Made by a program: the position numbers and the translations under genes
Origin: Anaerolineae bacterium
GTDB taxonomy: Bacteria > Chloroflexota > Anaerolineae > UBA1429
NCBI GenBank assembly: GCA_021162655.1
Contig: JAGGYI010000138.1
Span: 1 to 56,047 of the forward strand
Length of the DNA stretch: 56,047 bases
Direction: 5' to 3'
The notes under the pieces: generated by a model
Told to the model about the DNA's origin: nothing
What the model saw: only the letters and a program-made list of their open reading frames with translations
Database searches by the model: none
Shown: positions 1 through 56,047 of the stretch, one piece after another
Numbering within the stretch: the stretch's first letter is position 1
Layout: the number at the start of each line of letters is the position of its first letter

Positions 1-306
1 CACCAGCACATTCAGCACCCCGGCCAATACCGAGAGCCCCCGCAAAATGGCCTCACTCTCACCCAGAGAAACCCAAAAGTGGAGCAAAATATAGTAAAGA
101 GGTGGATGAATATCCAGAGCCGTCCAGTGGACGAGTGTGGGGATATCCATACGCGCTAGCATCAAGCTGGTGGCCTCATCTAGCCAGAGAGATTCTCTCC
201 CCAGGCCATAGAGGCGCACCCCCACAGCGAAAATCAGGCTCGCCACCAGGGCGAGCCCATCGATCGCTTTCCAGTTCCTTACCACAGCCCTGGGCTCCTG
301 GTCCAT
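1..306 (-). CDS. GT-C glycosyltransferase, family 39 / ArnT-PMT-like, N-terminal 102 codons (continues past left window edge)
   Basis: My own translation of the minus strand from ATG 306 gives MDQEPRAVVRNWKAIDGLALVASLIFAVGVRLYGLGRESLWLDEATSLMLARMDIPTLVHWTALDIHPPLYYILLHFWVSLGESEAILRGLSVLAGVLNVLV. It has a hydrophobic N-terminus and a DEA...HPPLYY loop typical of ArnT/PMT_2-type enzymes. GGTGAGG lies about 5 nt upstream. It is absent from the ORF track because it has no stop codon in the window. Confidence 0.55.
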   Translation of the reverse strand, partial: MDQEPRAVVRNWKAIDGLALVASLIFAVGVRLYGLGRESLWLDEATSLMLARMDIPTLVHWTALDIHPPLYYILLHFWVSLGESEAILRGLSVLAGVLNVLV

Positions 307-313
307 TGCTACC

Positions 314-1321
314 TCACCGCTGCTCTAAGGGGGCATTGCCCTGAGCAGTAGTCCAGCTTGGCTTCCACCAGGCCCACTCGACGCATTTGCCACAAGAGGG
401 CACGTCATCCAGATCATGGTTGATATGCTTGAGGCGCAAACGAGTCATCTCAGGGCCTAGCCAAGCCTTCATCACGCCATCGCGCACATTGCCCAGAGGA
501 TAGCGGGCATCGAAATCCCGATCACAACAGACTAACGTGCCATCCCAATAGATGTGCACATGATACCAAAGGTTCGGGCAAGGATAACGAGGAGGAAGGT
601 TCAATTCTTCCTCCGGTCTCAGGGAGCTGATATCGGGGATCTGGTTTCCCCAAGAGTCGAATGCCTTGACGTTGATCTTGTCCACTCCTGGAATGTTCCA
701 CATCTTTTTGAAATCCTCGATTTGGCTCGCCGTTGGCGCCAGTTCGATGATCTGCACTCGGGTGAGAGGGCGCTCATAGCCTCCTTTGACACGCAGCTCG
801 AGAAATTTGAGAATGTTCTCTTTTGTCTGTTCAAAGCTGGCCTCTCGGCGCACCTTCTCATACGTCTCAGGAGTCACACCATCCATACAAAGGTAAATAG
901 TTCCCAGCCCCGCATCGAGGATAGCCTGGCTGAGCTCAGGAGTGAGCAAGGTAGCATTCGTCGAGATCTCGGCATGAAGGCCATGTTCCCGGGTGTAGGC
1001 AATCATGTCGATGATCTTGGGATGCAAAAGAGGCTCCCCCCAGATGTGCAACGTCGTCATACTTACGTGAGGGGCCATCTCATCCACGATCTGCCGAAAG
1101 AGATCCCAATCCATAAAGCCCTTCTTGCGCTTGGAAATACCTCTCCCGATAGGGCACATAATGCAACGCAGATTGCAGACGTTGGTCGATTCGAGATACA
1201 TCCGGTCAGGATAGGCCCAAGGGCGAGGATTCCTTAGAGCATAGTTCAGATATCGCCAGGCCAAGCCTGCCTTACGCTGATAACGCCGCAGCCGCCGCTC
1301 TATTTTTTTCACTAGTTCCAC
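314..1321 (-). CDS. radical SAM protein with C-terminal SPASM/twitch-like Cys-rich domain
   Basis: 335-aa ORF. CxxxCxxC motif (NVCNLRCIMCP). C-terminal Cys-rich region (CPNLW..LVCCDRDF..PSCGKCVEW). The GTG start at 1321 overlaps the upstream stop by 10 nt. Confidence 0.85.
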   Translation of the reverse strand: MELVKKIERRLRRYQRKAGLAWRYLNYALRNPRPWAYPDRMYLESTNVCNLRCIMCPIGRGISKRKKGFMDWDLFRQIVDEMAPHVSMTTLHIWGEPLLHPKIIDMIAYTREHGLHAEISTNATLLTPELSQAILDAGLGTIYLCMDGVTPETYEKVRREASFEQTKENILKFLELRVKGGYERPLTRVQIIELAPTASQIEDFKKMWNIPGVDKINVKAFDSWGNQIPDISSLRPEEELNLPPRYPCPNLWYHVHIYWDGTLVCCDRDFDARYPLGNVRDGVMKAWLGPEMTRLRLKHINHDLDDVPSCGKCVEWAWWKPSWTTAQGNAPLEQR

Positions 1322-2817
1322 TTGGTCGAATATTCCTCTCGAAAGCTGTACTCTCCCAGATGGGTCAGCTCACGGAGACGCCGCAGGAGAGGGGTCTGAA
1401 GAAGCCAATGCCCAAGCTTGCGCAGAGGCCGCACGGTCGAGAGGGCATAGAGAAACCCTCCCCACACTGGCCCTAGCGCACGAATATATTTACGTCGGCG
1501 CTTTGACTCTTGAAAGCGCCGCTGAGCCTCCAAAGCAAGTTGCGCTAGGCGCTCGTCCGAAACCTCAGAGACGTTCAAAAAAGGTTCTATCATCTGGTCA
1601 TAACGCGCATAGTAAAAAGCCCGCGAGAAATCCTGGTTGAACTCGATCTCGGGGTTCTTGGCCACGAGCTCCTCCCACATGCGCGTGCCCGGAAAGGGCG
1701 TCGTAATGCTGAACATTGCCTGATCCAATTCTAGCTCGGTGGCCAAACGGATCGTCTGCTCCATCGTCTCCTCAGTATCTCCGGGGAGGCCGAGCATGAA
1801 ATACCCTTTTACCATGATCCCCGCATCCACCGTCCAGCGGACGGCCTGGCGCACCTGCTCCAGGGTAATGCGCTTGCCAATGCGTTTAAGCATCTCGGGG
1901 TTGCCCGACTCGATACCATAGTGCACTTCGCGGCAACCCGCCCGATACATCTGGCGAAGAAGATCAGGCGTCACCCGATCCACACGAGCCAGGCATTGCC
2001 AACGGATATCCAGCCTCTCCTCGATAATCTGGCTCGTCAGAGCCTGGAGGCGCCGCCGATTCAACGTAAAAAGATCATCGATAAAATAAAAATAACGATA
2101 CCCATAGGTGGTCATCAGATGGCGGATCTCGGCGATCACATTCTCTGGGCTACGCTGCCGATAGGTGCGCCCCACGATCCCCTTGAAACAATAACTGCAG
2201 TTGTAAGGGCACCCCCGACTGGAGAGAAGGGTAACCATCCGCTCCCCATTAGAGGCATAAAGAGGATAGCGCGAAAGCTCAAAAAGATGCCGGGCCGGGA
2301 AGGGGAGCGCGTCCAAATCCTTAATTAAAGGACGAGCAGGAGTGCAGACCACCTCACCATCCACCGCAAAACAGAGCCCGCGAATCCCCTTTAGCGTCTC
2401 CAGAGAGGGCCTGGGGCCCTCGGCTACAAGAGCCCGCACCAGTTCGCGCAGGGTCTCCTCTCCCTCGCCATAGACCAGGTAATCGATGTTGGGATTTTTG
2501 GGGAGGCGGGTGGGGAACACCGTCGCATGAGGGCCTCCAAGAACGATCGGCACCCCCAAGCGTTCCTTGAGAAGGGCGATCGTGCGCTCCGCACTGTGAT
2601 AGTTGTTCGTCATCGCTGTCACCCCAATGAGATCCGGCGCGTAAGCAGCGATGCGCTCCACATCCTTCTCAAGAGGGGTTTCAGGTTCAAGGCCCAAGTC
2701 AAAAATGGCTGCCGTATGTCCCTCTTCTTCCATTACGGCAGCCAGATAGCCCAACCCCAGAGGGGGATAGCTATTTACCAAAGCGTTCCACTTGGGGGAG
2801 ATAAAAGCGATACGCAT
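1312..2817 (-). CDS. B12-binding (class B) radical SAM protein
   Basis: 501-aa ORF. N-terminal cobalamin-binding-type Rossmann segment (MRIAFISPKW..PPLGLGYLAAV..). Radical SAM motif SSRGCPYNCSYCF. ATG at 2817. Confidence 0.85.
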   Translation of the reverse strand: MRIAFISPKWNALVNSYPPLGLGYLAAVMEEEGHTAAIFDLGLEPETPLEKDVERIAAYAPDLIGVTAMTNNYHSAERTIALLKERLGVPIVLGGPHATVFPTRLPKNPNIDYLVYGEGEETLRELVRALVAEGPRPSLETLKGIRGLCFAVDGEVVCTPARPLIKDLDALPFPARHLFELSRYPLYASNGERMVTLLSSRGCPYNCSYCFKGIVGRTYRQRSPENVIAEIRHLMTTYGYRYFYFIDDLFTLNRRRLQALTSQIIEERLDIRWQCLARVDRVTPDLLRQMYRAGCREVHYGIESGNPEMLKRIGKRITLEQVRQAVRWTVDAGIMVKGYFMLGLPGDTEETMEQTIRLATELELDQAMFSITTPFPGTRMWEELVAKNPEIEFNQDFSRAFYYARYDQMIEPFLNVSEVSDERLAQLALEAQRRFQESKRRRKYIRALGPVWGGFLYALSTVRPLRKLGHWLLQTPLLRRLRELTHLGEYSFREEYSTKWN

Positions 2818-2921
2818 AATTTATCATAAGCCATCCGCAAAGAGATTTCAAATAACTTTTATACGCAAATCCGCCAGAGGCGCAAAAAGACCCTTTCAAA
2901 GCAAAACTTGCAGGTTACCCT

Positions 2922-3371
2922 CTAGCGGACGCTATGCTTATAAGAGCAGTTGGCAGCTTTGAGAATCTGGCGGACACGCTCGTGGCTGATGCGATCGACG
3001 ATCCGTCGACGCTGGGCCTGTTCGGCAAGCTTGTGCAACGTCCAGGAGGTGAAGTTGAGCCCTAGCTCCCTAGGTCTCGTCTTGGCCAGTGCAATGATCT
3101 GAGCTCGTTGTTCTGGAGTGATCCGTGGTTTGGCTCCTCCAGAACGCACGGTAATAAGGCCTTCACATCCCCGCTCGTTGAACCGATGGATCCATTTGCG
3201 CAAGTTAGCAGGATGGGCCCCCAAGATCCGCCCGATCTCGGGAACGCGATAGCCCTCTGCCGAAAGAAGCACCACCTTCGCTCGCCGACTCAAATCCTCA
3301 TCAGCCGAACGCGCCCACTGCTCCAATGTGAGTTTTTCCTTCTGATCGAGTTCCCGGACATACAGAACCAT
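2922..3371 (-). CDS. IS630/Tc1-mariner-type transposase N-terminal HTH domains only (no DDE domain); orphan or remnant
   Basis: ORF-track 2922..3464 trimmed to ATG 3371 (MVLYVRELDQKEK..). Two HTH/winged-helix segments (RRAKVVLLSAEGYRVPEIGRILGAHPANLRKWIHRFNERG; LGLNFTSWTLHKLAE). The ORF stops before any catalytic domain, and only 104 nt remain before the next gene. Confidence 0.6.
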   Translation of the reverse strand: MVLYVRELDQKEKLTLEQWARSADEDLSRRAKVVLLSAEGYRVPEIGRILGAHPANLRKWIHRFNERGCEGLITVRSGGAKPRITPEQRAQIIALAKTRPRELGLNFTSWTLHKLAEQAQRRRIVDRISHERVRQILKAANCSYKHSVR

Positions 3372-3572
3372 AGTTCCCCAGCAAAATCCCCTTTCCGTAT
3401 ATGCTAGACAACAAGGTACCCCCTCTGTACACCTCTTTATCATAGCCCCATCAAATGAACCCAAGATGAACTGCCCAAGAGAGGCAACTTACAATTTGTT
3501 CATATAACATCTTTTTCAAGGAACGAGTGAACCTTTCCGTCCTCTCCCGCCGGTCTACCAATTCGCCAAAGC

Positions 3573-3607
3573 AAAAAAACTCGCCCAAGGGTTCATCCTT
3601 GGGCGAG
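3573..3607 (-). terminator. rho-independent terminator after the sugar transferase gene
   Basis: Perfect 11-bp stem CTCGCCCAAGG (3580..3590) / CCTTGGGCGAG (3597..3607) with a 6-nt loop. The A7 run at 3573..3579 on plus gives a U-tract on the minus transcript. It lies 27 nt downstream of the stop at 3634. Confidence 0.75.
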
Positions 3608-3633
3608 GGCCAAGCTTTAGAAGGAGGGAAAAC

Positions 3634-4323
3634 TCACCAAGCTCCATCTGCCGAAAGAATGGCAGGCAACGTCTTGAGCAGAATCTTGAGATCGAACCAA
3701 AAAGAGCGCTTCTGCAAGTACTCAATATCGAGCCGGACCATCTCCTCAAATGTAAGGGTCGTGCGCCCACTGACCTGCCAAAGGCCTGTCAACCCCGCCT
3801 GAGGGATGAGCCGCTGGCGGTGAAAGGCGTCATACTGCTCCACCTCGTAAGGCAACGCCGGCCGCGGCCCCACCAAACTCATATCTCCCTTGAGCACATT
3901 GTAGAGCTGGGGCAACTCATCCAAACTCGTCCGCCGAAGCAAACGCCCCACTCGCGTCACCCGAGGGTCATTGCGCATTTTATAAAGGGGCTTGTGAGAA
4001 TCGCCATTGTTGATCTTTTGCGTATTCCCATTGATGTACTCGAGCACATAACGTCGGTGAAGGCTTTGATCTGCATCCACGTACATCGAGCGGAACTTGT
4101 AGAAATCAAAGACATTGCGCTCCGGGTGGGGATCATTGGGGTCCTGGCCTCCACGCACCCGCTTTTGCACAAAGATCACCGGGCCCGGAGAATCCAGCTT
4201 GATGGCAATGGCAATAATGAGAAAAAGAGGAGCAAGCAAAACAAGAGCGACCGCAGATAATGTGATATCTAACAGTCGCTTAGCGACAAGATATCCCACT
4301 CGAGAAGGCTCAGCGTAATCCAT
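3634..4323 (-). CDS. polyprenyl-phosphate sugar phosphotransferase (bacterial sugar transferase family, WbaP/EpsL/WcaJ-like)
   Basis: Trimmed to ATG 4323 (MDYAEPSRVGYLVAKRLLDITLS..). One TM helix followed by the conserved domain (DSPGPVIFVQKRV..YKFRSM..DELPQLYNVLKGDMSLVGPRP). Confidence 0.85.
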   Translation of the reverse strand: MDYAEPSRVGYLVAKRLLDITLSAVALVLLAPLFLIIAIAIKLDSPGPVIFVQKRVRGGQDPNDPHPERNVFDFYKFRSMYVDADQSLHRRYVLEYINGNTQKINNGDSHKPLYKMRNDPRVTRVGRLLRRTSLDELPQLYNVLKGDMSLVGPRPALPYEVEQYDAFHRQRLIPQAGLTGLWQVSGRTTLTFEEMVRLDIEYLQKRSFWFDLKILLKTLPAILSADGAW

Positions 4324-4472
4324 AGTCCGCGATGCCGATCCGGGATGAATGACTTCGCCGATGCCCACTCTTTTCCCCCCTTGACAAAGATGCAACATGC
4401 CTTCATCTGAGGATTCTAGGCCGCCAAGATGAAAGCAAGATGAAAAGAGGGGCTATCTCAATGAAAGTTTAT

Positions 4473-7313
4473 CTATCTTTCTGACTTGCGCAGGGCAGGG
4501 TCCAGCCAACGCCGTGCCAAATTGGGCAAGGAAGCCAAGGGCCCCTGCCGAGCCGTACAAGGGGGGAGGGAACGCAGAATGGCCTTGCCGTAGGACTTGG
4601 TCAACAAACGCTTATCGAGCACAACCACCAAGCCGTAATCATCGCGGCTGCGGATGAGCCGCCCAAAGCCCTGACGAAAGCGAAGGATCGCCTCGGGCAG
4701 ATAGAACTCGTTGAAAGGATCCTCGAACGTCTCGGCGCGCGCTGCAAAGACGGGATCCGTCGGTACAGAGAAAGGCAAACGCACAATGACCAGGCAGACG
4801 AGGGCCTCACCAACGACGTCGATCCCCTCCCAAAAGCTCCGCGTGCCCATCAACACAGAACGAGGAGTATGCCGAAAGCTTTCCAGTAGCTGCCGCCGAG
4901 AACCATCGATCCCTTGAGCAAAGACGACGATCTCTTCTCTCTCCAAAGCGGAACGAATAGCGTAATAGGTAGAGTAAAGCTGGCTGTTGGAGGTAAAGAG
5001 GACCAGGGTCCGCCCCTCTGTCGCCCGGCAGAGGTCTATCAACGCCCTCTCGACGCTTTTCTGGTAAAAGGGCTGGTTGGGCTCAGGGATATCTCTGGGC
5101 ACGTAAAGTAAAACGGCGCTTTGAAAGTCAAAAGGCGAATCCAAAGCCAGCTCCAAAGCATCCTCTATTCCCAGTCGCTCCTTGATAAAGCGAAAATCCC
5201 CGCCTGCTTGCAAGGTGGCCGAGGTAAGCACCACACAGTCCTTTTCGCCAAAAAGCCGCTCCGCCAAGGTCGGCCCCACGTGAAGGGGAGCACTGTGCAG
5301 GGTAATCTCTTGGGTTCGACGCGAAAGGGAGATCCAATAGATACCTTCCGGCTCCGGAGAGAGAAGGATCTGTTCAATCCCCTCCCAAATCGCCAGCCCC
5401 TGTTGAAGCCGGGCTCGCAGCTCTTGGGCCAATTCGTCGCGCTCACTATTCTCCCCAGGGAGCCCCTCTAAATAGGTGAGCAACCTCTCTATCCCCTGGA
5501 GCACCTGGCGCATGGGAACCAGTAAATTCTCGGCTGCAACCTCAATAGTGGACCAAATAGGCTGTGTCCTTACTCCGCCAGTCAAGCGGATGTGCCGTTC
5601 ATAGGCCTGGGAAGCGTTGCCCCGCTCCTGAGCGTATGCCTCAACAAAACTTTCCAATTGAGTGAACAGCTCATAGAGCCGCCGCTCAGCGGTATCGAGC
5701 TGGGCCCGTACCTTTTGCGTGAGGCCAAGAACCGCATGCTGGGCTAGGCGGCTCACCCCAGGGCGTTGAAAGAGCCCTGGCAGCTCCGCCAACAAACCAC
5801 CCGGCACACCCTCACGCTCGTGGTAAAGGCTGGAAAAGAAAGCATAAATCCCCTGACGCCCCAGCTCAAGGCCAAATTGATTCGTCGCCTGCTCTTCCAG
5901 ATGGTGCGCCTCATCGATGACAAGATATCGGTACTCGGGCAAAATCCGGCTCTCCAGGGCGAGATCCGAGAGAAGCAGGGCATGGTTCACAACGATAAGG
6001 TGAGCCCGTTCCGCCCGGGCCCGCGCTCGGAAAAAGAAACACTGCCCCGATTGGTAATAAGGGCACAGATCCCCCAGGCACGTCTCAGAGCTACCCCCAA
6101 GCCGTGCCCAGACCTGGTTCTCAGCATTAATCAAGAGAAGCTCTGCACGATCGCCCGTCCGCGTGGAAGAAAGCCATACCAGTACCTTGGCCAAAACCCG
6201 AGCTTCTTCCGTCGAGAGACGAGGGGAACGCCGCAGAGCCTCCAGGCGCCGCAAGCAGAGGTAGTTGCCCCTTCCCTTGAGCAAAGCCGCTTGGAAGGAA
6301 AAAGGCAGAATGCGCTGAATATCGGGGATATCCTTGCCAAAAAGCTGATCTTGGAGATTGATTGTATTCGAAGAGATCACCACGCGTTGGCCATTCCGCA
6401 CGGCGAAATAGATGGCTGGGAGTAGATAGGCCAACGACTTGCCCGTGCCTGTACCTGCCTCCACCAAGAGATGGGCGGGCAAATTAAAGGCCTCTGCCAC
6501 GGCCCTGAGCATCTCGACCTGCTGTTCCCGATACTCGTACCCTGGGAAACGCCGAGCAAAAAGCCCCCCAGGAGAGATCAAGGCAGCAAGCTCCTCAACG
6601 TCAAGCGGCTCTGGGGGCTCTTTGGGCTTTAGGGGAGGCAATTCTTCCTCTTCCACAGGAGGAGGCAGAACACGGCCCCGCCCCGACGTATGAGAAGCAA
6701 AAACCGTTCCCCCTTTGTCAGCTTGGCGCTCTACTAGGGCCTGGCGAAAGATATCCGCCAAAGGCCAGTCGCTCACCTGGGCCAGATAAGCAAGCTCCTC
6801 CAAAAGGGAGTCATCCCATCGTCGAATGCGCTCCCAAAGGGCCAGAAAGAGCTCCTTCGTTGCCAAAGCATCATCCAGTGCCCGGTGCTGGCGCGCCTGG
6901 GCCAAACCTAAATGTTGGATAAGGTTCGCCAAGGAGTAGCGCCTGGCCCCCGGCAAGACAATGGTTGCAAGCTCGAACGTATCGATGTAAAGGTTCTGCA
7001 GAGGGAGCCCTTCTCGCTGAAGAAAGCCTAAATCCACCTCGATATTATGCCCCACGAGAGGATAGTTCCCAACAAAGCGGAGAATCTCTCCACGCAGTTC
7101 CTCCAGAGAGGGGGCCCTATCCAACTCCCTTTGTGTGATGCCTCCTAGCTGCTGCACTTTGTAGGGAAGATGGCGATGGGCATTGACAAGGCTAGAGAAA
7201 CGCTCGATCTCTTCCTCACCTCGAAACTTGACCATCCCTATCTCGATAATGCGATCATGAAGAGGATCGAGCCCAGTGAACTCGAGATCAATCGCTACAA
7301 AGGTCTTGGACAT
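4473..7313 (-). CDS. dinG: DinG-family protein: N-terminal DEDD 3'-5' exonuclease fused to XPD/DinG-type SF2 helicase
   Basis: Trimmed to ATG 7313 (MSKTFVAIDLEFTGLDP..HNIEVDLGFL..ALDDA). Walker A AGTGTGKS. Four-Cys region (NYLCLRRL..ETCLGDLCPYYQSGQC). DEAH box VIDEAHHLEE. C-terminal helicase motifs (GTRSFWEGIDV..RLIRS). Confidence 0.85.
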   Translation of the reverse strand: MSKTFVAIDLEFTGLDPLHDRIIEIGMVKFRGEEEIERFSSLVNAHRHLPYKVQQLGGITQRELDRAPSLEELRGEILRFVGNYPLVGHNIEVDLGFLQREGLPLQNLYIDTFELATIVLPGARRYSLANLIQHLGLAQARQHRALDDALATKELFLALWERIRRWDDSLLEELAYLAQVSDWPLADIFRQALVERQADKGGTVFASHTSGRGRVLPPPVEEEELPPLKPKEPPEPLDVEELAALISPGGLFARRFPGYEYREQQVEMLRAVAEAFNLPAHLLVEAGTGTGKSLAYLLPAIYFAVRNGQRVVISSNTINLQDQLFGKDIPDIQRILPFSFQAALLKGRGNYLCLRRLEALRRSPRLSTEEARVLAKVLVWLSSTRTGDRAELLLINAENQVWARLGGSSETCLGDLCPYYQSGQCFFFRARARAERAHLIVVNHALLLSDLALESRILPEYRYLVIDEAHHLEEQATNQFGLELGRQGIYAFFSSLYHEREGVPGGLLAELPGLFQRPGVSRLAQHAVLGLTQKVRAQLDTAERRLYELFTQLESFVEAYAQERGNASQAYERHIRLTGGVRTQPIWSTIEVAAENLLVPMRQVLQGIERLLTYLEGLPGENSERDELAQELRARLQQGLAIWEGIEQILLSPEPEGIYWISLSRRTQEITLHSAPLHVGPTLAERLFGEKDCVVLTSATLQAGGDFRFIKERLGIEDALELALDSPFDFQSAVLLYVPRDIPEPNQPFYQKSVERALIDLCRATEGRTLVLFTSNSQLYSTYYAIRSALEREEIVVFAQGIDGSRRQLLESFRHTPRSVLMGTRSFWEGIDVVGEALVCLVIVRLPFSVPTDPVFAARAETFEDPFNEFYLPEAILRFRQGFGRLIRSRDDYGLVVVLDKRLLTKSYGKAILRSLPPCTARQGPLASLPNLARRWLDPALRKSER

Positions 7314-7532
7314 AAGGCTCCATTCTGCAACATATGAACCGCTCTCCTTTGCATTATACGGACAAAGAGCGACAGTCCAAAGCGCCAATATACAGCAGCT
7401 CGGCACCTGCTAGATTCCCGGTCTCAAAAGACCCTGGCAGAGAGGCCGGTCTCGGAGAGAAGGAAATTCACCAGAGGCGAGGAAAGGTTTTTTGTCCTTC
7501 CGTGGGGGAGCTCACCCCTACGCTCTGCCATT

Positions 7533-7561
7533 TTGACAGCACCACCTTGCCCATGGATACT
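7533..7561 (+). promoter_or_regulatory. candidate sigma-70-type promoter for the HAD genes
   Basis: TTGACA (7533..7538), 17-nt spacer, GATACT (7556..7561). The -35 hexamer coincides with the TTG start used by the ORF track, which argues for the downstream ATG 7596 as the real start. Confidence 0.3.
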
Positions 7562-7595
7562 ATCGAGGCACATTGAATCCGCACAGGTGGAAGCT

Positions 7596-8366
7596 ATGCT
7601 CGAGATTGCAGGCCAACGCATCTCCCCACGGCTCATCGTACTGGATAAGGATGGCACGCTCATTGCCTTTGACGCCATGTGGCACGCCTGGTTTGAGAAG
7701 ATTATCCACGAGATTCAGACCCAGCTTGCCCTCAAGGAGGAAACTTGGCAGGCCCTGGCAGGTACCTTGGGCTTCGATCCCCATTCAGGCGAATGGGACC
7801 CCAAAGGCCCCCTGACGATGGCCGCCACGAGCGAGGTCGCCCTCCTCTTGGCCAGCCAGATCTACCGTTACGAGGGCAAGGACTGGGAGGAAGCCCTAGA
7901 AATTGTTGCCCAAGCAGAGCAACGAGCTCGGGCCCAACTCTTGGAAGAAGACCTCATCCAACCCATCGGCGACATTCAAGGAACACTTGGCCGCCTGCGC
8001 GATGCCGGCATCCTTTTGGCCCTGGCAACCACCGATGATCGCAAGCCTACCGAACGCACTTTGAAAAAGCTTGGCATCGCCCCCCTATTTGCCACAATCG
8101 TCTGCGGAGACGACGGCATCCCCCTCAAGCCGGCCCCGGATATGGCCCAAGAGATCTGCCAACGCCTGGGAATTCCCCCCGAAGAAGCGATGATGGTGGG
8201 GGATACCACAGCGGATCTCATCATGGCCCGGGAGGCTGGGTATCGCTACACAGTGGGGGTCACCTCAGGAGCCCACTCTGCCGAGATGCTCGCTCCCTAT
8301 GCCGACTGGGTCGTCCCCAATATTCACGCCATCCATGTGCTCAAGCAGGGAGAAAAAGCCAAATGA
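7596..8366 (+). CDS. HAD-superfamily hydrolase (phosphoglycolate phosphatase-like subfamily IA)
   Basis: DxDGT motif (IVLDKDGTLI). Motif III/IV MVGDTTADLIMAREAG. The start is uncertain: ATG 7596 (MLEIAG..) is preferred over TTG 7533. Confidence 0.7.
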   Translation: MLEIAGQRISPRLIVLDKDGTLIAFDAMWHAWFEKIIHEIQTQLALKEETWQALAGTLGFDPHSGEWDPKGPLTMAATSEVALLLASQIYRYEGKDWEEALEIVAQAEQRARAQLLEEDLIQPIGDIQGTLGRLRDAGILLALATTDDRKPTERTLKKLGIAPLFATIVCGDDGIPLKPAPDMAQEICQRLGIPPEEAMMVGDTTADLIMAREAGYRYTVGVTSGAHSAEMLAPYADWVVPNIHAIHVLKQGEKAK

Positions 8367-9145
8367 GACGTGGGGAACCTCGCTACCAGGGGTACATCTT
8401 TGATCTCGATGGCACAACCTACCTAGGAGAACGGCTTATCCCAGGGGCAAAAGAGACGATCTCTTGGCTTCGGGCCTCTGGGAGGAGAGTGGTTTTCCTC
8501 TCGAACAAGCCTCTAGAACCCCGCACCAACTATGCAGCCAAGCTCAGCCGTCTAGGCATCCCCACCACGCCAGAAGATGTGATCACCTCTGTCCAAGCTC
8601 TCATCTTCTATCTGCGGCAACATCACCCTGGGGAGCGCCTCTACGTCATCGGGGAGAAACCCCTTCTCGAGGAGCTGCGAGCCGAAGGGTTCGCCCTCAC
8701 CGAGAAAATAGAGGACATCCAGGTCGTTGTCGCCGCCTTTGATCGCACCCTTACCTACGCCAAGCTAAACATCGCCCACCAAGCTCTCGTTCGCGGGGCG
8801 CATTTTGTGGCCACCAATGCCGATCGCACCTGCCCCGTTGAGGGAGGGGCCATCCCCGACTGCGCAGGAGTAATAGCCTTCCTCGAAGCCACTACGGGGC
8901 GTCAAGTAGAATGCATCGCCGGCAAGCCGTCTCCTCTCATCCTAGAAGCAGCCTTGAAGCGACTGGGGGTGGGGAAGGAGGATTGTCTCATGGTTGGGGA
9001 TCGCTTGGCTACCGACATGCGCATGGGCATCTCCGCAGGGATGGACACCGCCCTCGTACTGACAGGAGTCACCTCGCCCGAAGAACTGGCCAAAAGCGAG
9101 CTCAAGCCTACCTACGTCCTCAAGAGCATCGCCGAGGTCCCTTAA
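8363..9145 (+). CDS. HAD-IIA family hydrolase (NagD-like sugar-phosphate/nucleotide phosphatase)
   Basis: YIFDLDGTTYLG, SNKP, GKPSP and MVGDRLATDMRMGISAGMDTALVLTG motifs. ATGA overlap with the upstream HAD gene. Confidence 0.8.
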   Translation: MRRGEPRYQGYIFDLDGTTYLGERLIPGAKETISWLRASGRRVVFLSNKPLEPRTNYAAKLSRLGIPTTPEDVITSVQALIFYLRQHHPGERLYVIGEKPLLEELRAEGFALTEKIEDIQVVVAAFDRTLTYAKLNIAHQALVRGAHFVATNADRTCPVEGGAIPDCAGVIAFLEATTGRQVECIAGKPSPLILEAALKRLGVGKEDCLMVGDRLATDMRMGISAGMDTALVLTGVTSPEELAKSELKPTYVLKSIAEVP

Positions 9146-10005
9146 AAGCGATGAAGCCGGGTCATGCGATAATCCGTCCAACGGCGGAAACCGAGAACCT
9201 GATACACATGGTAGGCTATCTCATTATCCACGCGCACAGTAAGAGTAACTCGAGGCTTACGGGCTAAAAGCTCTTCACAAATTGCCGTCACCACCCCTTT
9301 GGCAAATCCCCGGCCTCGATACCCTTCCCGGGTGTAGACGGCCCCAACATGCGCCAGTTCTGGAAGCTCGGCTTCCACCGCCACCATCGCCACAAGCCGG
9401 CCATCCCTTTCCACTACATAGGCCCCCTGCTGGACATAATGCTCCGCAACGTAATGACACCATCCCTTGCTGATAAAAGGCTCCGGCGTGCCAAAATACT
9501 CGCGTTCAAAAAGGAAACGCAGTTCAGCTATCTCGGGGATGTCCTCAGGAGTCGCCCGGCGGACCTCAGGCAAAGGGTAGGGCACCAAAGTCTCGGGCTC
9601 TACATAACATAGATGATCTTCTTCATCATAGTCGGAGGAAAAGCCCAATTCCCAAAGCCGCTCTAAGAAAGGATCGACTATCCGACGTACCCCCATCAGC
9701 CAGCGAATTCTCCGACGGAGGGCATCATCGAGCATGGGCTCCAAAGCGGCAGAATCGACAAAATGCGGAAGCCACCGCCCATAGTGGTAAAAGCCCTGCA
9801 CAGCTACCAGCTCGCCCTGGCGTCGATAGCCGATCAAAGAGAGGGTATCCGCGTAGGGGCCAATTTCCCGGCCCATCTGAGGGAGATCGGCCAGGAGGGG
9901 AATGTTCTCATAGTAGTAGACCCTCAGATATCGCTCGATCTCTTGAGGGTCTTTGGTACGTTCCCAAGCGCTCACTGCCTCTCCAAAGAGAACCCTGGGA
10001 GCCAA
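9142..10005 (-). CDS. GNAT-family N-acetyltransferase with N-terminal extension
   Basis: C-terminal acetyl-CoA-binding-type segment (VAMVAVE..GAVYTREGYRGRGFAKGVVTAICEELL). Converges on the HAD-IIA gene with a 4-nt overlap. Confidence 0.65.
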   Translation of the reverse strand: MAPRVLFGEAVSAWERTKDPQEIERYLRVYYYENIPLLADLPQMGREIGPYADTLSLIGYRRQGELVAVQGFYHYGRWLPHFVDSAALEPMLDDALRRRIRWLMGVRRIVDPFLERLWELGFSSDYDEEDHLCYVEPETLVPYPLPEVRRATPEDIPEIAELRFLFEREYFGTPEPFISKGWCHYVAEHYVQQGAYVVERDGRLVAMVAVEAELPELAHVGAVYTREGYRGRGFAKGVVTAICEELLARKPRVTLTVRVDNEIAYHVYQVLGFRRWTDYRMTRLHRF

Positions 10006-10030
10006 AGTGGCTCCCAGGGGAAGCTACCCT

Positions 10031-11402
<1,372 letters not shown>

Positions 11403-11470
11403 CATAGCAACCCTTTTCCCTTTCCCAGCGGCTCCCCGGCCAGAAGAAACCCCTACTGCTTTTTCTAATG

Positions 11471-13561
11471 CTACTTGAGAATGAGCCGCATGTCAACTGC
11501 GACGGCGCCCTTGCCCTCTTCACGCACAAGGAGGGGGTTGATATCAAGCTCCGCGATCTCGTCAAAGTCAACCACCAGCTGAGAAACGCGCAGAATCGTC
11601 TCCACTACAGCATCGATGTCAGCTGGGGGCTGCCCCCGCACACCTGTCAGCAGTTTATAGGAGCGAATCGATTCCACCATCTCACGGGCTTGTTCCCGCG
11701 ACATGGGAGCCACCCGGAAGGTGACGTCTTTGAGTACCTCTACATAAATGCCCCCCAAACCGAACATCATCAGTGGACCAAACTGAGGATCCCGGTTCAT
11801 CCCAATGATGATCTCACGGGCATCCGTGACCATCTCCTGAATCTGGCAACCCCAAATGGTTGCATCGGGGCGGTGGGCCCTAGCCCGCTCAACAAGAGTG
11901 GCAAAGCTCTGGCGCACCTCCTCCGCGTTCTTAACCCCTACGATGATGCCCCCCACGTCCGATTTGTGAAGAATGTCGGGCGAGGCGATTTTCATCACTA
12001 CAGGGTAGCCAATCTCTTCGCAATACGCCACGGCCTCCTCTGGGGTTGCAGCCACTTTGGACTGCGGAGTGGTGATGCCATAGGCTTTGAGAATCGTCTG
12101 CGCCTCCGCATCCCCAATAGAGTTGCGCCCCTCCTGACGCACCCTTTTCAAGAGCTCTGCCACAGCTTCTTTATCTACATCGAAAGCCTCGATGCGTGGT
12201 TCGGGCTGTTGCTTCCATAGCCAATACTTGTACATCGCTCCCAAAGCAGCCACTGCTCGCTCGGGGAAGGGATAGTTGGGCACGTGATTCTGGGCAAGCA
12301 CCTCGATCCCCGCCGAGACCTCCTTCTTGCCCATCCAGCAGGCCGTAATCGGCTTATCCGAAACTTTGCTGACCCTCACCAATGCCTCGGCCGTCTTGAC
12401 GATCTCGGTAGAGGTCTGCGGGGTGAGGATAATAAGCGCTCCATCAACCCCTGGATCGTGGAGGACCGTCTCCAGTGCCTTCTCGTAGCGATCGGCCCGG
12501 GCATCTCCCAGTACATCAACGGGGTTGTGAATATTCGCCGCAGGCGGCAAGGCACCCGCAAGCACTTGCTCCGTCTCAGGCTGAAGCTGAGCCAAAACCA
12601 GCCCATTGCGCTCCAGCGCATCTGTGGCCATCACGCCAGGGCCACCAGCGTTCGTCACAATGGCTATACGGTTCCCCTGGAGAAGAGGCTGATAGGCAAA
12701 AGCCGTCGAATAATCAAAGAGCTCCTGGACAGAATCTGCCCGCAACACCCCACTCTGGAGAAAGGCCGCATCATAGGCCGCATCAGAGCCCGCCAAGCTC
12801 CCCGTATGGGAAGAGACCGCCTTAGAGCCTGAAGCAGTACGCCCAGACTTGACTGCAACGATCGGTTTCTGGCGAGCCGTCTTGCGGGCCTGGCGAATGA
12901 ACTCAGCCCCATCTCGTAGGCCCTCAATATAGGCGATGATGACATCCGTATCGGGATCATCCCGCCAAGCCTCTAACAGCGATACCTCATCCACATCCGC
13001 CTTGTTGCCCAGGCTGACGAAATGAGAGAAACCGATATTCTCAGCCAAGGCATAATCCAGGATGGCGGTGCAAAGCGCTCCAGACTGAGACATAAAAGCA
13101 ATATTTCCCTTGGACGGGGTACCCGCTGCGAACGAGGCATTCATCGGCACAAGTGTATCGATAATTCCCAAACAGTTGGGCCCCACAATGCGCATGCCAT
13201 AGCGCCGAGCGATCTCAAGAAGCTGCTTCTCTCGCTCGGCCCCCTCAGCACCCGCCTCACGAAAGCCTGCCGAAATGATGATGGCTCCTTGGACTCCCTT
13301 CTGGCCGGCTTCTTCGAGGACAGAGGATACAAACTTGCTTGGAATGACCACAACAATAAGATCAAGTGCCCCAGGAATATCGAGAACGGAACGATAACAC
13401 TTGAGCCCCAGAATCTCCTCCGCCTTGGGATTCACAGGATAAAGCCGCCCTGGGAAACCGCTATCGATGAGGTTCGCCAAAATCGCATGGCCCAGCTTTT
13501 GAGGGTTCTCAGAGGCGCCGACGACGGCGATGGAGCGGGGGTTAAAGAACATATCCAACAT
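11471..13561 (-). CDS. acd: ADP-forming acetyl-CoA synthetase / NDP-forming acyl-CoA synthetase, fused alpha-beta
   Basis: CoA-binding N-terminus FNPRSIAVVGASENPQKLGH. Phosphohistidine loop AVSSHTGSLAGSD. C-terminal ATP-grasp domain (YPVVMKIASPDILHKSDVGG). ATG 13561 lies 6 nt after GGGAG; ATG 13567 and 13552 are alternative starts. Confidence 0.9.
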   Translation of the reverse strand: MLDMFFNPRSIAVVGASENPQKLGHAILANLIDSGFPGRLYPVNPKAEEILGLKCYRSVLDIPGALDLIVVVIPSKFVSSVLEEAGQKGVQGAIIISAGFREAGAEGAEREKQLLEIARRYGMRIVGPNCLGIIDTLVPMNASFAAGTPSKGNIAFMSQSGALCTAILDYALAENIGFSHFVSLGNKADVDEVSLLEAWRDDPDTDVIIAYIEGLRDGAEFIRQARKTARQKPIVAVKSGRTASGSKAVSSHTGSLAGSDAAYDAAFLQSGVLRADSVQELFDYSTAFAYQPLLQGNRIAIVTNAGGPGVMATDALERNGLVLAQLQPETEQVLAGALPPAANIHNPVDVLGDARADRYEKALETVLHDPGVDGALIILTPQTSTEIVKTAEALVRVSKVSDKPITACWMGKKEVSAGIEVLAQNHVPNYPFPERAVAALGAMYKYWLWKQQPEPRIEAFDVDKEAVAELLKRVRQEGRNSIGDAEAQTILKAYGITTPQSKVAATPEEAVAYCEEIGYPVVMKIASPDILHKSDVGGIIVGVKNAEEVRQSFATLVERARAHRPDATIWGCQIQEMVTDAREIIIGMNRDPQFGPLMMFGLGGIYVEVLKDVTFRVAPMSREQAREMVESIRSYKLLTGVRGQPPADIDAVVETILRVSQLVVDFDEIAELDINPLLVREEGKGAVAVDMRLILK

Positions 13562-13668
13562 AGCCATCTCCCTTGATGTGAAAATTTTCGAAGCTATCTT
13601 ACATCGAAAGAAAACAAAACGCAAATCCACTTTGTGAGATCTAGAACAAAGCTCCAAGCCCTAAAGAG

Positions 13669-13697
13669 TTGACACCGCCCAAGAGAGAGGATAACAT
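13669..13697 (+). promoter_or_regulatory. candidate promoter for the BioD-like/DRTGG gene
   Basis: TTGACA (13669..13674), 17-nt spacer, TAACAT (13692..13697), about 60 nt upstream of ATG 13760. Confidence 0.4.
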
Positions 13698-13759
13698 GTA
13701 AAATGTCAATTGATGGCAGGCTTGTTCAAGCCCCAGCGGCCGAGAGGAAGGAGCGATAG

Positions 13760-15019
13760 ATGAGGCCCCCGGCGTATCCCCCAACGGTTTTCGTCCTCGG
13801 CACCTCACGGAATATCGGCAAGACGGTGACCTGCATCGGGATCATCGCCAAACTCACCGCCCCAGAGAGCGGTTATACCGTTGACGATATCGGCTATATC
13901 AAGCCCGTGGGGCAACAAACCCTGACGGTGCTCAGCGGGGAGGGCGTTCCCATCGAGGCAGACAAAGACGCCGTACTCATCACCTCACTGATGAACATCC
14001 AGTGCCACGGTTATGAGAAAACCAGCCCCGTCGTCTGGCGAGGCGGGCTAACATCCAAATACATTGAGGAAGCCGCCCAAGGGGATCCTCTCGAGGGACG
14101 CCAGGAGTTCCTTGAGCGCATCCGCGAGGCCTATGAGCAAGTCGCCCTGGGGAAAAAGATCGTCATCGTAGAGGGCACAGGCCAGCCCGGGGTCGGCTCG
14201 GTGGCAGGGATCTCAAACGCCGATGTCATCAACACCCTGCGCGAGATGGGCGTGCCCCTTTTTGCCATCCTGGTGACGAGAGCGGGCATCGGCAGCACCA
14301 TCGACGAGGTCTTTCCTTACCTCATGGCCCTCGATCACCTAGGTACCCGCATCGATGGACTAATCATCAACGCCGTCATTCCGTCCAAAATGCACAAAGT
14401 GCGCCACTATCTGGAAACATACTATACCCAGGTTTTCCAGAGCCTCTATGGTCGCTACCTCAAGGTGCAGACCCCGCCTCAGATCCTGGGGTTCGTCCCC
14501 GAGATACCCGAGCTCGAACTACCCACCATGCGCCTCATCGTCGAATACTTTGCCAAAAAGCCCGAGAGCGCCATGGAGATCATTGCCCCTGAGGACTTTA
14601 CGGGCGCCTGTCGCCTTGTGCGCAACCTGAAGGTCATCAGCCTAGAGTTCGGCTATGAGCCCTTCCTTGAGCCAGGAGATGCCGTCATCGTGGGAGTGAA
14701 CGCGAATGACGTGATCCTAGCTGTACTCCTTATCCATGAACGCCTGCTGCGCAAGCATGGGCAAGGGCTCGCAGGGCTGATCCTCTCCTGTAAGCAAGTG
14801 GGCGAAGTCTCTCCTCAGATCCGTGAGCTTCTCCTGGCTGGCGATCTCCCCACCATCACCCTGAACTACGATTCGGCCGACATCGTCCAGCGGATCGAAA
14901 GCATGACCGTCAAGATTCAACCTTACGACGTCGGTAAGCGTGAGCTCATCTCTCGCGTCTACCGCCGGCACCTTACCCTCTGGCCAGAGCTTCAGCCAGC
15001 CAGCCAAGGTTCAGTCTGA
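13760..15019 (+). CDS. stand-alone phosphotransacetylase N-terminal-like protein (BioD-like P-loop + DRTGG domain, no PTA catalytic domain)
   Basis: P-loop VLGTSRNIGKTVTCIGI. VEGTGQPGVGS segment. C-terminal DRTGG-like segment (GDAVIVGVNANDVILAVLLI..GLAGLILS). The architecture matches the first ~350 aa of long E. coli-type Pta. Confidence 0.7.
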   Translation: MRPPAYPPTVFVLGTSRNIGKTVTCIGIIAKLTAPESGYTVDDIGYIKPVGQQTLTVLSGEGVPIEADKDAVLITSLMNIQCHGYEKTSPVVWRGGLTSKYIEEAAQGDPLEGRQEFLERIREAYEQVALGKKIVIVEGTGQPGVGSVAGISNADVINTLREMGVPLFAILVTRAGIGSTIDEVFPYLMALDHLGTRIDGLIINAVIPSKMHKVRHYLETYYTQVFQSLYGRYLKVQTPPQILGFVPEIPELELPTMRLIVEYFAKKPESAMEIIAPEDFTGACRLVRNLKVISLEFGYEPFLEPGDAVIVGVNANDVILAVLLIHERLLRKHGQGLAGLILSCKQVGEVSPQIRELLLAGDLPTITLNYDSADIVQRIESMTVKIQPYDVGKRELISRVYRRHLTLWPELQPASQGSV

Positions 15020-15140
15020 GGGTTCTCCCCCTTCCACTCCCTTTCCTCTACCTCTTTGGGGAGGAAAGTGCCCCTTTGACGCCCAGGGAAGAATGTGCTA
15101 AGATAATTCCGATTTTTTAGTGGGGATTTTTTTCACCAGC

Positions 15141-15614
15141 ATGAAGCTCTCCTCTCGGGAACGTTTTGGTCTGCGGGCGATGGTGGAATTCGCCCGGCGA
15201 TACGGCCAGGGGCCGACGCCGCTCAGCGAGGTGGCTCGAGCGCAAGAATTGTCGCTTTCGTACCTCGAGCATATCGTCGCCTCTCTCCGTCGTGCGGGCT
15301 TGCTGGAGAGTATTCGCGGCGCCCATGGGGGCTACGTGCTGGCCAAAGATCCCGCCAAGATCAGCGTAGGGGACGTTTTCCGTGCTGTCGAAGGGTGTCT
15401 AATGCCTTTGGACTGTATGCGCACAGACGGGACTAATTGTGCCAGAGAGCCCGTCTGTGCTACTCGTAGTGTCTGGCAACTTATTTCAGAGCGTCTAAAG
15501 GAAACCCTGGACAACACTTCTCTGGCAGACCTCTTGGAGCAATGCCGGAGCGGAAAGGACCCCTATGAGAAAGCTACTAGCCCTTTTCAAAGAGGATATC
15601 CAAACAGTTTTTGA
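15141..15614 (+). CDS. Rrf2-family transcriptional regulator (IscR/CymR-like, with Fe-S-ligand-type Cys cluster)
   Basis: Trimmed to [55 protein letters not shown]. Cys cluster [21 protein letters not shown]. Confidence 0.85.
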
Positions 15615-16266
15615 GAAGGATCCTGCCGCCCGTACCTGGTGGGAGGTGTTGACCTGCTATCCCGGCCTTCATGCCATCTGGCTACATCGCATCGCCCACG
15701 CCCTTTGGCGCCGCCGTCTCTGTTGGCTGGCTCGTTTTATCTCTCACATCAACCGCTTTCTGACAGGGATCGAGATCCATCCAGGGGCCACCATCGGTCG
15801 GCGCTTTTTTATCGATCATGGCATGGGCATCGTTATTGGGGAGACGACCGAGATCGGCGACGATGTGCTGATGTACAAGGGAGCGGTGCTTGGGGGCACT
15901 TCGCTGCACAAGGGCAAACGCCATCCCACCATCGGCAATAGCGTGGTCATTGGCTCAAACGCGGTCATCCTTGGGCCCATCACCATTGGAGATAACGCCA
16001 AGATCGGCTCAGGGGCCGTGGTCATCAATTCGGTGCCGGCAGATTCCACTGCCGTGGGTGTACCTGCCAGAGTGGTCCGCGGGCCACACATCAGGAGGCG
16101 CCCTGCACCTGATCTTCAACTGGACCATGCTCGCCTGCCCGACCCCGTGGCCGAGGCCTGCAGGCGGCTGGACCTCCGGGTGCGGGAGCTAGAGGATGAG
16201 CTCCAAGTCCTTCGAGATTATGTACGTTCTGCAATCTCTAAAGAAGGTGCCTCTTCCCTTCCCTAG
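15565..16266 (+). CDS. cysE: serine O-acetyltransferase
   Basis: [72 protein letters not shown]. Hexapeptide repeats throughout. Collinear with Bacillus-type CysE from memory. Overlaps the Rrf2 gene by 50 nt. Confidence 0.93.
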
Positions 16267-16307
16267 GGGAGGGGATAGCGAAAACAGAGCCCTATGGGAG
16301 TAAGCCT

Positions 16308-17474
16308 ATGGCCTCTCGGTTCATCTATCTAGATCATGCTGCGACGACGCCGGTAGATCCTCGGGTTGTCGAGGCGATGCTGCCCTACTTTGAGGAAAAG
16401 TTTGGCAATCCTTCAAGCATTCACCGGGCAGGTGGCGAAGCGCGGGCCGCCGTCGAAAAAGCTCGCCAAACGGTGGCCGAGCTTTTAGGAGCCAAACCTT
16501 CCGAGATTATCTTTACAAGCTGTGGCACCGAAAGCGATAACTTGGCTTTGCGGGGCGTGGCCTTTGCACTAAAAGGACGCGGCAATCACATCATTACCAC
16601 CCCCATTGAACATCATGCCATCGGCCACACTTGCGAGCAGCTGGCCAAAGAGTTTGGAATGGAGATCACCTACCTGCCCGTGGATTCCTTCGGGCTCGTT
16701 GACCCCGACGATGTGGCCCGGGCGATCACCGAGCGGACGGTGCTCATCTCGATAATGTACGCCAATAACGAGGTAGGCACCATCGAACCCATCGCTGAGA
16801 TCGGCAAGATCGCCCGCGAAAAGGGAATCCTCTTCCATACGGATGCCGTCCAGGCAGGGGGGCACCTCCCTTTGAACGTCGACAAGCTTCATGTAGACCT
16901 TCTCTCCCTCTCGGGCCACAAATTCTATGCGCCAAAAGGGGTGGGGATACTCTATGTGCGTGAGGGGACCCCTCTTCTTCCCATTCAGACGGGAGGAGGC
17001 CAAGAACGCCATCTGCGAGCTGGCACAGAGAATGTGCCCTATATCGTCGGCTTGGCCAAAGCCCTACAATTAGCCTATGAAGAGATGGAAAGCGAGGTTG
17101 CTCGCCTTCGCTCTTTACGCGACCGACTCATCCAAGGGGTCCTAGAGCGCATCCCCGACGCCCAACTGACGGGGCACCCCACCCAGCGGCTACCAAACAA
17201 TGCCAGCTTTGTTTTTAAAGGCATCGATGGCGAGGCCATTCTCATGCAGCTCGACCTGGCGGGGGTAGCTGCGAGCACTGGCTCTGCCTGTAGCTCTGGA
17301 GAGAGCACCCCTTCGCATGTGCTCCTGGCCATGGGCATCGACCCTCTGCTTGCACGCAGCAGCCTGCGGTTAACCCTGGGCCGGCGGAATACCTCTGAGG
17401 ATGTGGAGTTTGTTCTCGCCATCCTCCCCCAAATCGTCGAAAAGCTTCGGGCTATCTCACCAGCCTACACATAA
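16308..17474 (+). CDS. iscS: cysteine desulfurase (class I, NifS/IscS-type)
   Basis: IYLDHAATTPVDPRV.., PLP-lysine region SLSGHKFYAPKGVG, active-site loop STGSACSSG. Confidence 0.92.
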   Translation: MASRFIYLDHAATTPVDPRVVEAMLPYFEEKFGNPSSIHRAGGEARAAVEKARQTVAELLGAKPSEIIFTSCGTESDNLALRGVAFALKGRGNHIITTPIEHHAIGHTCEQLAKEFGMEITYLPVDSFGLVDPDDVARAITERTVLISIMYANNEVGTIEPIAEIGKIAREKGILFHTDAVQAGGHLPLNVDKLHVDLLSLSGHKFYAPKGVGILYVREGTPLLPIQTGGGQERHLRAGTENVPYIVGLAKALQLAYEEMESEVARLRSLRDRLIQGVLERIPDAQLTGHPTQRLPNNASFVFKGIDGEAILMQLDLAGVAASTGSACSSGESTPSHVLLAMGIDPLLARSSLRLTLGRRNTSEDVEFVLAILPQIVEKLRAISPAYT

Positions 17475-17511
17475 ACCCACGCGCTAAAAAGGCGACGACC
17501 TGGGAGGTAAG

Positions 17512-17901
17512 ATGTATTCGAACATTGTCATTGAACACTTTACTAACCCTCGCAACGTAGGAGTCATCGAGGATGCCGATGGCTATGGCAAAGTAGAGAG
17601 CTCTGTTTGCGGAGATATGATGGAGCTTTATATCAAAGTGCGCGATGGCAAAATTGTTGACGTCAAATACCGCACCTTTGGCTGCGCTGCCGCTATTGCC
17701 TCCAGCTCCATCGCTTCTGAAATGATTAAAGGTCAACCGATAGAAGTCGTCGCCGAGTTGAGCGACGAAAAGATCACGGAGGCCCTCGGCGGGCTCCCCG
17801 AGGCCAAAATCCACTGCTCCATCTTGGCAGCCAGCGCCCTGAGGGCCGCCTTAGAGGACTATTTCAGCAAGCACCCTGAGGAACGTCCTGAGGATTTCTA
17901 A
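17512..17901 (+). CDS. iscU: Fe-S cluster assembly scaffold IscU/NifU-like
   Basis: YSNIVIEHFTNPRNVG..CGDMMELYIKV..TFGCAAAIASSS..HCS: three conserved Cys in the canonical spacing. GGGAGG RBS. Confidence 0.9.
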   Translation: MYSNIVIEHFTNPRNVGVIEDADGYGKVESSVCGDMMELYIKVRDGKIVDVKYRTFGCAAAIASSSIASEMIKGQPIEVVAELSDEKITEALGGLPEAKIHCSILAASALRAALEDYFSKHPEERPEDF

Positions 17902-18975
17902 ATGGCCCAGAAGCGCGTACTTGTCGCCATGAGTGGGGGAGTAGATAGCTCGGTTACCGCCGCGCTCCTTTTGGAGCGCGGTTATCATGTAGAGGGCATA
18001 ACGATGCGCCTTTGGAAGAGCTCTGCTCCCAAAGGTGGAGACGCCGCTGTGCTCAGCGCACGCGCCGTTTGCCGCATCTTGGGCATCCCCCACCATGTGC
18101 TTGACCTTCAGGAAACTTTTCGTCAAAGGATCGTGGACTTTTTCGTTCGCGAATATAGCCAAGGACGCACCCCCAACCCCTGTGTGCGCTGCAACCGACT
18201 AATCAAGTTTGGTCTTTTATTGGACTATGCGCTCGAAAGGCATTACGATTACCTCGCCACAGGGCATTATGTGCGGAAAGAACGACGCGAGGACGGTTAC
18301 CATCTTCTTTGCGGAGTTGATCCCCGCAAAGATCAATCGTATTTTCTCTACATGCTTTCTCAAAAACAGCTTCACCATCTCCTCTTTCCCTTGGGAGAGT
18401 GGCACAAAGACCAGGTGCGTGCCTTTGCCCGGCAACGGGGGTTGCCAGTGGCCGAGCGGGCCGAGAGCCAAGATATCTGCTTTCTACCCAAAGGGGACTA
18501 TCGACGCTTCATCCAAGAATATGCTCCTTCGACCGTCACACCAGGGCCGATCTATGATACCGCCGGAAAGCTCTTGGGCCAGCACAAGGGATTGCCCTTT
18601 TACACCATCGGCCAGCGTGAGGGGCTGGGCATCTCGGCACCGCGGCCCCTCTATGTGCTGCAGATAGACCCCGCACACAATGCCCTCATCGTGGGCTTTG
18701 CAGAAGAGCTGGGACACAATGCCCTTTTGGCAGAAGAGATGAGCTATATCGCCGGTACTCCTCTCCCAGAAGGAACAGAGGTGGAAGCTAAAATTCGCTA
18801 CCGAGCTCGGCGAGCCAAAGCCTACGTGTGGCCTTCAGAGAAAGGACGGGCCAAAGCGATCTTTGCCCATCCTCTACGCGATATCACGCCCGGGCAGTCC
18901 ATCGTTCTTTACCAGGGAGAGGAAGTCCTCGGAGGCGGGATCATCGTGCAGGCCCTAACAGTAAAGGAGTGCTAG
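17902..18975 (+). CDS. mnmA: tRNA 2-thiouridine(34) synthase
   Basis: PP-loop VLVAMSGGVDSSVTA; NPCVRCN; KDQSYFL. The ATG directly follows the iscU stop. Confidence 0.93.
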   Translation: MAQKRVLVAMSGGVDSSVTAALLLERGYHVEGITMRLWKSSAPKGGDAAVLSARAVCRILGIPHHVLDLQETFRQRIVDFFVREYSQGRTPNPCVRCNRLIKFGLLLDYALERHYDYLATGHYVRKERREDGYHLLCGVDPRKDQSYFLYMLSQKQLHHLLFPLGEWHKDQVRAFARQRGLPVAERAESQDICFLPKGDYRRFIQEYAPSTVTPGPIYDTAGKLLGQHKGLPFYTIGQREGLGISAPRPLYVLQIDPAHNALIVGFAEELGHNALLAEEMSYIAGTPLPEGTEVEAKIRYRARRAKAYVWPSEKGRAKAIFAHPLRDITPGQSIVLYQGEEVLGGGIIVQALTVKEC

Positions 18976-18979
18976 CGGC

Positions 18980-19237
18980 ATGATCTTTACTTCTCCAGCC
19001 CTTCTCATTAGCTCAACCCTGGCCACTATGTGGGCCGCTCTCTTTCACCTCCTCCTTGGCCGCAGCTTTGTCGACCTCGTCCTCTACTGGTTTGTAGGGC
19101 TAATAGGCTTTGCCATCGGCCAAGGGATTGCCGAAGCACTCGGCTTTCACTGGCTGCTTGTCGGCCAAGTACACATCATTGAGGGAACTTTGTGCTGCTG
19201 GATTGCAATGCTCGTTGCACGCTGGCTCAAAGTGTGA
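18980..19237 (+). CDS. small hydrophobic membrane protein, unknown function
   Basis: 85-aa ORF with about 3 predicted TM segments, starting 4 nt after the mnmA stop. No recognisable motif. Confidence 0.4.
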   Translation: MIFTSPALLISSTLATMWAALFHLLLGRSFVDLVLYWFVGLIGFAIGQGIAEALGFHWLLVGQVHIIEGTLCCWIAMLVARWLKV

Positions 19238-19305
19238 TAGAATAGAAAGAAGCTGAAGACTATGCAGTCAAAAAATCCCTGCGGCACAGGCTTAGGAGGA
19301 AAAGA

Positions 19306-19632
19306 ATGGGACAGGCACTTGCAGCTGTTCGAGATATAGCCATCGTGCTGCTGGCCCTCGAATCGATTGTCATCGGGGTGCTTTTATGCCTTGTGCTTGT
19401 ACAACTACGCAAGCTGGCTAGACTTCTGCGCGAGGAGATCGCTCCCATCCTGGACACAACGACCGAAGCGGTGAATACTGTCCATGGTACAGTGGATATC
19501 GTTAGCCAAACGGTGGTAAACCCATTAGTCAAGGTCAAGAGCTTTACCACAGGGACGCGCGCAGCTTTGCGCAATCTTATCTTTATCGGCCGTGCCGCAA
19601 AGGGACAGAAATCCAAAGAGGATCATTCCTAA
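19306..19632 (+). CDS. DUF948-like membrane-anchored protein
   Basis: N-terminal TM helix followed by a helical region. AGGAGG RBS. Sits immediately upstream of a YtxH-like gene, as in Firmicutes ytxG-ytxH pairs (from memory). Confidence 0.5.
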   Translation: MGQALAAVRDIAIVLLALESIVIGVLLCLVLVQLRKLARLLREEIAPILDTTTEAVNTVHGTVDIVSQTVVNPLVKVKSFTTGTRAALRNLIFIGRAAKGQKSKEDHS

Positions 19633-19669
19633 GCGTAAAATCTTTATCTTCAACGTGAAGGAGGCAAAC

Positions 19670-19993
19670 ATGGCAAGAGAAAAGAGCTCTGGCAATTTCC
19701 TGGTAGGGTTCGTCGTGGGTGCGTTTGTGGGTGCAGTCCTGGCTCTCCTCTTTGCTCCTGCTCCTGGAGAGGAGATCCGCAATCAGCTTCGCGAGAAGAG
19801 CATCGAGCTAAAAGACCGGGCCAGCGATCTCACTGCCAAAGGGCAGTCCTTCTTGGAAGAGCAAAAGGTCCGTTTCCAAGAGGCGATAGAAGAGGGCAAA
19901 CGCGCAGCCGCACGGAAAAAGGAGGAACTGCTGGCTCAACTAGAATCTGCCAAATCGGGCAAAGCCGCGGAATCGGCCGAAGAGGAAGCATAA
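19670..19993 (+). CDS. YtxH-domain protein
   Basis: Trimmed to ATG 19670, preceded by GAAGGAGG. MAREKSSGNFLVGFVVGAFVGAVLALLFAPAPGEEIR.. followed by a charged helical tail. Confidence 0.7.
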   Translation: MAREKSSGNFLVGFVVGAFVGAVLALLFAPAPGEEIRNQLREKSIELKDRASDLTAKGQSFLEEQKVRFQEAIEEGKRAAARKKEELLAQLESAKSGKAAESAEEEA

Positions 19994-20028
19994 GCCAGAG
20001 CTGGAATACATCCCTAAAGATAGAGGTC

Positions 20029-20060
20029 AGAGCAGAGCTCTCAGTTGAGAGCTCTGCTCT
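20029..20060. terminator. bidirectional terminator hairpin between convergent ytxH-like and nnr genes
   Basis: Perfect 14-bp stem AGAGCAGAGCTCTC / GAGAGCTCTGCTCT with loop AGTT, located between the stops at 19993 (+) and 20068 (-). Confidence 0.75.
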
Positions 20061-20067
20061 ATTCCCT

Positions 20068-21729
20068 TTACCTACGAAGCTGTTCAAGGGCTTTGGGGAG
20101 ATACTCGAGAAGTTCCCCCGCCAACATACCTACTGAACCACGCTCCTCCCGCCTGAGCTCACCAGCTAAACCATGGAGGAAAGCTCCACAGACGACCGCT
20201 TCATAGCTGGCAAGCCCTTGAGCCATCAAGCCCGCCACGGTTCCGGCAAGGACATCCCCCGTGCCGGCAGTAGCCAAGGTAGGATTCGCAAAGGGGATAA
20301 CCATAGTCCGGCCATCTGGCGAGGCGACAATGCTATAGGCCCCTTTGAGGAGCACCGTGCATCCCCACTTGACAGCTGCCTGCTGAGCCAAGTCCAGGCG
20401 ATCCCTCTGCACCTCCTGCACCTCACATCCCCAGAGCCGAGCCATCTCCCCAGGATGGGGCGTGAGCACACTATTCGCCGGCAGTCCCTCCCACCAACCC
20501 GAATCTTGGGCCAACAAGTTCAAGGCATCGGCATCGAGCACCAAGGGAGGCAGGGAAATCTCCTGGTCCTCAGGTTCCTCCTGGGGCACCTCAAAGCCCA
20601 CTCGCTTAGCCCCAGGCTTTTTCTCCCCGTGAACCAGAGCTCGGACAAACTCTCCCGTCTTGGGATCCTGCCCCAAACCTGGGCCCAAAAGGAGCACCTG
20701 ATAGCCCTCCACCCAATCAGCCAGCACCTTGATAGCTTCAGGGACCAAGGCGCCCAAATCGCTGGGGAGCACAACAAAGGTCGCCTCGGTGAGTTTAGCC
20801 GTCACCGAAGGATAGATCGGTTGGGGCACGGCCAAGGTTACCAAACCCGCCCCGCTACGATAGGCTGCCTCCGCTGCCAGGCAAGGAGCTCCTACATAGT
20901 TTGTCGAGCCCCCAACAACCAACACCTTGCCAAAAGTTCCCTTGTGAGCATCAATGGGGCGCGCTGGTAGCATCTTTGCGATCTCTTGAGCCGTGGCCAC
21001 CTCCAAGGTCTCTGGCACGAGGCGAGGATCGATGCCAATATCTGCCACGAGCAGCTCCCCCACCCAGCGCCCTCCGGGGAAGAGAAAGAGTCCCCGCTTG
21101 GGATAGGCAAAGGTCACGGTAAGATCTGCCGGCAAGGCCCGCTCATCTATCGTCCCCGTATCGCTATCCAGGCCCGAAGGCACATCCACCGCTACGATAA
21201 ATGGGCCCCGATCTCTTGCTCCCTGGCCCTCATAAAGGGTGTGAAGCACCTGTTTGCCCTCCCGTTGCACGCGCTCTCCAAGGGCTCGGCGGACCACTTT
21301 TAAAAGCTCCGGCAAGTCGCCTCGTAGTTCTCCCTTGGCTCCAGTGCCCAAAAGGGCATCTATCAAAATGTCGCAACGGCGCACGCGCTCCTCTAGCAAC
21401 TTCCAGCCCTCATCTTCCTCACTCCTAAAAATGGGGAGCCCCCTCTCCTGGACGCGAACGAGGTTGGGGTCCTCTTTGCGGGCACGCTTCCAAATATAGA
21501 TCACTACGTCAAAACCCCACTCGTGCAGATAGCGTGCCGCCACCAGGCCATCGCCTCCGTTGTTCCCTGGCCCCACCAACACAAGGGCCCATCCCCCTTT
21601 GGGGAAGCGCTCTTTGATCGCCAGGGCCACAGCACGCCCTGCGTTTTCCATCATCTCCGCATAGCTTAGGCCAGCTTCGTCCGCTGCCTTTTCCAGCTGG
21701 CGCATCTCGTCCACAGTAAGCAACTTCAT
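20068..21729 (-). CDS. nnr: bifunctional NAD(P)H-hydrate repair enzyme (epimerase + ADP-dependent dehydratase)
   Basis: YjeF-N segment (GPGNNGGDGLVAARYL) and a carbohydrate-kinase-like C-terminal domain (VVGGSTNYVGAPCLA..GTGDVLAG). Confidence 0.9.
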   Translation of the reverse strand: MKLLTVDEMRQLEKAADEAGLSYAEMMENAGRAVALAIKERFPKGGWALVLVGPGNNGGDGLVAARYLHEWGFDVVIYIWKRARKEDPNLVRVQERGLPIFRSEEDEGWKLLEERVRRCDILIDALLGTGAKGELRGDLPELLKVVRRALGERVQREGKQVLHTLYEGQGARDRGPFIVAVDVPSGLDSDTGTIDERALPADLTVTFAYPKRGLFLFPGGRWVGELLVADIGIDPRLVPETLEVATAQEIAKMLPARPIDAHKGTFGKVLVVGGSTNYVGAPCLAAEAAYRSGAGLVTLAVPQPIYPSVTAKLTEATFVVLPSDLGALVPEAIKVLADWVEGYQVLLLGPGLGQDPKTGEFVRALVHGEKKPGAKRVGFEVPQEEPEDQEISLPPLVLDADALNLLAQDSGWWEGLPANSVLTPHPGEMARLWGCEVQEVQRDRLDLAQQAAVKWGCTVLLKGAYSIVASPDGRTMVIPFANPTLATAGTGDVLAGTVAGLMAQGLASYEAVVCGAFLHGLAGELRREERGSVGMLAGELLEYLPKALEQLRR

Positions 21730-21856
21730 CTCTTCTTCCCTCCAAGCCAGCTATACTTGGGATTGTAGGATTCCTCCCTAGGCATGTCAAAGGATGGCTC
21801 CAAACGCAGGGCACACTCCCCATTGTCCAGCCCTCGCTCCAAGACCTAAAAGCAGC

Positions 21857-21885
21857 TTGCAGCACACGGACGGGCATGGTATACT
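21857..21885 (+). promoter_or_regulatory. candidate promoter of the eight-gene unknown operon
   Basis: TTGCAG (21857..21862), 17-nt spacer, TATACT (21880..21885) preceded by TGG (extended -10-like), 55 nt upstream of the first ORF. Confidence 0.45.
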
Positions 21886-21939
21886 GCTCTTCGCCTTGAA
21901 AAATATAGGAAAGCGCATCATAATCCGGAGAAGGAGCGC

Positions 21940-22857
21940 TTGAAAAGCTCGGCGAGTGTGCAAAAAGCAGTCCTTCAACAAAGGATCGCGGAAGGAGAAG
22001 AGATCCTCGCCCGTTGCCAGGAGATCGCTTCTTTAGCTCAGGGCAAACTAGAAGATGCTATCCCTCGACTCGTTGATTTTCTCGGCGCAGGGGACCCCCT
22101 CGTCCGTCGAGAAGCTAGCGAGGCACTCGCCCTGTTAGCCAAGCGCACGCAGAGGCATAGTCACTTGGGGCTAAGAGCCCCCACGATAGGATGCGAAGAG
22201 CTTCTGGCTCTTTTACAAAAGAATCTACAGGCAAAGGAGGCCCATCGGCGAGCTGCGACGGCGGATACCTTGGGGCTCTGGGGCTATGAACCAGCGATAC
22301 CGTTGCTCCTGGAGGCCCTACAGGAGCAAGATCCCAGCGTGCGGGCAAGTGCAGCTACAGCCCTGGGGCAGATGCGCGCTCTAGAGGCTACAAAGCCTCT
22401 CCTTGCCCTCTTGGAAGACCCCTCGCCCTGGGTTCGCCTTGCTGCCGCCGAGGCCTTGGGGCAGATAGGAGCAGAAAAAGCCACGGCCGACTTGGCAAAG
22501 CTTCTTCAAGATGCACACCCAGCTGTTCGCCTAAAAGCAGCGCTTGCCTTGGGCCACTCTTCGACAGGCAAGGCCCGTCGAATCCTGGAGAATTGTGCCC
22601 TCGGGCCAGACCCCGCTCTGCGTTGGGCTGCAGCCAAGGGCTTGGCAACAGTAGGGGATGCAGGCTCCCTGCCCATTTTGGAAGACCTCGTAGACGAGCA
22701 GGAGGCCTTTTTCGCCCAACCCACAGGCCAGCTGGCCCAGAGGGCCATTCGGGCTATCCGCGCCAAGGAAGAAGGCTTTTGGGGCTGGTTACATAGGTTG
22801 CTGGCCAGCATTGCTCACTGGCTACGCAAAAGACGAGGAATCTCTGGCGATGAATGA
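21940..22857 (+). CDS. HEAT-repeat protein (PBS-lyase-type HEAT repeats)
   Basis: At least five repeats of the form DPxVRxxAAxALGxxG (DPLVRREASEALALL, PSVRASAATALGQM, SPWVRLAAAEALGQIG, HPAVRLKAALALG, DPALRWAAAKGLATVG). The TTG start is uncertain. Confidence 0.75.
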   Translation: MKSSASVQKAVLQQRIAEGEEILARCQEIASLAQGKLEDAIPRLVDFLGAGDPLVRREASEALALLAKRTQRHSHLGLRAPTIGCEELLALLQKNLQAKEAHRRAATADTLGLWGYEPAIPLLLEALQEQDPSVRASAATALGQMRALEATKPLLALLEDPSPWVRLAAAEALGQIGAEKATADLAKLLQDAHPAVRLKAALALGHSSTGKARRILENCALGPDPALRWAAAKGLATVGDAGSLPILEDLVDEQEAFFAQPTGQLAQRAIRAIRAKEEGFWGWLHRLLASIAHWLRKRRGISGDE

Positions 22858-23134
22858 GAATCCCTGGGAAAGCCAATTGGACGATCCCTTGAGAGAGGCT
22901 GCTGAGGTAATCGTCAAGGGAGGTTTTGCCACTCCTGCGCTCTTTTTGCTTGAACTCTTTAAACCGCTGGGCTTTCTCACCAGCCAACTTCTCCTTTTAA
23001 CAGAGCCACTCTTTGGTCCGGAAAGGGGAACCAATATCCGGCGCTACGCCACGCTTCTGGAGAACAGGGAACAAACAGAGGAATTCATCCGCATGCTGGA
23101 ACGCGGGCGCCCTGGCCCACACACGCGGGAGTAA
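22850..23134 (+). CDS. hypothetical 94-aa protein (operon member 2)
   Basis: The ATG overlaps the HEAT gene stop by 8 nt. One hydrophobic segment (ALFLLELFKPLGFLTSQLLLL). No recognised motif. Confidence 0.45.
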   Translation: MNENPWESQLDDPLREAAEVIVKGGFATPALFLLELFKPLGFLTSQLLLLTEPLFGPERGTNIRRYATLLENREQTEEFIRMLERGRPGPHTRE

Positions 23135-23138
23135 ACAG

Positions 23139-23909
23139 ATGGAAAACGTCTTGCTCGTCACACAAAAGATCGATCTAGGGGCTTGGATTGTACTCCTGAT
23201 CTTTGTCCCTTTTTTCATCCTCTTTACCCTCCGAGCCAAAAGTGGGGCTCGCTTCCCACTGCGTCCCATCGCCGCTTACAAGCGGCTTTGTGAACTTGTG
23301 AGCCAAGCGGCAGAGAGCGGCCATGTTATCCACGTAGGAATGGGGTCCGGAGGCATCGGCACCCCTGCCACCCCCGAAGCGTTGATGGGGCTAACCGTCT
23401 TTGGCTATATCGCTCGCCAAGCCGCCCAGTACAACCAAGCTACCTTGGGCACCACAGGCGATCCAACCATCCTCACAGCCGCTCAGGGGATCCTTCAGCG
23501 GGCGCGGGCCGAGGCAGGCTTCCCCGAGCAGTACAGTCGCCGGGAGCTTCAATTCTACGGTCCTCATCCATTCGCTTATGCAGTGGGGGCTTTCGACTCT
23601 CTGCGCGCCCGGCCTTACCTGGCCAACGTGCTCCTCGGACACTTTGGAGCTGAAGGACTCTGGCTGGCCGAAGCGACAAGTTCCAAAGAGATGAGCCGCC
23701 TAGGAGGAGTAGCCCCTCCTACGGCAGCAGCGCTTATGCAGAGCTCCCTAGACGAGACGGTCATTGGCGAAGAAGTCTTTGCAGCGGGAGCCTACCTTGA
23801 TAAACCCAGCCATCTGGGCAGTCTAGCCTCGCAAGACTTGATGCGGATCATCATCATCCTAACCATTCTTGTGGGGTCCATTTTGACCTCCTTGGGATAC
23901 CTAGGATAG
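23139..23909 (+). CDS. hypothetical membrane-anchored protein, N- and C-terminal TM helices (operon member 3)
   Basis: ATG 23139 lies 4 nt after the previous stop. TM helices at both ends flank a ~190-aa soluble domain. Confidence 0.5.
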   Translation: MENVLLVTQKIDLGAWIVLLIFVPFFILFTLRAKSGARFPLRPIAAYKRLCELVSQAAESGHVIHVGMGSGGIGTPATPEALMGLTVFGYIARQAAQYNQATLGTTGDPTILTAAQGILQRARAEAGFPEQYSRRELQFYGPHPFAYAVGAFDSLRARPYLANVLLGHFGAEGLWLAEATSSKEMSRLGGVAPPTAAALMQSSLDETVIGEEVFAAGAYLDKPSHLGSLASQDLMRIIIILTILVGSILTSLGYLG

Positions 23910-23918
23910 GGAGGAGCG

Positions 23919-24530
23919 ATGAAAAAGACTCTGCCTCTCATCGTCGCCATCCTCTGTGGAGTGTTATCTCTCGCGGACTTTATCATCCCCAATCCACAAC
24001 TTGATGCCCTCGGGGCAGTGCTCGTGGAAGGAGTCACCATCCTTGCTGCCTTTGCCCTCCTGCTTGGGCTCTTGAACATCCTAGGTACCCATGTTCATCG
24101 AGTGGCTACAGGGGAAGGCAGCCGCGGGCTGAGCCTCTCCCTCATCTTGGCAATGCTCATCACGATGGCCGTAGGTATCGCCTTTCCCCATTCGGGAACA
24201 CTCCGCTGGATATTCCGCTACCTCTATGTGCCCCTGCAATCGACAATGACCGCACTGCTGGCCTTTTTTGTCGTCAGCGCCGCATATCGAGCCTTCCGCC
24301 TACGCAACATCGAGGCTTTGATTCTGCTCGTCACCAGCCTACTCGTTCTCTTTACCCAGCTCCCCTTCGTTGGGGCCATCTCCCCCTCTCTCGCCATCAT
24401 CAGAGATTGGCTGATGCGTGTACCTGTCACGGCAGCGACCCGCGGGCTCATCCTGGGGATCGCTTTGGGGACCATTGCCACCTCGCTGCGGATTCTTTTG
24501 GCAGTGGATCGGCCCTACACAGGGGAATAG
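23919..24530 (+). CDS. hypothetical polytopic membrane protein (operon member 4)
   Basis: GGGAGGAG RBS. About 5-6 hydrophobic helices over 203 aa. Confidence 0.55.
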   Translation: MKKTLPLIVAILCGVLSLADFIIPNPQLDALGAVLVEGVTILAAFALLLGLLNILGTHVHRVATGEGSRGLSLSLILAMLITMAVGIAFPHSGTLRWIFRYLYVPLQSTMTALLAFFVVSAAYRAFRLRNIEALILLVTSLLVLFTQLPFVGAISPSLAIIRDWLMRVPVTAATRGLILGIALGTIATSLRILLAVDRPYTGE

Positions 24531-24543
24531 GAGCTAGCACGAG

Positions 24544-25914
24544 ATGATCGTCTGCCCAGTATGCCAGCACCGAAATCCAGAAGGGGCCAAGACCTGTGAG
24601 GCCTGTGGCGCCTCGTTGGAGGGCTTCTTTTATCGGGCCTGCCCCGTCTGTGGGGCATTGAACCCAGCCGAAGCCGTCTTCTGCCGGCGCTGCCTAGCCG
24701 AACTCATCCCTAGCGAAGCGCCAGAGGAACCGCTTCCTCCAACAGAAGCAGAGGCTCCCTCGGAGGAGACGGCCTCTACTGCCCCTCCCACCGAGAAAGA
24801 GGAAACCCCCGAGACTACGGAGGAAGAGATAACAGAAGAACCTTCTGTGGAAGAAGAAATCCTTCCAAAGCCAGAACATCCTCCTGTACCCGTTCCTAAC
24901 CCTCTGGAGGGCTTGGAGGAACTGCTCCCGCTGGAGGCTGCTGTGGCACTGCCCCATCGCGCTGAGCCACGCCAAGTGCACTTTCCCGATGAAACAGAAC
25001 GTCGCGACGCCGAGCTTTTCCAGCAGATTGCCACCGAGCCGGCCCCTCTCCGTGAGCAGGCTCGCGTGCTTGGCACCCCAAGGACAAGGGCTCTCTCCCC
25101 TATAGGAAGGCTCATCCTCTACATTCTCGTCTTACTTATCGCCATCGTTCCTTATTTTAGCGGTGGCTTTACCGCCTCTTGGATCACTCCCCGAGAGGAC
25201 GTCACCACTTTACTCCAATCACTGAATAGTCTTCCCCAAGGAGCCACAGTACTCCTCGCCTTTGACTATGATCCCGCTTATGCTGGAGAGATGAACCCTC
25301 TAGCTCTGGATATAACCCGGCAGCTGGCCCAGCGCTCCGTACACATTGTAGCTCTGAGCACTCAACCAGCTGGCATTGGCCTTGCGGAACAGGTCCTGCG
25401 GCAACTTTCTGACCAAGTTCCCGCCTACCGCTATGGACAAAGCTATGCCATTTTGGGGTATCTCCCAGGGCAAGAAGCAGGCCTGCGCACCTTGAACAGC
25501 TCTCTCGGCGATGCGTTTAAAGAGGACTATTTACAACGGCGCTCCCTCGGCGAACTGCCCGTCACCAGAGGGCTCGCCACCTTGGCAGATTTTGAGCAGA
25601 TCATCCTTTTTGCGGACGATGAGACCACCGTCCGCCGCTGGATCGAGCAGATCCAAAGCCGCAATCCCGAGATACCCCTCCACGCCCTCGTGACGGCCCG
25701 CATTGCGCCTATGCTCGTTCCCTACCGCCAGTCGGGCCAGCTGAGCACCCTTCTCCCCGGAACACCCGGGGCCATCGAACTCGAAGCAGCCATGGGGCGT
25801 CGCTCGTTCCTCACCTGGACGAGTGACGCTTATACTGCCCTCTTTTTCTCTCTTTTGTTCATCGCCGTCATCAGCAATGTGCTTTACCTGAGCTCAACCC
25901 GGCGGGTCCGGTAA
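24544..25914 (+). CDS. double zinc-ribbon membrane protein with acidic Pro/Glu-rich linker (operon member 5)
   Basis: CPVCQHRNPEGAKTCEACG and CPVCGALNPAEAVFCRRC near the N-terminus. ~90-aa E/P/T-rich linker, then a TM helix (LILYILVLLIAIV), a ~230-aa domain and a C-terminal TM helix. Confidence 0.65.
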   Translation: MIVCPVCQHRNPEGAKTCEACGASLEGFFYRACPVCGALNPAEAVFCRRCLAELIPSEAPEEPLPPTEAEAPSEETASTAPPTEKEETPETTEEEITEEPSVEEEILPKPEHPPVPVPNPLEGLEELLPLEAAVALPHRAEPRQVHFPDETERRDAELFQQIATEPAPLREQARVLGTPRTRALSPIGRLILYILVLLIAIVPYFSGGFTASWITPREDVTTLLQSLNSLPQGATVLLAFDYDPAYAGEMNPLALDITRQLAQRSVHIVALSTQPAGIGLAEQVLRQLSDQVPAYRYGQSYAILGYLPGQEAGLRTLNSSLGDAFKEDYLQRRSLGELPVTRGLATLADFEQIILFADDETTVRRWIEQIQSRNPEIPLHALVTARIAPMLVPYRQSGQLSTLLPGTPGAIELEAAMGRRSFLTWTSDAYTALFFSLLFIAVISNVLYLSSTRRVR

Positions 25915-25948
25915 GGAACCCCGTCGGTAGGCCGAGTCGGGAGGACCT

Positions 25949-26674
25949 ATGCTAGAGACTCTGGCAAACGTGATGAATGCACTGCCGGCAGGCACAGCCA
26001 GCACTATAGGTACTTGGGTCGCTGCACTCCTCACCCTAGCGGTGCTGAGTTTCATCTTTGGCGAGAACCCCGCTTTTCGCCTAGCCGAATATCTCTTTGT
26101 AGGAATCGCTGCCGGCTATGCTGGAGCCCTCGCCTGGACCCAAGTTCTCTGGCCAAGGGCAAAACTCTTTTTGGCTAACCCTCAGGCCTATTGGTATTAC
26201 GGGCTCTTTTTTGCACTGGGGCTGCTTCTCCTAACCAGAGGGGTCCGTTCACTATCTACCTTGGGCAATCTGCCTCTGGGAGTGCTCTTTGGCACTGGGG
26301 CCGGGCTAGCCTTGGGCGGCGCCTTGACAGGCTCCCTGGTACCTCAAATTGAGGCCTCTGTCGTCTCCCTCTCCCCAGCAGACTATGGGCAAGGCCTTGT
26401 AGGCTGGGCCTATGCCATCGATGCCTTTATCCTTCTCATAGGGACCATCGCCGTGCTGAGTGCCTTCCACTTTACCGGCAAAGGTCAAGGGGCCTGGAGC
26501 GGCTTTTGGCACGGCCTTCTCCGTATCCTACAGGGCGCCGGAAGAGGCTTTATCATGGTTGCCTTTGGCGCCCTTCTGGCTGGAGCAACACTCAGCTTTT
26601 TCGCTGCTCTACAGAGTCGGCTCGCCTTCCTCCTTCGAGATTGGATCAAGCTCTTTGGGAACATGGGGTTATAG
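25949..26674 (+). CDS. hypothetical polytopic membrane protein (operon member 6)
   Basis: GGGAGG RBS. About 6 hydrophobic helices, Gly/Ala-rich. Confidence 0.55.
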   Translation: MLETLANVMNALPAGTASTIGTWVAALLTLAVLSFIFGENPAFRLAEYLFVGIAAGYAGALAWTQVLWPRAKLFLANPQAYWYYGLFFALGLLLLTRGVRSLSTLGNLPLGVLFGTGAGLALGGALTGSLVPQIEASVVSLSPADYGQGLVGWAYAIDAFILLIGTIAVLSAFHFTGKGQGAWSGFWHGLLRILQGAGRGFIMVAFGALLAGATLSFFAALQSRLAFLLRDWIKLFGNMGL

Positions 26675-26677
26675 CGC

Positions 26678-28453
26678 ATGAGCGACGACAACAAACCCAT
26701 CGAATCGGCCCTCGTAGCAGACATTGGGAGTACCCTTACCCACGTCTGCCTAATCGACCAGGTAGAGGGAATATACCGCCTGATCGCCTGTGCCTCTGCT
26801 CCTACTACTGCATATGGAGCAGAGGGAGATATCACCATCGGGCTGCGCCGTGCTATTGAAAAGATTGAACGCATCGCCCAGCGTCCCCTTTTGAACCGCG
26901 AAGGAGAACCCATTTCCCCGGAGCAGGATACAGGGGAAGGGACAGACATCTTCTTAGCCACCTCTAGCGCTGCCCCGCCACTGGAATGCATCATTGTGGG
27001 GCTCACCAACGACCTCAGCATTCAGAGTGCCCAGCGGGCCTGTGCCACCGCCAATGCCATAGTGACGCATACTATCGCTCTAGGAGCTCGCGGACGCCGC
27101 TGGGATAAAAAGACTCTTGCCCTCCTCCACCAAAGTCCTCCAGATGTCATCCTCATGGTGGGCGGGGTAGATACCGGGCCCACCGCTCCACTAGAAAGCG
27201 CCGCACGGGTATTGGCCAACATCTACGAAGACATTAATCCCGAACAGCGCCCGGTGATTGTCTTTGCTGGCAACCAAGAAGCCCGCCGCCCCGTCGCGGC
27301 CATTCTAGGAGAGGGATTTGACCTTCGGGTGGTTGACAATGTGCGCCCTAACGCCCACATCGAAAGCCCAGGGGAATTGCAGCGTGAGCTCTCGGACCTC
27401 TATTCACAGAACAAGCTTGCCACCCTCCCCGGATACCGACGGCTGCGCCGCTGGTGCAGTTCTGCCATCCTCTCCTCCAGTGAAGCTTTGAGCATTACCC
27501 TGCGCTTTATCGCTCGGCGCAACAAGCTCCCACAAGGAGTGCTGGGGATCGACGTGGGAGGAAACACTACTTATGTAGGGGCCGCCCGGAGTGAGATGTA
27601 TCAATGGGCAACTAGCCCCAACATGGGCACAAGCTATGGGTTGAGGCATGTCGTTAAGGAATCAGGCTTACGCGACATCCGCCGTTGGTTGCCTTTCCCC
27701 ATGCAGACGCGAGAGCTCGTCTCTTACCTAGAAAACGCTTCCCTACGCCCCCAGGGCGTTCCCCAGACGATGGAGGATCTCCTGATCCTCCATGCCCTCG
27801 CTCGCCAAGCCCTCCTCTTGACCATGCGCCGCATCCGGGGGCAGTTCTGGGTAGGAGAAGACGCCCTCATGAGAACCACGCCTCCCTTTGACCTGCTTGC
27901 CGCCCGAGGGGGGCTCCTTTCCCACACCGTCCAAGACGGCCTCACCGTCCTCACCATCCTGGACGCTGCTCAACCCACAGGGTTGATCCGCCTGGTGATC
28001 GACTGGGCCTCACTCTGGCCCCAGCTGGGTGCACTGGCCCAAGTTGCCCCCCTAGCCGCCGCCCAAGTACTTGAGCGCGACGGCTTCCGCGAGCTTGGCA
28101 CTATCATCGCCCCCATCGGCGAGGCCCGCGATGGGGACCGCGCCCTCCACCTCCGCATCATCCGTCAGGATGGACAAGTAACAGAGGCTGACATCCCTGC
28201 GGGCACGATCCGCCGCTTCCCCTTGGGGCTGAACGAGCAGGCTACGGTGGAGGTCAGGCCCAGCCGCCACTTTGATATCGGCCTCGGCCGCAAGGGATTA
28301 GGAGGAAAAGCCCAGGTTCGCGGGGGTAGCCTGGGGATCATCATCGACACACGGGGGCGGCCGTTAGGGCTACCCCAAGACGCTCGGCGCCGCCGCGCCA
28401 AGCTACAAGAATGGTTAGGGAGCTTGATCCATGACGACAACAGCTCCTCGTGA
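26678..28453 (+). CDS. GlmL/MutL-like actin-fold (ASKHA) ATPase-type protein (operon member 7)
   Basis: Phosphate-1-like LVADIGSTLTHV. LMVGGVDTG segment. Second-lobe GIDVGGNTTYV. The pattern recalls the glutamate mutase accessory protein family (Pfam MutL/GlmL, from memory), with an extra ~130-aa C-terminal region. Confidence 0.6.
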   Translation: MSDDNKPIESALVADIGSTLTHVCLIDQVEGIYRLIACASAPTTAYGAEGDITIGLRRAIEKIERIAQRPLLNREGEPISPEQDTGEGTDIFLATSSAAPPLECIIVGLTNDLSIQSAQRACATANAIVTHTIALGARGRRWDKKTLALLHQSPPDVILMVGGVDTGPTAPLESAARVLANIYEDINPEQRPVIVFAGNQEARRPVAAILGEGFDLRVVDNVRPNAHIESPGELQRELSDLYSQNKLATLPGYRRLRRWCSSAILSSSEALSITLRFIARRNKLPQGVLGIDVGGNTTYVGAARSEMYQWATSPNMGTSYGLRHVVKESGLRDIRRWLPFPMQTRELVSYLENASLRPQGVPQTMEDLLILHALARQALLLTMRRIRGQFWVGEDALMRTTPPFDLLAARGGLLSHTVQDGLTVLTILDAAQPTGLIRLVIDWASLWPQLGALAQVAPLAAAQVLERDGFRELGTIIAPIGEARDGDRALHLRIIRQDGQVTEADIPAGTIRRFPLGLNEQATVEVRPSRHFDIGLGRKGLGGKAQVRGGSLGIIIDTRGRPLGLPQDARRRRAKLQEWLGSLIHDDNSSS

Positions 28454-29549
28454 GACCTTTTTCTCACCCTCAAGCGAAATCGTCCGCCGGCGCCTCCTCC
28501 CCATCCCAGGGGAGGTGCTGGTACACGTAGGGGATCGAGTTCAAGCAGATGACATCGTCGCCAAAACAAAGCTCCCAGGAGGGCTTCATGTCATCGACCT
28601 TGCCCAAGCCCTCAAAGTAAGCGTCCACAAAGTGCGCCGCTACGTCTGCGTCCAAGAGGGTCAAGAGATCGCCAAAGGCGACCTCCTCGCGGCTATCCGC
28701 TACTTGGGCCTCACCCGACGAGCAGTCAGGGCCCCCTTTGCCGGCACAGTGCAAAGGGTGGATGAAGGTTATCTCTTTTTGCGCCGGCACCCGCAAAACT
28801 ATCTGCTCCGAGCTTACCTCCCTGGACGGGTCATCGAAGAATATCCCCACCAGGGGGTCGCCATTCGTACTATCGGAGCCCTCATCCGAGGTATCTGGGG
28901 AAGCGGTGGCGAAACCCAGGGCATCCTTGTCACCATGGTCGATGGTCCAAACAAGCCGCTTACCTGGCGCCAGGTGAGCCTACGCTACCGAGGCACCATC
29001 CTAGTGGGAGGCACCTTGGCAGATCCACGAGTGCTCTTGCGTGCGCGGCAGTTTCATCTTCACGGACTCGTCCTGGGGAGCATCGCGCCTCAACTGCGCT
29101 CTCTGTGTGAGCGCATCTCCCTTCCCGTCATCGTCACCGAAGGAATGGGATACATTCCCATGGCTGAACCCATCTTTGCGCTGCTTCGCTCCCTCCACGG
29201 GCACATCGCTGTTCTCTCAGGCAGAGGGGAAGGGCAAGACAATGGCCCAGAGCTCATCATCCCCCTGCCCTCCCAGGAAGCCAGCGAAGAAAAAAGCCCC
29301 GCCTGGGAGAAGGGAGTTCTCGTGCGCATCACCCGGCCGCCCTTCCTTGGCTTGGTGGGAGAGATCGTCTCCCTACCTCCAGCACCGCAGGAGACGAGCA
29401 TCGGTATCGAGGCTGAGGGAGCGGAGGTACGCCTCCCCGATGGGCGAAGATTGTTCGTACCCTTTGTCAACCTGGAGCTCTTGGGCAAAGCGCCTTCCCA
29501 AGAGAAATCTCCCCCGCCCTCTCCCACAAACACCTCGGCGGATAGGTAA
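28431..29549 (+). CDS. hypothetical protein with N-terminal barrel-sandwich-hybrid (lipoyl/HlyD-like) fold signature (operon member 8)
   Basis: The ATG has AGGGAG 8 nt upstream and overlaps the previous gene by 23 nt. Segments GEVLVHVGDRVQADDIVAK..VQEGQEIAKGDLLAA..VRAPFAGTVQRVD resemble biotinyl/lipoyl-like hybrid motifs. No attachment lysine motif was recognised. Confidence 0.45.
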   Translation: MTTTAPRETFFSPSSEIVRRRLLPIPGEVLVHVGDRVQADDIVAKTKLPGGLHVIDLAQALKVSVHKVRRYVCVQEGQEIAKGDLLAAIRYLGLTRRAVRAPFAGTVQRVDEGYLFLRRHPQNYLLRAYLPGRVIEEYPHQGVAIRTIGALIRGIWGSGGETQGILVTMVDGPNKPLTWRQVSLRYRGTILVGGTLADPRVLLRARQFHLHGLVLGSIAPQLRSLCERISLPVIVTEGMGYIPMAEPIFALLRSLHGHIAVLSGRGEGQDNGPELIIPLPSQEASEEKSPAWEKGVLVRITRPPFLGLVGEIVSLPPAPQETSIGIEAEGAEVRLPDGRRLFVPFVNLELLGKAPSQEKSPPPSPTNTSADR

Positions 29550-29589
29550 AGGGGACACCCCTTCCCCATTTGGCACCCCTTTTTGTCGG

Positions 29590-29598
29590 TGATATAAT
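29590..29598 (+). promoter_or_regulatory. extended -10 element upstream of gatC
   Basis: TGATATAAT (TGn + TATAAT) lies 40 nt upstream of the gatC ATG. No good -35 hexamer. Confidence 0.3.
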
Positions 29599-29637
29599 GC
29601 CCTTGCCCATGCCAGGGTAGAGGAGGTATCTCTGCAA

Positions 29638-29925
29638 ATGAAGTTGAGTAGAGATCAAGTATTACACATCGCTGAGCTGGCCAAGCTGGCCCTCAGTGAA
29701 GAGGAAATCGAGCTCTTTACCGAACAGCTCTCTGAGATCCTCGCCTATTTCGAAAAATTGAACCGCCTAGATACGAGCGCTATTCCCCCAACGGCTCAAG
29801 TTATCGATATGCGAAACGTCACCCGTCCTGATGAGGTACGTCCCTCCCTCTCGCCTGAGGAGGCTTTGGCCAACGCCCCCCAACGCAAAGGGAACTTTTT
29901 CAAGGTCAAGCCTATCCTCGAGTGA
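29638..29925 (+). CDS. gatC: Asp-tRNA(Asn)/Glu-tRNA(Gln) amidotransferase subunit C
   Basis: 95 aa. MKLSRDQVLHIAELAKLALSEEEIELFTEQLSEILAYFEKLNRLDT.. is a canonical GatC. Confidence 0.9.
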   Translation: MKLSRDQVLHIAELAKLALSEEEIELFTEQLSEILAYFEKLNRLDTSAIPPTAQVIDMRNVTRPDEVRPSLSPEEALANAPQRKGNFFKVKPILE

Positions 29926-29970
29926 GCACCCAAGGACGGATTGTAACGCAAAACACGGGAGGCAAGAGAC

Positions 29971-31425
29971 TTGGAACTATATGAGCTCACCATTGCCCAG
30001 GCTCACGAACTTTTGCAGAAAAGAGAGATCTCTTCTGTTGAGCTGACACGATCGGTGCTTCAGCGCATCGAGACGGTAGAGACCAAAATCAAAGCTTACC
30101 TCCGAATCACCCCTGAGGAAGCCCTAGCGCAAGCCGAGAAGGCCGACCAGCGACGGGCCCAAGGCGAGGACAATCCTCTCTTGGGCATCCCTTTGGCCAT
30201 TAAGGATGTGCTCTGCACCAAAGGAGTAGAGACCACCTGTGGCTCACGCATTCTCCAAGGGTTCGTCCCCCCCTTTGACGCCACTGTGGTTGCCAAGCTC
30301 CGCGAGCTAGGCAGTGTCCTCCTGGGGAAGACAAACACTGACGAGTTCGCCATGGGCTCTTCCACCGAAAACTCGGGCTTTTTCACCACCCACAACCCAT
30401 GGAACCTGGAACATGTCCCCGGAGGCTCTAGTGGAGGCAGCGCGGCCGCCGTTGCAGCCGATGAATGCCTCGGTGCCCTGGGAACCGATACAGGAGGAAG
30501 CATTCGGCAACCAGCAGCCTTTTGCGGCATCGCTGGGCTCAAGCCTACCTATGGGCGCGTCTCGCGATATGGGCTGGTGGCCTTTGCCTCCTCACTAGAT
30601 CAAGCTGGCCCTCTCTGCAAAGATGTAAAGGACTGCGCTATTCTGCTCCAGGCCATCGCTGGGCACGATCCCAAAGATTCCACTTCGGCCAACTTATCTG
30701 TACCTAACTTTGTGGAAGCCCTTCAGCCAGACGTTAAAGGAATGCGCTTGGGCGTGCCCAAGGAATACTTTACCGAGGGCATAGACGCTAAGGTGGCAGA
30801 AGCGGTACATGCGGCTCTCGACGTCTGGGCAGAGCTAGGCGCAGAGATCGTCGAAGTTTCCTTGCCTCACACCGAGTACGCCCTCCCTGTGTACTATATC
30901 ATCGCCCCAGCAGAGGCTTCAGCCAACCTGGCTCGCTATGATGGCGTGCGCTATGGCTATTCCTACCCAGAAGCAAAGGACATCTGGGACGCCTATCGCA
31001 AGACGAGAGAAATTGGCTTTGGCGCCGAGGTAAAGCGTCGCATCATGCTGGGCACCTATGCTCTCTCGGCCGGGTATTACGATGCCTATTATCTCAAGGC
31101 CCAAAAGGTACGCACCCTCATCAAAGAGGATTTCGATCGGGCTTACCAGCAATGCGATGCCATCATCGCCCCTACAACTCCCATGCCAGCCTTTCGCATT
31201 GGCGAGCGGGTTGACGATCCATTACAAATGTACCTTGGAGATATCTTTACCCTCTCCCTCAACCTGGCGGGGGTATGCGGCATTTCCATCCCCTGTGGCT
31301 TTGCCGATGGGCTGCCCGTTGGGGTACAGATCCTCGGAGATGCCTATGATGAAACCACCATTTTACGCGTAGCCTACGCCTATGAACAGGCCACCGAGTG
31401 GCATCTACAAAAGCCCCCGCTCTGA
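29971..31425 (+). CDS. gatA: Asp-tRNA(Asn)/Glu-tRNA(Gln) amidotransferase subunit A
   Basis: Amidase signature [32 protein letters not shown] start with GGGAGG 8 nt upstream. Confidence 0.95.
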
Positions 31426-31485
31426 GCGGGGCATTGGTTCTCCGCTCCCATCCTGGGCGGCCACATCGAAAGGGAGGTCCATAAA

Positions 31486-32499
31486 ATGACTATGAAAGTC
31501 ATCTTGCCCTTGGCCGGGCTCGGCAGAAGGATGCGTCCCCATACGTGGTCCAAACCCAAGCCCCTGCTGAACGTTGCTGGCAAGCCCGTTCTCGCCCATG
31601 TGCTAGACAAGCTTTCCCCCTTAGAGATCGAAGAGGTCATCTTTATCATCGGCTGGCTAGGCGACCAGATCAAAGAATATGTCTCGGCCAACTATGACTT
31701 TGCAGCCCGCTACATCGTCCAGGAGGAACTCAAAGGGCAAGCCCATGCTATCTATCTGGCCAAGGAGCACCTCGATGGCCCCTGTCTGATTATCTTTGTA
31801 GACACCCTCTTTGAGGCAAACATCACCAACCTCGAAGAGCGCCCCGAAGATGTGCTCCTCTATGTCCAAGAAGTAAAAGACCCTCGTCGCTTTGGGGTGG
31901 TAGTGGAAAAAGAGGGGCGAGTGGTCCAGCTCATCGAAAAGCCCTCAGGCTTTGAGCACCGTAAAGCCATCGTTGGCGTCTACTATATCCGCGAGGGGAA
32001 AGAGCTGGTCAAAGCCATCGAATATCTCCTCGAACACGACATTCGCACCAAGGGAGAATATTACCTCACCGATGCTCTCCAGGTAATGATCGAGCGAGGG
32101 GCCTTTGTGGGCACTGAGCCGGTCTCCGTCTGGGAGGATTGTGGCAAGCCCGAGACAGTGCTCCACACGAACCGCTACCTCCTTGAACATGGCCACGCCC
32201 ACAGTAGAGAGCTTGAAGGCAGTACCATCATACCCCCCGTATACATTGCCGAAACGGCCAAGGTCGAGAGTTCCATCATTGGTCCCTATGCCACTGTTTG
32301 CGAAGGTGTGCATCTCAAGGGCGCCATCGTTCGAGATACAATCATCGAGGAGGATTCGAGAATAGAGAACGCCCTCCTCGAACACTCTTTGATCGGGCGC
32401 CGGGTGACCATCAGGGGTTTTTCTGGCCAATTGAATGTCGGAGACGATTGCACAATAGAGCTCAACGAAGAGAATCGATCAAAGGAGCCCAGAGAATGA
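31486..32499 (+). CDS. sugar-phosphate nucleotidyltransferase with C-terminal left-handed beta-helix (long RmlA/GlmU-like form)
   Basis: MKVILPLAGLGRRMRPHTWSKPKPLLNVAGKP signature. C-terminal hexapeptide-like repeats. GGGAGG RBS. Confidence 0.8.
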   Translation: MTMKVILPLAGLGRRMRPHTWSKPKPLLNVAGKPVLAHVLDKLSPLEIEEVIFIIGWLGDQIKEYVSANYDFAARYIVQEELKGQAHAIYLAKEHLDGPCLIIFVDTLFEANITNLEERPEDVLLYVQEVKDPRRFGVVVEKEGRVVQLIEKPSGFEHRKAIVGVYYIREGKELVKAIEYLLEHDIRTKGEYYLTDALQVMIERGAFVGTEPVSVWEDCGKPETVLHTNRYLLEHGHAHSRELEGSTIIPPVYIAETAKVESSIIGPYATVCEGVHLKGAIVRDTIIEEDSRIENALLEHSLIGRRVTIRGFSGQLNVGDDCTIELNEENRSKEPRE

Positions 32500-33614
32500 T
32501 TATTGGAGTACCCAAGGAAATCAAGGATAAGGAATATCGCGTCTCCCTGACGCCTGGCGGGGCCGAGTCCCTCGTCCACGCTGGGCATCAGGTCCTCGTA
32601 CAAAGTGGCGCTGGTGTGGGGAGTGGTTTCACAGACGAACAATACGAGCAGAGCGGCGCGCAGATCATAGGGACAGCAGAGGAAGTCTATGCCGCCGCGG
32701 AGATGATCCTCAAGGTGAAGGAGCCCCTTCCAGAGGAATACCGCTTCCTTCGGCCAGGGCTGCTCATCTTTACCTATTTGCACTTGGCCGCAAACCAGGA
32801 GCTCACTCAAACGCTCATCGAAAAAAACGTCACCGCCATCGCTTACGAGACTGTTCAGCGAGAGGATGGTTCCTTGCCCCTCCTGACCCCGATGAGCGAG
32901 ATCGCTGGCCGAATGACGGTACAGATCGGAGCCCACTACTTGGAAGAAACCCAAGGGGGTAGAGGGATCCTCCTTGGAGGTGTTCCAGGGGTACGTTCTG
33001 GTAGCGTGGTCATCATCGGTGGGGGGACAGTGGGCACCAACGCGGCCCAGGTTGCCCTGGGGCTGGGCGCGCGCGTTACCGTGATCGACATCAACCTGGA
33101 TCGTCTACGCTACTTGGATCAGGTGATGCATGGCAGCCTGAACACCATCGCCTCAAATCGGCGCAACATCGCCGAAGCGGTACGCCGAGCGGAGCTAGTT
33201 ATCGGCGCTGTGCTCGTTCCTGGGGCCAAGGCTCCTGTACTTGTTAATGAAGAGATGATCGCCTCTATGGCCCCTGGCTCGGTAGTCATCGACGTCGCCG
33301 TAGATCAGGGCGGCTGCATCGAAACGATCCGCCCCACCTCACACAGCCACCCCACCTACACCGTTCATGGGGTTATCCATTACGCCGTGCCCAACATCCC
33401 AGGGGCCGTGCCCCGTACCGCCACCTACGCGCTCTCAAATGCCACCCTGCCCTATGTGCTCAAGTTGGCAGACCTAGGCTTTGAAAGAGCTATCGCTCAG
33501 GACGCCAGCTTGCGCCGAGGAGTGAACGTCTTTGATGGGAAGGTCACCCATCCGGCGGTAGCCAATGCCTTTGAGATGGACTATACCCCCATAGAAAAAT
33601 TGCTCGCCTCCTGA
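32496..33614 (+). CDS. ald: alanine dehydrogenase
   Basis: ORF-track entry trimmed to ATG 32496 (ATGA overlap with the previous stop). MIIGVPKEIKDKEYRVSLTPGG.., NAD-binding motif VVIIGGGTVG. Confidence 0.93.
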   Translation: MIIGVPKEIKDKEYRVSLTPGGAESLVHAGHQVLVQSGAGVGSGFTDEQYEQSGAQIIGTAEEVYAAAEMILKVKEPLPEEYRFLRPGLLIFTYLHLAANQELTQTLIEKNVTAIAYETVQREDGSLPLLTPMSEIAGRMTVQIGAHYLEETQGGRGILLGGVPGVRSGSVVIIGGGTVGTNAAQVALGLGARVTVIDINLDRLRYLDQVMHGSLNTIASNRRNIAEAVRRAELVIGAVLVPGAKAPVLVNEEMIASMAPGSVVIDVAVDQGGCIETIRPTSHSHPTYTVHGVIHYAVPNIPGAVPRTATYALSNATLPYVLKLADLGFERAIAQDASLRRGVNVFDGKVTHPAVANAFEMDYTPIEKLLAS

Positions 33615-33636
33615 CGAGGTAGAAGGGAGCCTCTAG

Positions 33637-34365
33637 ATGTCTCGCTCTTGCCGCCGTGGGCTCGCCATACTGGGCCTGATTCTGGTTTGGATAGCCATCT
33701 CGGCCTGCTCCTGCAGCAGCCTCTTTAGCAAGGCACCCAGCAAGCCTCCCCAGGGAGCGCGCGCTCAGAGAGTGCCTGGAGAGAACGTGAACCGCCCCAC
33801 TGCGAACTTGCCTGTGAGGCCAAGTCCTCCAAGCACCGCAAAAATAGCAGCCACCGCTGTCAAAGCCGCGGCCACTGCTATCCCCCAGGCCTCTGCGGCT
33901 GCCACAACGCTCTCCAGCGCCAAAGATTTGGACAAGTTCCTCAAGCAGGCCACTGCCGGGCAGAGCTTCTCAGTGGAGATCTCGGAGGAACAGCTGAACA
34001 CTTTTCTTGCTGGCAAAACATTCGAACAGGAAGGAGTCAAGATCGAGGACATCCGCATCACCTTAGGGAATGGGGAGATAACCCTCCATCTCAAAGCAAC
34101 CTCCTCCGAGATGAATCTTAGCTTGGGGCTGACAGTGCGCGGCATCCCCAAGGCAATAGATGGACAAGCCTATCTGCGCATCACAGACGTCGAGCTAGAT
34201 TCCTCTGTCAGTGGTTTTAACAAGCTCGTCGCCAAGGGGGCCATCGACAAACTCGTTGAAGAATACTCCACCTCTCAGGGGGTCCCTCTTCCCAGCGAGA
34301 ACATCTACTATGAGGAAATCCGCGTCACCCCCGGCAAGCTCTACATCAAAGGACACGTCCGTTAA
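33637..34365 (+). CDS. putative lipoprotein / secreted protein, unknown function
   Basis: Signal peptide with a lipobox-like ISAC (MSRSCRRGLAILGLILVWIAISACSC). Ala-rich linker followed by a ~130-aa domain. Confidence 0.55.
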   Translation: MSRSCRRGLAILGLILVWIAISACSCSSLFSKAPSKPPQGARAQRVPGENVNRPTANLPVRPSPPSTAKIAATAVKAAATAIPQASAAATTLSSAKDLDKFLKQATAGQSFSVEISEEQLNTFLAGKTFEQEGVKIEDIRITLGNGEITLHLKATSSEMNLSLGLTVRGIPKAIDGQAYLRITDVELDSSVSGFNKLVAKGAIDKLVEEYSTSQGVPLPSENIYYEEIRVTPGKLYIKGHVR

Positions 34366-35873
34366 CCACTATATCCCAACGCTCGCAAGCCTTGTAGTAT
34401 GGCCTCGTGATCGCTCCAGGGATGCTCAACTGTGCCAAAACACATCGAGCGCTCATGCCCCTTGCCAGTGACGATGACCACGTCCCCTGGCTGTGCCATG
34501 CTCAGAGCTTGGGCAATGGCCTCCGCTCGGTCGGGCACTCGCCAAAAGTCCTGGCCTTCTTGGCAGCCTGCCTGAAGGCACCCCTGGGCAATCTCCTCAA
34601 TGATCTGCTCCAAAGGCTCGGTGCGGGGATCCTCGGCAGTGATAAAGACGCGATCTGCCAACTGCCCAGCAATCCGCCCCATCCAAGGGCGTTTGGCTCG
34701 GTCGCGCAGGCCAGCACAGCCAAAGACGACGCTCACCTTTCCTTGGGCAAGCTGACGCGCGGTGCGTAGGGCGTTCTCCAAAGCGTTTGGGGTGTGAGCA
34801 AAATCTACGATCACAGTGAAGGGCTGGCCCCGATCGATGCGCTCCATCCTCCCCGGCACTCCTCTCATCGCAGAAATTCCCTGCCGGATGGCCTCCATGG
34901 GCAGCTCCAAGGCATAACCCACACTCACTGCCGCCAGAATGTTGTAAACGTTATAACGTCCTATCAAAGGAGAGAAGAGGGATAGTATCCGGCCACCCAG
35001 AGAAACGACCAGGCTCAGCCCTGAAGGCCCTTCCTGAATCTCTTCGGGCCGTACCTGGGCAGTGCGCCGCAATCCATAAGAGATGTATAGATCGGCCGGG
35101 AAAGCGCGCAAATAATCATAAGAGGGGTCATCGGCATTGAGCACCGCCACTTTTTTCATCCCCGGCTTGCACAACGAACGGCCCAGAGCGCGAAAAAGCA
35201 GCCCCTTGGCCTCTCGGTAGGCTTCATAGGTCTTGTGGTAATCTAGATGCTCGTGGGTAATGTTGGTGATTACCGCCACGTCAAATTCGCAGGCAGCCAC
35301 ACGATGCTGGGCCAACCCGTGGGAAGTCGTCTCCAACACGGCATACTCCATCCCCCGAGAGACCATCTCTGCCAAATAAGCCTGCACCTCGGGAGCATCG
35401 GGAGTGGTAGTGTGAAAGCCAGTGGGCACCTCTTGCCCACCAATGAACGCGCTCACCGAATCCACCGAGCCAGTGGCATGCCCTGCAGCCCGCAAAATCG
35501 CCGAGATGAGCCGCACAGTAGTCGTTTTGCCATCGGTGCCCGTCACCCCGATGACCCTGAGCTGACGCGCTGGAAACCCCTGAAGCGCTGCATGGAGGTA
35601 AGCAAAGGCCTCTCGTGAATTCGGCACCAACACCGTTGGGGTTCCCGTCAACTCTGGCAAAAGGCGCTCAACGACACAAGCCACCGCCCCCGCCTGAAGG
35701 GCATCCCCAACAAAGCGATGCCCATCCACCGAAACCCCAGAGATAGCCACGAAAAGATCCCCAGGTGCCACCTGGCGAGAATCACAAACGACGTGCTCTA
35801 TCTGCACCGGCCGCCAATGGAGCCGCTCCGCCTTGGGCAACGCATCGACTAGCTCATCCAGAGAAACCACCAT
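34362..35873 (-). CDS. murE: UDP-N-acetylmuramoyl-L-alanyl-D-glutamate--diamino-acid ligase
   Basis: Mur ligase P-loop GVTGTDGKTTT. Full three-domain length. The position of the DNPR specificity motif reads EDPR (Arg retained), so diamino-acid specificity is not resolved. Confidence 0.9.
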   Translation of the reverse strand: MVVSLDELVDALPKAERLHWRPVQIEHVVCDSRQVAPGDLFVAISGVSVDGHRFVGDALQAGAVACVVERLLPELTGTPTVLVPNSREAFAYLHAALQGFPARQLRVIGVTGTDGKTTTVRLISAILRAAGHATGSVDSVSAFIGGQEVPTGFHTTTPDAPEVQAYLAEMVSRGMEYAVLETTSHGLAQHRVAACEFDVAVITNITHEHLDYHKTYEAYREAKGLLFRALGRSLCKPGMKKVAVLNADDPSYDYLRAFPADLYISYGLRRTAQVRPEEIQEGPSGLSLVVSLGGRILSLFSPLIGRYNVYNILAAVSVGYALELPMEAIRQGISAMRGVPGRMERIDRGQPFTVIVDFAHTPNALENALRTARQLAQGKVSVVFGCAGLRDRAKRPWMGRIAGQLADRVFITAEDPRTEPLEQIIEEIAQGCLQAGCQEGQDFWRVPDRAEAIAQALSMAQPGDVVIVTGKGHERSMCFGTVEHPWSDHEAILQGLRALGYSG

Positions 35874-35930
35874 ACCCCTCTCCCTTTTGCCTGTTCCCTC
35901 TCAACTCTACCCAGGAGCCTCCCAGGCGTC

Positions 35931-35962
35931 AAAAAAGGCCCCGCGCCTTTGCATGCGGGGCC
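35931..35962 (-). terminator. rho-independent terminator ending the hydrogenase gene string
   Basis: On the minus transcript: GGCCCCGC, 10-nt loop, GCGGGGCC, then UUUUUU (plus A6 at 35931..35936). It lies 24 nt downstream of the polyferredoxin stop. Confidence 0.8.
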
Positions 35963-35985
35963 TCTATGGAGACAATGAAAGAACT

Positions 35986-36885
35986 TTATTCCTCTGCTCC
36001 CATCAGGAGACGGTCAAGCACTGCCTTGCGCCGCTTCTGCTGAGCCTTGACATCATATTCGCGAACCACTTCGCGGAAGGAGACCAACTTTTCCAATGCC
36101 TTAGCCCAAGCCCCCGATTCAATCGGCGTGTGCACAAAGCCCGTGCGCACAATGCGAATGGCTCCCTCCACCGGGCAGACCCGCTCGCAAGCCCCACAGA
36201 AAAGGCAGAAGCGCTTATCCACCGCCACCTTCTGGCCATCATACGTAATGGCATTGGTAGGACAAGCATCGACGCAAGCCTGGCAGCCCTCTGGGCAGAG
36301 AGAGGTGTCCAGAAAAACTCGGCCTTTGTAGGGCTTGGTTACTGTAAAGGCTCCCTCTGGCCCTTCTTCCATACAGCGAGTACAGTTCACGCAAAGGCCT
36401 TTATCCACCTGCACGTTCTTGACTGCCACCACCTGGCCCTGAGCATCTCGCTCAATATCGGCGCTGATCGCCCCCACTGGGCAATTCTCGATATAAGAAA
36501 TATCTGTAGTAGCCTCGCAGGCCTCTTCATCCACTTTATTAACCCGAATGAGCATGGGGAAGGCCTCTCCCTTGATCACCGGGATCTCGGGTTGCCCATT
36601 GATCATCATCGAAAGGGCATGCATGGGGCAGGTTACCACGCATTCTCCACAGAAGCTGCATTTCTCCTCATCGATATCCACACGTGGCTTGGCCACCAAG
36701 CGCCCCTCCTCGACCACCGGTTCCGAGAGCGTGATGGCCTCGTGGGGGCACACTATGGCACACGTGCCACAGCCACAACACCTCTCATGATCAACCGACA
36801 ACTCGTAGCGCCGGGTGATCATGGGCCGCAAAAGGGTCAAGGTCGTGGCCGTCTCTCGCTTGATGGTTTTTCCTCTTGTAGGCAT
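35986..36885 (-). CDS. polyferredoxin-like iron-sulfur protein (MvhB-like)
   Basis: Four canonical CxxCxxCxxxCP motifs (CCGCGTCAIVCP, CSFCGECVVTCP, CPEGCQACVDACP, CLFCGACERVCP) plus two degenerate ones. Starts 17 nt after the hydrogenase large-subunit stop. Confidence 0.8.
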   Translation of the reverse strand: MPTRGKTIKRETATTLTLLRPMITRRYELSVDHERCCGCGTCAIVCPHEAITLSEPVVEEGRLVAKPRVDIDEEKCSFCGECVVTCPMHALSMMINGQPEIPVIKGEAFPMLIRVNKVDEEACEATTDISYIENCPVGAISADIERDAQGQVVAVKNVQVDKGLCVNCTRCMEEGPEGAFTVTKPYKGRVFLDTSLCPEGCQACVDACPTNAITYDGQKVAVDKRFCLFCGACERVCPVEGAIRIVRTGFVHTPIESGAWAKALEKLVSFREVVREYDVKAQQKRRKAVLDRLLMGAEE

Positions 36886-36902
36886 CTTCTCACCCTTTCA
36901 CC

Positions 36903-38372
36903 CTATTTCTCATTGCGGCGAAGCTGGAGCACCAAATCCCCCTGATGATCGAGAACTGAAACCTCCAGGTCCATCTCCCCTGGCAGGGCATGCGTCGCAC
37001 AGGCAAAACAGGGGTCATAAGCTCGGAAGGCCATTTCTATGCGGTCAAGCAACCCCTTGGTAATCACCTTCCCTCCGCTGATCAACTCCTGCGCCGCTCG
37101 CTTGATCGACATACAGATGGCCCCATGGTTGTTCGTCGTCCCCACAATGAGGTTCACCTTTTTGAGAATACCCTTCTCGTCGGTGATATAGTGATGCGTC
37201 AACGTGCCACGGGGAGCCTCCACCGTGGCCACTCCCTCACTAGGAGTCTCAGTGGGAATAGTGCGAATATTGGGATCGGTGATCTCTGGATCCTTGGCCA
37301 GCTCCAGCACCCGCTCACCAGCGTAGAGTATCTCGATAAGGCGCGCCCAATGGGTGGCTAGCGTCGCATGTACGGGCTTGCCCCCCATATAGTCGTAAAA
37401 CTCTTCATAAGCTTCTTGTGCAAGGGGAGTCGCCATGCCATCAGCCACGTTCAAGCGCCCCAAGGGCGTAGCACGATAGATCCCGCTATCCATGCCATCC
37501 ACCAAGCCCTTCCAGCCAAACTTTTTCAGATAGGGGAATTTGAGATAGGTCCAGGGCTCCACATGCTCAGCGATGTGCTTGGTGTACTCCTCAGGACGAT
37601 ACTTGGCCACTTCATTGCCCTCTACATCGACCACCCGAATGAGCCCATCGTAAAAGTTCACCCGGTTCTTCTCATCTACTAGCCCCATGTTGTGGGTATA
37701 GTGGAGATAGGCCTTGCTAAAGACCATATCCCGGAATTCATCACTCCCCAGGACGGCCTCTCGCCAAAGCTCGAGGGAAAACGTGCCAAACTCCACAAAG
37801 TGCTCTCCTAACTCGATAAGGCGTTGCTGCATCTCGGGGGTAACCCCCTTGGCTACCCCTCCTGGCAAGGCCATAACCGGATGGACGAACCGGCCTCCCA
37901 ACATGGCGACGAGTTCATGGGTCTCCTGGAGGTGCTGAATAATTCGCTTGCCAATCTTGAGGCCCACCTTGCTCACCAGCCCCAGGATGTTTCGCTGCGC
38001 CGGATCTGCATCGGGGCCAACGAAAAAGTCTGGCCCAGAGAGGACGAAAAAGTGGGTCGCATGATCGCCAGAGACGAACGCATTGTAAGCCAACTCGCGA
38101 ATCTTGACCGCCGCCGGAGGAGGCTGGACTTTAAAGACGGCATCCCCTGCCTTGGCTGCCGCCATATGGTGTGCCATAGGGCAGACGCCACAGATGCGCT
38201 GGGTAATCCGAGGCATCTCCTCTACTGGACGTCCCTCACAAAAGGCCTCAAAGCCTCGAAACTCGGGAACCTGAAAGTAAGCATTGGCAACATCCCCTTT
38301 TTCATCCAAAAAGATGGTGATCTTGCCATGCCCTTCCAAACGCGTGATGGGATCTATAACGATACGCCTCAC
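36903..38372 (-). CDS. mvhA: [NiFe] hydrogenase large subunit, group 3c (MvhA-like)
   Basis: N-terminal MRRIVIDPITRLEGHGKI.. L1 motif RICGVCPMAH. C-terminal DPCFACATH followed by a 28-aa tail (maturation-protease type). The GTG start forms a GTGA overlap with the small-subunit stop. Confidence 0.92.
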   Translation of the reverse strand: MRRIVIDPITRLEGHGKITIFLDEKGDVANAYFQVPEFRGFEAFCEGRPVEEMPRITQRICGVCPMAHHMAAAKAGDAVFKVQPPPAAVKIRELAYNAFVSGDHATHFFVLSGPDFFVGPDADPAQRNILGLVSKVGLKIGKRIIQHLQETHELVAMLGGRFVHPVMALPGGVAKGVTPEMQQRLIELGEHFVEFGTFSLELWREAVLGSDEFRDMVFSKAYLHYTHNMGLVDEKNRVNFYDGLIRVVDVEGNEVAKYRPEEYTKHIAEHVEPWTYLKFPYLKKFGWKGLVDGMDSGIYRATPLGRLNVADGMATPLAQEAYEEFYDYMGGKPVHATLATHWARLIEILYAGERVLELAKDPEITDPNIRTIPTETPSEGVATVEAPRGTLTHHYITDEKGILKKVNLIVGTTNNHGAICMSIKRAAQELISGGKVITKGLLDRIEMAFRAYDPCFACATHALPGEMDLEVSVLDHQGDLVLQLRRNEK

Positions 38373-39394
38373 TGCTCAACCTCCTCCTCACTCCCGTCCG
38401 CCTGAGACGCACAGATTCGGCCCGCCTCTTCAGGGTTCGCCTTGAGCTGCTGGAGAAACGAATCAGCAAAACTAAAGCGATAGAACGTCCCCAATGGATC
38501 CACAATGGTAGAAAGAACCTGGCGGATCTCCGCATCACTCTTGCCCTCAAAGCTGGCAACGATGGCGCCCAGCAAGGCCGCTCCCTGATCCACCACACCA
38601 TCGGGAGGGCCATAACAGCCTCGACAGGGCATGTTCGCCTCGATGCAGAGAGCTCCGCAGCCTGCATGGGTCGCCGGGCCTGCACAGAGGATGCCCTGCT
38701 CCAACAGACACCGATCGGGGTCTGGAACGATCTCATGAGGGCGGAAGAAACGCTCCACTCGAATCTTTCCCTCGCGTTTGCGCGGGCACTGATCGCAGAC
38801 CGTCCTACTATCCACCCCCAAAAGGCCCCCCCTGGACGGGAGTTTATTCTCTATAATGGCCGTCATCACCTTCCACACCTGCTCATAATGCGGAGGGCAA
38901 CCCGGCACTTTGTAATCTACCGGCACAACCTGCGCCAGAGTGCGCACCTGATTGCAGAGACCAGGAAGTATCAGCTCCCCCTCTGGCATCCCAAAGCGAC
39001 GCTGAGGGAGAACCTTCTCTGGGTTCACAGTGGAGGGGTTCTCAAACATGGCGCGGTTGAGGGCATAATCTATCCCCTTGATATTGCTCAAGCTAGGGAT
39101 ACATCCCTCCATCGAGCAAGAGCCAAAAGCTACGAGAACCTTGCTTTTGCGCCGTAGCAGACGGGCGATGTGCTCATCCTCCTCCGTACGAATGGAGCCA
39201 TTGAAAAGGGTCACATCAATAGCCCCGTCCTCCATGGCCTCCACGTCATCGTATTTGAAATCGGTAGCCGCCGGCCAAAAGACAATATCTGCCACCTGGG
39301 CAAGTTCCAAAAGGTGCTCGCCCAACTCGACGATGGCGATGTCACAGCCACCACAGCTCGAGGCCCAATAAACAGCTAAATTGAGTTTACCCAT
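38369..39394 (-). CDS. mvhG: [NiFe] hydrogenase small subunit (MvhG-like)
   Basis: Trimmed to ATG 39394, preceded by GAGGAG. MGKLNLAVYWASSCGGCDIAIVE.. C-terminal Cys-rich cluster region (CDQCP..CLLEQGILCAGPATHAGCGALC..PCRGCYGP). Confidence 0.85.
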   Translation of the reverse strand: MGKLNLAVYWASSCGGCDIAIVELGEHLLELAQVADIVFWPAATDFKYDDVEAMEDGAIDVTLFNGSIRTEEDEHIARLLRRKSKVLVAFGSCSMEGCIPSLSNIKGIDYALNRAMFENPSTVNPEKVLPQRRFGMPEGELILPGLCNQVRTLAQVVPVDYKVPGCPPHYEQVWKVMTAIIENKLPSRGGLLGVDSRTVCDQCPRKREGKIRVERFFRPHEIVPDPDRCLLEQGILCAGPATHAGCGALCIEANMPCRGCYGPPDGVVDQGAALLGAIVASFEGKSDAEIRQVLSTIVDPLGTFYRFSFADSFLQQLKANPEEAGRICASQADGSEEEVEQ

Positions 39395-39426
39395 ATTTCT
39401 CCTCGCCGATGGCAAATGACAGAACT

Positions 39427-40419
39427 CTATGCTACAACGGGCACCGAGGCTTTGATCTCCTCTACCATCTCCCGCACAAGCCTGGGGAAGAGGAAACGAT
39501 CCAGCGAGCCCGACTCGGCAAAGCGTACTCGACTCTTGGCGATGCCCAGTTGTTCCAGCATCTGCTCCAAGAGGGCCACCTTGCTCCGCCCCAAGTAGGT
39601 ACCACGTTGATAGTGGCACTCTCCTTCCTTGCACCCCACCACGAGCACACCATCAGCTCCCTTGGTGAGGGCCATCAAGATCATCGCCGGATCTACCCGA
39701 CCTGAACAAGAGAGGTTGACGATGCGGAGCTGATCGCTCTCGAGCCCCCGGATCTTTTCCCACTCACGATCGGAGTGAATGCTCCATTGACAGACAAAAG
39801 CCAGGATACGGGGTTCCTCTGCTCCTCCTTGAAGGTACCCGGGCTTTTCAAGCCAGCCACCTGCCCCCATCCGCGAGATCAGCTCACGATCGCTGATGGA
39901 TTCGAGGTTCATCGCCCCAGAGGGACAAGCAGCCACACAGATTCCACACTTCATGCAAAGCGTCTTGGTCACCTGAGCTACTGTGCGCTCCTCACCATCT
40001 ACCACCTTGGTCACCCTCTCGATGGCCTCATAAGGGCATGCCCGAGTACAGACGGCACACCCTGAGCAAATCTGCTCATCCACCTCAGGGAAGGGCCCTG
40101 GCGGCTCATACCCCTCGCGGATGGCGATATTGCGGATGGCCTTCATCACCTCAGAGATGTGAATCTGCTTAGGACAGCGAGGGTAGCACAGATCACAAGC
40201 CGAGCATTGCCAGATCTCCTCGCTCGAGAGCACCTCCTCACGTAGACCCAGCCCCGCCTTGTGGAGAATCAACCGGGGATTGAAGGAAGGGTCAAAGCGC
40301 CGCACCAAACAGGTGGCCGCACATGTGCCACAAGACCAACAGGTGATGAGATGCTCTCCGCCGGGCTCAGCCATCACCTCCTGAACAAAGGAGCGATCCA
40401 GCTCGTCCGACCGAATCAT
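39427..40419 (-). CDS. fusion of HdrC-like 4Fe-4S dicluster domain, 2x[4Fe-4S] ferredoxin and MvhD-like domain
   Basis: CWSCGTCAATC..CSACDLCYPRCP (HdrC-like). CSGCAVCTRACP..CMKCGICVAACP (ferredoxin). C-terminal ILAFVCQWSIHSD..LSCSGRVDP..VVGCKEGECHY (MvhD/FlpD-like). ATGA overlap with the hdrA stop. Confidence 0.8.
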   Translation of the reverse strand: MIRSDELDRSFVQEVMAEPGGEHLITCWSCGTCAATCLVRRFDPSFNPRLILHKAGLGLREEVLSSEEIWQCSACDLCYPRCPKQIHISEVMKAIRNIAIREGYEPPGPFPEVDEQICSGCAVCTRACPYEAIERVTKVVDGEERTVAQVTKTLCMKCGICVAACPSGAMNLESISDRELISRMGAGGWLEKPGYLQGGAEEPRILAFVCQWSIHSDREWEKIRGLESDQLRIVNLSCSGRVDPAMILMALTKGADGVLVVGCKEGECHYQRGTYLGRSKVALLEQMLEQLGIAKSRVRFAESGSLDRFLFPRLVREMVEEIKASVPVVA

Positions 40420-42908
40420 GCCATCACCTCCTTCTCTACCTCTTGCTCCTCTTCATCCTTGAGGAAAGGAGCCATATGAGGTGTCATCATCCACCGTCGC
40501 AAGCGTTTTTCAATCGCCGGACGAGCCCTCTCCGTCTCGGCGCGGAGCTCCTCTTTATCAAAGCTGGCCAGTTTCTCGCTCATCTCGGTGATGACTCGGG
40601 CGTACTTTTCACCTTCAGCCGCCGAGATCCACTCCACCCGGAAGCGCTCCGGATTGATGCCTAGCCGTTCCAGCGTGCGTGGCACTCGGCTGAAACGCTT
40701 GGCCGCCACCTGCTGGCCCGTGATATAGTGGCAATCCTGGGGGTGGCACCCAGAGACGAGGACCATCCCTGCTCCTCGGCGGAAAGCCTCGAGGATGAAC
40801 TCCTGGTCCATACGCGCCGAACACATCACCCGAATGCCTCGCGAGTTAGAGGGGTACTCAAAGTGGCTGGTACCCGCGCTATCGGCGCCACCATAGCTGC
40901 ACCAGTGGCACATAAAGACGAGGATCTTTTCTTCGGGATTCTCCCGCAAGAGTTCGCGAATCTGGGCGACGATCTGAGCATCGGTAAAGTGATCCTGGGT
41001 GATGGCATCATGGGGGCATTCGGCCGCACAGCCACCACAGCCATGGCATTTAGCCTGGATAATTTGAGCGGGCTGCCCCGGCTCCACAATGATGGCATTA
41101 TAAGGGCAGGCCTGGGCACAGATGCCGCATTTCTTACCCTGCGCACTGATACAAAGCTCAGGCCAGACCTTGGCAACGATCGGCTCGATCTCCCATGTAT
41201 CGGAAGTGAGAACCCTAGCCGCCCGCGACGCCGCTGCACTTCCCTGGGCCACGCTCGCAGGGATATCCTTGGGCCCCTGAGCAGCACCCGCGAGGAAAAC
41301 GCCATCGCTGGGCGAATCCACCGGACGCAACTTGGGGTGATACTCCATATAGAAGCCGCTGGGGCTACGCGAAAGAGCCAACACCGAAGAAAGGCGCTCC
41401 GTATCAGCCTGGGGGATGGCCGCTGTCGAAAGAGAGACCATCTCCACCTCAAGCTCGATGACCTCACCCAGCTCCTGATCCTCCACCTCGACAAAGAGGT
41501 TATGGGTCTCGGGGTCCTCGGTGATCTGCGAAGGACGCCCACGGATAAAGCGAATCCCTGCCGCTCGGGCACGGTTGTAGAACTCTTCATAGCCCTTCCC
41601 CGGAGTACGGATATCCATATAGAGGATAGTAATATCCATGTCCGGATAGGTCTGATGGAGAAGGAGGGCATTCTTGATGGTATACATGCAGCAAAAGCCC
41701 GAGCAATACTCCATAAAGCGAGAATCGCGAGAGCCCACGCACTGGATCATGGCAATGCTCTTTGGCGTCTTACCATCCGAAGGACGCACAACTCGCCCTA
41801 CCGTAGGCCCAGACGAGTTACTTAGGCGCTCAAGCTCCATGGCTGTGATGACATTCGGATAGACGCCATAACCGTATTCGGGGATCACGGCGGGGTCAAA
41901 AGTCTCAAACCCCGTCGCCACAATAATCGAACCCACATCGAGTTCAACAAACTCGGGCTCCTGCGAGAAGTCGATAGCATCCAGCTTACCGCAGGCCTCA
42001 ACGCACTTGTAGCAACGGATGCAGTGGTCAATATCGATCGCGTAAACCAAGGGAACCGCCTGGTCATGCGGCACATCGATGGCTTTGCGCGGGGCGATAT
42101 CCATTTCAAAACTATTGGGCACCTCAATAGGACACACCCGAGCGCACTCCCCGCAGCCATTGCAGCGGTCTTCGATAACATAGCGAGGCTTTTTCATCAC
42201 CTCGACACGGAAATTGCCGATGTAGCCATCAACCTTGGTAACTTCTGAATAGGCCAGAATTTCAATGTTGGGGTGACGCGCCGCGTCAACCATCTTGGGC
42301 GCGAGAATTCAAATGGAACAGTCCATCGTGGGGAACGTCTTGTTGAGCTGAGCCATCGTTCCCCCAATGGACAGATCCTTCTCCACCAAATAGGTATGGA
42401 TGCCCATATCGGCCAAGTCTAGCGCGGCACTGATGCCCGCCACACCGCCACCAATGACCAACGCTTTCTTGGTCACTGGCACGGTAATCATCTGGAGAGG
42501 CGAGACATAGCGCACCTTGGCCACCGCTGCCGCAACCAAATCTTTGGCCTTTTGCAGAGCCCCTTCCGGATCGTGCGCATGCACCCAGGTATCCTGTTCC
42601 CGGATGTTGGCCATCTCCATCAAGAAGGGATTCAAGCCCGCCTCAGCCACACAGGCTCGGAAGGTGGGCTCGTGCATCCGCACGCTACAAGCCGCCACAA
42701 CAACACGGTTGAGCTTGTGCTCGATAATGTCCCGTTTGATCATATTCTGGCCGGGATCACCACACATATAGAGATAGTCCTTTGCCAGAACCACCCCAGG
42801 CAGGTGTGAGGCGAACTCGGCCACCTCCGCAGGATCGATCACACCACCGATGTTGGAACCGCAACTACAAACGTAAACCCCTATGCGCAGTTCCTCGTTA
42901 TCTGCCAT
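40416..42908 (-). CDS. hdrA: heterodisulfide reductase subunit A-like flavoprotein fused to MvhD domain, with in-frame UGA (putative selenocysteine) at 42309..42311
   Basis: ORF-track entries 42309..42953 and 40416..42293 are in one frame, separated only by TGA plus five sense codons. Joined product: [76 protein letters not shown].. Also present: inserted and C-terminal ferredoxin motifs ([44 protein letters not shown]) and a C-terminal MvhD domain ([36 protein letters not shown]). ATG 42908 has AGGAG upstream. Confidence 0.85.
42272..42291 (-). promoter_or_regulatory. SECIS-like hairpin 18 nt downstream of the UGA
   Basis: mRNA GGU(U)GACG-CGGCG-CGUCACC: a 7-bp stem with one bulged U and a 5-nt G-rich loop, spanning +18 to +37 after the UGA. 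An alternative pairing, CGCGCC(+5..+10)/GGCGCG, also exists. Confidence 0.4.
42309..42311 (-). other. in-frame UGA, candidate selenocysteine codon in hdrA
   Basis: Minus-strand reading: ATG GAC TGT TCC ATT TGA ATT CTC GCG CCC AAG ATG GTT GAC. The TGA occupies the position of the second Cys in the conserved HdrA DCS(M/I)C-ILxPK motif. Confidence 0.7.
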
Positions 42909-42951
42909 ACTGTAGCTCCTGAAGGGATAAAACTCGATACACCACCAAGAC

Positions 42952-42988
42952 AAAAAGGGTAAAGGGGAAGGTAAGCTCCCCCTTTACC
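42952..42988 (-). terminator. terminator-like hairpin between the ferredoxin gene and hdrA
   Basis: On the minus transcript, directly after the TAA at 42989..42991: GGTAAAGGGG, 11-nt loop, CCCCTTTACC, then C-UUUUU-G. Confidence 0.5.
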
Positions 42989-43486
42989 TTAACTCTCTTC
43001 AACAAGTTCCTCAAAGAGACGCTGGACAACCTCACGTCGGATCTGCTGCCGTAGGACCTCGGGGGTCGTTACCGAAAGGGCCTCTGTGGGGCAATACTCG
43101 ACACAACGAGGCCCACCCTCCTCATCCTGGCAGAGATCGCAGATCTCAACAACCTTGGTCGCAGGGTTCAGCACGATCGCGCCGAAATCGCAAGCCTCGA
43201 TGCACCAACCGCAACCATCGCATTTGTCCCCATCCACCAGGATGATGCCATTCTCCTCCGAGCGCGAAAGCGCATCACGCGGGCAAGCGAGCACGCAGGG
43301 CGCATCCGCACAGAGGCGGCAAGTGACAGCCAGCATCGTCACCGGCTCAATGCGCACCACTCGAATGCGCGAAAGCGAGGGGTCGAACGTGCCCGTCTTG
43401 GTCATTGAACAGGTGTATTCACATATCCGGCAGCCAATGCACTTGTCGGGATCGCAAACAACGAATTCATAGCCCTTTTCTGCCAT
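42989..43486 (-). CDS. 4x[4Fe-4S] ferredoxin-like electron-transfer subunit (DmsB/AorA/YdhY-like)
   Basis: CIGCRICEYTC, CRLCADAPCVLACP, CDGCGWCIEAC, CDLCQDEEGGPRCVEYCP. AAGGAGG lies 7 nt upstream of the ATG. Starts 2 nt after the AOR stop. Confidence 0.85.
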   Translation of the reverse strand: MAEKGYEFVVCDPDKCIGCRICEYTCSMTKTGTFDPSLSRIRVVRIEPVTMLAVTCRLCADAPCVLACPRDALSRSEENGIILVDGDKCDGCGWCIEACDFGAIVLNPATKVVEICDLCQDEEGGPRCVEYCPTEALSVTTPEVLRQQIRREVVQRLFEELVEES

Positions 43487-43488
43487 GG

Positions 43489-45366
43489 TCAGGCCTCCTT
43501 GCTCGAGGGGTTCGCCACAGGCTCCGCCTCCACGCCGATCTCCTCAGCGATGTCCTCCAACCCTAGCTCGATCAGCGTAGACTTGGGAATCAAGCCATCC
43601 TTTGTCCAACCACGGGCCAAATAGTACTCCTCAATACCCTGCCGAACTTCATCGGGATTGAGAACAGCCCCCTTTGAAGGCCCCTCAGGGATAGGATCCT
43701 CAAAGAGCCGCGCGGGCAGCCAGTCATCCGCCTTGGTCCAACCCTCGCGGATGTTAAAAGCTTTCTTCAGGTTCACCACACGCGTCCCCACCATACGCAG
43801 CTCCTCCGCCGTCATGGGGATACCTGTGGCCATGGTATAGATGCGGGCAACATCCTCATAAAAATTCTCAAAGCAGTTGCGGATGAACTTGCAGAGCACG
43901 AGGCAATCCAAGATTGCGGCAAAGTCCTCCTTCTGGATGATCAATGGCGCCCGGCCCGGCTCCCAAACAAAGCGATCGACGACGCCCTTGATATCCAGCT
44001 CATAAGAGAGCGCCCGGTTATGGCAAGGTCCACGTGCGCAGACGGCCAAACCTATGGCAAAGGTTTTCAGACTACGCACATCATAGCCAGGCATCTCCAG
44101 CCCCTTGACTTGCATGGCGAAATGGTCGCTTCCCTTGCCGACCTTGGCTGCAGCTCGCTTGGTGCCCTCAGCAAGGAGATCTCCGATTCCCTCGCGATAG
44201 GCTATTTTGCGAATGAGCTCGACGGCTGCCTCATCGTTGCCAAAGTGAGGCTCCAGGCCATCAAAATCCTCTTTTGTCAGAATGCCTCGCTCATAGCATT
44301 CCATGGCCCAGCTGACGATCACGCCGGCGCTCATAGCGTCTATCCCTAGCTCATCGCAAAGCTGCACCAGTTTGATGATCGGAGGCAACTCCCCAATGCC
44401 ACAGTTGGGGCCCAGAGCAAAGAGGGGCTCATAGTCCAGACCAATGATAGCGCCCTTGTACTTGCCCTCTTTTACAGCCACCCACTTTTCGCAGCCGATG
44501 GTACAACCTGCGCACCCCACGTCTTTGATCACATAGTGCTCGCGCATGTACTCGCCGCTGACCAGATCAGCATGCTCAAAGACGGTCTCGCGGAAGTTGC
44601 GGGTGGGGAGGACGCCCATCTTGTTCATATTGAGCACGTTTGCCGGTGTTCCCAACGTACGGTACTTGGCCGTTCCAGGCCCCCGGCTCGCCTTGATCAG
44701 CTTGAGCGTCTCTCGCATCAGCCCCTCTGGGTCAGCTACTGTGATCGGATGGGACCCTCGGATAGCGATCGCCTTGATACGCTTGGACCCCATCACCGCG
44801 CCATTGCCTGTACGGCCCACCTGCCGGCCGTCGTTATCGATCGAAGCTATGCGCACCAAGCGCTCCCCTGCAGGGCCGATGGCACTGACGCGAACATTCT
44901 CATCCCCCAGCTTCTCACGGATTGCGCGCTGAGTCTCCATAGTGGTCATCCCCATATAGGGGCTTGCATCAAAGAATTGAACCTCGTCATCGTCGATAAA
45001 GATGACGACCCAATCGGGAGACTGCCCCTTGATCACAATGCCATCCCACCCCGCCCGGCGGAGCATCTCAGCAAAGTGGCTCCCAGAGAGCGAATCCCCT
45101 ATAAAGCCCGTCAGAGGGGACTTGGAAGCGACGCCATGCTTGGTGCCCACGGGCATGGTTGTGCCGGCAAAGGCGCTGCAGGCAAAGCAAAGCGCATTAT
45201 CCGGCCCCAGAGGGTCGCACCCTTTGGGCGTGTTATCATAGACGAGCCGCGTCGCTAACCCCACACCACCGATGTACTTTTTCAAGAACTCGGGCCCAAC
45301 CTCCTGCACCCAGGTCTTGCGTGTCGTCACATCGATGTGCAGGATCTTCCCAGTGTAGCCATACAT
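43489..45366 (-). CDS. aor: aldehyde:ferredoxin oxidoreductase family (tungsto-/molybdo-pyranopterin enzyme)
   Basis: Trimmed to ATG 45366, preceded by AGGAGG. MYGYTGKILHIDVTTRK..GGVGLATRL.. [4Fe-4S] motif GCAGCTIGCEK. 625 aa, collinear with archaeal/bacterial AOR by eye. Confidence 0.92.
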   Translation of the reverse strand: MYGYTGKILHIDVTTRKTWVQEVGPEFLKKYIGGVGLATRLVYDNTPKGCDPLGPDNALCFACSAFAGTTMPVGTKHGVASKSPLTGFIGDSLSGSHFAEMLRRAGWDGIVIKGQSPDWVVIFIDDDEVQFFDASPYMGMTTMETQRAIREKLGDENVRVSAIGPAGERLVRIASIDNDGRQVGRTGNGAVMGSKRIKAIAIRGSHPITVADPEGLMRETLKLIKASRGPGTAKYRTLGTPANVLNMNKMGVLPTRNFRETVFEHADLVSGEYMREHYVIKDVGCAGCTIGCEKWVAVKEGKYKGAIIGLDYEPLFALGPNCGIGELPPIIKLVQLCDELGIDAMSAGVIVSWAMECYERGILTKEDFDGLEPHFGNDEAAVELIRKIAYREGIGDLLAEGTKRAAAKVGKGSDHFAMQVKGLEMPGYDVRSLKTFAIGLAVCARGPCHNRALSYELDIKGVVDRFVWEPGRAPLIIQKEDFAAILDCLVLCKFIRNCFENFYEDVARIYTMATGIPMTAEELRMVGTRVVNLKKAFNIREGWTKADDWLPARLFEDPIPEGPSKGAVLNPDEVRQGIEEYYLARGWTKDGLIPKSTLIELGLEDIAEEIGVEAEPVANPSSKEA

Positions 45367-45370
45367 ACTC

Positions 45371-45649
45371 TTAACCTCCTGCCTCCACAAACATGAGTAA
45401 AAGTTGTTGTCCATCCTGGGCGGGCATGTCGAGATCTTTGATCACGCGCCTGCCATTGAGGTTCAACATATAGGAAGGGACGAGATCGAAGGTCTCTGGC
45501 ACGATCACCGGCCCCACTAGACGAGGAAAGTGTAGAGCCAGGTAACGTAGCACATCTCGCCACGTCGCCTGGCCCTCTAATTGCACAGTGCATTCGCTTG
45601 TCTGAGCCAAATTGCGCGCTAGCCCCAAAAACTCAACAGTGAGCTGCAT
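45371..45649 (-). CDS. MoaD/ThiS-family ubiquitin-like sulfur-carrier protein (C-terminal Gly-Gly)
   Basis: 92 aa, MQLTVEFLGLARNLAQ.. ending ..LLLMFVEAGG immediately before the stop. The stop lies 4 nt before the AOR start. Confidence 0.75.
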   Translation of the reverse strand: MQLTVEFLGLARNLAQTSECTVQLEGQATWRDVLRYLALHFPRLVGPVIVPETFDLVPSYMLNLNGRRVIKDLDMPAQDGQQLLLMFVEAGG

Positions 45650-45727
45650 CCTCTAGTCCATCTCCAGGTGTTGGCATCCATTGCCACGAAAAAGACTATC
45701 AAGAGTTCCTTTGTCCACTTAAGAGAC

Positions 45728-45747
45728 ATCGTGCTTCTAGGCACGAT
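45728..45747. promoter_or_regulatory. perfect 7-6-7 inverted repeat just downstream of the minus-strand -10 (candidate operator or 5' UTR hairpin)
   Basis: ATCGTGC-TTCTAG-GCACGAT at 45728..45747, about 10-30 nt downstream of the TATAAT at 45757..45762 (minus). Confidence 0.35.
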
Positions 45748-45756
45748 CTATGATAG

Positions 45757-45785
45757 ATTATACAGAAGTTCTTGGCAAAAAGCAA
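45757..45785 (-). promoter_or_regulatory. candidate promoter for the moaD-like/aor string
   Basis: On minus: TTGCTT (45785..45780), 17-nt spacer, TATAAT (45762..45757). This would give a ~100-nt leader before ATG 45649. Confidence 0.5.
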
Positions 45786-45826
45786 GCTGCAAAGGATCCG
45801 CTAAGGGAGATATTTCCAAAAAGCCT

Positions 45827-45855
45827 TTGACACACTTCTTCCCCCTTCTTATAAT
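45827..45855 (+). promoter_or_regulatory. consensus sigma-70-type promoter for the sortase gene
   Basis: TTGACA (45827..45832), exact 17-nt spacer, TATAAT (45850..45855): 12 of 12 consensus positions, 48 nt upstream of ATG 45903. Confidence 0.6.
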
Positions 45856-45902
45856 GAGGAGAATGAAGGGATGGTCCTTTCTATACATGAGGATGTACAT
45901 CG

Positions 45903-46871
45903 ATGGGTTCTGCCTCACGGGCAAAGGAGCTTTCCCTTAAGGAGCTCGAAAGCCTTCTCTTGGAGAAACGCCGTCGCCTCGCCAGATACAAGGTGAGGCG
46001 ATTTGTTGCTGCAGAAAAGGCTTGCCAAGGGCTCGGACGGCGCTCTCCAGAGGATCCTGAGGAACGACCTTTCCCCATGCCAGAAACCTGGCGTGGTGCC
46101 CAAGGGCAAGATCGCTACTTCCAGCCTGGGCGTTTCGCCCCTCTGGAAAAGAACGCTTCACGCAAAGGAAAGCGTTCCAAAGGAGCTCTTCTCCTTCTGG
46201 CGATAGAGATCGCTGCCTTGGTGGGCTTTTTGGGCATCTTTGCCAGCCTATATCTTCGGCTGAAGCCCTTACGACGCCCCCAAACTATACCAACGCCCAG
46301 CACCGTCATGGCTACCCATGCCATCCTCGTCGAGGCAAAGGAGCCACTTCCGACTAGCACACCTCTCCGCCTTCTCCCTGGAGGACGGCCGACGGGGATG
46401 CCTGTTAGCCAAGGCGACCAATCAAGTGAACCCACAAGAGCGCTCACTTTATCACTAGCGGAACCAACGCCCCCGCCGCCGGGCAAGCCTGCCCAGCGCC
46501 TGGTCATCCCCAAGATAGGGGTCGAGGCCCCAGTTGTCGAAGGAGATACCTGGGAAGACCTCAAGAAAGGCATCGGCCACCATCCAGGAAGCGCCAACCC
46601 TGGGGAAAAGGGGAACATGGTCGTCTCAGCACATAACGATGCTTATGGGGAGATCTTTCGCGATCTGGACAAGCTCGAACCAGGGGATGAGGTGCTCGTC
46701 TACACTGAAGAGGGAGCATATCGCTATATCGTTAACCGAGTGGAGATCGTCAGCCCCGACAGAGTCGAGTTTATGGATCCCACCGAGCATCCTGTGCTGA
46801 CGATGATTACCTGCTACCCGTATCTGCTTGATACGCACCGCGTCGTGGTGATAGCAGACCTAGCCGAATGA
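45903..46871 (+). CDS. sortase-family transpeptidase with long N-terminal extension
   Basis: C-terminal catalytic domain: VVSAHND (His), LTMITCYP (TLxTC Cys), DTHRVVV (Arg). One TM helix (ALLLLAIEIAALVGFLGIFASLYL). ~120-aa charged/Pro-rich N-terminal and linker regions. Confidence 0.85.
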   Translation: MGSASRAKELSLKELESLLLEKRRRLARYKVRRFVAAEKACQGLGRRSPEDPEERPFPMPETWRGAQGQDRYFQPGRFAPLEKNASRKGKRSKGALLLLAIEIAALVGFLGIFASLYLRLKPLRRPQTIPTPSTVMATHAILVEAKEPLPTSTPLRLLPGGRPTGMPVSQGDQSSEPTRALTLSLAEPTPPPPGKPAQRLVIPKIGVEAPVVEGDTWEDLKKGIGHHPGSANPGEKGNMVVSAHNDAYGEIFRDLDKLEPGDEVLVYTEEGAYRYIVNRVEIVSPDRVEFMDPTEHPVLTMITCYPYLLDTHRVVVIADLAE

Positions 46872-46898
46872 AATAAACCTCTCGAGGAAAGGAGAGAT

Positions 46899-47171
46899 AT
46901 GAGCAAGAGGAAAAAGCGTTCCCGTTCAGCGGCAGCTCGCCGGAAGAAAAGGCTTGCCACCCAACAGAGGACGGCCGTCCAGCAAACCCAAACCGCCCCT
47001 GTGGCACCCAAAGAGAAAGGACAAAGCAGGGGAAGGCAATCCCGCCAGGCAGCAGCCAAGGTGGATTTTGCCAGCGAGTACCATTACGTGATCAACGATC
47101 TCAAGCGCCTTGCCCTTACAGCGCTGGCCATGTTCGCCACCCTCATCACCTTAGCGCTGGTGCTCCGCTGA
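46899..47171 (+). CDS. small protein with highly basic N-terminus and C-terminal TM helix, unknown function
   Basis: GAAAGGAGAG RBS. MSKRKKRSRSAAARRKKR.. then ..LALTALAMFATLITLALVLR. Confidence 0.5.
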   Translation: MSKRKKRSRSAAARRKKRLATQQRTAVQQTQTAPVAPKEKGQSRGRQSRQAAAKVDFASEYHYVINDLKRLALTALAMFATLITLALVLR

Positions 47172-47909
47172 GGGGAGTACCTCTGTTGAGCTCTCTTGGG
47201 CGTTTTTTCGGCCAAGCAGCGGCCAGGTCAAGGCAAAAACCAATGCCCTCCCCAAAAGAGCGGCCCAGAGGCTGCCCAGGAGGACAAAAAGCAGAGTGCT
47301 CACCCAGTCCAGAGCCCAGGTGAGGGCAATCAGTAAACGTCGCGAGGAATGTGGCACACGGATATGCTCTCTACTGCTTAGCCAACCCAACCCTCCACGA
47401 AGGAAAAGGGCACACCAAGCTCCCCAATAACTCCCGAGCAGAGGAGCACACCCTGCACGCAAGATCGCCAGAGCGCTCTCTTGGCCTAAAAGACGCAGGA
47501 CCTGGCTGCTCTGTCGGCTCCAAAGAGGGCTATGGGCTCTCCAGAGCTCTGCTTTCTTGGCTCCCAAAAGGAGCACAACGATCCATAGACCCAAGCCCAA
47601 AACGATGCCAAAAGCCTTCCAAAGCTCTGTGGGTGAGCCTCGGGGCAAGCAAAGCCCTACATCCAAAGGGGAAAAGAATCCCTCCACCAAAGCGGCATAG
47701 AGATAAAGAACGGTAAAAAACACTCCCGCTACCTGGCCCAGCAAAGGCCAACCACCCCAAAAGCGCAACCTTAAAAGCCTTGGGTGTGCCCGATCAACAA
47801 ACCGCCAACGGAGGAACGGTCTAAGCCCTCGCACTAGGACCTCTAGCCCCAAATAAAGCCCCCCAGCAGCCAAGGCCATCCACACTTCGGGGCCCATCTC
47901 CCTTTGCAT
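47151..47909 (-). CDS. hypothetical polytopic membrane protein
   Basis: Hydrophobic ORF with 6 or more helices. Start uncertain: ATG 47909 follows AAGGAG, while the ORF track uses GTG 48017, which would overlap a plus-strand TTGACA hexamer. No confident family motif. Confidence 0.45.
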   Translation of the reverse strand: MQREMGPEVWMALAAGGLYLGLEVLVRGLRPFLRWRFVDRAHPRLLRLRFWGGWPLLGQVAGVFFTVLYLYAALVEGFFSPLDVGLCLPRGSPTELWKAFGIVLGLGLWIVVLLLGAKKAELWRAHSPLWSRQSSQVLRLLGQESALAILRAGCAPLLGSYWGAWCALFLRGGLGWLSSREHIRVPHSSRRLLIALTWALDWVSTLLFVLLGSLWAALLGRALVFALTWPLLGRKNAQESSTEVLPSAEHQR

Positions 47910-48066
47910 TGCACTCCTTAGGAGGATCGTTTCCTCGATTGTACGTTCTCCCCAGTCCTTGTCAAAGTTTGCTGGCGGCTCGGCTTTCTCAAGCGCTCTG
48001 CTTTTTGCTTGACACACCTCCCCCCAGGAATGTATGTTATCTACAGTTCAAGGAGGTAAAGGTTCT

Positions 48067-48810
48067 ATGAAGATCGATCTGTCAGGCAAGGTTGCCCTAG
48101 TGACAGGGGGTGCCGCAGGGATCGGCCGGGCTTGCGCCCAGACCCTCGCCCAAGCGGGTGCCCTAGTCGTTGTCGTCGACATTAACCTCCCCGGCGCCCA
48201 AGAGACGATCGACTCCATTGGCTCAGGGCTGGCTCTCCGCTGTGATCTCTCCGACCCCCAAGACGTCGAGGCCATGCGCGACCGCGTTCTCACCGAGATG
48301 GGCAAGGTCGATATCCTCGTAAACAATGCGGGGATCATCTCTTATAGACGGGGAATCGGGGCTGTTTCTCTCGAAGAATGGAATAAAGTTATCGACGTAA
48401 ACCTGCGAGGGCCTTTTCTCGTCTGCCGGGTCTTTATCGAAGAGATGAAAAAGCTTGGTTGGGGCAAGATCATCAATTTCTCCTCGCTTGCAGCCCGCGT
48501 CGGTGGCATCGAAGTGGGCATCCACTATGCAGCCTCCAAAGCTGGCCTCATTGGCCTTACCCGCACCCTCGCCAAAGAGGGGGGTCCTTACGGTATCAAC
48601 GTGAACGCTGTGGCTCCCGGGATCATTGCCACTGAACCTGTCAAGCGACAGATCGCCGGTCACGAGGAGCAGTATATCTCCCAAATCCCCCTCCGTCGAT
48701 TGGGCGAGCCTCAGGATGTTGCCAATGTCATCCTCTTTCTCGCTTCACCTCTCTCAGACTATATCACTGGCATCGTATTGGATATTAATGGTGGAATCTA
48801 TATGGGGTAA
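48067..48810 (+). CDS. short-chain dehydrogenase/reductase (FabG-like)
   Basis: Trimmed to ATG 48067, preceded by AAGGAGG. TGGAAGIGRA; NNAG; catalytic YAASKAG. Confidence 0.9.
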   Translation: MKIDLSGKVALVTGGAAGIGRACAQTLAQAGALVVVVDINLPGAQETIDSIGSGLALRCDLSDPQDVEAMRDRVLTEMGKVDILVNNAGIISYRRGIGAVSLEEWNKVIDVNLRGPFLVCRVFIEEMKKLGWGKIINFSSLAARVGGIEVGIHYAASKAGLIGLTRTLAKEGGPYGINVNAVAPGIIATEPVKRQIAGHEEQYISQIPLRRLGEPQDVANVILFLASPLSDYITGIVLDINGGIYMG

Positions 48811-48814
48811 AAAA

Positions 48815-49867
48815 ATGTCTCAAGAAAAAAGTACTCGGCTTATTCCTGCAGAAAAGCTCTTCTCCTTTGTAGAGAATGTCCTTGCGGCGGTGGGGGTCCC
48901 TCGAGAAGATGCTTCGATCGTCGCTGATTGTCTCCTCACCGCAAACCTCTCGGGGATAGATACCCACGGCGTTGTGCGTCTTGCTCACTATGTAAGGCGC
49001 CTGCAGAACGGCACCATCAAAACCAAGCCCCAGCTCAAGTTTGAACGCGTTGCGCCCTCATTGGGGATCATGGACGGCGATGATGGTTTGGGGCACGTGG
49101 TGATGTACAATGCCTGCACACACGCCATGGAGCTCGCCGAAGAGAGCGGCAGTGGCGCTGTAGTGGTGAAAAACTCGAGCCACTTTGGCATGACAGGCTT
49201 TTACATCATGCGCATCGTTTCAGAAGGGTATGCCGGCATGGCCATGACGGCAACGGACGCTTTTCTCATTCCCTTTGGAGGAAGGAAGCCCTTCTTTGGC
49301 ACAAACCCGATCGCCTTCGGCTTCCCCACCGACGGCATCCCCGTCATTCTCGACATGGCTACCACCTCCATCCCCTATGGCAAGATCGCCCTTGCAAAAA
49401 CCGAGGGCAAACCCATCCCGCCCGATTGGGGCTTTGACGAAGAAGGGAACCCCACCACCGATCCCAATCGCATCGCCGGGCTCCACCCCATCGCCGGCCC
49501 CAAAGGAAGTGGCCTAGCAATGATCATCGACATCTTTAGCAGCGTCCTCTCGGGCATGCCCTGGGGGCCACATATCAATAAAATGTATACCGAGCTCGAC
49601 AAGCCCCGCAAGTTGGGGCACTTTGTCTGGGTGCTAGACATCAAACGCTTTATGCCTCTAGAGGAGTTCAAGCGTCGCCTCGGAGAGATGCTCCGCGAGC
49701 TGAACGCCATGCCCCCTGCAGACGGGTTCGACTTTGTTTACTATCCCGGCCAGATCGAAGGGAAACGCCGCGAGAAGCGCCGCCAAGAGGGGATCCCCAT
49801 CGACCCAGGGCTCTATCAAGAACTTGAGGAGCTGGGTAAGCGCTTGAATGTACCTTTCCCAGGGTAG
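48815..49867 (+). CDS. Ldh2-family (malate/L-lactate/sulfolactate dehydrogenase type 2) oxidoreductase
   Basis: Trimmed to ATG 48815. ..LLTANLSGIDTHGVVRLAHYVRRL..NSSHFGMTGFY..FGGRKPFFGTNPIAFGFP are typical Ldh_2 blocks from memory. Confidence 0.8.
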   Translation: MSQEKSTRLIPAEKLFSFVENVLAAVGVPREDASIVADCLLTANLSGIDTHGVVRLAHYVRRLQNGTIKTKPQLKFERVAPSLGIMDGDDGLGHVVMYNACTHAMELAEESGSGAVVVKNSSHFGMTGFYIMRIVSEGYAGMAMTATDAFLIPFGGRKPFFGTNPIAFGFPTDGIPVILDMATTSIPYGKIALAKTEGKPIPPDWGFDEEGNPTTDPNRIAGLHPIAGPKGSGLAMIIDIFSSVLSGMPWGPHINKMYTELDKPRKLGHFVWVLDIKRFMPLEEFKRRLGEMLRELNAMPPADGFDFVYYPGQIEGKRREKRRQEGIPIDPGLYQELEELGKRLNVPFPG

Positions 49868-49879
49868 GAGGCAAGGGAG

Positions 49880-50923
49880 ATGAAAGCATTAGTAAAGTAC
49901 GCTCCTGGGAAAGGGAATGTCGAGATCCGGGATGTGCCCGTCCGCGAACCCAAAGACGACGAGCTGCTCATCAAGATCAAATACTGTGGCATCTGCGGAA
50001 CAGACCTGCACATCTATGCTGACGAGTTCCCCAACTCCCCTCCGGTGATCATGGGCCATGAGTACTGCGGCACAGTGGTCAAGGTAGGGGCCCAAGTGCG
50101 AGACAAATGGCAAGTGGGCGATCGCATCGTTGGCGAGCTACACACCGGGGCCTGCGGCACCTGTTACCTTTGCCGGGCAGGCAAGCCACACATCTGCGAC
50201 CACAAGCTGGCCCTCGGCTCCAAATATGACGGTGCTTTTGCCGAGTACCTTACCCTCCCTGCTTGGCTTGCCCATCACCTGCCCGAGGACATTCCTTGGG
50301 AGGTGGCCGGCGTCACCGAGCCTTTCGCCATCACCACCCACAGCCTTATTGAACGGGGACAGCTAGGGCAGGAGGAGAGCATCCTCATCACTGGCTCGGC
50401 CACGATGGGATTGATGTCTACCATCTGGGCAAGTCGCCTGGGCATCAAACACATCATCATCGCTGGCACCCAGATGGACGTTCCCCTGCGCTTTCCCCTC
50501 GCACGAGAGCTGGGCGCAACCCGCGTAGTCAATGTTCAAGAGGAGGATTTGGAAAGCATTGTCAAAGAGCTCACCGAAGGGCGAGGGGTGGACGCCTGGG
50601 TAGAGTGTTCTGGGTCTCCAGCCGCCATCGCCAGCGGCATAGAGTTAGTGAAAAAGACGGGCAAGGTCATCCTCATTGGGCTGGTGGGCCCTGAGACGAT
50701 CCCCATCCCCTGGAACTCGTTGCTTTACAAAGAATTAGATCTGGTGGGTTGCTTTAGCTCTCCTCCCAGCAGCTGGGAAAAAGCCCTTGCCGTCGAAGGA
50801 GAAGAAGCTCCCAAACTGCGCAAGCTGGTCACCAAGATCATCCCTCTCGAGGCTTGGCAAGAGGGCTTTGAGATGCTTCGCCGGGGCCAAGCCGTCAAAA
50901 TCCTCATCGACTTGGAGGCGTGA
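49880..50923 (+). CDS. zinc-dependent medium-chain alcohol/polyol dehydrogenase (threonine/sorbitol/butanediol DH-like)
   Basis: CGICGTDLHIY and GHEYCGTV zinc motifs. Structural-zinc Cys block CGTCYLCRAGKPHIC. Rossmann motif ITGSATMG. Confidence 0.9.
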   Translation: MKALVKYAPGKGNVEIRDVPVREPKDDELLIKIKYCGICGTDLHIYADEFPNSPPVIMGHEYCGTVVKVGAQVRDKWQVGDRIVGELHTGACGTCYLCRAGKPHICDHKLALGSKYDGAFAEYLTLPAWLAHHLPEDIPWEVAGVTEPFAITTHSLIERGQLGQEESILITGSATMGLMSTIWASRLGIKHIIIAGTQMDVPLRFPLARELGATRVVNVQEEDLESIVKELTEGRGVDAWVECSGSPAAIASGIELVKKTGKVILIGLVGPETIPIPWNSLLYKELDLVGCFSSPPSSWEKALAVEGEEAPKLRKLVTKIIPLEAWQEGFEMLRRGQAVKILIDLEA

Positions 50924-51355
50924 ATGTTCAAGCGAATGGACCATGTGGCCATTAGCGTCAAGGATATGGAAAAGGCCATCGCCTTTTACCGTGACGTCAT
51001 CGGTATGGAAAAGGTCTTTGACCGCGAGTTCTCGGAAGGCATGGCCAAACTCATCGGAGTGGAAGGCACCCGTGTGCGCATCGTCCACATGCGCCTGGGA
51101 GATTCCGTCGTCGAGCTTTTTGACTACAAATATCCCCCCGGCCGTGAGCCTCCACCTGATCGCCAGCAGAGCGACTATGGGCTCATCCACATCGGCTTTA
51201 TCGTCGAAGACTTTTGGGGGACTTACCAGCATCTACTCGATCACGGCGTCAAGTTCCTGGGCGAGCCCGTCGAGATCCGCCCGGGGGTCTTTGTCGCTTA
51301 TTTCCACGGCGTCGAGTACGAAGTCTGCGAGATCCGCGAGATCGTAAAGAGCTAA
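50924..51355 (+). CDS. VOC-family protein (glyoxalase/methylmalonyl-CoA epimerase-like)
   Basis: MDHVAISVKDMEKAIAFYRDVIGM.. and a second half ..LIHIGFIVEDFWGTYQHL... The ATG directly abuts the previous stop. Confidence 0.8.
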   Translation: MFKRMDHVAISVKDMEKAIAFYRDVIGMEKVFDREFSEGMAKLIGVEGTRVRIVHMRLGDSVVELFDYKYPPGREPPPDRQQSDYGLIHIGFIVEDFWGTYQHLLDHGVKFLGEPVEIRPGVFVAYFHGVEYEVCEIREIVKS

Positions 51356-51379
51356 CCTTATGAATACACGAGGTGTCAG

Positions 51380-53557
51380 ATGAGCGAACGGATTCCACAG
51401 AACCCTCCCGCGACGTGTTATAAATTACAAACCAACGACCAAGATCTCCTGGCCATCCCCAAGGATGACCTTGTCCGTATGCTGGCCTTGCTCTACCTCA
51501 TTCGCGAGTTCGAGCTCATCGTGTTGGACTTTAAGGATGCAGATCTCGTCCATGGGCCAGCGCATACCAGTGTTGGGCAAGAAGCTGTCGCAGCGGCCGT
51601 TGCCGTCGCCCTGCGCAAGACGGACATGATCGCCTCCACCCACCGCGCCCACGGGCACTTTGTCTCCAAGGCCCTAATGTATTATGCGCCGGATGACTAT
51701 CAGCCCCTGCGCGACCCCGTGACCCCAAAAATGCAAGAGGCCGTGAACAAGACCCTTGCCGAGATCATGGGGCTGAAAGACGGCTGGTGCGGGGGGCGCG
51801 GTGGCTCCATGCACCTCTATGATGGAGAATCGGGGAACCTGGGCAGCAACGCCATCGTCGGTGGGGGCATCCCCCTGGCTACTGGGGCCGCCTGGGCCCA
51901 GAAACTCCAAAAGAAGGATCGAGTTGTCGTCTCTTTCTTTGGCGATGGAGCGATCAACCAGGGGTGTTTTCACGAAGTGGCAAACATGGCCGCCCTATGG
52001 GGTGTGCCCATTCTTTACCTAGTGGAGAATAACCTCTACGCTGTGGGCACCAGGGCAAACGAGGCTTCTTATGTGCAAGACCTAGCCCTGCGCACCTTGG
52101 GATACGGTTTCGACAGCATGATCGTCGATGGCATGGACCCGGTGAGCATGTACATCGCCGTGCATGACGTCGTCGAAAAGATGCGCCGCGAGCCCTTCCC
52201 CTTCCTCATCGAGGCCAAAACCTATCGCTTCTTCCACCATGCCGGGCGCATCGCCGGCAGTGCCTACGGCTATCGCACCAAAGAGGAAGAGGAAGAGTGG
52301 AAAAAGCGGGATCCCTACCAGGTCTTTCCCGAGAAGCTTATTCGCTATGGCATCATCACCCAAGAGGACGACGAACAGCTCCAGAACCTCGCCAAGGAGA
52401 TGGTCGCCAAGGCGGCAGATTTCTGCACCGAGGAAAAGGACGGCAAACGCTACATTCCCGCGTCCAAGTGGCCCGATCCAGAATCCGCCGTACGCAACCT
52501 TCGCAGTGAGAAAGACGTCTTCCAGGGCATCCGCTTCAAAGAGCGGGAGGATTTCACCACCTTCAAACCAATGACTTATGTAGAAGCCATTGCCAAGGTA
52601 ACCCTGCGGAACATGGAACGCGATGAGCGCGTGATCGTCCTCGGGGAGGAAGTGGCCAACCTACGCGGCGGGGCTTATGGGGCCACCCGCGGCATCAAAG
52701 AGGTCTTTCCCGAAAGGCTCATCAACACCCCCATCTCAGAGACGGGCTTTGTTGGGATGGCTGGAGGGGCAGCGTCGGTGGGGCTACGCCCTGTGGTTGA
52801 GATCATGTTCCCCGACTTTGCCCTTATGGCCTCGGATCAACTCTTTAACCAAATCGGCAAGCTCCGCCATATGTACGGCGGCAACGTGAGCTTCCCTCTA
52901 GTAGTACGCACGAGGGTGGCCATTGGCTTTGGCTACGGCGGGCAGCACTCGATGAACCCCAGCGCTTTCTTCTCCCTCTTCTCGGGGTGGCGAGTCGTTG
53001 CTCCTGCCACCGCCTTTGACTACATCGGGCTTTTCAACACAGCCATGCGCTTTGAGGATCCCGTCCTCATCATCGAGCACGGTATGCTTTACCAAGACGA
53101 AGACCAGGTCCCCGCGGACGACCTGGACTATTTTATCGAATATGGCAAAGCCCGCATCGTACGCGAGGGCAGTGACCTCACCGTCGTCACCTATTCCAAA
53201 TGCGTCAAAGATTGCCTGCAAGCGGCCGAAGAGCTAGGCCAAGAGGGCATCAGCGTCGAAGTCATCGATCTCCGCACAGTAGACTATGTGGGGATGGACT
53301 ATGCCACCATCGGGGAATCGGTGAAAAAGACCGGCAGCGTGCTCATCGTAGAGCAAAACCCCCGCAGCATGTCCCTCAGCGGGCGCATCGCCGACGAGAT
53401 CCAAGAGCGTTTCTTCGATTACCTGGATTGTCCCGTTGGCAAACTAACGGGGGTGGACGTACCACCGCCCGTCTCCCGCAAGCTTGAAGAGGCCGTCCTC
53501 CCCTCTTTGGAACAGATCAAGGCCAAGATGCGCCAAGGGGCCAAGCACTTTCTCTAA
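51380..53557 (+). CDS. thiamine-diphosphate-dependent 2-oxoacid/acetoin dehydrogenase E1 component, alpha and beta subunits fused
   Basis: Alpha part: HTSVGQEAVAAA, GGRGGSMH, GDGAINQGCFHEVANMAALWGVPILYLVENNLYA (TPP motif). Beta part from ~aa 395: MTYVEAIAKV..VLGEEV..INTPISETGFVGMAGGAA..EIMFPDF. Confidence 0.9.
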   Translation: MSERIPQNPPATCYKLQTNDQDLLAIPKDDLVRMLALLYLIREFELIVLDFKDADLVHGPAHTSVGQEAVAAAVAVALRKTDMIASTHRAHGHFVSKALMYYAPDDYQPLRDPVTPKMQEAVNKTLAEIMGLKDGWCGGRGGSMHLYDGESGNLGSNAIVGGGIPLATGAAWAQKLQKKDRVVVSFFGDGAINQGCFHEVANMAALWGVPILYLVENNLYAVGTRANEASYVQDLALRTLGYGFDSMIVDGMDPVSMYIAVHDVVEKMRREPFPFLIEAKTYRFFHHAGRIAGSAYGYRTKEEEEEWKKRDPYQVFPEKLIRYGIITQEDDEQLQNLAKEMVAKAADFCTEEKDGKRYIPASKWPDPESAVRNLRSEKDVFQGIRFKEREDFTTFKPMTYVEAIAKVTLRNMERDERVIVLGEEVANLRGGAYGATRGIKEVFPERLINTPISETGFVGMAGGAASVGLRPVVEIMFPDFALMASDQLFNQIGKLRHMYGGNVSFPLVVRTRVAIGFGYGGQHSMNPSAFFSLFSGWRVVAPATAFDYIGLFNTAMRFEDPVLIIEHGMLYQDEDQVPADDLDYFIEYGKARIVREGSDLTVVTYSKCVKDCLQAAEELGQEGISVEVIDLRTVDYVGMDYATIGESVKKTGSVLIVEQNPRSMSLSGRIADEIQERFFDYLDCPVGKLTGVDVPPPVSRKLEEAVLPSLEQIKAKMRQGAKHFL

Positions 53558-53577
53558 AAACTTTGGAAGGCACCAAG

Positions 53578-53616
53578 GGGCGAGGCGCTCTTTGACAGAA
53601 CGCCTCGCTCTTTTTA
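53578..53616 (+). terminator. rho-independent terminator after the E1 gene
   Basis: Stem GCGAGGCG (53580..53587) / CGCCTCGC (53601..53608), extendable by G-U and G-C pairs. 13-nt loop, followed by TTTTT (53611..53615). Confidence 0.65.
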
Positions 53617-53620
53617 TAAT
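53592..53620 (+). promoter_or_regulatory. consensus promoter embedded in the terminator, upstream of the small membrane protein gene
   Basis: TTGACA (53592..53597), 17-nt spacer, TATAAT (53615..53620): 12 of 12 consensus positions, 35 nt upstream of ATG 53655. Confidence 0.5.
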
Positions 53621-53654
53621 CGCCCTAGTGAACTTGCCCAAGTGAGGGACGCCC

Positions 53655-54023
53655 ATGAAAAATCAGCTTCCTCGTGGTCTCGTCGTCGTAGCCATTTTCC
53701 AGTTCATTGGTCCGCTGATGCTCCCCCCGGCGACACTCAAGAGCATCAGTCCCGTTCTGTGGGGGATCATTGTGGCCCTTTTTGCCCTTTTGGGGGTGAA
53801 CCTTCTCAGACGGCGTGCTTGGAGCCGCATCGCAACCATCTTTCTCCAGGGTTTCAACATCATCATTCGCCTCCTTGTCGCCATCAGCCACGCCATCCAA
53901 GGAGGACAGGCTGGGAATCCCGTTGATGCCTGGCTCGTTGGGACAGCCTTGGCCTCTATGGTTCTCTCGGCGATCATCCTCTACTATGTAGATCTCCCCG
54001 ACATCCAGGTAATCATGCAGTGA
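53655..54023 (+). CDS. small membrane protein, unknown function
   Basis: 122 aa with 4 hydrophobic helices. Preceded by the consensus promoter and followed by a strong terminator. Confidence 0.5.
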   Translation: MKNQLPRGLVVVAIFQFIGPLMLPPATLKSISPVLWGIIVALFALLGVNLLRRRAWSRIATIFLQGFNIIIRLLVAISHAIQGGQAGNPVDAWLVGTALASMVLSAIILYYVDLPDIQVIMQ

Positions 54024-54037
54024 TAAGAAACAGCAAC

Positions 54038-54072
54038 AAAAAAGAGGGACCGTTGAAGCGGTCCCTCTTTTT
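54038..54072. terminator. bidirectional rho-independent terminator
   Basis: A6, then AGAGGGACCG / CGGTCCCTCT (10-bp perfect stem, 6-nt loop), then T5. Lies between convergent stops at 54023 (+) and 54086 (-). Confidence 0.8.
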
Positions 54073-54085
54073 GCTACCAAAGAGA

Positions 54086-55360
54086 TCACTGCTTTTCATA
54101 AGGTTGCCCCTCTGCCGCCGGGGGAACTGCTCGCCCCACGACACCCGCTAGCACCACCATAGTAATCAAATAGGGCGCCATGCGCAGAAACTGAGAAGGG
54201 ATAGGAACCCTGAGAATCTGCAGTTTGGCCTGGAAGGTATCCGTAAAGCCAAAGATCAGCGAGGCGCCAAAAGCCCCAAAGGGATTCCACTTTCCAAAGA
54301 TGAGGGCCGCCAAGCCGATAAAGCCTTTGCCTGCCGTCATCAACTCATCGAAACGAGGCACCGAGCCCAAGACGAGGAAAACCCCTCCCAGCCCCGCTAC
54401 CATTCCTCCGAGAATGACGTTCACATAGCGAATGAGAAAGACGTTCACACCCAACGTGTCCGCCGCTCGAGGATGCTCCCCCACAGCACGGGTACGCAGC
54501 CCCCAGGGGGTATAGTAGAGCATGAAATGGATAAGCAACAGGAGGACAAACATCATATAAACAATGATGTTACTCTCAAAGAACATGGGGCCCAGAATCG
54601 GAATACGCGAGAGCCCAGGGATGGGCATGTTGGGGAACTTGCCAGGATTGTTCAATTCCTGATAAACGGAAAGAAACCGCGCACTGACAAAGCTCGTCCC
54701 CCCTGTAGCGAGGATATTGATCGCCGTCCCACTGATGATCTGATTCACTTTGAAACGGATCGAGAGCACAGCCAAGAGAGCGCCCAAAAGCCCGCTGACC
54801 AATACCGAGACAATCAGAGCCACCCAAAGGTTCTTGGCCACGCTGCCTACCAAGGCCGAGCAGCAGGCCGCCGTGAGCATCATTCCCTCAATAGCGATGT
54901 TGACAATGCCCGAACGTTCGCAGAGCACACCGCTCAGAGCTGCCAGAGCAATGGGCACTGCCCGCTGCACCGCCGTTTCGAGAAGCCCCTCCAGGTTCAG
55001 CCCCTTTCCCCGAGCAGCCCAGGTGAGGAAGGCGAAAACCAAAGCAAAGGAAACGATAGCCAACATAGCCCCCTCTCCTGGGCGCCCTGGCCCGCGCACA
55101 AGCTGAAAGATGCCCAACCCTATAGCAAGTGCGGCCAAAGCATAGAGCGTGGGCAACACAGGGAGGGTGACATCCGGGATCCTGATCGCTGCCGTAGTGC
55201 GCCCAGGGTTCATCCCAAAGGTAACCATCTGCCCTGGCTCAGCCCCCCGAGCAAAGACGAGACAGATAAACGCCCCTACGAAAAGGGAAAAGATAGCCAG
55301 CACCCGACTTTGCCGTACCGTAGCACGATCTAGCACCTGTTCCCCAACCACCGCACTCAT
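54086..55360 (-). CDS. ABC transporter permease (BMP/nucleoside-sugar type, YufQ/RbsC-fold)
   Basis: 424-aa polytopic protein. Typical inner-membrane translocator blocks (..NIAIEGMMLTAA..GGTSFVSA..GGMVAGLGGVFL..). ATGA-type 4-nt overlap with the upstream permease. Confidence 0.85.
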   Translation of the reverse strand: MSAVVGEQVLDRATVRQSRVLAIFSLFVGAFICLVFARGAEPGQMVTFGMNPGRTTAAIRIPDVTLPVLPTLYALAALAIGLGIFQLVRGPGRPGEGAMLAIVSFALVFAFLTWAARGKGLNLEGLLETAVQRAVPIALAALSGVLCERSGIVNIAIEGMMLTAACCSALVGSVAKNLWVALIVSVLVSGLLGALLAVLSIRFKVNQIISGTAINILATGGTSFVSARFLSVYQELNNPGKFPNMPIPGLSRIPILGPMFFESNIIVYMMFVLLLLIHFMLYYTPWGLRTRAVGEHPRAADTLGVNVFLIRYVNVILGGMVAGLGGVFLVLGSVPRFDELMTAGKGFIGLAALIFGKWNPFGAFGASLIFGFTDTFQAKLQILRVPIPSQFLRMAPYLITMVVLAGVVGRAVPPAAEGQPYEKQ

Positions 55361-56047
55361 TCACTTTCCCCTTTGTTCTGCTCTTTCTCGCCACCATCCT
55401 GCTCTGCAGAAGCAACTTCGGCCATCCGGCGCCCTTCCCTTAAACGGTAGAGCATGCGAATGATCTCGGGCGCCGCAACAAAGATGATGATTAGTGCTTG
55501 AAGGATCGAAATGATATCCACAGGAATCTGAGCGACGGATTGCATCCGGGTAGCTCCCGCCCGCAGTGTACCAAAGAGAAGCGCGGCAAGAACCACTCCC
55601 ACCGGATGGCTATTGCCCAGAAGAGCTAGGGCTATAGAATCAAAACCATACCCCGCAGAGAAGGCATTGGGCATGTAATGGATCAGGCCCATGATGTCGT
55701 TGGCCGCAGCCAACCCTGCCAGCCCCCCGCTGAGGAACATGGCCAAGACAAAGTTTTTAGTAAGGCTCATCCCTGCATAGCGCGCCGCCCGCGGGTTAGC
55801 TCCCACCGTACGGAGCTCGAAGCCGATCGTCGTCTTGAAAAGCAACCAGTAAACGAGCACCGCGCAACCCAAGGCGATAAAGAACCCCGCATGAAAACGC
55901 ATAGGGCTGGGGAAGAGCTGCGGCAGCACCGCGCTGGGCTGGATCTCTGGCGAAATGGGCCGAAAATCTCCGGGACGCTGCATTGGCCCATTGAGCAACC
56001 AATCGCTCAGCGCAAAGGCGATATAGTTCATCATGATCGTGTTGATG
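55357..56047 (-). CDS. ABC transporter permease (BMP type, YufP-like), N-terminus outside the window
   Basis: The frame stays open to the window edge (..INTIMMNYIAFALSDWLL..), so the M at 56034 is internal. C-terminal charged tail. Confidence 0.8.
   Translation of the reverse strand, partial: INTIMMNYIAFALSDWLLNGPMQRPGDFRPISPEIQPSAVLPQLFPSPMRFHAGFFIALGCAVLVYWLLFKTTIGFELRTVGANPRAARYAGMSLTKNFVLAMFLSGGLAGLAAANDIMGLIHYMPNAFSAGYGFDSIALALLGNSHPVGVVLAALLFGTLRAGATRMQSVAQIPVDIISILQALIIIFVAAPEIIRMLYRLREGRRMAEVASAEQDGGEKEQNKGESE

Follow-up and report, generated by a model that had tools for sequence, protein, structure and literature searches.

Eight genes of an Anaerolineae bacterium, g1 to g8, encode one previously undescribed multi-protein system. 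Its conserved unit comprises seven genes, g2 to g8. The ancient core is the soluble pair g7 and g8, usually accompanied by the small hairpin protein g2. A four-protein membrane module, g3 to g6, is encoded along with it in Chloroflexota, in Eisenbacteria, and in a few other groups. The remaining gene, g1, is a clade-specific accessory encoding a HEAT protein and is confined to roughly a dozen related loci. Within the limits of sequence comparison, the data show that the genes form one functional system, and as far as database searches can tell no member belongs to a characterised family. We tentatively propose an ATP-driven cytoplasmic switch that is docked on the membrane module and probably acts on the cell envelope, a function that remains untested.

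Eight tightly packed genes between nnr and gatCA

We found eight intact ORFs, all on the + strand (21940-29549), in the 56,047-nucleotide stretch of DNA that was analysed (the window). They are flanked by nnr (YjeF_N and Carb_kinase) on one side and gatC/gatA on the other, exactly where a previous sequence-only reading had placed eight co-directional genes. The junction lengths of -23 to +34 nt given in that reading were recovered upon recomputation: from g1 to g8 they are -8, +4, +9, +13, +34, +3, and -23 nt, i.e., g1 and g2 overlap by 8 nt and g7 and g8 by 23 nt. The gap from g8 to gatC is +88 nt. Shine-Dalgarno motifs of the GGAGG or GGGAG type precede g1, g2, g3, g4, g5, g6, and g8, and the one before g7 is weak, so that the clear motifs announced for most genes are found in seven of eight.

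Two sigma-70-like sites, both mere consensus matches on the + strand, were identified: one upstream of g1 (TTGAAA-17-CATAAT, 21896..21924, 10/12) and one between g8 and gatC (TTGGCA-17-TG-TATAAT, 29570..29598, 11/12), where the next transcription unit probably starts. Terminator-like matches are not in excess (8 in 21500-30100 against 8.3 expected from shuffling), and the only one on the coding strand inside the cluster lies within g6 (26578-26597). The codon-position GC of the eight genes matches that of the flanking genes.

Searches in PADLOC, Pfam, the PDB, and the literature revealed no known system matching g1-g8. When the members were searched with Pfam, NCBIfam, PADLOC, PDB sequences and profiles, and Foldseek, only generic folds or DUFs were returned. 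The view that no described system fits this locus is thus borne out, since neither profile, structure, nor PADLOC searches returned a characterised family or system.

Distribution and conserved unit

The full g2-g8 set was identified in 26 of the 33 Chloroflexota loci with enough flanking sequence. Eisenbacteria (L062, L092) and the unassigned metagenome contig L086 have the same seven genes in another order (g2-g7-g8-g3-g4-g5-g6). Orthologues of each gene are kept in the same cluster across dozens of genomes, and in L003 the cluster is retained with different flanking genes. A reverse test starting from g3 gave three distant DUF6754 loci, all carrying a MutL (g7) ATPase gene; synteny is strongly conserved whether the loci are located via g7 or via g3. 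Hence, of the eight-gene synteny proposed earlier, the conservation stands, as the genes are not scattered, but not the number, as the unit has seven genes and g1 is limited to a clade. Checking across Chloroflexota and other phyla also showed that the system is not confined to the former. It is very common in Anaerolineae, in a housekeeping neighbourhood.

The accessory g1 (21940..22857, + strand) encodes a 305-aa HEAT/PBS-lyase-type repeat protein, predicted to be soluble, whose HEAT_2 match (E 2.6e-35) agrees with the repeats previously read in this product. Its orthologues are directly upstream of g2 only in L004-L009, L012, L014-L016, and L030. The 94-aa core component g2 (22850..23134, + strand) has a conserved helical-hairpin motif, PAIxFLExxKPLxFLGSQ...QP, and borderline hydrophobicity. 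Pfam and PDB searches gave no match for it; an in-house HMM found it in 36 loci, and it adjoins g7 in Poribacteria, Eisenbacteria, L059, and L086.

The g7-g8 core lacks the membrane module in Armatimonadota, Poribacteria, and MAGs labelled as archaea, as well as in L089 and L079. Since the pair is also found without any of the four membrane proteins, these can be regarded as a module added to a cytoplasmic core, and the membrane as inessential to the activity of the core. The archaeal-labelled loci and those of Chthonomonadales (Armatimonadota) have unrelated small membrane proteins beside g7-g8. Two natural fusions were found: a 995-aa g7-g8 protein (P0311) and, in L079, a double zinc ribbon with linker, of the g5 type, fused to g7. 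Duplicated g7-g8 pairs, with g2 between them, are present in L044 and L089.

The core pair and its relatives

The 591-aa core component g7 (26678..28453, + strand) matches Pfam MutL (PF13941, E 1e-68, residues 12-467), as expected from its earlier description as a GlmL/MutL-like ASKHA protein. Our analysis places this ATP-binding ASKHA protein in the GlmL/hydantoinase-A clade and shows that it carries a beta domain at its C-terminus. The AF2 model (pLDDT 91.5, pTM 0.90) has a bridging alpha/beta insert and, at the C-terminal end, a beta domain of 7 strands and a terminal helix. The phosphate-1, phosphate-2, and adenosine motifs are kept in all lineages, including both copies of the duplicated pairs, and the ATP motifs are invariant, as is a D-x-R-G-R-P loop. 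L091 has no g8, and its g7 has neither the RGRP loop nor the C-terminal helix.

The source annotation of g7 is 'glutamate mutase L', and the protein might simply be GlmL, the accessory/reactivating protein of a B12-dependent mutase, with the other genes as unrelated neighbours. It falls within Pfam MutL, sharing with GlmL/MutL and Or-4 (accessory proteins of glutamate mutase and D-ornithine aminomutase; PF13941) the ASKHA core and the GG(V/T)DGG / AGN insert, and g8 has a swivel-like domain that we take to be reminiscent of the swivelling domain of diol-dehydratase reactivase. This explanation is barely tenable and already contradicted. The scores of g7 are 94.8 bits for NCBIfam GlmL (cut-off 475) and 96.7 for Or-4 (cut-off 600). 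Authentic GlmL, which aligns over its whole length to g7 residues 6-470, shares only 23-26% identity with g7 and has no equivalent of its C-terminal 120 aa; the highly conserved beta domain at the C-terminus of g7, its RGRP loop, and its terminal helix are extra. No GlmS, GlmE, or methylaspartase was detected either in the window or across the 92 loci. Finally, the neighbours of g7 are conserved and some are even fused to it, whereas glm and ora operons lack these conserved partners (g8, g2, and g3-g6).

Foldseek places g7 closest to N-methylhydantoinase, acetophenone carboxylase, and acetone carboxylase (E 1e-10), then to PilM, FtsA, and Hsp70. Its module order is that of Apc-alpha, namely an ASKHA fold, a bridging alpha/beta domain, and a C-terminal beta-barrel-like domain (PMC5214803). 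Since the alpha subunits of hydantoinases and carboxylases are ATP-dependent small-molecule kinases (PMC5214803), this proximity favours an enzymatic reading, in which g7-g8 would be an ATP-dependent kinase/hydrolase/ligase-type enzyme of the hydantoinase, oxoprolinase, or carboxylase kind, with a small molecule, for instance a peptide-derived compound or lactam, as its substrate. The g3-g6 proteins would then be a novel uptake or export system for the substrate, or g7 would phosphorylate a membrane-embedded lipid. The occurrence of g7-g8 without membrane genes fits this reading, as do the duplicated pairs, reminiscent of Apc alpha/alpha', and the peptide-related genes nearby in some lineages: L044 and two of the three archaeal-labelled loci (L054, L063) have DppA, L087 and L092 have Opp, and L089 has peptidases S58 and C26 together with alanine racemase. 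We nevertheless regard such a metabolic operon as unlikely, without dismissing it. No metabolic neighbour recurs across roughly 90 loci, a catalytic partner like HyuB or Apc-beta is missing, and g3-g6 match no known transporter family. The g7 of the window has no Pfam Hydantoinase_A match, its signature motif differs from that of the Hydantoinase-A type (DxGSTxTK against DxGGTxDDT), its TM-scores to carboxylases are only about 0.3, and fusion to a zinc ribbon is unusual in metabolic enzymes.

The composition of g8 (28431..29549, + strand), the 372-aa soluble partner of g7 and the other core component, also speaks against an enzyme: it is made of adaptor-type domains, its invariant positions are Gly, Ala, Arg, and Asn, and no His, Cys, Ser, or Lys is conserved. 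The AF2 model (pLDDT 92.4) has a barrel-sandwich-hybrid N-terminal part, a swivelling beta/beta/alpha-like middle, and a KOW/SH3-like C-terminus; it supports the barrel-sandwich-hybrid-like segments suspected earlier, for which Pfam remained below threshold. A profile search against the PDB recovered KOW (E 5e-5), and Foldseek gave only domain-level matches (top, 2xhc). The nearest known proteins are Thermotoga maritima NusG (domain II plus KOW) and the N-terminal barrel-sandwich hybrid of RnfC/NqrA. The C-terminus of g8 is KOW-like, and its N-terminal beta part is similar to barrel-sandwich hybrids, with RnfC_N matches in several orthologues, but an NGN domain, flavin and Fe-S modules, and a biotin/lipoyl lysine are lacking. 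Both resemblances are limited to domains, the whole-chain TM-score being only 0.15.

The membrane module

The four proteins g3-g6 have 2, about 6, 2, and about 6 TM helices, respectively, and no recognisable fold or motif pointing to an output. The 256-aa g3 (23139..23909, + strand) is a DUF6754 protein (PF20539, E 3e-37) with conserved E59, H65, E172, E211, and D233. The soluble domain announced for it is present (about 205 aa), but the protein is not strictly bitopic, because TM helices at both ends (13-31 and 237-255) enclose this domain. The latter is predicted to be cytoplasmic because of the basic residues after TM1 and because the Eisenbacteria orthologue P0445 has a signal peptide and an FN3 domain before TM1. 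The two polytopic proteins of the earlier description are g4 (203 aa, 23919..24530, + strand), with conserved Arg-rich loops and C-terminal DRPY motif, and g6 (241 aa, 25949..26674, + strand; about 5-6 TM), with Gly-rich helices; neither belongs to a known family.

The 456-aa g5 (24544..25914, + strand) is as previously described, with a double zinc ribbon (aa 1-54), an acidic/Pro-rich linker (55-180), and two TM helices (184-202 and 426-444) around a 223-aa domain. We assign the ribbon to the cytoplasm and the 223-aa domain to the extracytoplasmic side. The ribbon (DZR) is found in 15 of 25 orthologues and is absent from those of Eisenbacteria and L044.

This architecture, with a small cytoplasmic domain, a long linker, a TM helix, and an outer domain, presumably resembles that of RodZ, ZipA, and FtsN. 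In filamentous Chloroflexota, g7 might polymerise on the membrane like FtsA, MreB, or PilM and organise division or the synthesis of the cell wall, with g5 as a RodZ/FtsN-like tether and g4 and g6 as MreD-like partners. The ASKHA fold of g7, with significant matches to PilM and FtsA, and the frequency and housekeeping context of the cluster in Anaerolineae are compatible with this idea, which we find improbable. The hydantoinase/GlmL branch is not known to polymerise, actin-like filaments have nothing equivalent to the large alpha/beta insert and beta domain of g7, and the core also occurs in lineages that are not filamentous and in archaeal-labelled MAGs. Linkage to fts, mre, or mur genes is inconsistent, with FtsK and MurC close by in L001 and L004 alone.

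In 15 loci the gene directly 3' of g8 encodes a surface protein with an acidic N-terminal tail, a conserved NRxF, a TM, a T/P-rich region, and a [VI]PxTG-hydrophobic-RRLR sorting signal. Long acidic N-termini are atypical for Sec signal peptides, and the cluster could be a dedicated machine to export or anchor this Thr/Pro-rich protein in some Chloroflexota. This is very doubtful, given that the gene is absent from the window, from most loci, and from all systems outside Chloroflexota, and that no protein of the system could be assigned to a secretion ATPase or channel family.

A tentative model of a membrane-docked switch

In the switch model that we prefer, g7 and g8 would form a complex cycling with ATP. 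It would dock on the membrane module from the cytoplasmic side via the zinc-ribbon tail of g5, g2, and the DUF6754 domain of g3, and its nucleotide state would be converted into a change in the membrane and extracytoplasmic parts (g4, g6, and the outer domain of g5). The working logic would be that of PilM-PilN/O, FtsA-FtsN, and MreB-RodZ-MreC/D, without homology to the partner proteins. As in those systems, the genes for an ASKHA protein that binds ATP and for bitopic and small polytopic membrane proteins stand together, and in g5 a flexible linker likewise carries a small cytoplasmic domain. However, the partners of g7 have no sequence or profile similarity to theirs, the cluster lacks pilins, PilB/C, FtsZ-binding features, and mre genes, and g7, with its extra domains, belongs to another ASKHA branch.

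Several observations weigh against the switch. The docking has no support from experiment or complex prediction, the core pair occurs without the membrane module, and g3-g6 do not reveal the output. The TM-scores of g7 to PilM and FtsA are low (0.3-0.45), and its best structural neighbours favour an enzyme. The link to the envelope depends on lineage-restricted neighbours. The membrane-embedded machine with a cytoplasmic nucleotide-binding part suggested by the sequence-only reading is consistent with the fusions and the topology, and the machine itself is still an inference.

In favour of the switch, the genes are linked, as seen in the 26 of 33 loci, the reordered clusters, the DUF6754 reverse test, and the tight junctions. 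Physical coupling is supported by the P0311 fusion, the ribbon-g7 fusion of L079, and the joint loss of g8, RGRP loop, and helix in L091. The conservation of the ATP motifs across lineages suggests a putatively active nucleotide site, and the predicted structure of g7 counts PilM and FtsA among its significant neighbours. The most probable field of action is the assembly and maintenance of the cell envelope or membrane. A membrane theme recurs in the TM helices of g3-g6, the side of the DUF6754 domain, the small membrane proteins encoded nearby, the sortase-signal protein, and PspA, which is found nearby in 8 loci.

Organization of the gene cluster

Between nnr and gatC lie eight genes on the + strand, g1 to g8. 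The first, g1 (21940-22857, +), encodes a protein of 305 aa with HEAT/PBS-lyase-type repeats, and g2 (22850-23134, +) a 94-aa protein of no family. Four genes for membrane proteins follow: g3 (23139-23909, +; 256 aa, DUF6754), g4 (23919-24530, +; 203 aa, around 6 TM helices), g5 (24544-25914, +; 456 aa, with a double zinc ribbon, a linker, and 2 TM helices around an outer domain), and g6 (25949-26674, +; 241 aa, around 6 TM helices). The last two are g7 (26678-28453, +; 591 aa), which matches Pfam MutL over residues 12-467, and g8 (28431-29549, +; 372 aa), for which there is no Pfam family above threshold and a three-domain model. The successive junctions are of -8, +4, +9, +13, +34, +3, and -23 nt, with 88 nt then separating g8 from gatC, and most starts have Shine-Dalgarno sequences of the GGAGG or GGGAG type. 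Promoter-like sites are found ahead of g1 (21896-21924) and ahead of gatC (29570-29598). In 21500-30100 there are eight terminator-like matches, no more than expected from shuffling, and the only one on the coding strand within the cluster (26578-26597) is inside g6. The sequence-only reading had proposed these eight genes with these boundaries and junctions, and every detail was borne out except the topology of g3. This protein had been described as bitopic, which is not strictly so, since it has a TM helix at both ends of a domain of around 205 aa.

The genes flanking the cluster are nnr, gatC, gatA, and those of an NTP-transferase and an alanine dehydrogenase. Codon-position GC is the same in g1-g8 as in the flanks and the GC profile is flat, giving no sign of a mobile island. 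Neither tRNA genes nor riboswitches and Rfam families at gathering threshold were found in the whole 56-kb window. A gene upstream of nnr (19670-19993, +) encodes a YtxH-like protein and is apparently unrelated to the cluster.

Conservation and linkage of the genes

We scanned one genome per GTDB species for relatives of g7 and found at least 574 loci, of which 80, with 33-62% identity to g7, were kept. All but one match g7 nearly full length, to residue ~580; the exception (L051), on a truncated contig, matches residues 194-583. Iterative HMMs for g2-g8, built on every ORF of the loci, identified all seven genes in the order of the window in 26 of the 33 Chloroflexota loci with enough flanking sequence. 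The conserved neighbourhood by which the proposal of a new system was to be judged is thus present. Most of the remaining seven loci lack one to three genes, and loci on partial contigs carry the partial sets expected. The cluster is intact in L003 although its flanks differ. Two Eisenbacteria loci (L062 and L092) and L086 have the same seven families in the order g2-g7-g8-g3-g4-g5-g6, and the order in L044 is g3-g4-g5-g6-g7'-g8'-g2-g7-g8. The membership of g2-g8 survives rearrangement, the classic signature of functional linkage. The HEAT gene g1 is confined to about a dozen related loci, where it is always immediately upstream of g2. A g3 profile search combined with context look-ups gave three distant DUF6754 proteins (31-35% identity), all three in clusters with a MutL gene.

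Gene fusions were also found. The protein P0311 is a natural g7-g8 fusion of 995 aa, with 32% identity to g7 (594 aligned positions) and a match to g8 at residues 623-993. In L079 (Chloroflexia), an 821-aa protein joins a double zinc ribbon, a P/E-rich linker, and g7; of the seven genes, this locus keeps only the ribbon-g7 fusion and g8, with g3, g4, and g6 lacking. These results show that g2-g8 form one conserved gene set, with fusion evidence for g7-g8 and for ribbon-g7. The g7 of another locus (L091:13754-18157) has only 535 aa and ends exactly before the RGRP loop and the terminal helix. This locus lacks g8, and the next position is taken by an RHS-repeat protein. Although a single case, the truncation suggests that the loop/terminal-helix region of g7 contacts g8.

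The full seven-gene set is present in L031, labelled Acidobacteriota and with the Chloroflexota gene order, and in L044, labelled Clostridiales. These labels may reflect mis-binning or horizontal transfer. Tandem duplications of the g7-g8 pair with g2 in the middle (g7a-g8a-g2-g7b-g8b) were observed in L044:6216-12977 and L089:8107-15104, with ATP motifs kept in both g7 copies.

Modules and their distribution

Several groups have loci with the core gene g7, either alone or together with g8, g2, or both, and without the membrane module. Armatimonadota have g7 alone or g7-g8, and Poribacteria g7 or g2-g7. The contig of L089, of no assigned taxon, has no membrane module within 10 kb of its g7a-g8a-g2-g7b-g8b array. 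Three MAGs labelled Methanomethylicia or Culexarchaeia encode a conserved 2-TM protein followed by g7-g8. The genes g3-g4-g5-g6 are an add-on found in Chloroflexota, Eisenbacteria, and a few lineages without assigned taxon. From this module-wise distribution we therefore delineate three units: g2, g7-g8, and g3-g4-g5-g6. In Chthonomonadales (Armatimonadota), an unrelated, conserved bitopic protein of ~230 aa, with no Pfam family, is encoded between g7 and g8 (L040:11874-12566, L045:11672-12349, and L072:10492-11232).

At E <= 1e-3 the g8 profile retrieved 3,900 cluster representatives (50% identity); the stricter E <= 1e-30 left 1,315, or around 1,300 clusters for g8 alone, which makes this a large uncharacterised family. 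The g7-g8 pair extends to Armatimonadota, Poribacteria, Eisenbacteria, and MAGs labelled as archaea.

The ATPase-fold protein g7

The AF2 model of g7 (pLDDT 91.5, pTM 0.90) has an ASKHA core and, at ~157-260, a bridging alpha/beta insert. Seven strands form the C-terminal beta domain (471-557), and a terminal helix completes the chain. The match to Pfam MutL (PF13941), a broad family, scores 232 bits for a threshold of 27 and covers model positions 2-448 of 450. The nucleotide site is intact, and its ATP motifs DxGSTxT[K/H], DxGGxT, and GxGG are invariant across phyla, as is the D-x-R-G-R-P loop of the C-terminal domain.

A protein 100% identical to g7 is annotated as 'glutamate mutase L' in the database, which would make g7 a plain GlmL, the accessory protein of methylaspartate mutase. 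We consider this hardly credible. The NCBIfam GlmL model (NF040745) scores 94.8 bits for a cut-off of 475 and covers only residues 12-305, and the Or-4 model of ornithine degradation (NF040744) scores 96.7 bits for a cut-off of 600. Identity to authentic GlmL is only 23-26%, and g7 has about 120 extra conserved residues. Authentic GlmL is encoded in a glmS-glmL-glmE-mal operon, and tblastn searches for GlmS, GlmE, and Mal came up empty both in the window, with a best E of 0.23, and across the 92 loci. With scores far below the cut-offs and no mutase genes nearby, we rejected both GlmL and Or-4. The only plasmid-borne relatives found were authentic GlmL.

Foldseek searches of the PDB revealed no close or whole-chain relative of g7 (TM-scores at most 0.45). 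The best E-values were for N-methylhydantoinase, acetophenone carboxylase, and acetone carboxylase, followed by sugar kinases, PilM, FtsA, and Hsp70. The order of modules is the same as in Apc-alpha (PMC5214803). Yet g7 of the window has no match to Pfam Hydantoinase_A or Hydant_A_N, its relatives have weak matches only, and a HyuB-like partner gene is absent from every locus examined. Membership in the hydantoinase/oxoprolinase/acetone carboxylase family was therefore rejected, and the likeness is structural only.

The partner protein g8

The model of g8 (pLDDT 92.4) has three parts. The N-terminal part is all-beta, of the barrel-sandwich-hybrid type, with weak RnfC_N, biotinyl, and RNAP-SBHM signals. 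The middle domain is beta-alpha-beta and matches AF_0055/UPF0107, RraA-like, and PA domains, which we take to be swivelling beta/beta/alpha folds. The C-terminus looks KOW/SH3-like: the g8 profile matches the Spt5 KOW in the PDB (E 5e-5) and Foldseek gives KOW matches with TMt up to 0.85, but Pfam KOW stays below threshold (16.2 bits for 22.3, in the orthologue P0266). No whole-chain relative was found by Foldseek in the PDB or BFVD. A further profile match, to the Cpl-7 CW_7 repeat (5i8l, E 6e-7), was rejected as spurious, since the match falls on a Gly-rich stretch that is beta-strand in the g8 model and its score is inflated by the three repeats of the target. There are no conserved Lys, His, or Cys residues in g8, which rules out an attached biotin, lipoyl, or phospho group.

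These features bear on an enzymatic explanation, in which g7-g8 would work as a kinase or hydrolase that depends on ATP and g3-g6 would handle its substrate. The hydantoinase/carboxylase-like architecture of g7 is in line with it, as are scattered peptide-related neighbours (DppA, Opp, peptidases). However, there is no catalytic partner, g8 lacks catalytic-type residues, and no metabolic neighbour recurs, which makes this explanation unlikely without removing it.

The small protein and the membrane module

The conserved motif of g2, PAIxFLExxKPLxFLGSQ...QP, lies within a borderline-hydrophobic helical hairpin. The four proteins g3-g6 are integral to the membrane; one of them has a cytoplasmic domain and another an outer domain. 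The match of g3 to DUF6754 (PF20539), a family of no known function, scores 128.5 bits for a gathering threshold of 27. Its domain was placed in the cytoplasm because basic residues follow TM1 and because the Eisenbacteria orthologue P0445 has a signal peptide and an FN3 domain ahead of TM1. In g5, the double zinc ribbon is followed by an acidic/Pro-rich linker of ~125 aa, a TM helix, a 223-aa outer domain with no known relative, and a second TM helix. Neither g4 nor g6 has a relative in Pfam or the PDB, even after individual scans of 32-34 orthologues, and Pfam scans of individual g4, g5, and g6 orthologues gave nothing new except zinc ribbons. Alignments with hhalign of g3 with g5 and of g4 with g6 were not significant, leaving no paralogy among components and excluding both a design of duplicated pairs and a pair like RnfA/E.

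Comparison with known systems

Searches of Pfam, NCBIfam, and PADLOC with g1-g8 returned only HEAT, DUF6754, DZR, and MutL. The PADLOC anti-phage defence models do not match g2-g8, and g1 has only generic HEAT-repeat matches there. Sequence and profile searches of the PDB with g2-g8 gave the KOW and barrel-sandwich signals of g8 and nothing else.

The cluster resembles PilM-PilN/O, FtsA-FtsN, and MreB-RodZ-MreCD in that its ASKHA protein is combined with bitopic partners that bear tails and with small polytopic ones, but there is no homology in any partner protein, and we regard a cytoskeletal role as improbable. The type IV pilus PilM-PilN-PilO alignment complex was rejected: none of the eight proteins has a Pfam match to PilM_2, PilN, or PilO, and the likeness of g7 to PilM is at the level of the fold only. 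The cluster also resembles Rnf/Nqr in having an RnfC_N-like barrel-sandwich domain, two 6-TM proteins of ~200 aa, and one outer-domain protein. The RnfC_N/NqrA_N signal of g8 and its orthologues is only sub-threshold. A redox pump was rejected, as g4/g6 orthologues have no Rnf-Nqr matches, homology between g4 and g6 is lacking, and cofactor motifs are absent.

The sequence-only reading had been unable to map the cluster to a described system, and neither could we: matches in Pfam, NCBIfam, PADLOC, the PDB, and Foldseek are to generic folds or DUFs. Full-text searches found no literature on DUF6754, PF13941, or the cluster, with most subscription journals not covered. The cluster is real, conserved, widespread, and apparently undescribed, with a familiar ATPase fold and an unknown function. 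The earlier interpretation is supported and extended.

A possible mechanism and its implications

We propose that g7 and g8 would form an ATP-cycling complex. In Chloroflexota, it might dock on the cytoplasmic face of g3-g6 by way of g2, the zinc ribbon of g5, and the DUF6754 domain, and its nucleotide state could be coupled to the membrane and outer parts. These steps are inferred, and we hold the mechanism as a whole as a hypothesis whose chances fall somewhat short of even. It is possible, if rather doubtful, that g2-g8 represent a new class of machine, in which an ASKHA ATPase and its dedicated BSH-swivel-KOW partner power or gate a four-subunit membrane complex of wholly novel families. 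The soluble core would be old enough to be common to a number of bacterial phyla and, provided that the MAG labels are right, to archaea of the Methanomethylicia and Culexarchaeia. The ASKHA protein belongs to the GlmL/hydantoinase branch, which is not known to have a structural or mechanical role.

Sediments, sludge, and the subsurface are rich in Chloroflexota, Anaerolineae above all, and little is known of the cell biology of this lineage. Most of the Anaerolineae-type loci sampled have the seven genes, which points to a basic function of the cell that present annotation misses altogether, the cluster being labelled as 'glutamate mutase L' and hypothetical proteins. Its study could reveal a new use of the actin/Hsp70/sugar-kinase fold and would set a systematic misannotation right. 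For experiments, the fusions and the modular architecture supply concrete pairs.

Neighbouring genes

Some lineage-restricted observations hint at a role in the envelope. In 15 Chloroflexota loci (L047:5030-5587, L003:12924-13430, L056:12550-13269, L057:12928-14028, and 11 others), a ninth gene directly 3' of g8 encodes a Thr/Pro-rich surface protein. The N-terminal tail of the product is acidic, and the protein further has a conserved NRxF motif, a TM helix, the stretch rich in Thr and Pro, and a sortase-type sorting signal ([VI]PxTG-hydrophobic-RRLR). In L057 it seems to include a fasciclin-type insert, judging from sequence motifs alone. Such a gene could speak for a cluster dedicated to surface-protein export, but the hint is restricted to these lineages and no sortase-signal T/P-rich protein of this kind is encoded in the window; we deem this role very improbable. 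The other hints are the presence of PspA near the cluster in eight loci and the membrane proteins that adjoin g7-g8 in Chthonomonadales and in the loci labelled as archaeal.

The PspA/IM30 genes of these eight Chloroflexota loci lie a few genes downstream of g8, as do genes for a 458-aa AAA_16 and Trans_reg_C protein in seven loci (L003:13484-15655, L056:13302-16575, L079:13134-15452, and 5 further loci for these regions). The PspA proteins are 66-88% identical among themselves, and their neighbourhood is perhaps only clade-level synteny.

In the archaeal-labelled loci, g7-g8 are followed in all three cases by a PLP-dependent decarboxylase-like gene, preceded in L063 and L054 by a DppA-like D-aminopeptidase gene (L063:13057-15184, L054:12319-14437, and L078:9441-10730). 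Both assignments are from motifs without Pfam confirmation. A gene just upstream of the L044 cluster (L044:695-1498) shares 52% identity with the DppA-like protein of L063. Oligopeptide ABC transporter genes (SBP_bac_5, permeases, and oligo_HPY ATPases) flank the cluster in two loci that differ in gene order (L087:1-3615 and 12652-14602; L092:8232-14183), and their position beside it may be due to chance.

Follow-up and report, generated by a model that had tools for sequence, protein, structure and literature searches.

An aldehyde oxidoreductase–HdrA–hydrogenase gene string with an interchangeable redox module: a candidate aldehyde-bifurcating complex in Anaerolineae

In a contig of an uncultured Anaerolineae bacterium (JAGGYI010000138.1, assembly GCA_021162655.1; its 56,047 nt are referred to below as the window), eight co-directional genes on the minus strand (g1 to g8, from 45649 down to 35986) combine an aldehyde oxidoreductase (AOR) module, an HdrA-MvhD flavoprotein, a [NiFe] hydrogenase and a polyferredoxin. 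In homologous loci the AOR module remains linked to HdrA, and the hydrogenase is exchanged for other redox modules. As a favoured, though tentative, explanation we postulate that the products of this string could form a three-port machine analogous to WorABCSL but of the Hdr type, bifurcating aldehyde electrons between H2 and ferredoxin. With about 100 relatives, whose slot also carries formate-, NAD(P)H- and disulfide-linked modules, the family points to an undescribed and widespread type of energy-coupling enzyme.

Gene content of the string

An ORF check of the window recovered all eight genes described in an earlier sequence-only reading, with exactly the same junctions (4, 2, 80, -4, 32, -4 and 17 nt), and Pfam and NCBIfam domain content agreed with the gene identities proposed there. 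Shine-Dalgarno-like G/A-rich stretches precede the starts, most clearly those of g2, g3, g5 and g7. Upstream of g1 there is a sigma-70-like promoter candidate on the minus strand (TTGCCA-17-TATCAT, 45750..45778; 10 of 12 consensus matches), which is a consensus match only, such sites being no commoner in the region than in shuffled sequences. A Zn-alcohol dehydrogenase gene is found about 4 kb from the string.

The first three minus-strand genes constitute the AOR module. Gene g1 (45371..45649) encodes a MoaD/ThiS-like protein of 92 aa with a C-terminal GG, which scores 27 bits, under the cut-off, against the NCBIfam MoaD family and is the leading gene in almost every related locus. WorX is a ThiS-like protein adjoining WorL genes (PMC13328260), and g1 is probably involved in pyranopterin cofactor maturation rather than being a subunit. 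The W/Mo-pyranopterin aldehyde:ferredoxin oxidoreductase large subunit, WorL, is encoded by g2 (43489..45366), which matches Pfam AFOR_N (E 9e-72) and AFOR_C (E 3e-129) and, among PDB entries, 1aor (401 bits), WorL 9mqx_D (371), AorB 8c0z (344) and, with only 214 bits, BamB 4z3w. Alignment with PDB matches indicated that Thr243, Glu313, Tyr427 and His448 of the P. furiosus AOR, as well as the four [4Fe-4S] cysteines, are kept, and by sequence g2 is an AOR of the aldehyde-oxidising type. The WorS-type ferredoxin subunit g3 (42989..43486) has 16 Cys in four [4Fe-4S] motifs and a charged C-terminal tail predicted to be helical; its closest solved relative is WorS of the bifurcating WorABCSL (9mqx_E, 111 bits), followed by WOR5-S (98), AorA (87) and BamC (49).

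The central minus-strand gene, g4 (40416..42908), encodes an 830-aa selenoprotein in which HdrA is fused to MvhD, scoring 1103 bits against the NCBIfam HdrA2 model (cut-off 1100). Its FAD/TrxR core is accompanied by two ferredoxin domains (one inserted, one C-terminal), by a canonical MvhD domain and by a C-terminal tail specific to the family. Residues 5-656 are collinear with M. thermolithotrophicus HdrA (5odc_A, 875 bits), and the FlpD/MvhD domain (residues 662-781; 121-133 bits to 5odc_D and 9sw2_D) retains a motif of 10 residues in 110 of 110 loci, invariant to the module in the slot. Judged by this homology, g4 is a canonical bifurcating-type HdrA.

Recognition of g4 as a single gene depends on taking the in-frame UGA at 42309..42311 (minus strand) as selenocysteine, a feature that we add to the earlier description. 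The codon lies in a motif of 14 residues with a CxxU pair and is TGA in 118 of 119 motif matches in the related loci and the window; Cys replaces Sec in L049, a locus from Bathyarchaeia, as well as in L144's second HdrA paralogue, and 5odc_A also carries Cys at the aligned position. A SECIS-like hairpin (42271..42291, minus strand; GG-UGACGC-GGC-GCGUCA-CC) lies 21-41 nt past the U of the UGA. Its folding energy is by itself unremarkable and it had no Rfam match; it shows no variation in 97 unique sequences, and synonymous positions in its codons (+7 to +11) reach 98-100% fixation, compared with a mean fixation of 0.64 and a maximum of 0.89 in 50 other invariant-residue codons.

The remaining genes, also on the minus strand, encode the hydrogenase side. 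The adaptor g5 (39427..40419), identified from Pfam and NCBIfam domains, is a fusion of an HdrC-like two-cluster domain (residues 1-105, here HdrC'; match to the N-half of HdrC TIGR03290 at 26-104), a 2x[4Fe-4S] ferredoxin domain (106-195) and a relaxed MvhD domain (196-330; FlpD/MvhD match at 205-323) that lacks the YGGAD motif and has a variable second Cys. Genes g6 (38369..39394; MvhG/VhuG type, NCBIfam VhuG 211 bits, Pfam Oxidored_q6) and g7 (36903..38372; MvhA/VhuA type, group 3c-like, NCBIfam VhuA 365 bits) encode the small and large [NiFe] hydrogenase subunits. The latter starts with GTG, contains the motifs RICGVCPMAH and DPCFACATH with all active-site ligands being Cys, ends in a 28-aa extension of the kind cut off by the maturation protease, and has MvhA 5odc_F as its top PDB match (372 bits). 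Finally, g8 (35986..36885) encodes an FmdF/FwdF-MvhB-like polyferredoxin (NCBIfam FwdF 149 bits) with 22 Cys, four canonical CxxCxxCxxxCP motifs and partial ones; its PDB matches are FwdF (9sw6_H and 5t5i_F, 137-138 bits), FmdF (7bkb_K, 137) and MvhB (82). No HdrB (CCG) domain was found among the window ORFs of at least 100 aa, a scan that took in all of these except a spurious antisense ORF (35833-36945), in agreement with the absence of HdrB noted before.

Linkage of the AOR module to HdrA

The AOR and HdrA genes adjoin each other whichever of them is used as the seed: HdrA lies downstream in 40 of 41 AOR-seeded loci, and in HdrA-seeded loci AOR is upstream in 40 of 42 and the four-cluster ferredoxin (Fd4) in 59 of 62. 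The neighbouring murE, taken as a control for background synteny, is adjacent in only about 45-50% of loci (29/64 to 31/59). The sequence-only reading had tied AOR functionally to the HdrA-Mvh string and named non-conserved adjacency as evidence that would speak against it; the adjacency held from both sides and supports the tie.

A different view would be that the locus brings together two neighbours, a WorLS aldehyde:ferredoxin oxidoreductase (Class II WOR) and a separate HdrA-Mvh-polyferredoxin complex with some other third substrate, which we regard as improbable. Consistent with it, and counting against our favoured model in this genome, a strong terminator-like hairpin (42958..42988, minus strand) abuts the g3 stop codon, with a 13-bp stem followed by CUUUUUG, a folding energy of -21.5 kcal/mol (z -3.5) and none of 200 shuffles folding equally well; the hairpin flagged earlier at 42952..42988 is thus real. 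The related loci examined also have a broad g3-g4 spacer (~33-390 nt, a few >700), well beyond the short gaps between the other genes, the lineage has some non-functional synteny such as that of murE, and a few loci carry the two parts separately, namely HdrA strings without AOR (L110, L115, L129 and L158) and AOR-Fd4 without HdrA (L030, probably also L029 and L032), L110, L129, L158 and L030 supporting this view. However, the adjacency reaches 95-98% from both sides, far above that of murE, and survives at least five module swaps as well as the rearranged, convergent layout of Bathyarchaeia, in which AOR-Fd4 stays beside HdrA-HdrB-polyferredoxin. Moreover, the hairpin is not conserved, a terminator-like motif of any sort being present in only ~10 of 106 orthologous g3-g4 spacers, no promoter-like site was found between the hairpin and g4, and an HdrA core deprived of AOR would have only two obvious ports.

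The interchangeable slot and the direction of electron flow

Between HdrA and the polyferredoxin, related loci carry Mvh (36 loci), a HydBG/Flx-like NAD(P)H module (17), a selenocysteine FdhA (9), HdrCB (5) or g5 alone (4), and g8 closes the string in the 73 complete loci regardless of slot content. The HydB/HydG-like subunits of the NAD(P)H-module relatives resemble FlxB/FlxA. HdrBC as the conserved partner elsewhere, which the sequence-only reading had named as evidence that would speak against it, proved to be a minority alternative and not a general one: HdrCB occurs in 5 of the 73 complete loci, where it replaces g5 and the hydrogenase and never accompanies g5 and a donor module.

The exchange leaves its mark inside g5. 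Across all slot states the HdrC' domain is 80-82% identical and HdrA 79-89%, whereas the identity of the g5 ferredoxin and MvhD domains falls from 65-69% to 40-42% once Mvh is replaced; the HdrC' domain tracks HdrA, the other two domains track the swapped module, and the recombination breakpoint lies inside g5. This co-variation suggests that the hydrogenase most likely sits on the HdrC/HdrB port of methanogens, away from the canonical MvhD input. A mirror-tree test failed to discriminate between the ports, and their assignment draws on domain co-variation and homology.

This pattern bears on the headline of the sequence-only reading, in which H2 would be the mid-potential donor, entering through MvhD, and acid reduction at AOR would form the low-potential branch; such a scheme would call for a high-potential acceptor (HdrBC or another partner) encoded elsewhere in the genome. 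H2, formate and NADH are known HdrA donors in other systems (MvhAGD-, FdhAB-MvhD- and FlxABCD-HdrABC), MvhAG-MvhD-HdrA is the canonical donor route of methanogens, and g5-g6-g7-g8 mirrors the mvhDGAB order. We nevertheless consider this very unlikely. The potential of H2 is -414 mV and that of the acid/aldehyde couple -580 mV, so that reduction of an acid by H2 is endergonic by ~32 kJ/mol; it depends on coupling to an exergonic reaction, for which the locus encodes no acceptor. In addition, Mvh, Fdh, the NAD(P)H module and HdrCB are alternatives in one slot, HdrCB standing in place of g5 plus donor module and never with them in the 73 complete loci, and the HdrC' part of g5 belongs to the conserved core, the module-facing MvhD being the relaxed one. 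We favour aldehyde oxidation, and the second option of that reading, in which it drives H2 evolution or confurcation, is a better fit than the headline; the gene identities, the lack of HdrB and the AOR tie stand.

For our favoured model we infer a single cytoplasmic complex of the g1-g8 products, centred on the Sec-containing bifurcating-type HdrA-MvhD flavoprotein. The first port would be the tungsten AOR module, WorL with the four-cluster WorS, WorX helping in cofactor maturation; the second would be the [NiFe] hydrogenase MvhAG, joined through g5, whose HdrC-like domain would dock on HdrA at the methanogen HdrC site and whose ferredoxin and MvhD domains would pass electrons to MvhG. Placed through g5 on the HdrC site, the hydrogenase would belong to the exergonic ('high-potential') branch, with H2 evolution as its main activity. 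The third port would be the FmdF-like polyferredoxin, exchanging electrons at the ferredoxin level. Scarce aldehyde in vivo (E' about -480 to -500 mV) would reduce the HdrA flavin, from which one electron would run downhill to protons and the other to ferredoxin, according to 2 RCHO + 2 H2O + 2 Fd(ox) -> 2 RCOOH + H2 + 2 Fd(red) + 2 H+. In relatives the same core would work with formate dehydrogenase, an NAD(P)H module or HdrBC replacing the hydrogenase. The aldehyde-oxidising type of the AOR, its kept catalytic residues and the closeness of g3 to the WorS of WorABCSL argue for this model, and WorABCSL itself is reported to couple aldehyde oxidation to the simultaneous reduction of NAD+ and ferredoxin (PMC12318220; PMC13328260). 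FmdF/MvhB-type polyferredoxins dock on the low-potential output domain of HdrA (PMC13580544).

The need for HdrA is argued from physiological concentrations only, because at the standard potential of -580 mV aldehyde is able to reduce ferredoxin as well as protons without bifurcation. In a non-bifurcating 'aldehyde hydrogen-lyase', WorS, HdrA and g5 would just relay the electrons of aldehyde oxidation to the hydrogenase, giving RCHO + H2O -> RCOOH + H2 (about -32 kJ/mol), and the polyferredoxin would be a store or side wire. That reaction is exergonic unaided, and cluster 'nanowires' acting as electron relays only are known for AorABC, HDCR and WorS, but we give this option very little weight: a full bifurcating-type HdrA, with its 875 bits to 5odc_A, CxxU, canonical MvhD and both ferredoxin domains, would be needless for a wire, and the polyferredoxin is present in all slot states.

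The main rival, which we regard as unlikely, is the same complex with AOR reversed. Reduced ferredoxin would be the mid-potential donor, the exergonic electron would go to protons (in relatives to CO2, NAD(P)+ or disulfide), and the low-potential electron would pass through the polyferredoxin and/or WorS to the tungsten-AOR, converting a carboxylic acid to aldehyde; if true, this would mean acid activation or alcohol formation without ATP. The Bam complex has such a low-potential route from BamE through BamC to BamB, for which reduced ferredoxin can serve as donor (bioRxiv 10.64898/2026.04.10.717634), and since BamC, the WorS homologue, binds the HdrA-like subunit at its low-potential output, the analogy would put AOR at the acceptor end. 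FmdF/MvhB polyferredoxins, which g8 resembles, connect the low-potential output of HdrA to a W/Mo-pterin enzyme (PMC13580544), HdrA-MvhD fusions can accept reduced ferredoxin (PMC5296606), a syntrophic acetate oxidiser has been proposed to activate acetate through AOR without ATP (PMC6895022), and a hydrogenase on the HdrC port fits equally well. On the other hand, g2 and g3 are much nearer to aldehyde-oxidising AOR/WorLS than to BamBC (401 versus 214 and 111 versus 49 bits), the string has no aldehyde-consuming enzyme, the Zn-alcohol dehydrogenase being some 4 kb off, and a fermenter would have no obvious gain from spending reduced ferredoxin on H2 and aldehyde.

Comparison with known systems

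No description of a complex with this composition was found in the literature, including the June 2026 classification of tungsten oxidoreductases, in line with the sequence-only reading, which knew of no characterised one. Among the closest analogues is WorABCSL, the Class IV bifurcating tungsten oxidoreductase of Acetomicrobium mobile (PDB 9MQX), in which WorL and a four-cluster WorS, the counterparts of g2 (371 bits) and g3 (111 bits, its best solved relative), feed a flavin-based bifurcating core. Its demonstrated reaction, aldehyde to NAD+ and ferredoxin, would formally match that of the NAD(P)H-module relatives of our locus. The cores differ, being BfuABC (FMN, NuoEF-like) in WorABCSL and HdrA-MvhD (Hdr family, FAD) here, where no Bfu subunits are encoded, and so do the exergonic acceptors, NAD+ there and the [NiFe] hydrogenase in the window.

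The Class II benzoyl-CoA reductase BamBCDEFGHI of Geobacter metallireducens likewise places an AOR-family W subunit and a WorS-like FeS subunit on an HdrA-like flavoprotein, has an MvhD-like adaptor and is a selenoprotein complex. However, BamB is an aromatic-ring reductase whereas g2 is an aldehyde-type AOR by its scores (214 versus 401 bits) and catalytic residues, BamE is a fused double HdrA and g4 a canonical single one, and selenocysteine is located in the MvhD homologue BamF and not in HdrA as here. BamD (HdrBC-like) and BamGHI (Bfu-like) are missing, the hydrogenase and polyferredoxin being present instead.

The HdrA-MvhD fusion architecture, with the HdrA2 model passed, is shared with HdrA2B2C2 of Methanosarcina acetivorans and FlxABCD-HdrABC of Desulfovibrio, and ferredoxin is a possible donor for such fusions (PMC5296606). 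The HdrB2C2 partner is not in the window, and the AOR module and the HdrC'-ferredoxin-MvhD adaptor are foreign to both systems.

With the MvhAGD-HdrABC and Hdr-Fmd supercomplexes of methanogens (5ODC, 7BKB, 9SW6) the locus shares homologous HdrA (875 bits), MvhA (372 bits), MvhG, MvhD domains and FmdF-like polyferredoxin, as well as the idea of tying HdrA directly to a W/Mo-pterin enzyme acting at about -500 to -580 mV, and the exchange of Mvh for Fdh is known there also. In contrast to these systems, HdrB is absent here, only the two-cluster half of HdrC is left, joined to ferredoxin and MvhD domains, MvhD occurs twice, each time as a fused domain, and the tungsten enzyme is AOR instead of formylmethanofuran dehydrogenase. 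The host is a fermentative bacterium, and the hydrogenase and HdrBC, partners in methanogens, are alternatives in this family of loci.

The eight-gene string and its AOR–ferredoxin pair

The eight minus-strand open reading frames at 35986-45649 (-), called g1 to g8 from the MoaD-like gene to the polyferredoxin, were recovered where the sequence-only reading had placed them, with the same junctions of 4, 2, 80, -4, 32, -4 and 17 nt, and each assignment was upheld by Pfam and NCBIfam. G/A-rich Shine-Dalgarno-like stretches are present 5' of the starts, most clearly for g2, g3, g5 and g7. The first gene, g1, encodes a 92-aa MoaD/ThiS-like protein with a GG end that matches the WorX protein described beside WorL genes (PMC13328260), and it is followed by a full-length AOR (g2), a four-cluster-motif ferredoxin with 16 Cys (g3), an HdrA-MvhD fusion (g4), a protein combining an HdrC two-cluster half with a 2x[4Fe-4S] ferredoxin domain and an MvhD domain according to Pfam and NCBIfam (g5), hydrogenase subunits of MvhG and MvhA type (g6 and g7) and, from NCBIfam and PDB matches, an FmdF/FwdF-like polyferredoxin (g8).

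The AOR was examined against solved structures, among which its relatives are P. furiosus AOR (401 bits), WorL of WorABCSL (371 bits), AorB (344 bits) and BamB (214 bits). AFOR_N and AFOR_C domains extend across its full length (Pfam, E 9e-72 and 3e-129), and in the PDB search it aligns end to end with 1aor. Thr243, Glu313, Tyr427 and His448 (P. furiosus AOR numbering), listed as AOR catalytic and pterin-site residues (PMC13328260), are kept in the motifs YRT, DYE, PGYD and PCH, as are the four [4Fe-4S] cysteines of the P. furiosus enzyme (CAGCTIGC and LCKF). These features place g2 in the AOR/WOR family as a predicted aldehyde-oxidising enzyme of WorL type, whose exact sequence has no identical entry on record. 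The nearest solved relatives of g3 are WorS of WorABCSL, WOR5-S and AorA, and with a WorL adjoined by a four-cluster WorS across a 2-nt junction, the g2-g3 pair has the gene content of a predicted Class II WOR (WorLS).

The terminator-like hairpin after g3 (42958-42988, -), pointed out by the sequence-only reading, is real and strong (-21.5 kcal/mol, z -3.5) and is followed by a U-run. Terminator-like motifs of any kind were found in about 10 of 106 orthologous g3-g4 spacers; the hairpin thus appears to be specific to the window's lineage and, as it is not conserved, it is of no use for or against a family-wide operon split. No promoter-like site was found between the hairpin and g4. As a speculation, the hairpin could attenuate transcription and give an excess of WorLS over the core, which would match the ratios of the two known systems carrying such an excess of a WorLS-type unit, (SL)3:ABC and (BC)2:core.

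The window contains no hyp, sel, tup or tRNA genes, tRNA-Sec included, and its remainder consists of housekeeping genes. A co-directional plus-strand run 2.4 kb upstream of the string (48034-53557, +) encodes a short-chain dehydrogenase, an Ldh_2-family dehydrogenase, a Zn-alcohol dehydrogenase, a glyoxalase-fold protein and a fused E1 alpha-beta 2-oxoacid dehydrogenase component, enzymes that might produce or use up aldehydes. Next to enolase is a fused ADP-forming acyl/acetyl-CoA synthetase (11471-13657, -; CoA-binding, Succ_CoA_lig and ATP-grasp_5 domains), in keeping with a fermentative way of life that yields acids. An iron-sulfur and thiolation cluster at 15120-18975 (+) comprises an Rrf2 regulator, a hexapeptide transferase, an IscS/NifS-like class-V aminotransferase, a NifU_N scaffold and an MnmA-type tRNA thiolase, and a radical SAM pair, one member with a SPASM and the other with a B12-binding domain, lies beside an HTH protein at the contig edge (314-2817, -). 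Six open reading frames of 150-370 aa without a Pfam match (E <= 1e-6) were also found, at 47151-48017 (-), 53625-54089 (-), 23919-24530 (+), 25949-26674 (+), 28431-29549 (+) and 33637-34365 (+), several of which lie beside a gene for a MutL-like protein (PF13941) and one for a double zinc-ribbon protein.

Conserved linkage of AOR to a selenocysteine HdrA

Related loci were collected from two sides, 78 of them by searching one genome per species for the AOR and 80, at 67-85% identity, by searching metagenome contigs for HdrA, and their components were mapped by tblastn; the resulting counts take in related genomes and are not independent events. HdrA lies downstream of AOR and the four-cluster ferredoxin in 40 of the 41 AOR-seeded loci with enough flank, and in the HdrA-seeded loci the ferredoxin is upstream of HdrA in 59 of 62 and the AOR in 40 of 42, whereas murE adjacency, the control for background synteny, ranges from 29/64 to 31/59. 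Therefore, the AOR-HdrA adjacency from which the sequence-only reading had started is conserved in other genomes.

AOR relatives of at least 52% identity in the search of one genome per species all come from Anaerolineae or Chloroflexota MAGs, while tblastn mapping found no HdrA near AORs of 46% identity or less. Two Bathyarchaeia loci have AOR and the four-cluster ferredoxin beside HdrA-HdrB-polyferredoxin in a convergent layout. Exceptions to the linkage include L030, with no HdrA within 1.3 kb past the ferredoxin and a GNAT-like acetyltransferase ORF coming next, and L029 and L032, with no HdrA in flanks of less than 1 kb and a transposase-like or an Mrr-like ORF, respectively. HdrA strings without AOR occur in L110, L129 and L158, and in L115 a deletion remnant (ORF 8878-9405) joins the first ~125 AOR residues to the last residues of a WorS-type ferredoxin, with the MoaD-like gene and the HdrA-g5-NAD(P)H module-polyferredoxin string intact. 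The family of the complex is common: its members are found in many MAGs and metagenome contigs, mostly of Anaerolineae, named sources being bioreactor, activated-sludge and sediment assemblies, and the g5 family alone comprises 707 protein clusters (90% identity) at E <= 1e-20. Most of the bacterial relatives are uncultured Chloroflexota MAGs, mainly Anaerolineae.

The HdrA portion of g4 is collinear with that of 5ODC (residues 5-656 on 2-652 of 5odc_A, 875 bits), as expected of a bifurcating-type HdrA with all its domains, and its score against NF040770 (1103 bits, cut-off 1100, residues 8-786) assigns it to the predicted HdrA2 subclass, which has a C-terminal MvhD domain. The reading frame of g4 is a single gene only with read-through of an in-frame TGA (42309-42311, -), whose counterpart in 5odc_A is a Cys. 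Across the related loci and the window, 118 of 119 motif matches have TGA at this position, and a Bathyarchaeia relative has a Cys codon there. A SECIS-like hairpin (42271-42291, -) lies 21-41 nt past the UGA and is invariant in 97 unique sequences; synonymous sites in codons +7 to +11 are 98-100% fixed, compared with a mean of 0.64 and a maximum of 0.89 for 50 other nearby codons of invariant residues. No Rfam model matches this hairpin and its folding energy alone is not distinctive (z 0.35), so that the case for a SECIS element comes from synonymous-site invariance. A UGA at a Cys-homologous position followed by a hairpin under synonymous constraint argues that g4 is a bacterial selenoprotein. 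The selenocysteine would be the second position of a CxxC/U pair, and the homologous pair of benzoyl-CoA reductase is described in a preprint as redox-active and on the low-potential path (bioRxiv 10.64898/2026.04.10.717634).

Beyond the region covered by the HdrA2 model and by solved MvhD chains, g4 continues in a family-specific C-terminal tail (residues ~790-830; 40416-40540, -) with the motif R-P-x-I-x-K-R-L-R-R-W...P-x-M-A, which is conserved in all relatives and may be a docking helix. Its use as a marker of AOR docking was rejected, because AOR-less loci retain the tail as well. In L144 (~8095 and 9865-12447), a second HdrA paralogue with Cys (FPTNDCSMCILSPK), ~40% identical, is present a few kb downstream of the selenocysteine-HdrA string, past an HdrC-like gene.

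Exchangeable modules and the putative g5 adaptor

The gene content between HdrA and the terminal polyferredoxin was compared in 73 complete related loci. Besides the arrangement of the window, g5 with MvhG and MvhA (36 loci), this slot holds g5 with a small Fe-S protein, a HydB/AsrA-like protein and a HydG/AsrB-like FAD/NAD(P) subunit (17 loci), g5 with an Fe-S protein and a formate dehydrogenase alpha subunit (9 loci), HdrC with HdrB (5 loci), g5 alone (4 loci) or other content (2 loci). The formate dehydrogenase (TIGR01591, 840 bits, cut-off 666) has its own in-frame UGA at HCARL-U-HAPT (L009, 16701-18794; also L001, L024, L046, L048, L082, L084, L088 and L130), giving two predicted selenoproteins per string in those loci. 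The sequence-only reading had named HdrBC-like CCG-domain genes, as the conserved partner elsewhere, as evidence against itself; such genes do exist in 5 of the 73 loci (TIGR03288, 201 bits), but there HdrCB replaces g5 and the hydrogenase. Close relatives whose HdrA is 81-85% identical differ in slot state, indicating that exchange was recent and in place. In two Mvh-state loci (L002, 18582-19385; L092, 16115-16918), neither of which has a polyferredoxin match, MvhA is followed by a protein distantly related (26-27% identity) to the small Fe-S protein accompanying the formate dehydrogenase and NAD(P)H modules.

The point at which the modules are exchanged could be located within g5. In close relatives, whose HdrA domains are 74-89% identical to that of the window, its HdrC-like N-terminal domain (HdrC') is 80-82% identical to the window's in every module state, whereas identity over its ferredoxin and MvhD domains is 65-69% where the slot is in the Mvh state and only 40-42% where it is in the formate dehydrogenase or NAD(P)H state. 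This divergence by module points to a recombination breakpoint inside g5, HdrC' appearing to be part of the conserved core and the ferredoxin-MvhD half part of the swapped module. HdrA's own MvhD does not vary with the module and carries C-x-W-C-S-Y-G-G-A-D in 110 of 110 loci; the MvhD of g5 has no YGGAD and its second Cys varies (Ser 37, Cys 29, Ala 7, others). An apparent UGA in this motif in L132 was discarded as an out-of-frame false match. The protein covers only positions 3-80 of the 144 of the HdrC profile, and the idea that HdrC' is nearer to the family's HdrC than to methanogen HdrC was rejected, since its scores (39-41% identity, 79-88 bits) are like those of PDB HdrCs. In mirror-tree partial correlations, WorS, polyferredoxin and AOR all gave the same pattern against the individual HdrA domains, which did not tell the ports apart.

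Given the co-variation of domains and the mutual exclusion of HdrCB and g5-plus-module, the simplest reading is that g5 would connect the hydrogenase, or whichever module replaces it, to the port of HdrA that HdrC/HdrB hold in methanogens. HdrA's own MvhD, again on the simplest reading, would occupy its canonical flavin-proximal position.

Proposed direction of electron flow and comparison with known systems

The acid/aldehyde couple lies at about -580 mV and H+/H2 at -414 mV, and from these established potentials the reduction of an acid to aldehyde by H2 is uphill by ~32 kJ/mol. Therefore, the H2-driven bifurcation proposed at first, with acid reduction at AOR as the low-potential branch, needs an exergonic acceptor, and the locus encodes none, although genes for HdrBC or for other partners could lie in another part of the genome. 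In both wirings that are feasible, the hydrogenase would be an electron sink on the exergonic branch. In one of them, reduced ferredoxin would be the donor and AOR the low-potential acceptor, for which class II benzoyl-CoA reductase is a precedent (bioRxiv 10.64898/2026.04.10.717634), and HdrA-MvhD fusions accept reduced ferredoxin (PMC5296606). In the other, aldehyde would be the donor and ferredoxin the low-potential acceptor, reached via the polyferredoxin; methanogen FmdF/MvhB polyferredoxins dock at the low-potential output domain of HdrA (PMC13580544). We favour aldehyde as donor over reduced ferredoxin, which is less likely but plausible, since g2 and g3 closely resemble WorLS enzymes that oxidise aldehydes and since relatives in the NAD(P)H state would reproduce the reaction of WorABCSL, where this reaction type has been demonstrated and bifurcation has been argued to permit oxidation of scarce aldehyde amid abundant acid (PMC12318220, PMC13328260).

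We consider it possible, though somewhat short of an even chance, that WorLS hard-wired to a selenocysteine HdrA-MvhD, with plug-in modules on the exergonic (HdrC) port, constitutes an unrecognised class of both WOR and Hdr. The energy that anaerobes have to spend is set by flavin-based bifurcating enzymes, and to our knowledge an AOR-family tungsten enzyme is coupled to bifurcation in only two ways, Bfu-type WorABCSL and benzoyl-CoA reductase; the locus would be a third, Hdr-based one. If so, g5, currently annotated only as 'hydrogenase iron-sulfur subunit', would be a chimeric HdrC'-ferredoxin-MvhD adaptor in a system accepting a [NiFe] hydrogenase, a selenocysteine formate dehydrogenase, an NAD(P)H module or HdrBC, the hydrogenase would be the first on the high-potential branch of HdrA, and abundant fermentative Anaerolineae could bifurcate among acid/aldehyde, ferredoxin and H2, formate or NAD(P)H. 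One core with H2, formate, NAD(P)H and disulfide modules would be a natural experiment on the wiring of HdrA ports, the module-swapped relatives offering a handle on the role of the CxxU selenocysteine. The system would also bear on the disposal of aldehyde-derived electrons as H2 or formate by fermenters and syntrophs and, should the reaction run in reverse, on the ATP-free activation of acids.

A study of June 2026, which sorted more than 4,000 WORs into classes, treats only WorABCSL and BamB-I as bifurcating (Class IV) (PMC13328260); to judge by its criteria, enzymes like the present one may have been placed in Class II or III. In metagenomic papers on Chloroflexi, AOR, Hdr and Mvh appear as separate entries, and full-text literature searches turned up no account of an AOR-HdrA-Mvh complex. 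WorABCSL contains BfuABC (WorABC; NuoE/NuoF/HydA-like), of which there is none in g1-g8 or among window ORFs of at least 100 aa. Class II benzoyl-CoA reductase has a BamB-type subunit, BamD (HdrBC/HdrD-like, with CCG domains) and BamGHI (Bfu-like), whereas g2 matches BamB (4z3w) at only 214 bits, in two stretches, and the window has no CCG or NuoEF-like domains; an enzyme of Bam type was rejected on the AOR score, the AOR catalytic residues and the lack of BamD/BamGHI. With MvhAGD-HdrABC the string shares a bifurcating-type HdrA and group 3c-like MvhA/MvhG, with L1 and L2 motifs and 5odc_F as best PDB match of g7 (372 bits), the best NCBIfam models of g7 and g6 being VhuA (365 bits) and VhuG (211 bits), both under equivalog cut-offs. 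However, the HdrB of that complex, whose two CCG domains form the heterodisulfide site, and its full-length HdrC are not encoded in the window; none of the scanned ORFs of 100 aa or longer has a CCG domain, which bears out the absence of HdrB noted in the sequence-only reading. The free-standing MvhD that links MvhG to HdrA in that complex is here represented by fused domains only, canonical in g4 and with a relaxed motif in g5. HdrA2 systems reduce heterodisulfide with F420H2 or ferredoxin and have HdrB2C2 partners, neither of which is encoded in the window. The string is thus built from parts of neighbouring families while lacking defining features of each, and by analogy the complex most likely works like the WorABCSL, Bam and Mvh-Hdr families that supplied those parts.

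Follow-up and report, generated by a model that had tools for sequence, protein, structure and literature searches.

The locus

The window analysed here, a stretch of 56,047 nucleotides from an Anaerolineae bacterium, contains a cluster of oxidoreductase genes on its minus strand (Table 1). Translation of positions 42908..40416 gave a single frame of 830 codons whose sole internal stop is a TGA at codon 200, with the sequence gac tgt tcc att TGA att ctc gcg ccc aag ATG around the site. The first-pass annotation had described two open reading frames here, 42309..42953 and 40416..42293, in the same frame and separated only by the TGA and five sense codons. Both the coordinates and the sequence proved to be as claimed.

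Table 1. Features of the hdrA2 locus (positions in the window)
Feature	Position	Strand	Details	Basis
hdrA2-type gene, complete	40416..42908	-	830 codons; proposed Sec codon 200; own stop TGA 40418..40416	translation
Shine-Dalgarno-like AGGAG	42916..42920	-	7 nt 5' of ATG 42908	read from sequence
Cys197 codon TGT	42318..42320	-	CxxU partner Cys; Cys in 81/81, TGT and TGC both used	
In-frame UGA, proposed Sec codon	42309..42311	-	residue 200 of CxxU motif C197-S-I-U200	
Five sense codons ILAPK	42294..42308	-	from UGA to first downstream AUG; also UGA-SECIS spacer	
Proposed bacterial SECIS hairpin	42271..42291	-	GGUUGACGC-GGC-GCGUCACC; 20-40 nt 3' of UGA; 8 bp	
MvhD/FlpD domain, C-terminal	40566..40925	-	residues 662-781; Cys residues are Cys, not Sec	PF02662, E=2e-46
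Downstream gene	39427..40419	-	HdrC-like N-terminal FeS, 2x[4Fe-4S] ferredoxin, second MvhD domain	Pfam; NCBIfam TIGR03290/NF045873
Mvh/Vhu-type [NiFe] hydrogenase	36903..39634	-	small and large subunits	Pfam; NCBIfam VhuG/VhuA; JGI gene calls
Polyferredoxin (MvhB/FwdF-like)	35986..36885	-	last gene of cluster	Pfam, NCBIfam
Upstream pair	42989..45414	-	tungsten-type aldehyde:ferredoxin oxidoreductase and small FeS subunit	Pfam AFOR_N/AFOR_C, Fer4_11

Pfam resolved the readthrough product into an N-terminal FeS domain, an FAD/thioredoxin-reductase domain, two ferredoxin domains and a C-terminal MvhD domain; its sequence marks it as an HdrA2-type protein in which HdrA and MvhD are fused. The suggestion that readthrough yields a continuous HdrA was borne out by the NCBIfam model NF040770 (HdrA2), which was matched end to end (residues 8-786 against 1-774 of 777 model positions) with 1103 bits against a cutoff of 1100, a cutoff reached by the readthrough product only. 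The models NF041778 and NF041891 were also matched. Among known structures, 5ODC_A aligned over residues 5-656 (E=6e-261) and the MvhD domain matched MvhD/VhuD chains with E values of 1e-34 to 1e-38.

The gene that follows overlaps the hdrA2 stop by 4 nt and is present in 80/80 related loci. Beyond it lie the hydrogenase small subunit (ORF 39634..38369, with a probable start near 39394) and large subunit (38372..36903). A Sec residue of the NiFeSe type was ruled out for the latter, as its translated C-terminus is DPCFAC, with Cys. On the other side, a WorL-like aldehyde:ferredoxin oxidoreductase (AOR; 45414..43489, PDB 1AOR E=6e-119) and a WorS-like subunit (43486..42989, 9MQX_E E=7e-31) adjoin hdrA2 in 68-75 of 80 loci, and a terminator-like hairpin lies between this pair and the hdrA2 gene set. 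The pair is context and stands outside the recoding signal. A neighbourhood of AOR and HdrA genes might also be read as being of the BamB type (class II benzoyl-CoA reductase); this reading was rejected, the AOR being closest to Pyrococcus AOR and WorL, with BamB its most distant PDB match.

Pfam and NCBIfam found no HdrB partner with CCG domains in the cluster (45414..35986). The protein should therefore be called an HdrA2-type homologue and not a CoB-CoM heterodisulfide reductase. A Cys-form relative (L083) carries HdrC and HdrB. It is possible, if rather doubtful, that the Sec-HdrA2-MvhD protein forms the bifurcating core of an uncharacterised Anaerolineae complex, wiring the WorL/WorS-like AOR to an exchangeable electron module. 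That module may be the Mvh-type [NiFe] hydrogenase here and, in roughly half of the relatives, an NAD(P)H-type oxidoreductase, with the polyferredoxin next. Such a complex would correspond, within the Hdr family, to the Bfu-based WorABCSL, but without HdrB and with Sec on the low-potential branch.

The Sec/Cys column

The TGA column aligns with Cys197 of 5ODC_A and with X197 of 9SFI_A, the latter being Sec197 (U197) of Methanococcus maripaludis HdrA, modelled from experiment (PMC13518236). The first-pass annotation had placed the TGA at the Cys of a conserved DCS(I/M)C motif and named the same residue as Sec in Methanococcales HdrA; the alignment, with M. maripaludis for the latter, agrees on both counts. 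Its further statement that Deltaproteobacteria have Sec-HdrA agrees with the literature (PMC1794560), the position there being compared through the family motif. In full-length homologues the column holds Cys in 66/66, and the Cys-form gene that was examined has TGC at the site and lacks the hairpin described below. HdrA is listed as a selenoprotein family with a CxxU motif under NF040770 (PMC13188914), and HdrA selenoproteins occur in Deltaproteobacteria and Clostridia (PMC1794560). Homology, the UGA column and the Sec/Cys pairs all fit, and on these grounds the gene is a predicted member of that family.

In crystal structures, the [4Fe-4S] cluster at the N-terminus of one protomer has Cys197 of the other as a ligand. 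The authors of the M. maripaludis structure interpret density coordinated by Sec197 and a Cys as a plausible selenylsulfide relay, which would link FAD to cluster A3 on the low-potential (ferredoxin) branch of flavin-based electron bifurcation, and call its role unresolved (PMC13518236). A redox role for residue 200 would be in keeping with this.

Conservation of the TGA and of the frame

An orthologue set of 81 sequences was assembled from the window and its 80 best-match species-level genomes, all Anaerolineae; the host, which the first-pass annotation took to be Chloroflexota-like, is assigned to this class from those matches. One orthologue lies on a 99.0%-identical JGI contig from a sister population, distinct from the window. 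TGA stands at the same codon in 81/81, and never TAA, TAG or a sense codon. The open frame around it spans 818-899 codons in 79/81 (726 and 729 in the remaining two), and both halves are open and conserved, with no second lesion, in 80/81. The exception, L049, has a second TGA, likewise at a conserved Cys. The Sec forms make up a coherent, diversified clade, in which the maximum within-group distance (0.253) is smaller than the minimum distance to any Cys form (0.301).

Compared in pairs, the N-terminal parts have a median amino-acid identity of 0.73 and the C-terminal parts one of 0.68. For conserved four- and six-fold residues, the third codon positions reach a median identity of only 0.41, so that the sequences are near saturation. 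Among 79 distinct sequences the ILAPK codons vary at their five third positions only and every change is synonymous. This stretch, which lies between the TGA and the first downstream ATG, is therefore translated in frame.

The SECIS-like hairpin

The consensus fold of 73 distinct sequences (RNAalifold) contains a hairpin encoded by codons M-V-D-A-A-R-H. With offsets numbered from 0 at the U of UGA, G20 pairs with C40 and G21 with C39, U22 is mismatched with N38, and U23-A37 through C28-G32 form the upper stem below the loop G29-(G/U)30-C31. Offsets 18-37, and with them codons 206-211, are invariant at the nucleotide level, four-fold sites included, save for loop offset 30, which is G or U. Normalised synonymous entropy in these codons falls to 0.017, while the gene averages 0.76 (sd 0.12). 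None of the 250 windows along the gene scores lower, and each of the seven lowest-entropy windows overlaps residues 203-214. The hairpin block has a third-position identity of 0.986, compared with 0.41 gene-wide.

As a check that the first-pass annotation had proposed, the hairpin was compared with a published bacterial SECIS model (bSECIS; PMC13188914 Fig. 2) that constrains loop and stem size, loop pattern, UGA-to-loop spacing and minimum free energy (MFE), and it agrees with the model in all four respects. The 3-nt loop and 6-bp upper stem, with 2 bp past a 1x1 mismatch, fall within the allowed 3-9 nt and 4-16 bp. The pattern N1-G-[G|U]-N-N2, with N1 and N2 paired, is matched by C28-G29-(G/U)30-C31-G32, position 30 being G in 69 and U in 10 of the 79 distinct sequences and never A or C. 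The spacing is 26 nt (offsets 3-28; model 16-37 nt) and the MFE lies between -9.2 and -14.3 kcal/mol in 81/81 (model <= -7.5 kcal/mol).

The hairpin occurs once in the window, where 0.01 occurrences would be expected by chance. Stability alone is unexceptional in this GC-rich gene: the 81 nt after the TGA fold no more stably than shuffled sequences (z=0.53) and several 21-nt windows of the gene fold equally well. Thermodynamics alone does not, therefore, single out the element, and the comparative analysis of synonymous sites is needed. Covariation in the stem is essentially nil, with one partial case (L029), because the stem is invariant, and the structural support consequently comes from synonymous constraint and model fit and not from compensatory changes. 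Rfam, which apparently has no bacterial SECIS model, yielded no match at gathering thresholds and, near the site, nothing better than noise at E<=10. The hairpin is a putative SECIS, and the confinement of the synonymous constraint to it, together with its absence from the Cys-form gene, indirectly supports a role in binding SelB and in UGA decoding.

Decoding machinery and stop codons

ARAGORN found no tRNA-Sec in the 56-kb window or in 60 related loci (L001-L060), where only tRNA-Val was present in some flanks. Pfam detected no SelA, SelB or SelD among the approximately 46 ORFs of the window, and tblastn with the E. coli proteins gave no matches in the window or in the 80 loci with their +/-4 kb flanks. 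For a genome of several Mb, the absence of selABCD from 56 kb is uninformative. SelB has been reported in Anaerolinea thermophila UNI-1 and in Anaerolineales single-cell genomes, the latter also with a Sec-containing FdhA (PMC4959059), and we infer that SelB and tRNA(Sec) are encoded in the same genome as hdrA2.

Of 46 genes in the window, 16 end in TGA, 16 in TAA and 14 in TAG, and hdrA2 itself ends in TGA. Apart from codon 200, TGA is an ordinary stop in the window. The TGA-bridged ORF pairs of the window yielded no other convincing selenoprotein gene: at 17 sites a TGA lies between two open stretches of 80 codons or more, and that in hdrA2 is the only one whose flanks were shown to be halves of one protein.

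Interpretation

The data demonstrate the TGA, its strict conservation, translation through it, a constrained hairpin and alignment to a known Sec site. They are best explained if 42908..40416 (minus strand) encodes one HdrA2-type flavoprotein of 830 residues in which UGA codon 200 is decoded as Sec, a reading to which we give a probability of about 0.93. When a ribosome reaches the UGA, the hairpin GGUUGACGC-G(G/U)C-GCGUCACC, 20-40 nt to its 3' side, would act as a bacterial SECIS and recruit SelB-GTP-Sec-tRNA(Sec), and Sec would be inserted without termination. The product would carry C197-x-x-U200 in its FAD (thioredoxin-reductase-like) domain, where position 200 corresponds to residue 197 of HdrA from methanogens (Cys) and from M. 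maripaludis (Sec). The view that this is probably a Sec codon and not a pseudogene, already taken in the first-pass annotation, is supported by a TGA common to 81/81 orthologues from independent assemblies.

Were translation to stop at UGA200 and restart at AUG206, the gene would instead yield proteins of 199 and 625 residues that assemble into HdrA. An ATG does lie five codons past the TGA, gene callers produce both fragments and the conserved hairpin could in principle serve translational coupling. Nevertheless such a split gene is very unlikely, as the ILAPK codons are under strict purifying selection in the 79 distinct sequences, ATG206 has no Shine-Dalgarno-like sequence upstream, and codon 200 is TGA in every orthologue while true stops use all three codons. 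The conserved Cys/Sec and the ILAPK strand would, moreover, be lost from the middle of the FAD domain, whereas every solved HdrA structure and 66/66 full-length homologues have this stretch unbroken. Readthrough might also proceed without selenium, by a near-cognate Trp or Cys tRNA or by tRNA(Sec) loaded with Cys under selenium scarcity. The inserted residue cannot be read from sequence alone, and Cys is functional at the site in many homologues. This too is very unlikely, since the absolutely conserved hairpin fits the SelB-dependent bSECIS model, TGA elsewhere in the window works as an efficient, ordinary stop, and Sec has been established by experiment at the same position in M. maripaludis (PMC13518236). 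Furthermore, were Cys sufficient, a single mutation would turn TGA into TGC or TGT, and it has been made in 0/81 lineages.

Sequencing or assembly errors and inactivating mutations typically show up as a lone in-frame stop. Here either reading is in effect refuted by the comparative data: the TGA recurs in 81 independent assemblies, the distinct JGI contig included, 80/81 lack a second lesion and the Sec forms are a coherent, diversified clade. Reassignment of UGA throughout the genome, as in code 4 or 25, is likewise already refuted by stop-codon usage, given the 16/46 window genes (hdrA2 included) and the 51/80 orthologues with a complete 3' end that terminate in TGA; nor did any other ORF pair bridged by a TGA in the window prove to encode a continuous protein. 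The UGA, retained in at least 80 related Anaerolineae genomes, almost certainly encodes Sec and comes with an RNA signal of its own.

Significance

Recoding of UGA as Sec is of a well-known kind and annotation pipelines routinely mis-call such genes as two fragments. The expectation that this had happened here was correct: JGI gene calls give proteins of 199 and 625 residues, and among the 120 best protein clusters there are 54 fragments, each about 620 residues long, that begin MVDA. In public databases, hdrA of this Anaerolineae clade (at least 80 species-level genomes) is thus mis-annotated as a 199-residue FAD-domain fragment and one of about 620 residues. Such split records distort metabolic reconstructions, pseudogene counts and selenoproteome surveys, and the lineage is abundant in digesters and sediments. 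Sec-HdrA would imply that the hydrogen and electron-bifurcation metabolism of the clade requires selenium.

Where Cys forms read D-V-(G/S)-K, the Sec clade reads D-A-A-R, which suggests that the SECIS in the coding region shapes the protein sequence, an unusually clean natural example of this. The clade also offers a large set of Sec/Cys orthologue pairs at the equivalent of HdrA residue 197, whose role, as N-terminal cluster ligand or in a selenylsulfide relay, was called an open question in 2026. This is almost certainly a genuine selenoprotein gene added to a long-known family, and nothing conceptually new: HdrA has been known as a selenoprotein family for two decades and Sec had already been reported in Anaerolineae FdhA. 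No paper on Sec-HdrA in Anaerolineae specifically was found in the literature.

Comparison with known systems

Among the closest parallels is M. maripaludis HdrA (Sec197; PDB 9SFI/9T1S, PMC13518236), which has the same CxxU motif beside FAD, and the Cys197 HdrA of Methanothermococcus thermolithotrophicus and M. wolfeii (5ODC and related) agrees in fold and in the order of its domains across residues 5-656. In the stretch ..KTFPT-DC(S/A)(I/M)-U/C-ILAPKMV.. the UGA falls exactly on Sec197/Cys197 of the methanogen proteins. The proposed Anaerolineae SECIS, however, lies in the coding sequence directly after the UGA, whereas that of archaea is in the 3'-UTR. In addition, the Anaerolineae HdrA is fused to MvhD, its cluster has no HdrB (CCG) gene and its host is no methanogen, so that CoM-S-S-CoB is unlikely to be the physiological acceptor. 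Similarly, the match to NF040770 ('CoB-CoM heterodisulfide reductase HdrA2') runs end to end, with the MvhD fusion and the same CxxU, but its score is barely at the cutoff and the heterodisulfide reduction in the family name is unsupported by the gene context.

The Sec-HdrA proteins of Deltaproteobacteria and Clostridia (Syntrophobacter, Syntrophus, Moorella, Carboxydothermus and others; Zhang et al. 2006, PMC1794560) are likewise bacterial, and are encoded with MvhD/FrhD-like and [NiFe]-hydrogenase genes, as here. They belong to other phyla, and their FrhD/MvhD and hydrogenase large subunits are often selenoproteins too, whereas in the Anaerolineae cluster Sec is proposed in HdrA only, the large subunit (DPCFAC) and the MvhD domains having Cys.

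The hairpin resembles the E. coli fdhF SECIS (GGUUGCA-GGUC-UGCACC). It shares with this element and the bSECISearch consensus an in-ORF position just 3' of the UGA, a loop starting G-G/U and a spacing within 16-37 nt, and with fdhF the frame 5'-GGUUG...CA(N)CC-3' with an unpaired U on the 5' side. The Anaerolineae hairpin differs in its longer upper stem (6 bp, compared with 3+3) and in its loop, which comprises 3 nt (or 5, should the closing C-G open) instead of 4 and starts 8 nt farther from the UGA (offset 29 against 21). Finally, WorABCSL of Acetomicrobium mobile (PDB 9MQX, PMC12318220) also places a WorL-like AOR and a WorS-like FeS subunit beside a flavin-based bifurcation module. In the Anaerolineae cluster the neighbouring module is of the Hdr family (HdrA2-MvhD and Mvh hydrogenase) and not BfuABC.

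Reading frame and protein identity

The two ORFs that the first-pass annotation had joined across a TGA, 42953..42309 and 42293..40416, indeed lie in a common frame on the minus strand, separated by gac tgt tcc att TGA att ctc gcg ccc aag ATG, and both the coordinates and the reading proved correct. Translation of the whole gene, hdrA2(U)-mvhD (42908..40416), gives 830 codons with a single internal stop, codon 200, the site of the proposed selenocysteine (Sec). AGGAG is found 7 nt 5' of the ATG at 42908; no Shine-Dalgarno-like sequence was seen ahead of ATG206.

A domain search was run on the product with Cys placed at codon 200. This showed a FAD/Rossmann region, two ferredoxin-type regions and a C-terminal MvhD/FlpD domain (residues 662-781), with an end-to-end match to the NCBIfam HdrA2 model NF040770 (1103 bits; curated cutoff 1100) and a match over residues 5-656 to 5ODC_A, the crystallised HdrA of Methanothermococcus thermolithotrophicus (E=6e-261). 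As the NF040770 threshold is out of reach for either fragment alone, the gene makes sense only as one frame.

Aligned to PDB chains, residue 200 falls on Cys197 of 5ODC_A and of the HdrA in 8RVU/8RVV, and on residue 197 of 9SFI_A, which is written 'X'. The latter belongs to the M. maripaludis Hdr-Vhu-Fwd model, for which the authors describe Sec197/U197 (PMC13518236); there, Sec197 and a Cys coordinate a density between cluster A3 and FAD, read by the authors as a possible selenylsulfide relay (PMC13518236). In crystal structures one protomer supplies Cys197 as a ligand for its partner's N-terminal [4Fe-4S] cluster (PMC9012536). Cys occupies this site in all 66 full-length homologues among the top 120 database matches, and the earlier proposal that the TGA falls on a conserved Cys column holds. 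HdrA (NF040770) is listed among selenoprotein families in a 2026 review with the motif CxxU (PMC13188914), which here is C197-S-I-U200.

Conservation of the TGA

The best 120 protein clusters fell into two classes: full-length proteins of 807-889 aa with 59-71% identity to the query, and 54 clusters of fragments (616-629 aa) with 77-100% identity and a query coverage of only 73-75%. All 54 begin MVDA(A/S/V)R, which indicates that gene callers cut them at one place. Together with JGI calls of 199 aa and 625 aa for the two halves on the contig Ga0072683_114170 (JGI 3300005098), this confirms the expectation that pipelines would report two fragments. That contig, an independent metagenome contig of a sister population, is 99.0% identical to window positions 30416..48562 over 18.15 kb (169 mismatches, 9 gaps), has the same TGA and the same gene order, and points to the sample type of the window organism.

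The 80 best loci from a scan for orthologues, in which each GTDB species was represented by one genome, all come from Chloroflexota/Anaerolineae MAGs, with Pelolinea, Ornatilinea, Brevefilum and Mesolinea among them. With the window counted in, codon 200 is TGA in 81/81 sequences, and the frame around it is open for 818-899 codons in 79/81 and for 726 and 729 codons in the other two. Median pairwise amino-acid identity is 0.73 before the TGA and 0.68 after it, and third positions at conserved 4/6-fold residues are only 41% identical, so the TGA has been kept through extensive divergence. The sequences with TGA at position 200 (Sec form) are a pure group, their largest internal distance (0.253) being below the smallest distance to any homologue with a Cys codon there (Cys form; 0.301).

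Across 79 distinct sequences, the 15 nt that lead from the TGA to the following ATG differ at exactly five sites. Each is a third codon position, and every change is synonymous (ATA/ATT/ATC, CTC/CTT/CTG, GCN, CCN, AAA/AAG). Untranslated spacer DNA would behave otherwise, so this argues that translation continues through the TGA.

A SECIS-like hairpin

Directly after this 15-nt stretch, at offsets +18 to +37 (0-based, from the U of UGA), comes the essentially invariant AUGGUUGACGCG(G/U)CGCGUCA. Its third positions are fixed (Val 78/79 U, Asp 79/79 C, Ala 79/79 G, Ala/Ser 79/79 G, Arg 78/79 U) and those flanking the block vary freely; third-position identity over codons 207-211 is 0.986. Over the six codons starting at residue 206, normalised synonymous codon entropy falls to 0.017, against 0.76 +/- 0.12 gene-wide (250 windows). 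This is the gene minimum, and the seven lowest-entropy windows all overlap residues 203-214.

RNAalifold predicts the pairs G20-C40, G21-C39, U23-A37, G24-C36, A25-U35, C26-G34, G27-C33 and C28-G32, with a U22xN38 mismatch and a G29-K30-C31 loop; MFE values run from -9.2 to -14.3 kcal/mol across 81/81 sequences. The bSECIS model has a loop of 3-9 nt, a stem of 4-16 bp, 16-37 nt from UGA to loop and an MFE <= -7.5 kcal/mol, with G at loop positions 1 and 2 according to N1-G-[G|U]-N-N2 (PMC13188914 Fig. 2), and the hairpin agrees with it on all four points. Its single polymorphic position is exactly G (69) or U (10) despite the Ala/Ser swap, and these are precisely the two bases, G/U, that the consensus permits at loop position 2. 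The hairpin resembles the E. coli fdhF SECIS, GGUUGCA-GGUC-UGCACC (extracted from NC_000913.3).

Stem conservation is too high for covariation to show. Where N38 is A, as in locus L073, the mismatch closes into a U-A pair, and in locus L029 a U35-to-C change occurs together with A38 in an alternative register, the sole hint of compensation. The motif has a single occurrence in the window (chance expectation 0.01); hairpin stability alone is unremarkable for this gene, and Rfam has no bacterial SECIS model to test the hairpin against. In the Cys-form relative L083, TGC is followed by ..AUGGUGGACGUGAGCAAAAAU.., with no such hairpin. At codons 206-211 (42274..42293, minus strand) the Sec clade always has M-V-D-A-(A/S)-R, with GAC GCG KCG CGU for D-A-(A/S)-R, whereas Cys-form homologues have M-V-D-V-(G/S)-K, so the RNA signal has shaped the protein sequence.

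Assignment of UGA200

The readings other than Sec that were weighed include genome-wide reassignment of UGA and a pseudogene. Reassignment was rejected because 16 of the 46 window genes, hdrA2 included, stop at TGA (the others at TAA, 16, or TAG, 14), and the pseudogene reading was rejected alongside it. The true stops of the hdrA2 orthologues are TGA (51), TAG (15) and TAA (14), and no other convincing TGA-interrupted gene is present in the window. The selenocysteine interpretation is supported by the known Sec/Cys column, the conserved TGA, translation through it and the SECIS-like hairpin; judged from the sequence, UGA200 very probably encodes selenocysteine (probability about 0.93).

No tRNA-Sec, SelA, SelB or SelD gene was found in the 56-kb window or in the DNA flanking the related loci, which is expected at 56 kb and uninformative either way. 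Sec-specific elongation factors have been described in Anaerolineales SAGs and Anaerolinea thermophila UNI-1 in a single-cell study (PMC4959059; cf. PMC5736913), and Sec-containing formate dehydrogenases for three of those SAGs (PMC4959059).

Gene cluster and partners

hdrA2 lies in a tight minus-strand cluster, 35986..45414.

Features of the hdrA2(U)-mvhD cluster
Feature	Coordinates	Strand	Remarks
WorL-like tungsten AOR	45414..43489	minus	closest PDB 1AOR/9MQX_D
WorS-like small FeS subunit	43486..42989	minus	closest PDB 9MQX_E (WorS)
Terminator-like element	42988..42958	minus	13-bp GC-rich stem then CTTTTTGTCT
hdrA2(U)-mvhD	42908..40416	minus	
Hairpin GGUUGACGC-GKC-GCGUCA	42291..42271	minus	RNAalifold
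HdrC-like/ferredoxin/MvhD fusion (second MvhD domain)	40419..39427	minus	4-nt overlap with hdrA2 stop
MvhG- and MvhA-like [NiFe] hydrogenase subunits	36903..39634	minus	
Polyferredoxin	36885..35986	minus	

Of the 80 Sec-form loci, 68-75 have the AOR pair ahead of hdrA2, and so does L083 (3571-5972); this suggests a functional WorLS-HdrA2 link. The terminator-like element between worS and hdrA2, only ~50 nt before the hdrA2 start, makes co-transcription with the AOR genes uncertain; it may be a terminator, an attenuator or an mRNA-processing site. Close relatives have strong hairpins of unrelated sequence in the same place, and distant relatives (Pelolinea and others) have none in this gap.

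The [NiFe] hydrogenase, present in ~40/80 loci, is an exchangeable module, flanked by the Fer4/MvhD gene on one side and the polyferredoxin on the other. In other loci (L002 7260-10207; L003, L009, L010, L035 and ~35 more) it is replaced by three genes, for two Cys-rich FeS proteins and a FAD/NAD(P)-binding PyrK/AsrB-like subunit. The Vhu/Mvh-like large subunit (36903..38372) ends ..DPCFACATH.., with Cys, and so is not a NiFeSe enzyme. The small-subunit ORF (38369..39634, minus strand; GTG at 39634, 421 aa) runs ~200 nt into the upstream gene; since the JGI call on the sister contig is 341 aa long and homology begins near residue 83, the real start is probably near 39394.

Both MvhD domains use Cys. 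In locus L049 (uncultured Anaerolineales CAZSIG010000018.1) a second in-frame TGA (6158-6160) stands in place of the first Cys in the MvhD-domain motif, which in the window is Cys721 (40748..40746), and is followed by 115 conserved codons; it could be a further Sec site or else an error.

No CCG-domain HdrB is encoded in the Sec-form cluster (35986..45414), where an HdrC-like FeS domain is instead fused to ferredoxin and the second MvhD domain; 'CoB-CoM heterodisulfide reductase' is thus a family name here, not a function. In L083, unlike in the window cluster, hdrA2 is followed by HdrC and HdrB (CCG) as two separate genes (8525-10041).

Comparison with known systems

Conserved gene adjacency raises the possibility of an uncharacterised WorLS-Hdr-Mvh complex with Sec-HdrA2 at its core. 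In the known bifurcating WOR the module is BfuABC, whereas in most Sec-form loci HdrA2 stands next to the WorLS-like pair. The window cluster also differs from the methanococcal and deltaproteobacterial hdrA-vhuD-vhuA clusters in that its Sec is limited to HdrA.

Recognition of HdrA as a selenoprotein goes back to the first methanogen genomes. Bacterial Sec-HdrA has been known since 2004-2006 from Deltaproteobacteria and Clostridia (PMC1794560), and Sec decoding in Anaerolineae is documented for FdhA (PMC4959059); no report of Sec-HdrA in Anaerolineae was found in the literature searched, and public annotations of the clade's MAGs carry hdrA2 fragments. The mechanism is not new; the Anaerolineae Sec-HdrA is a large mis-annotated clade in a known selenoprotein family.
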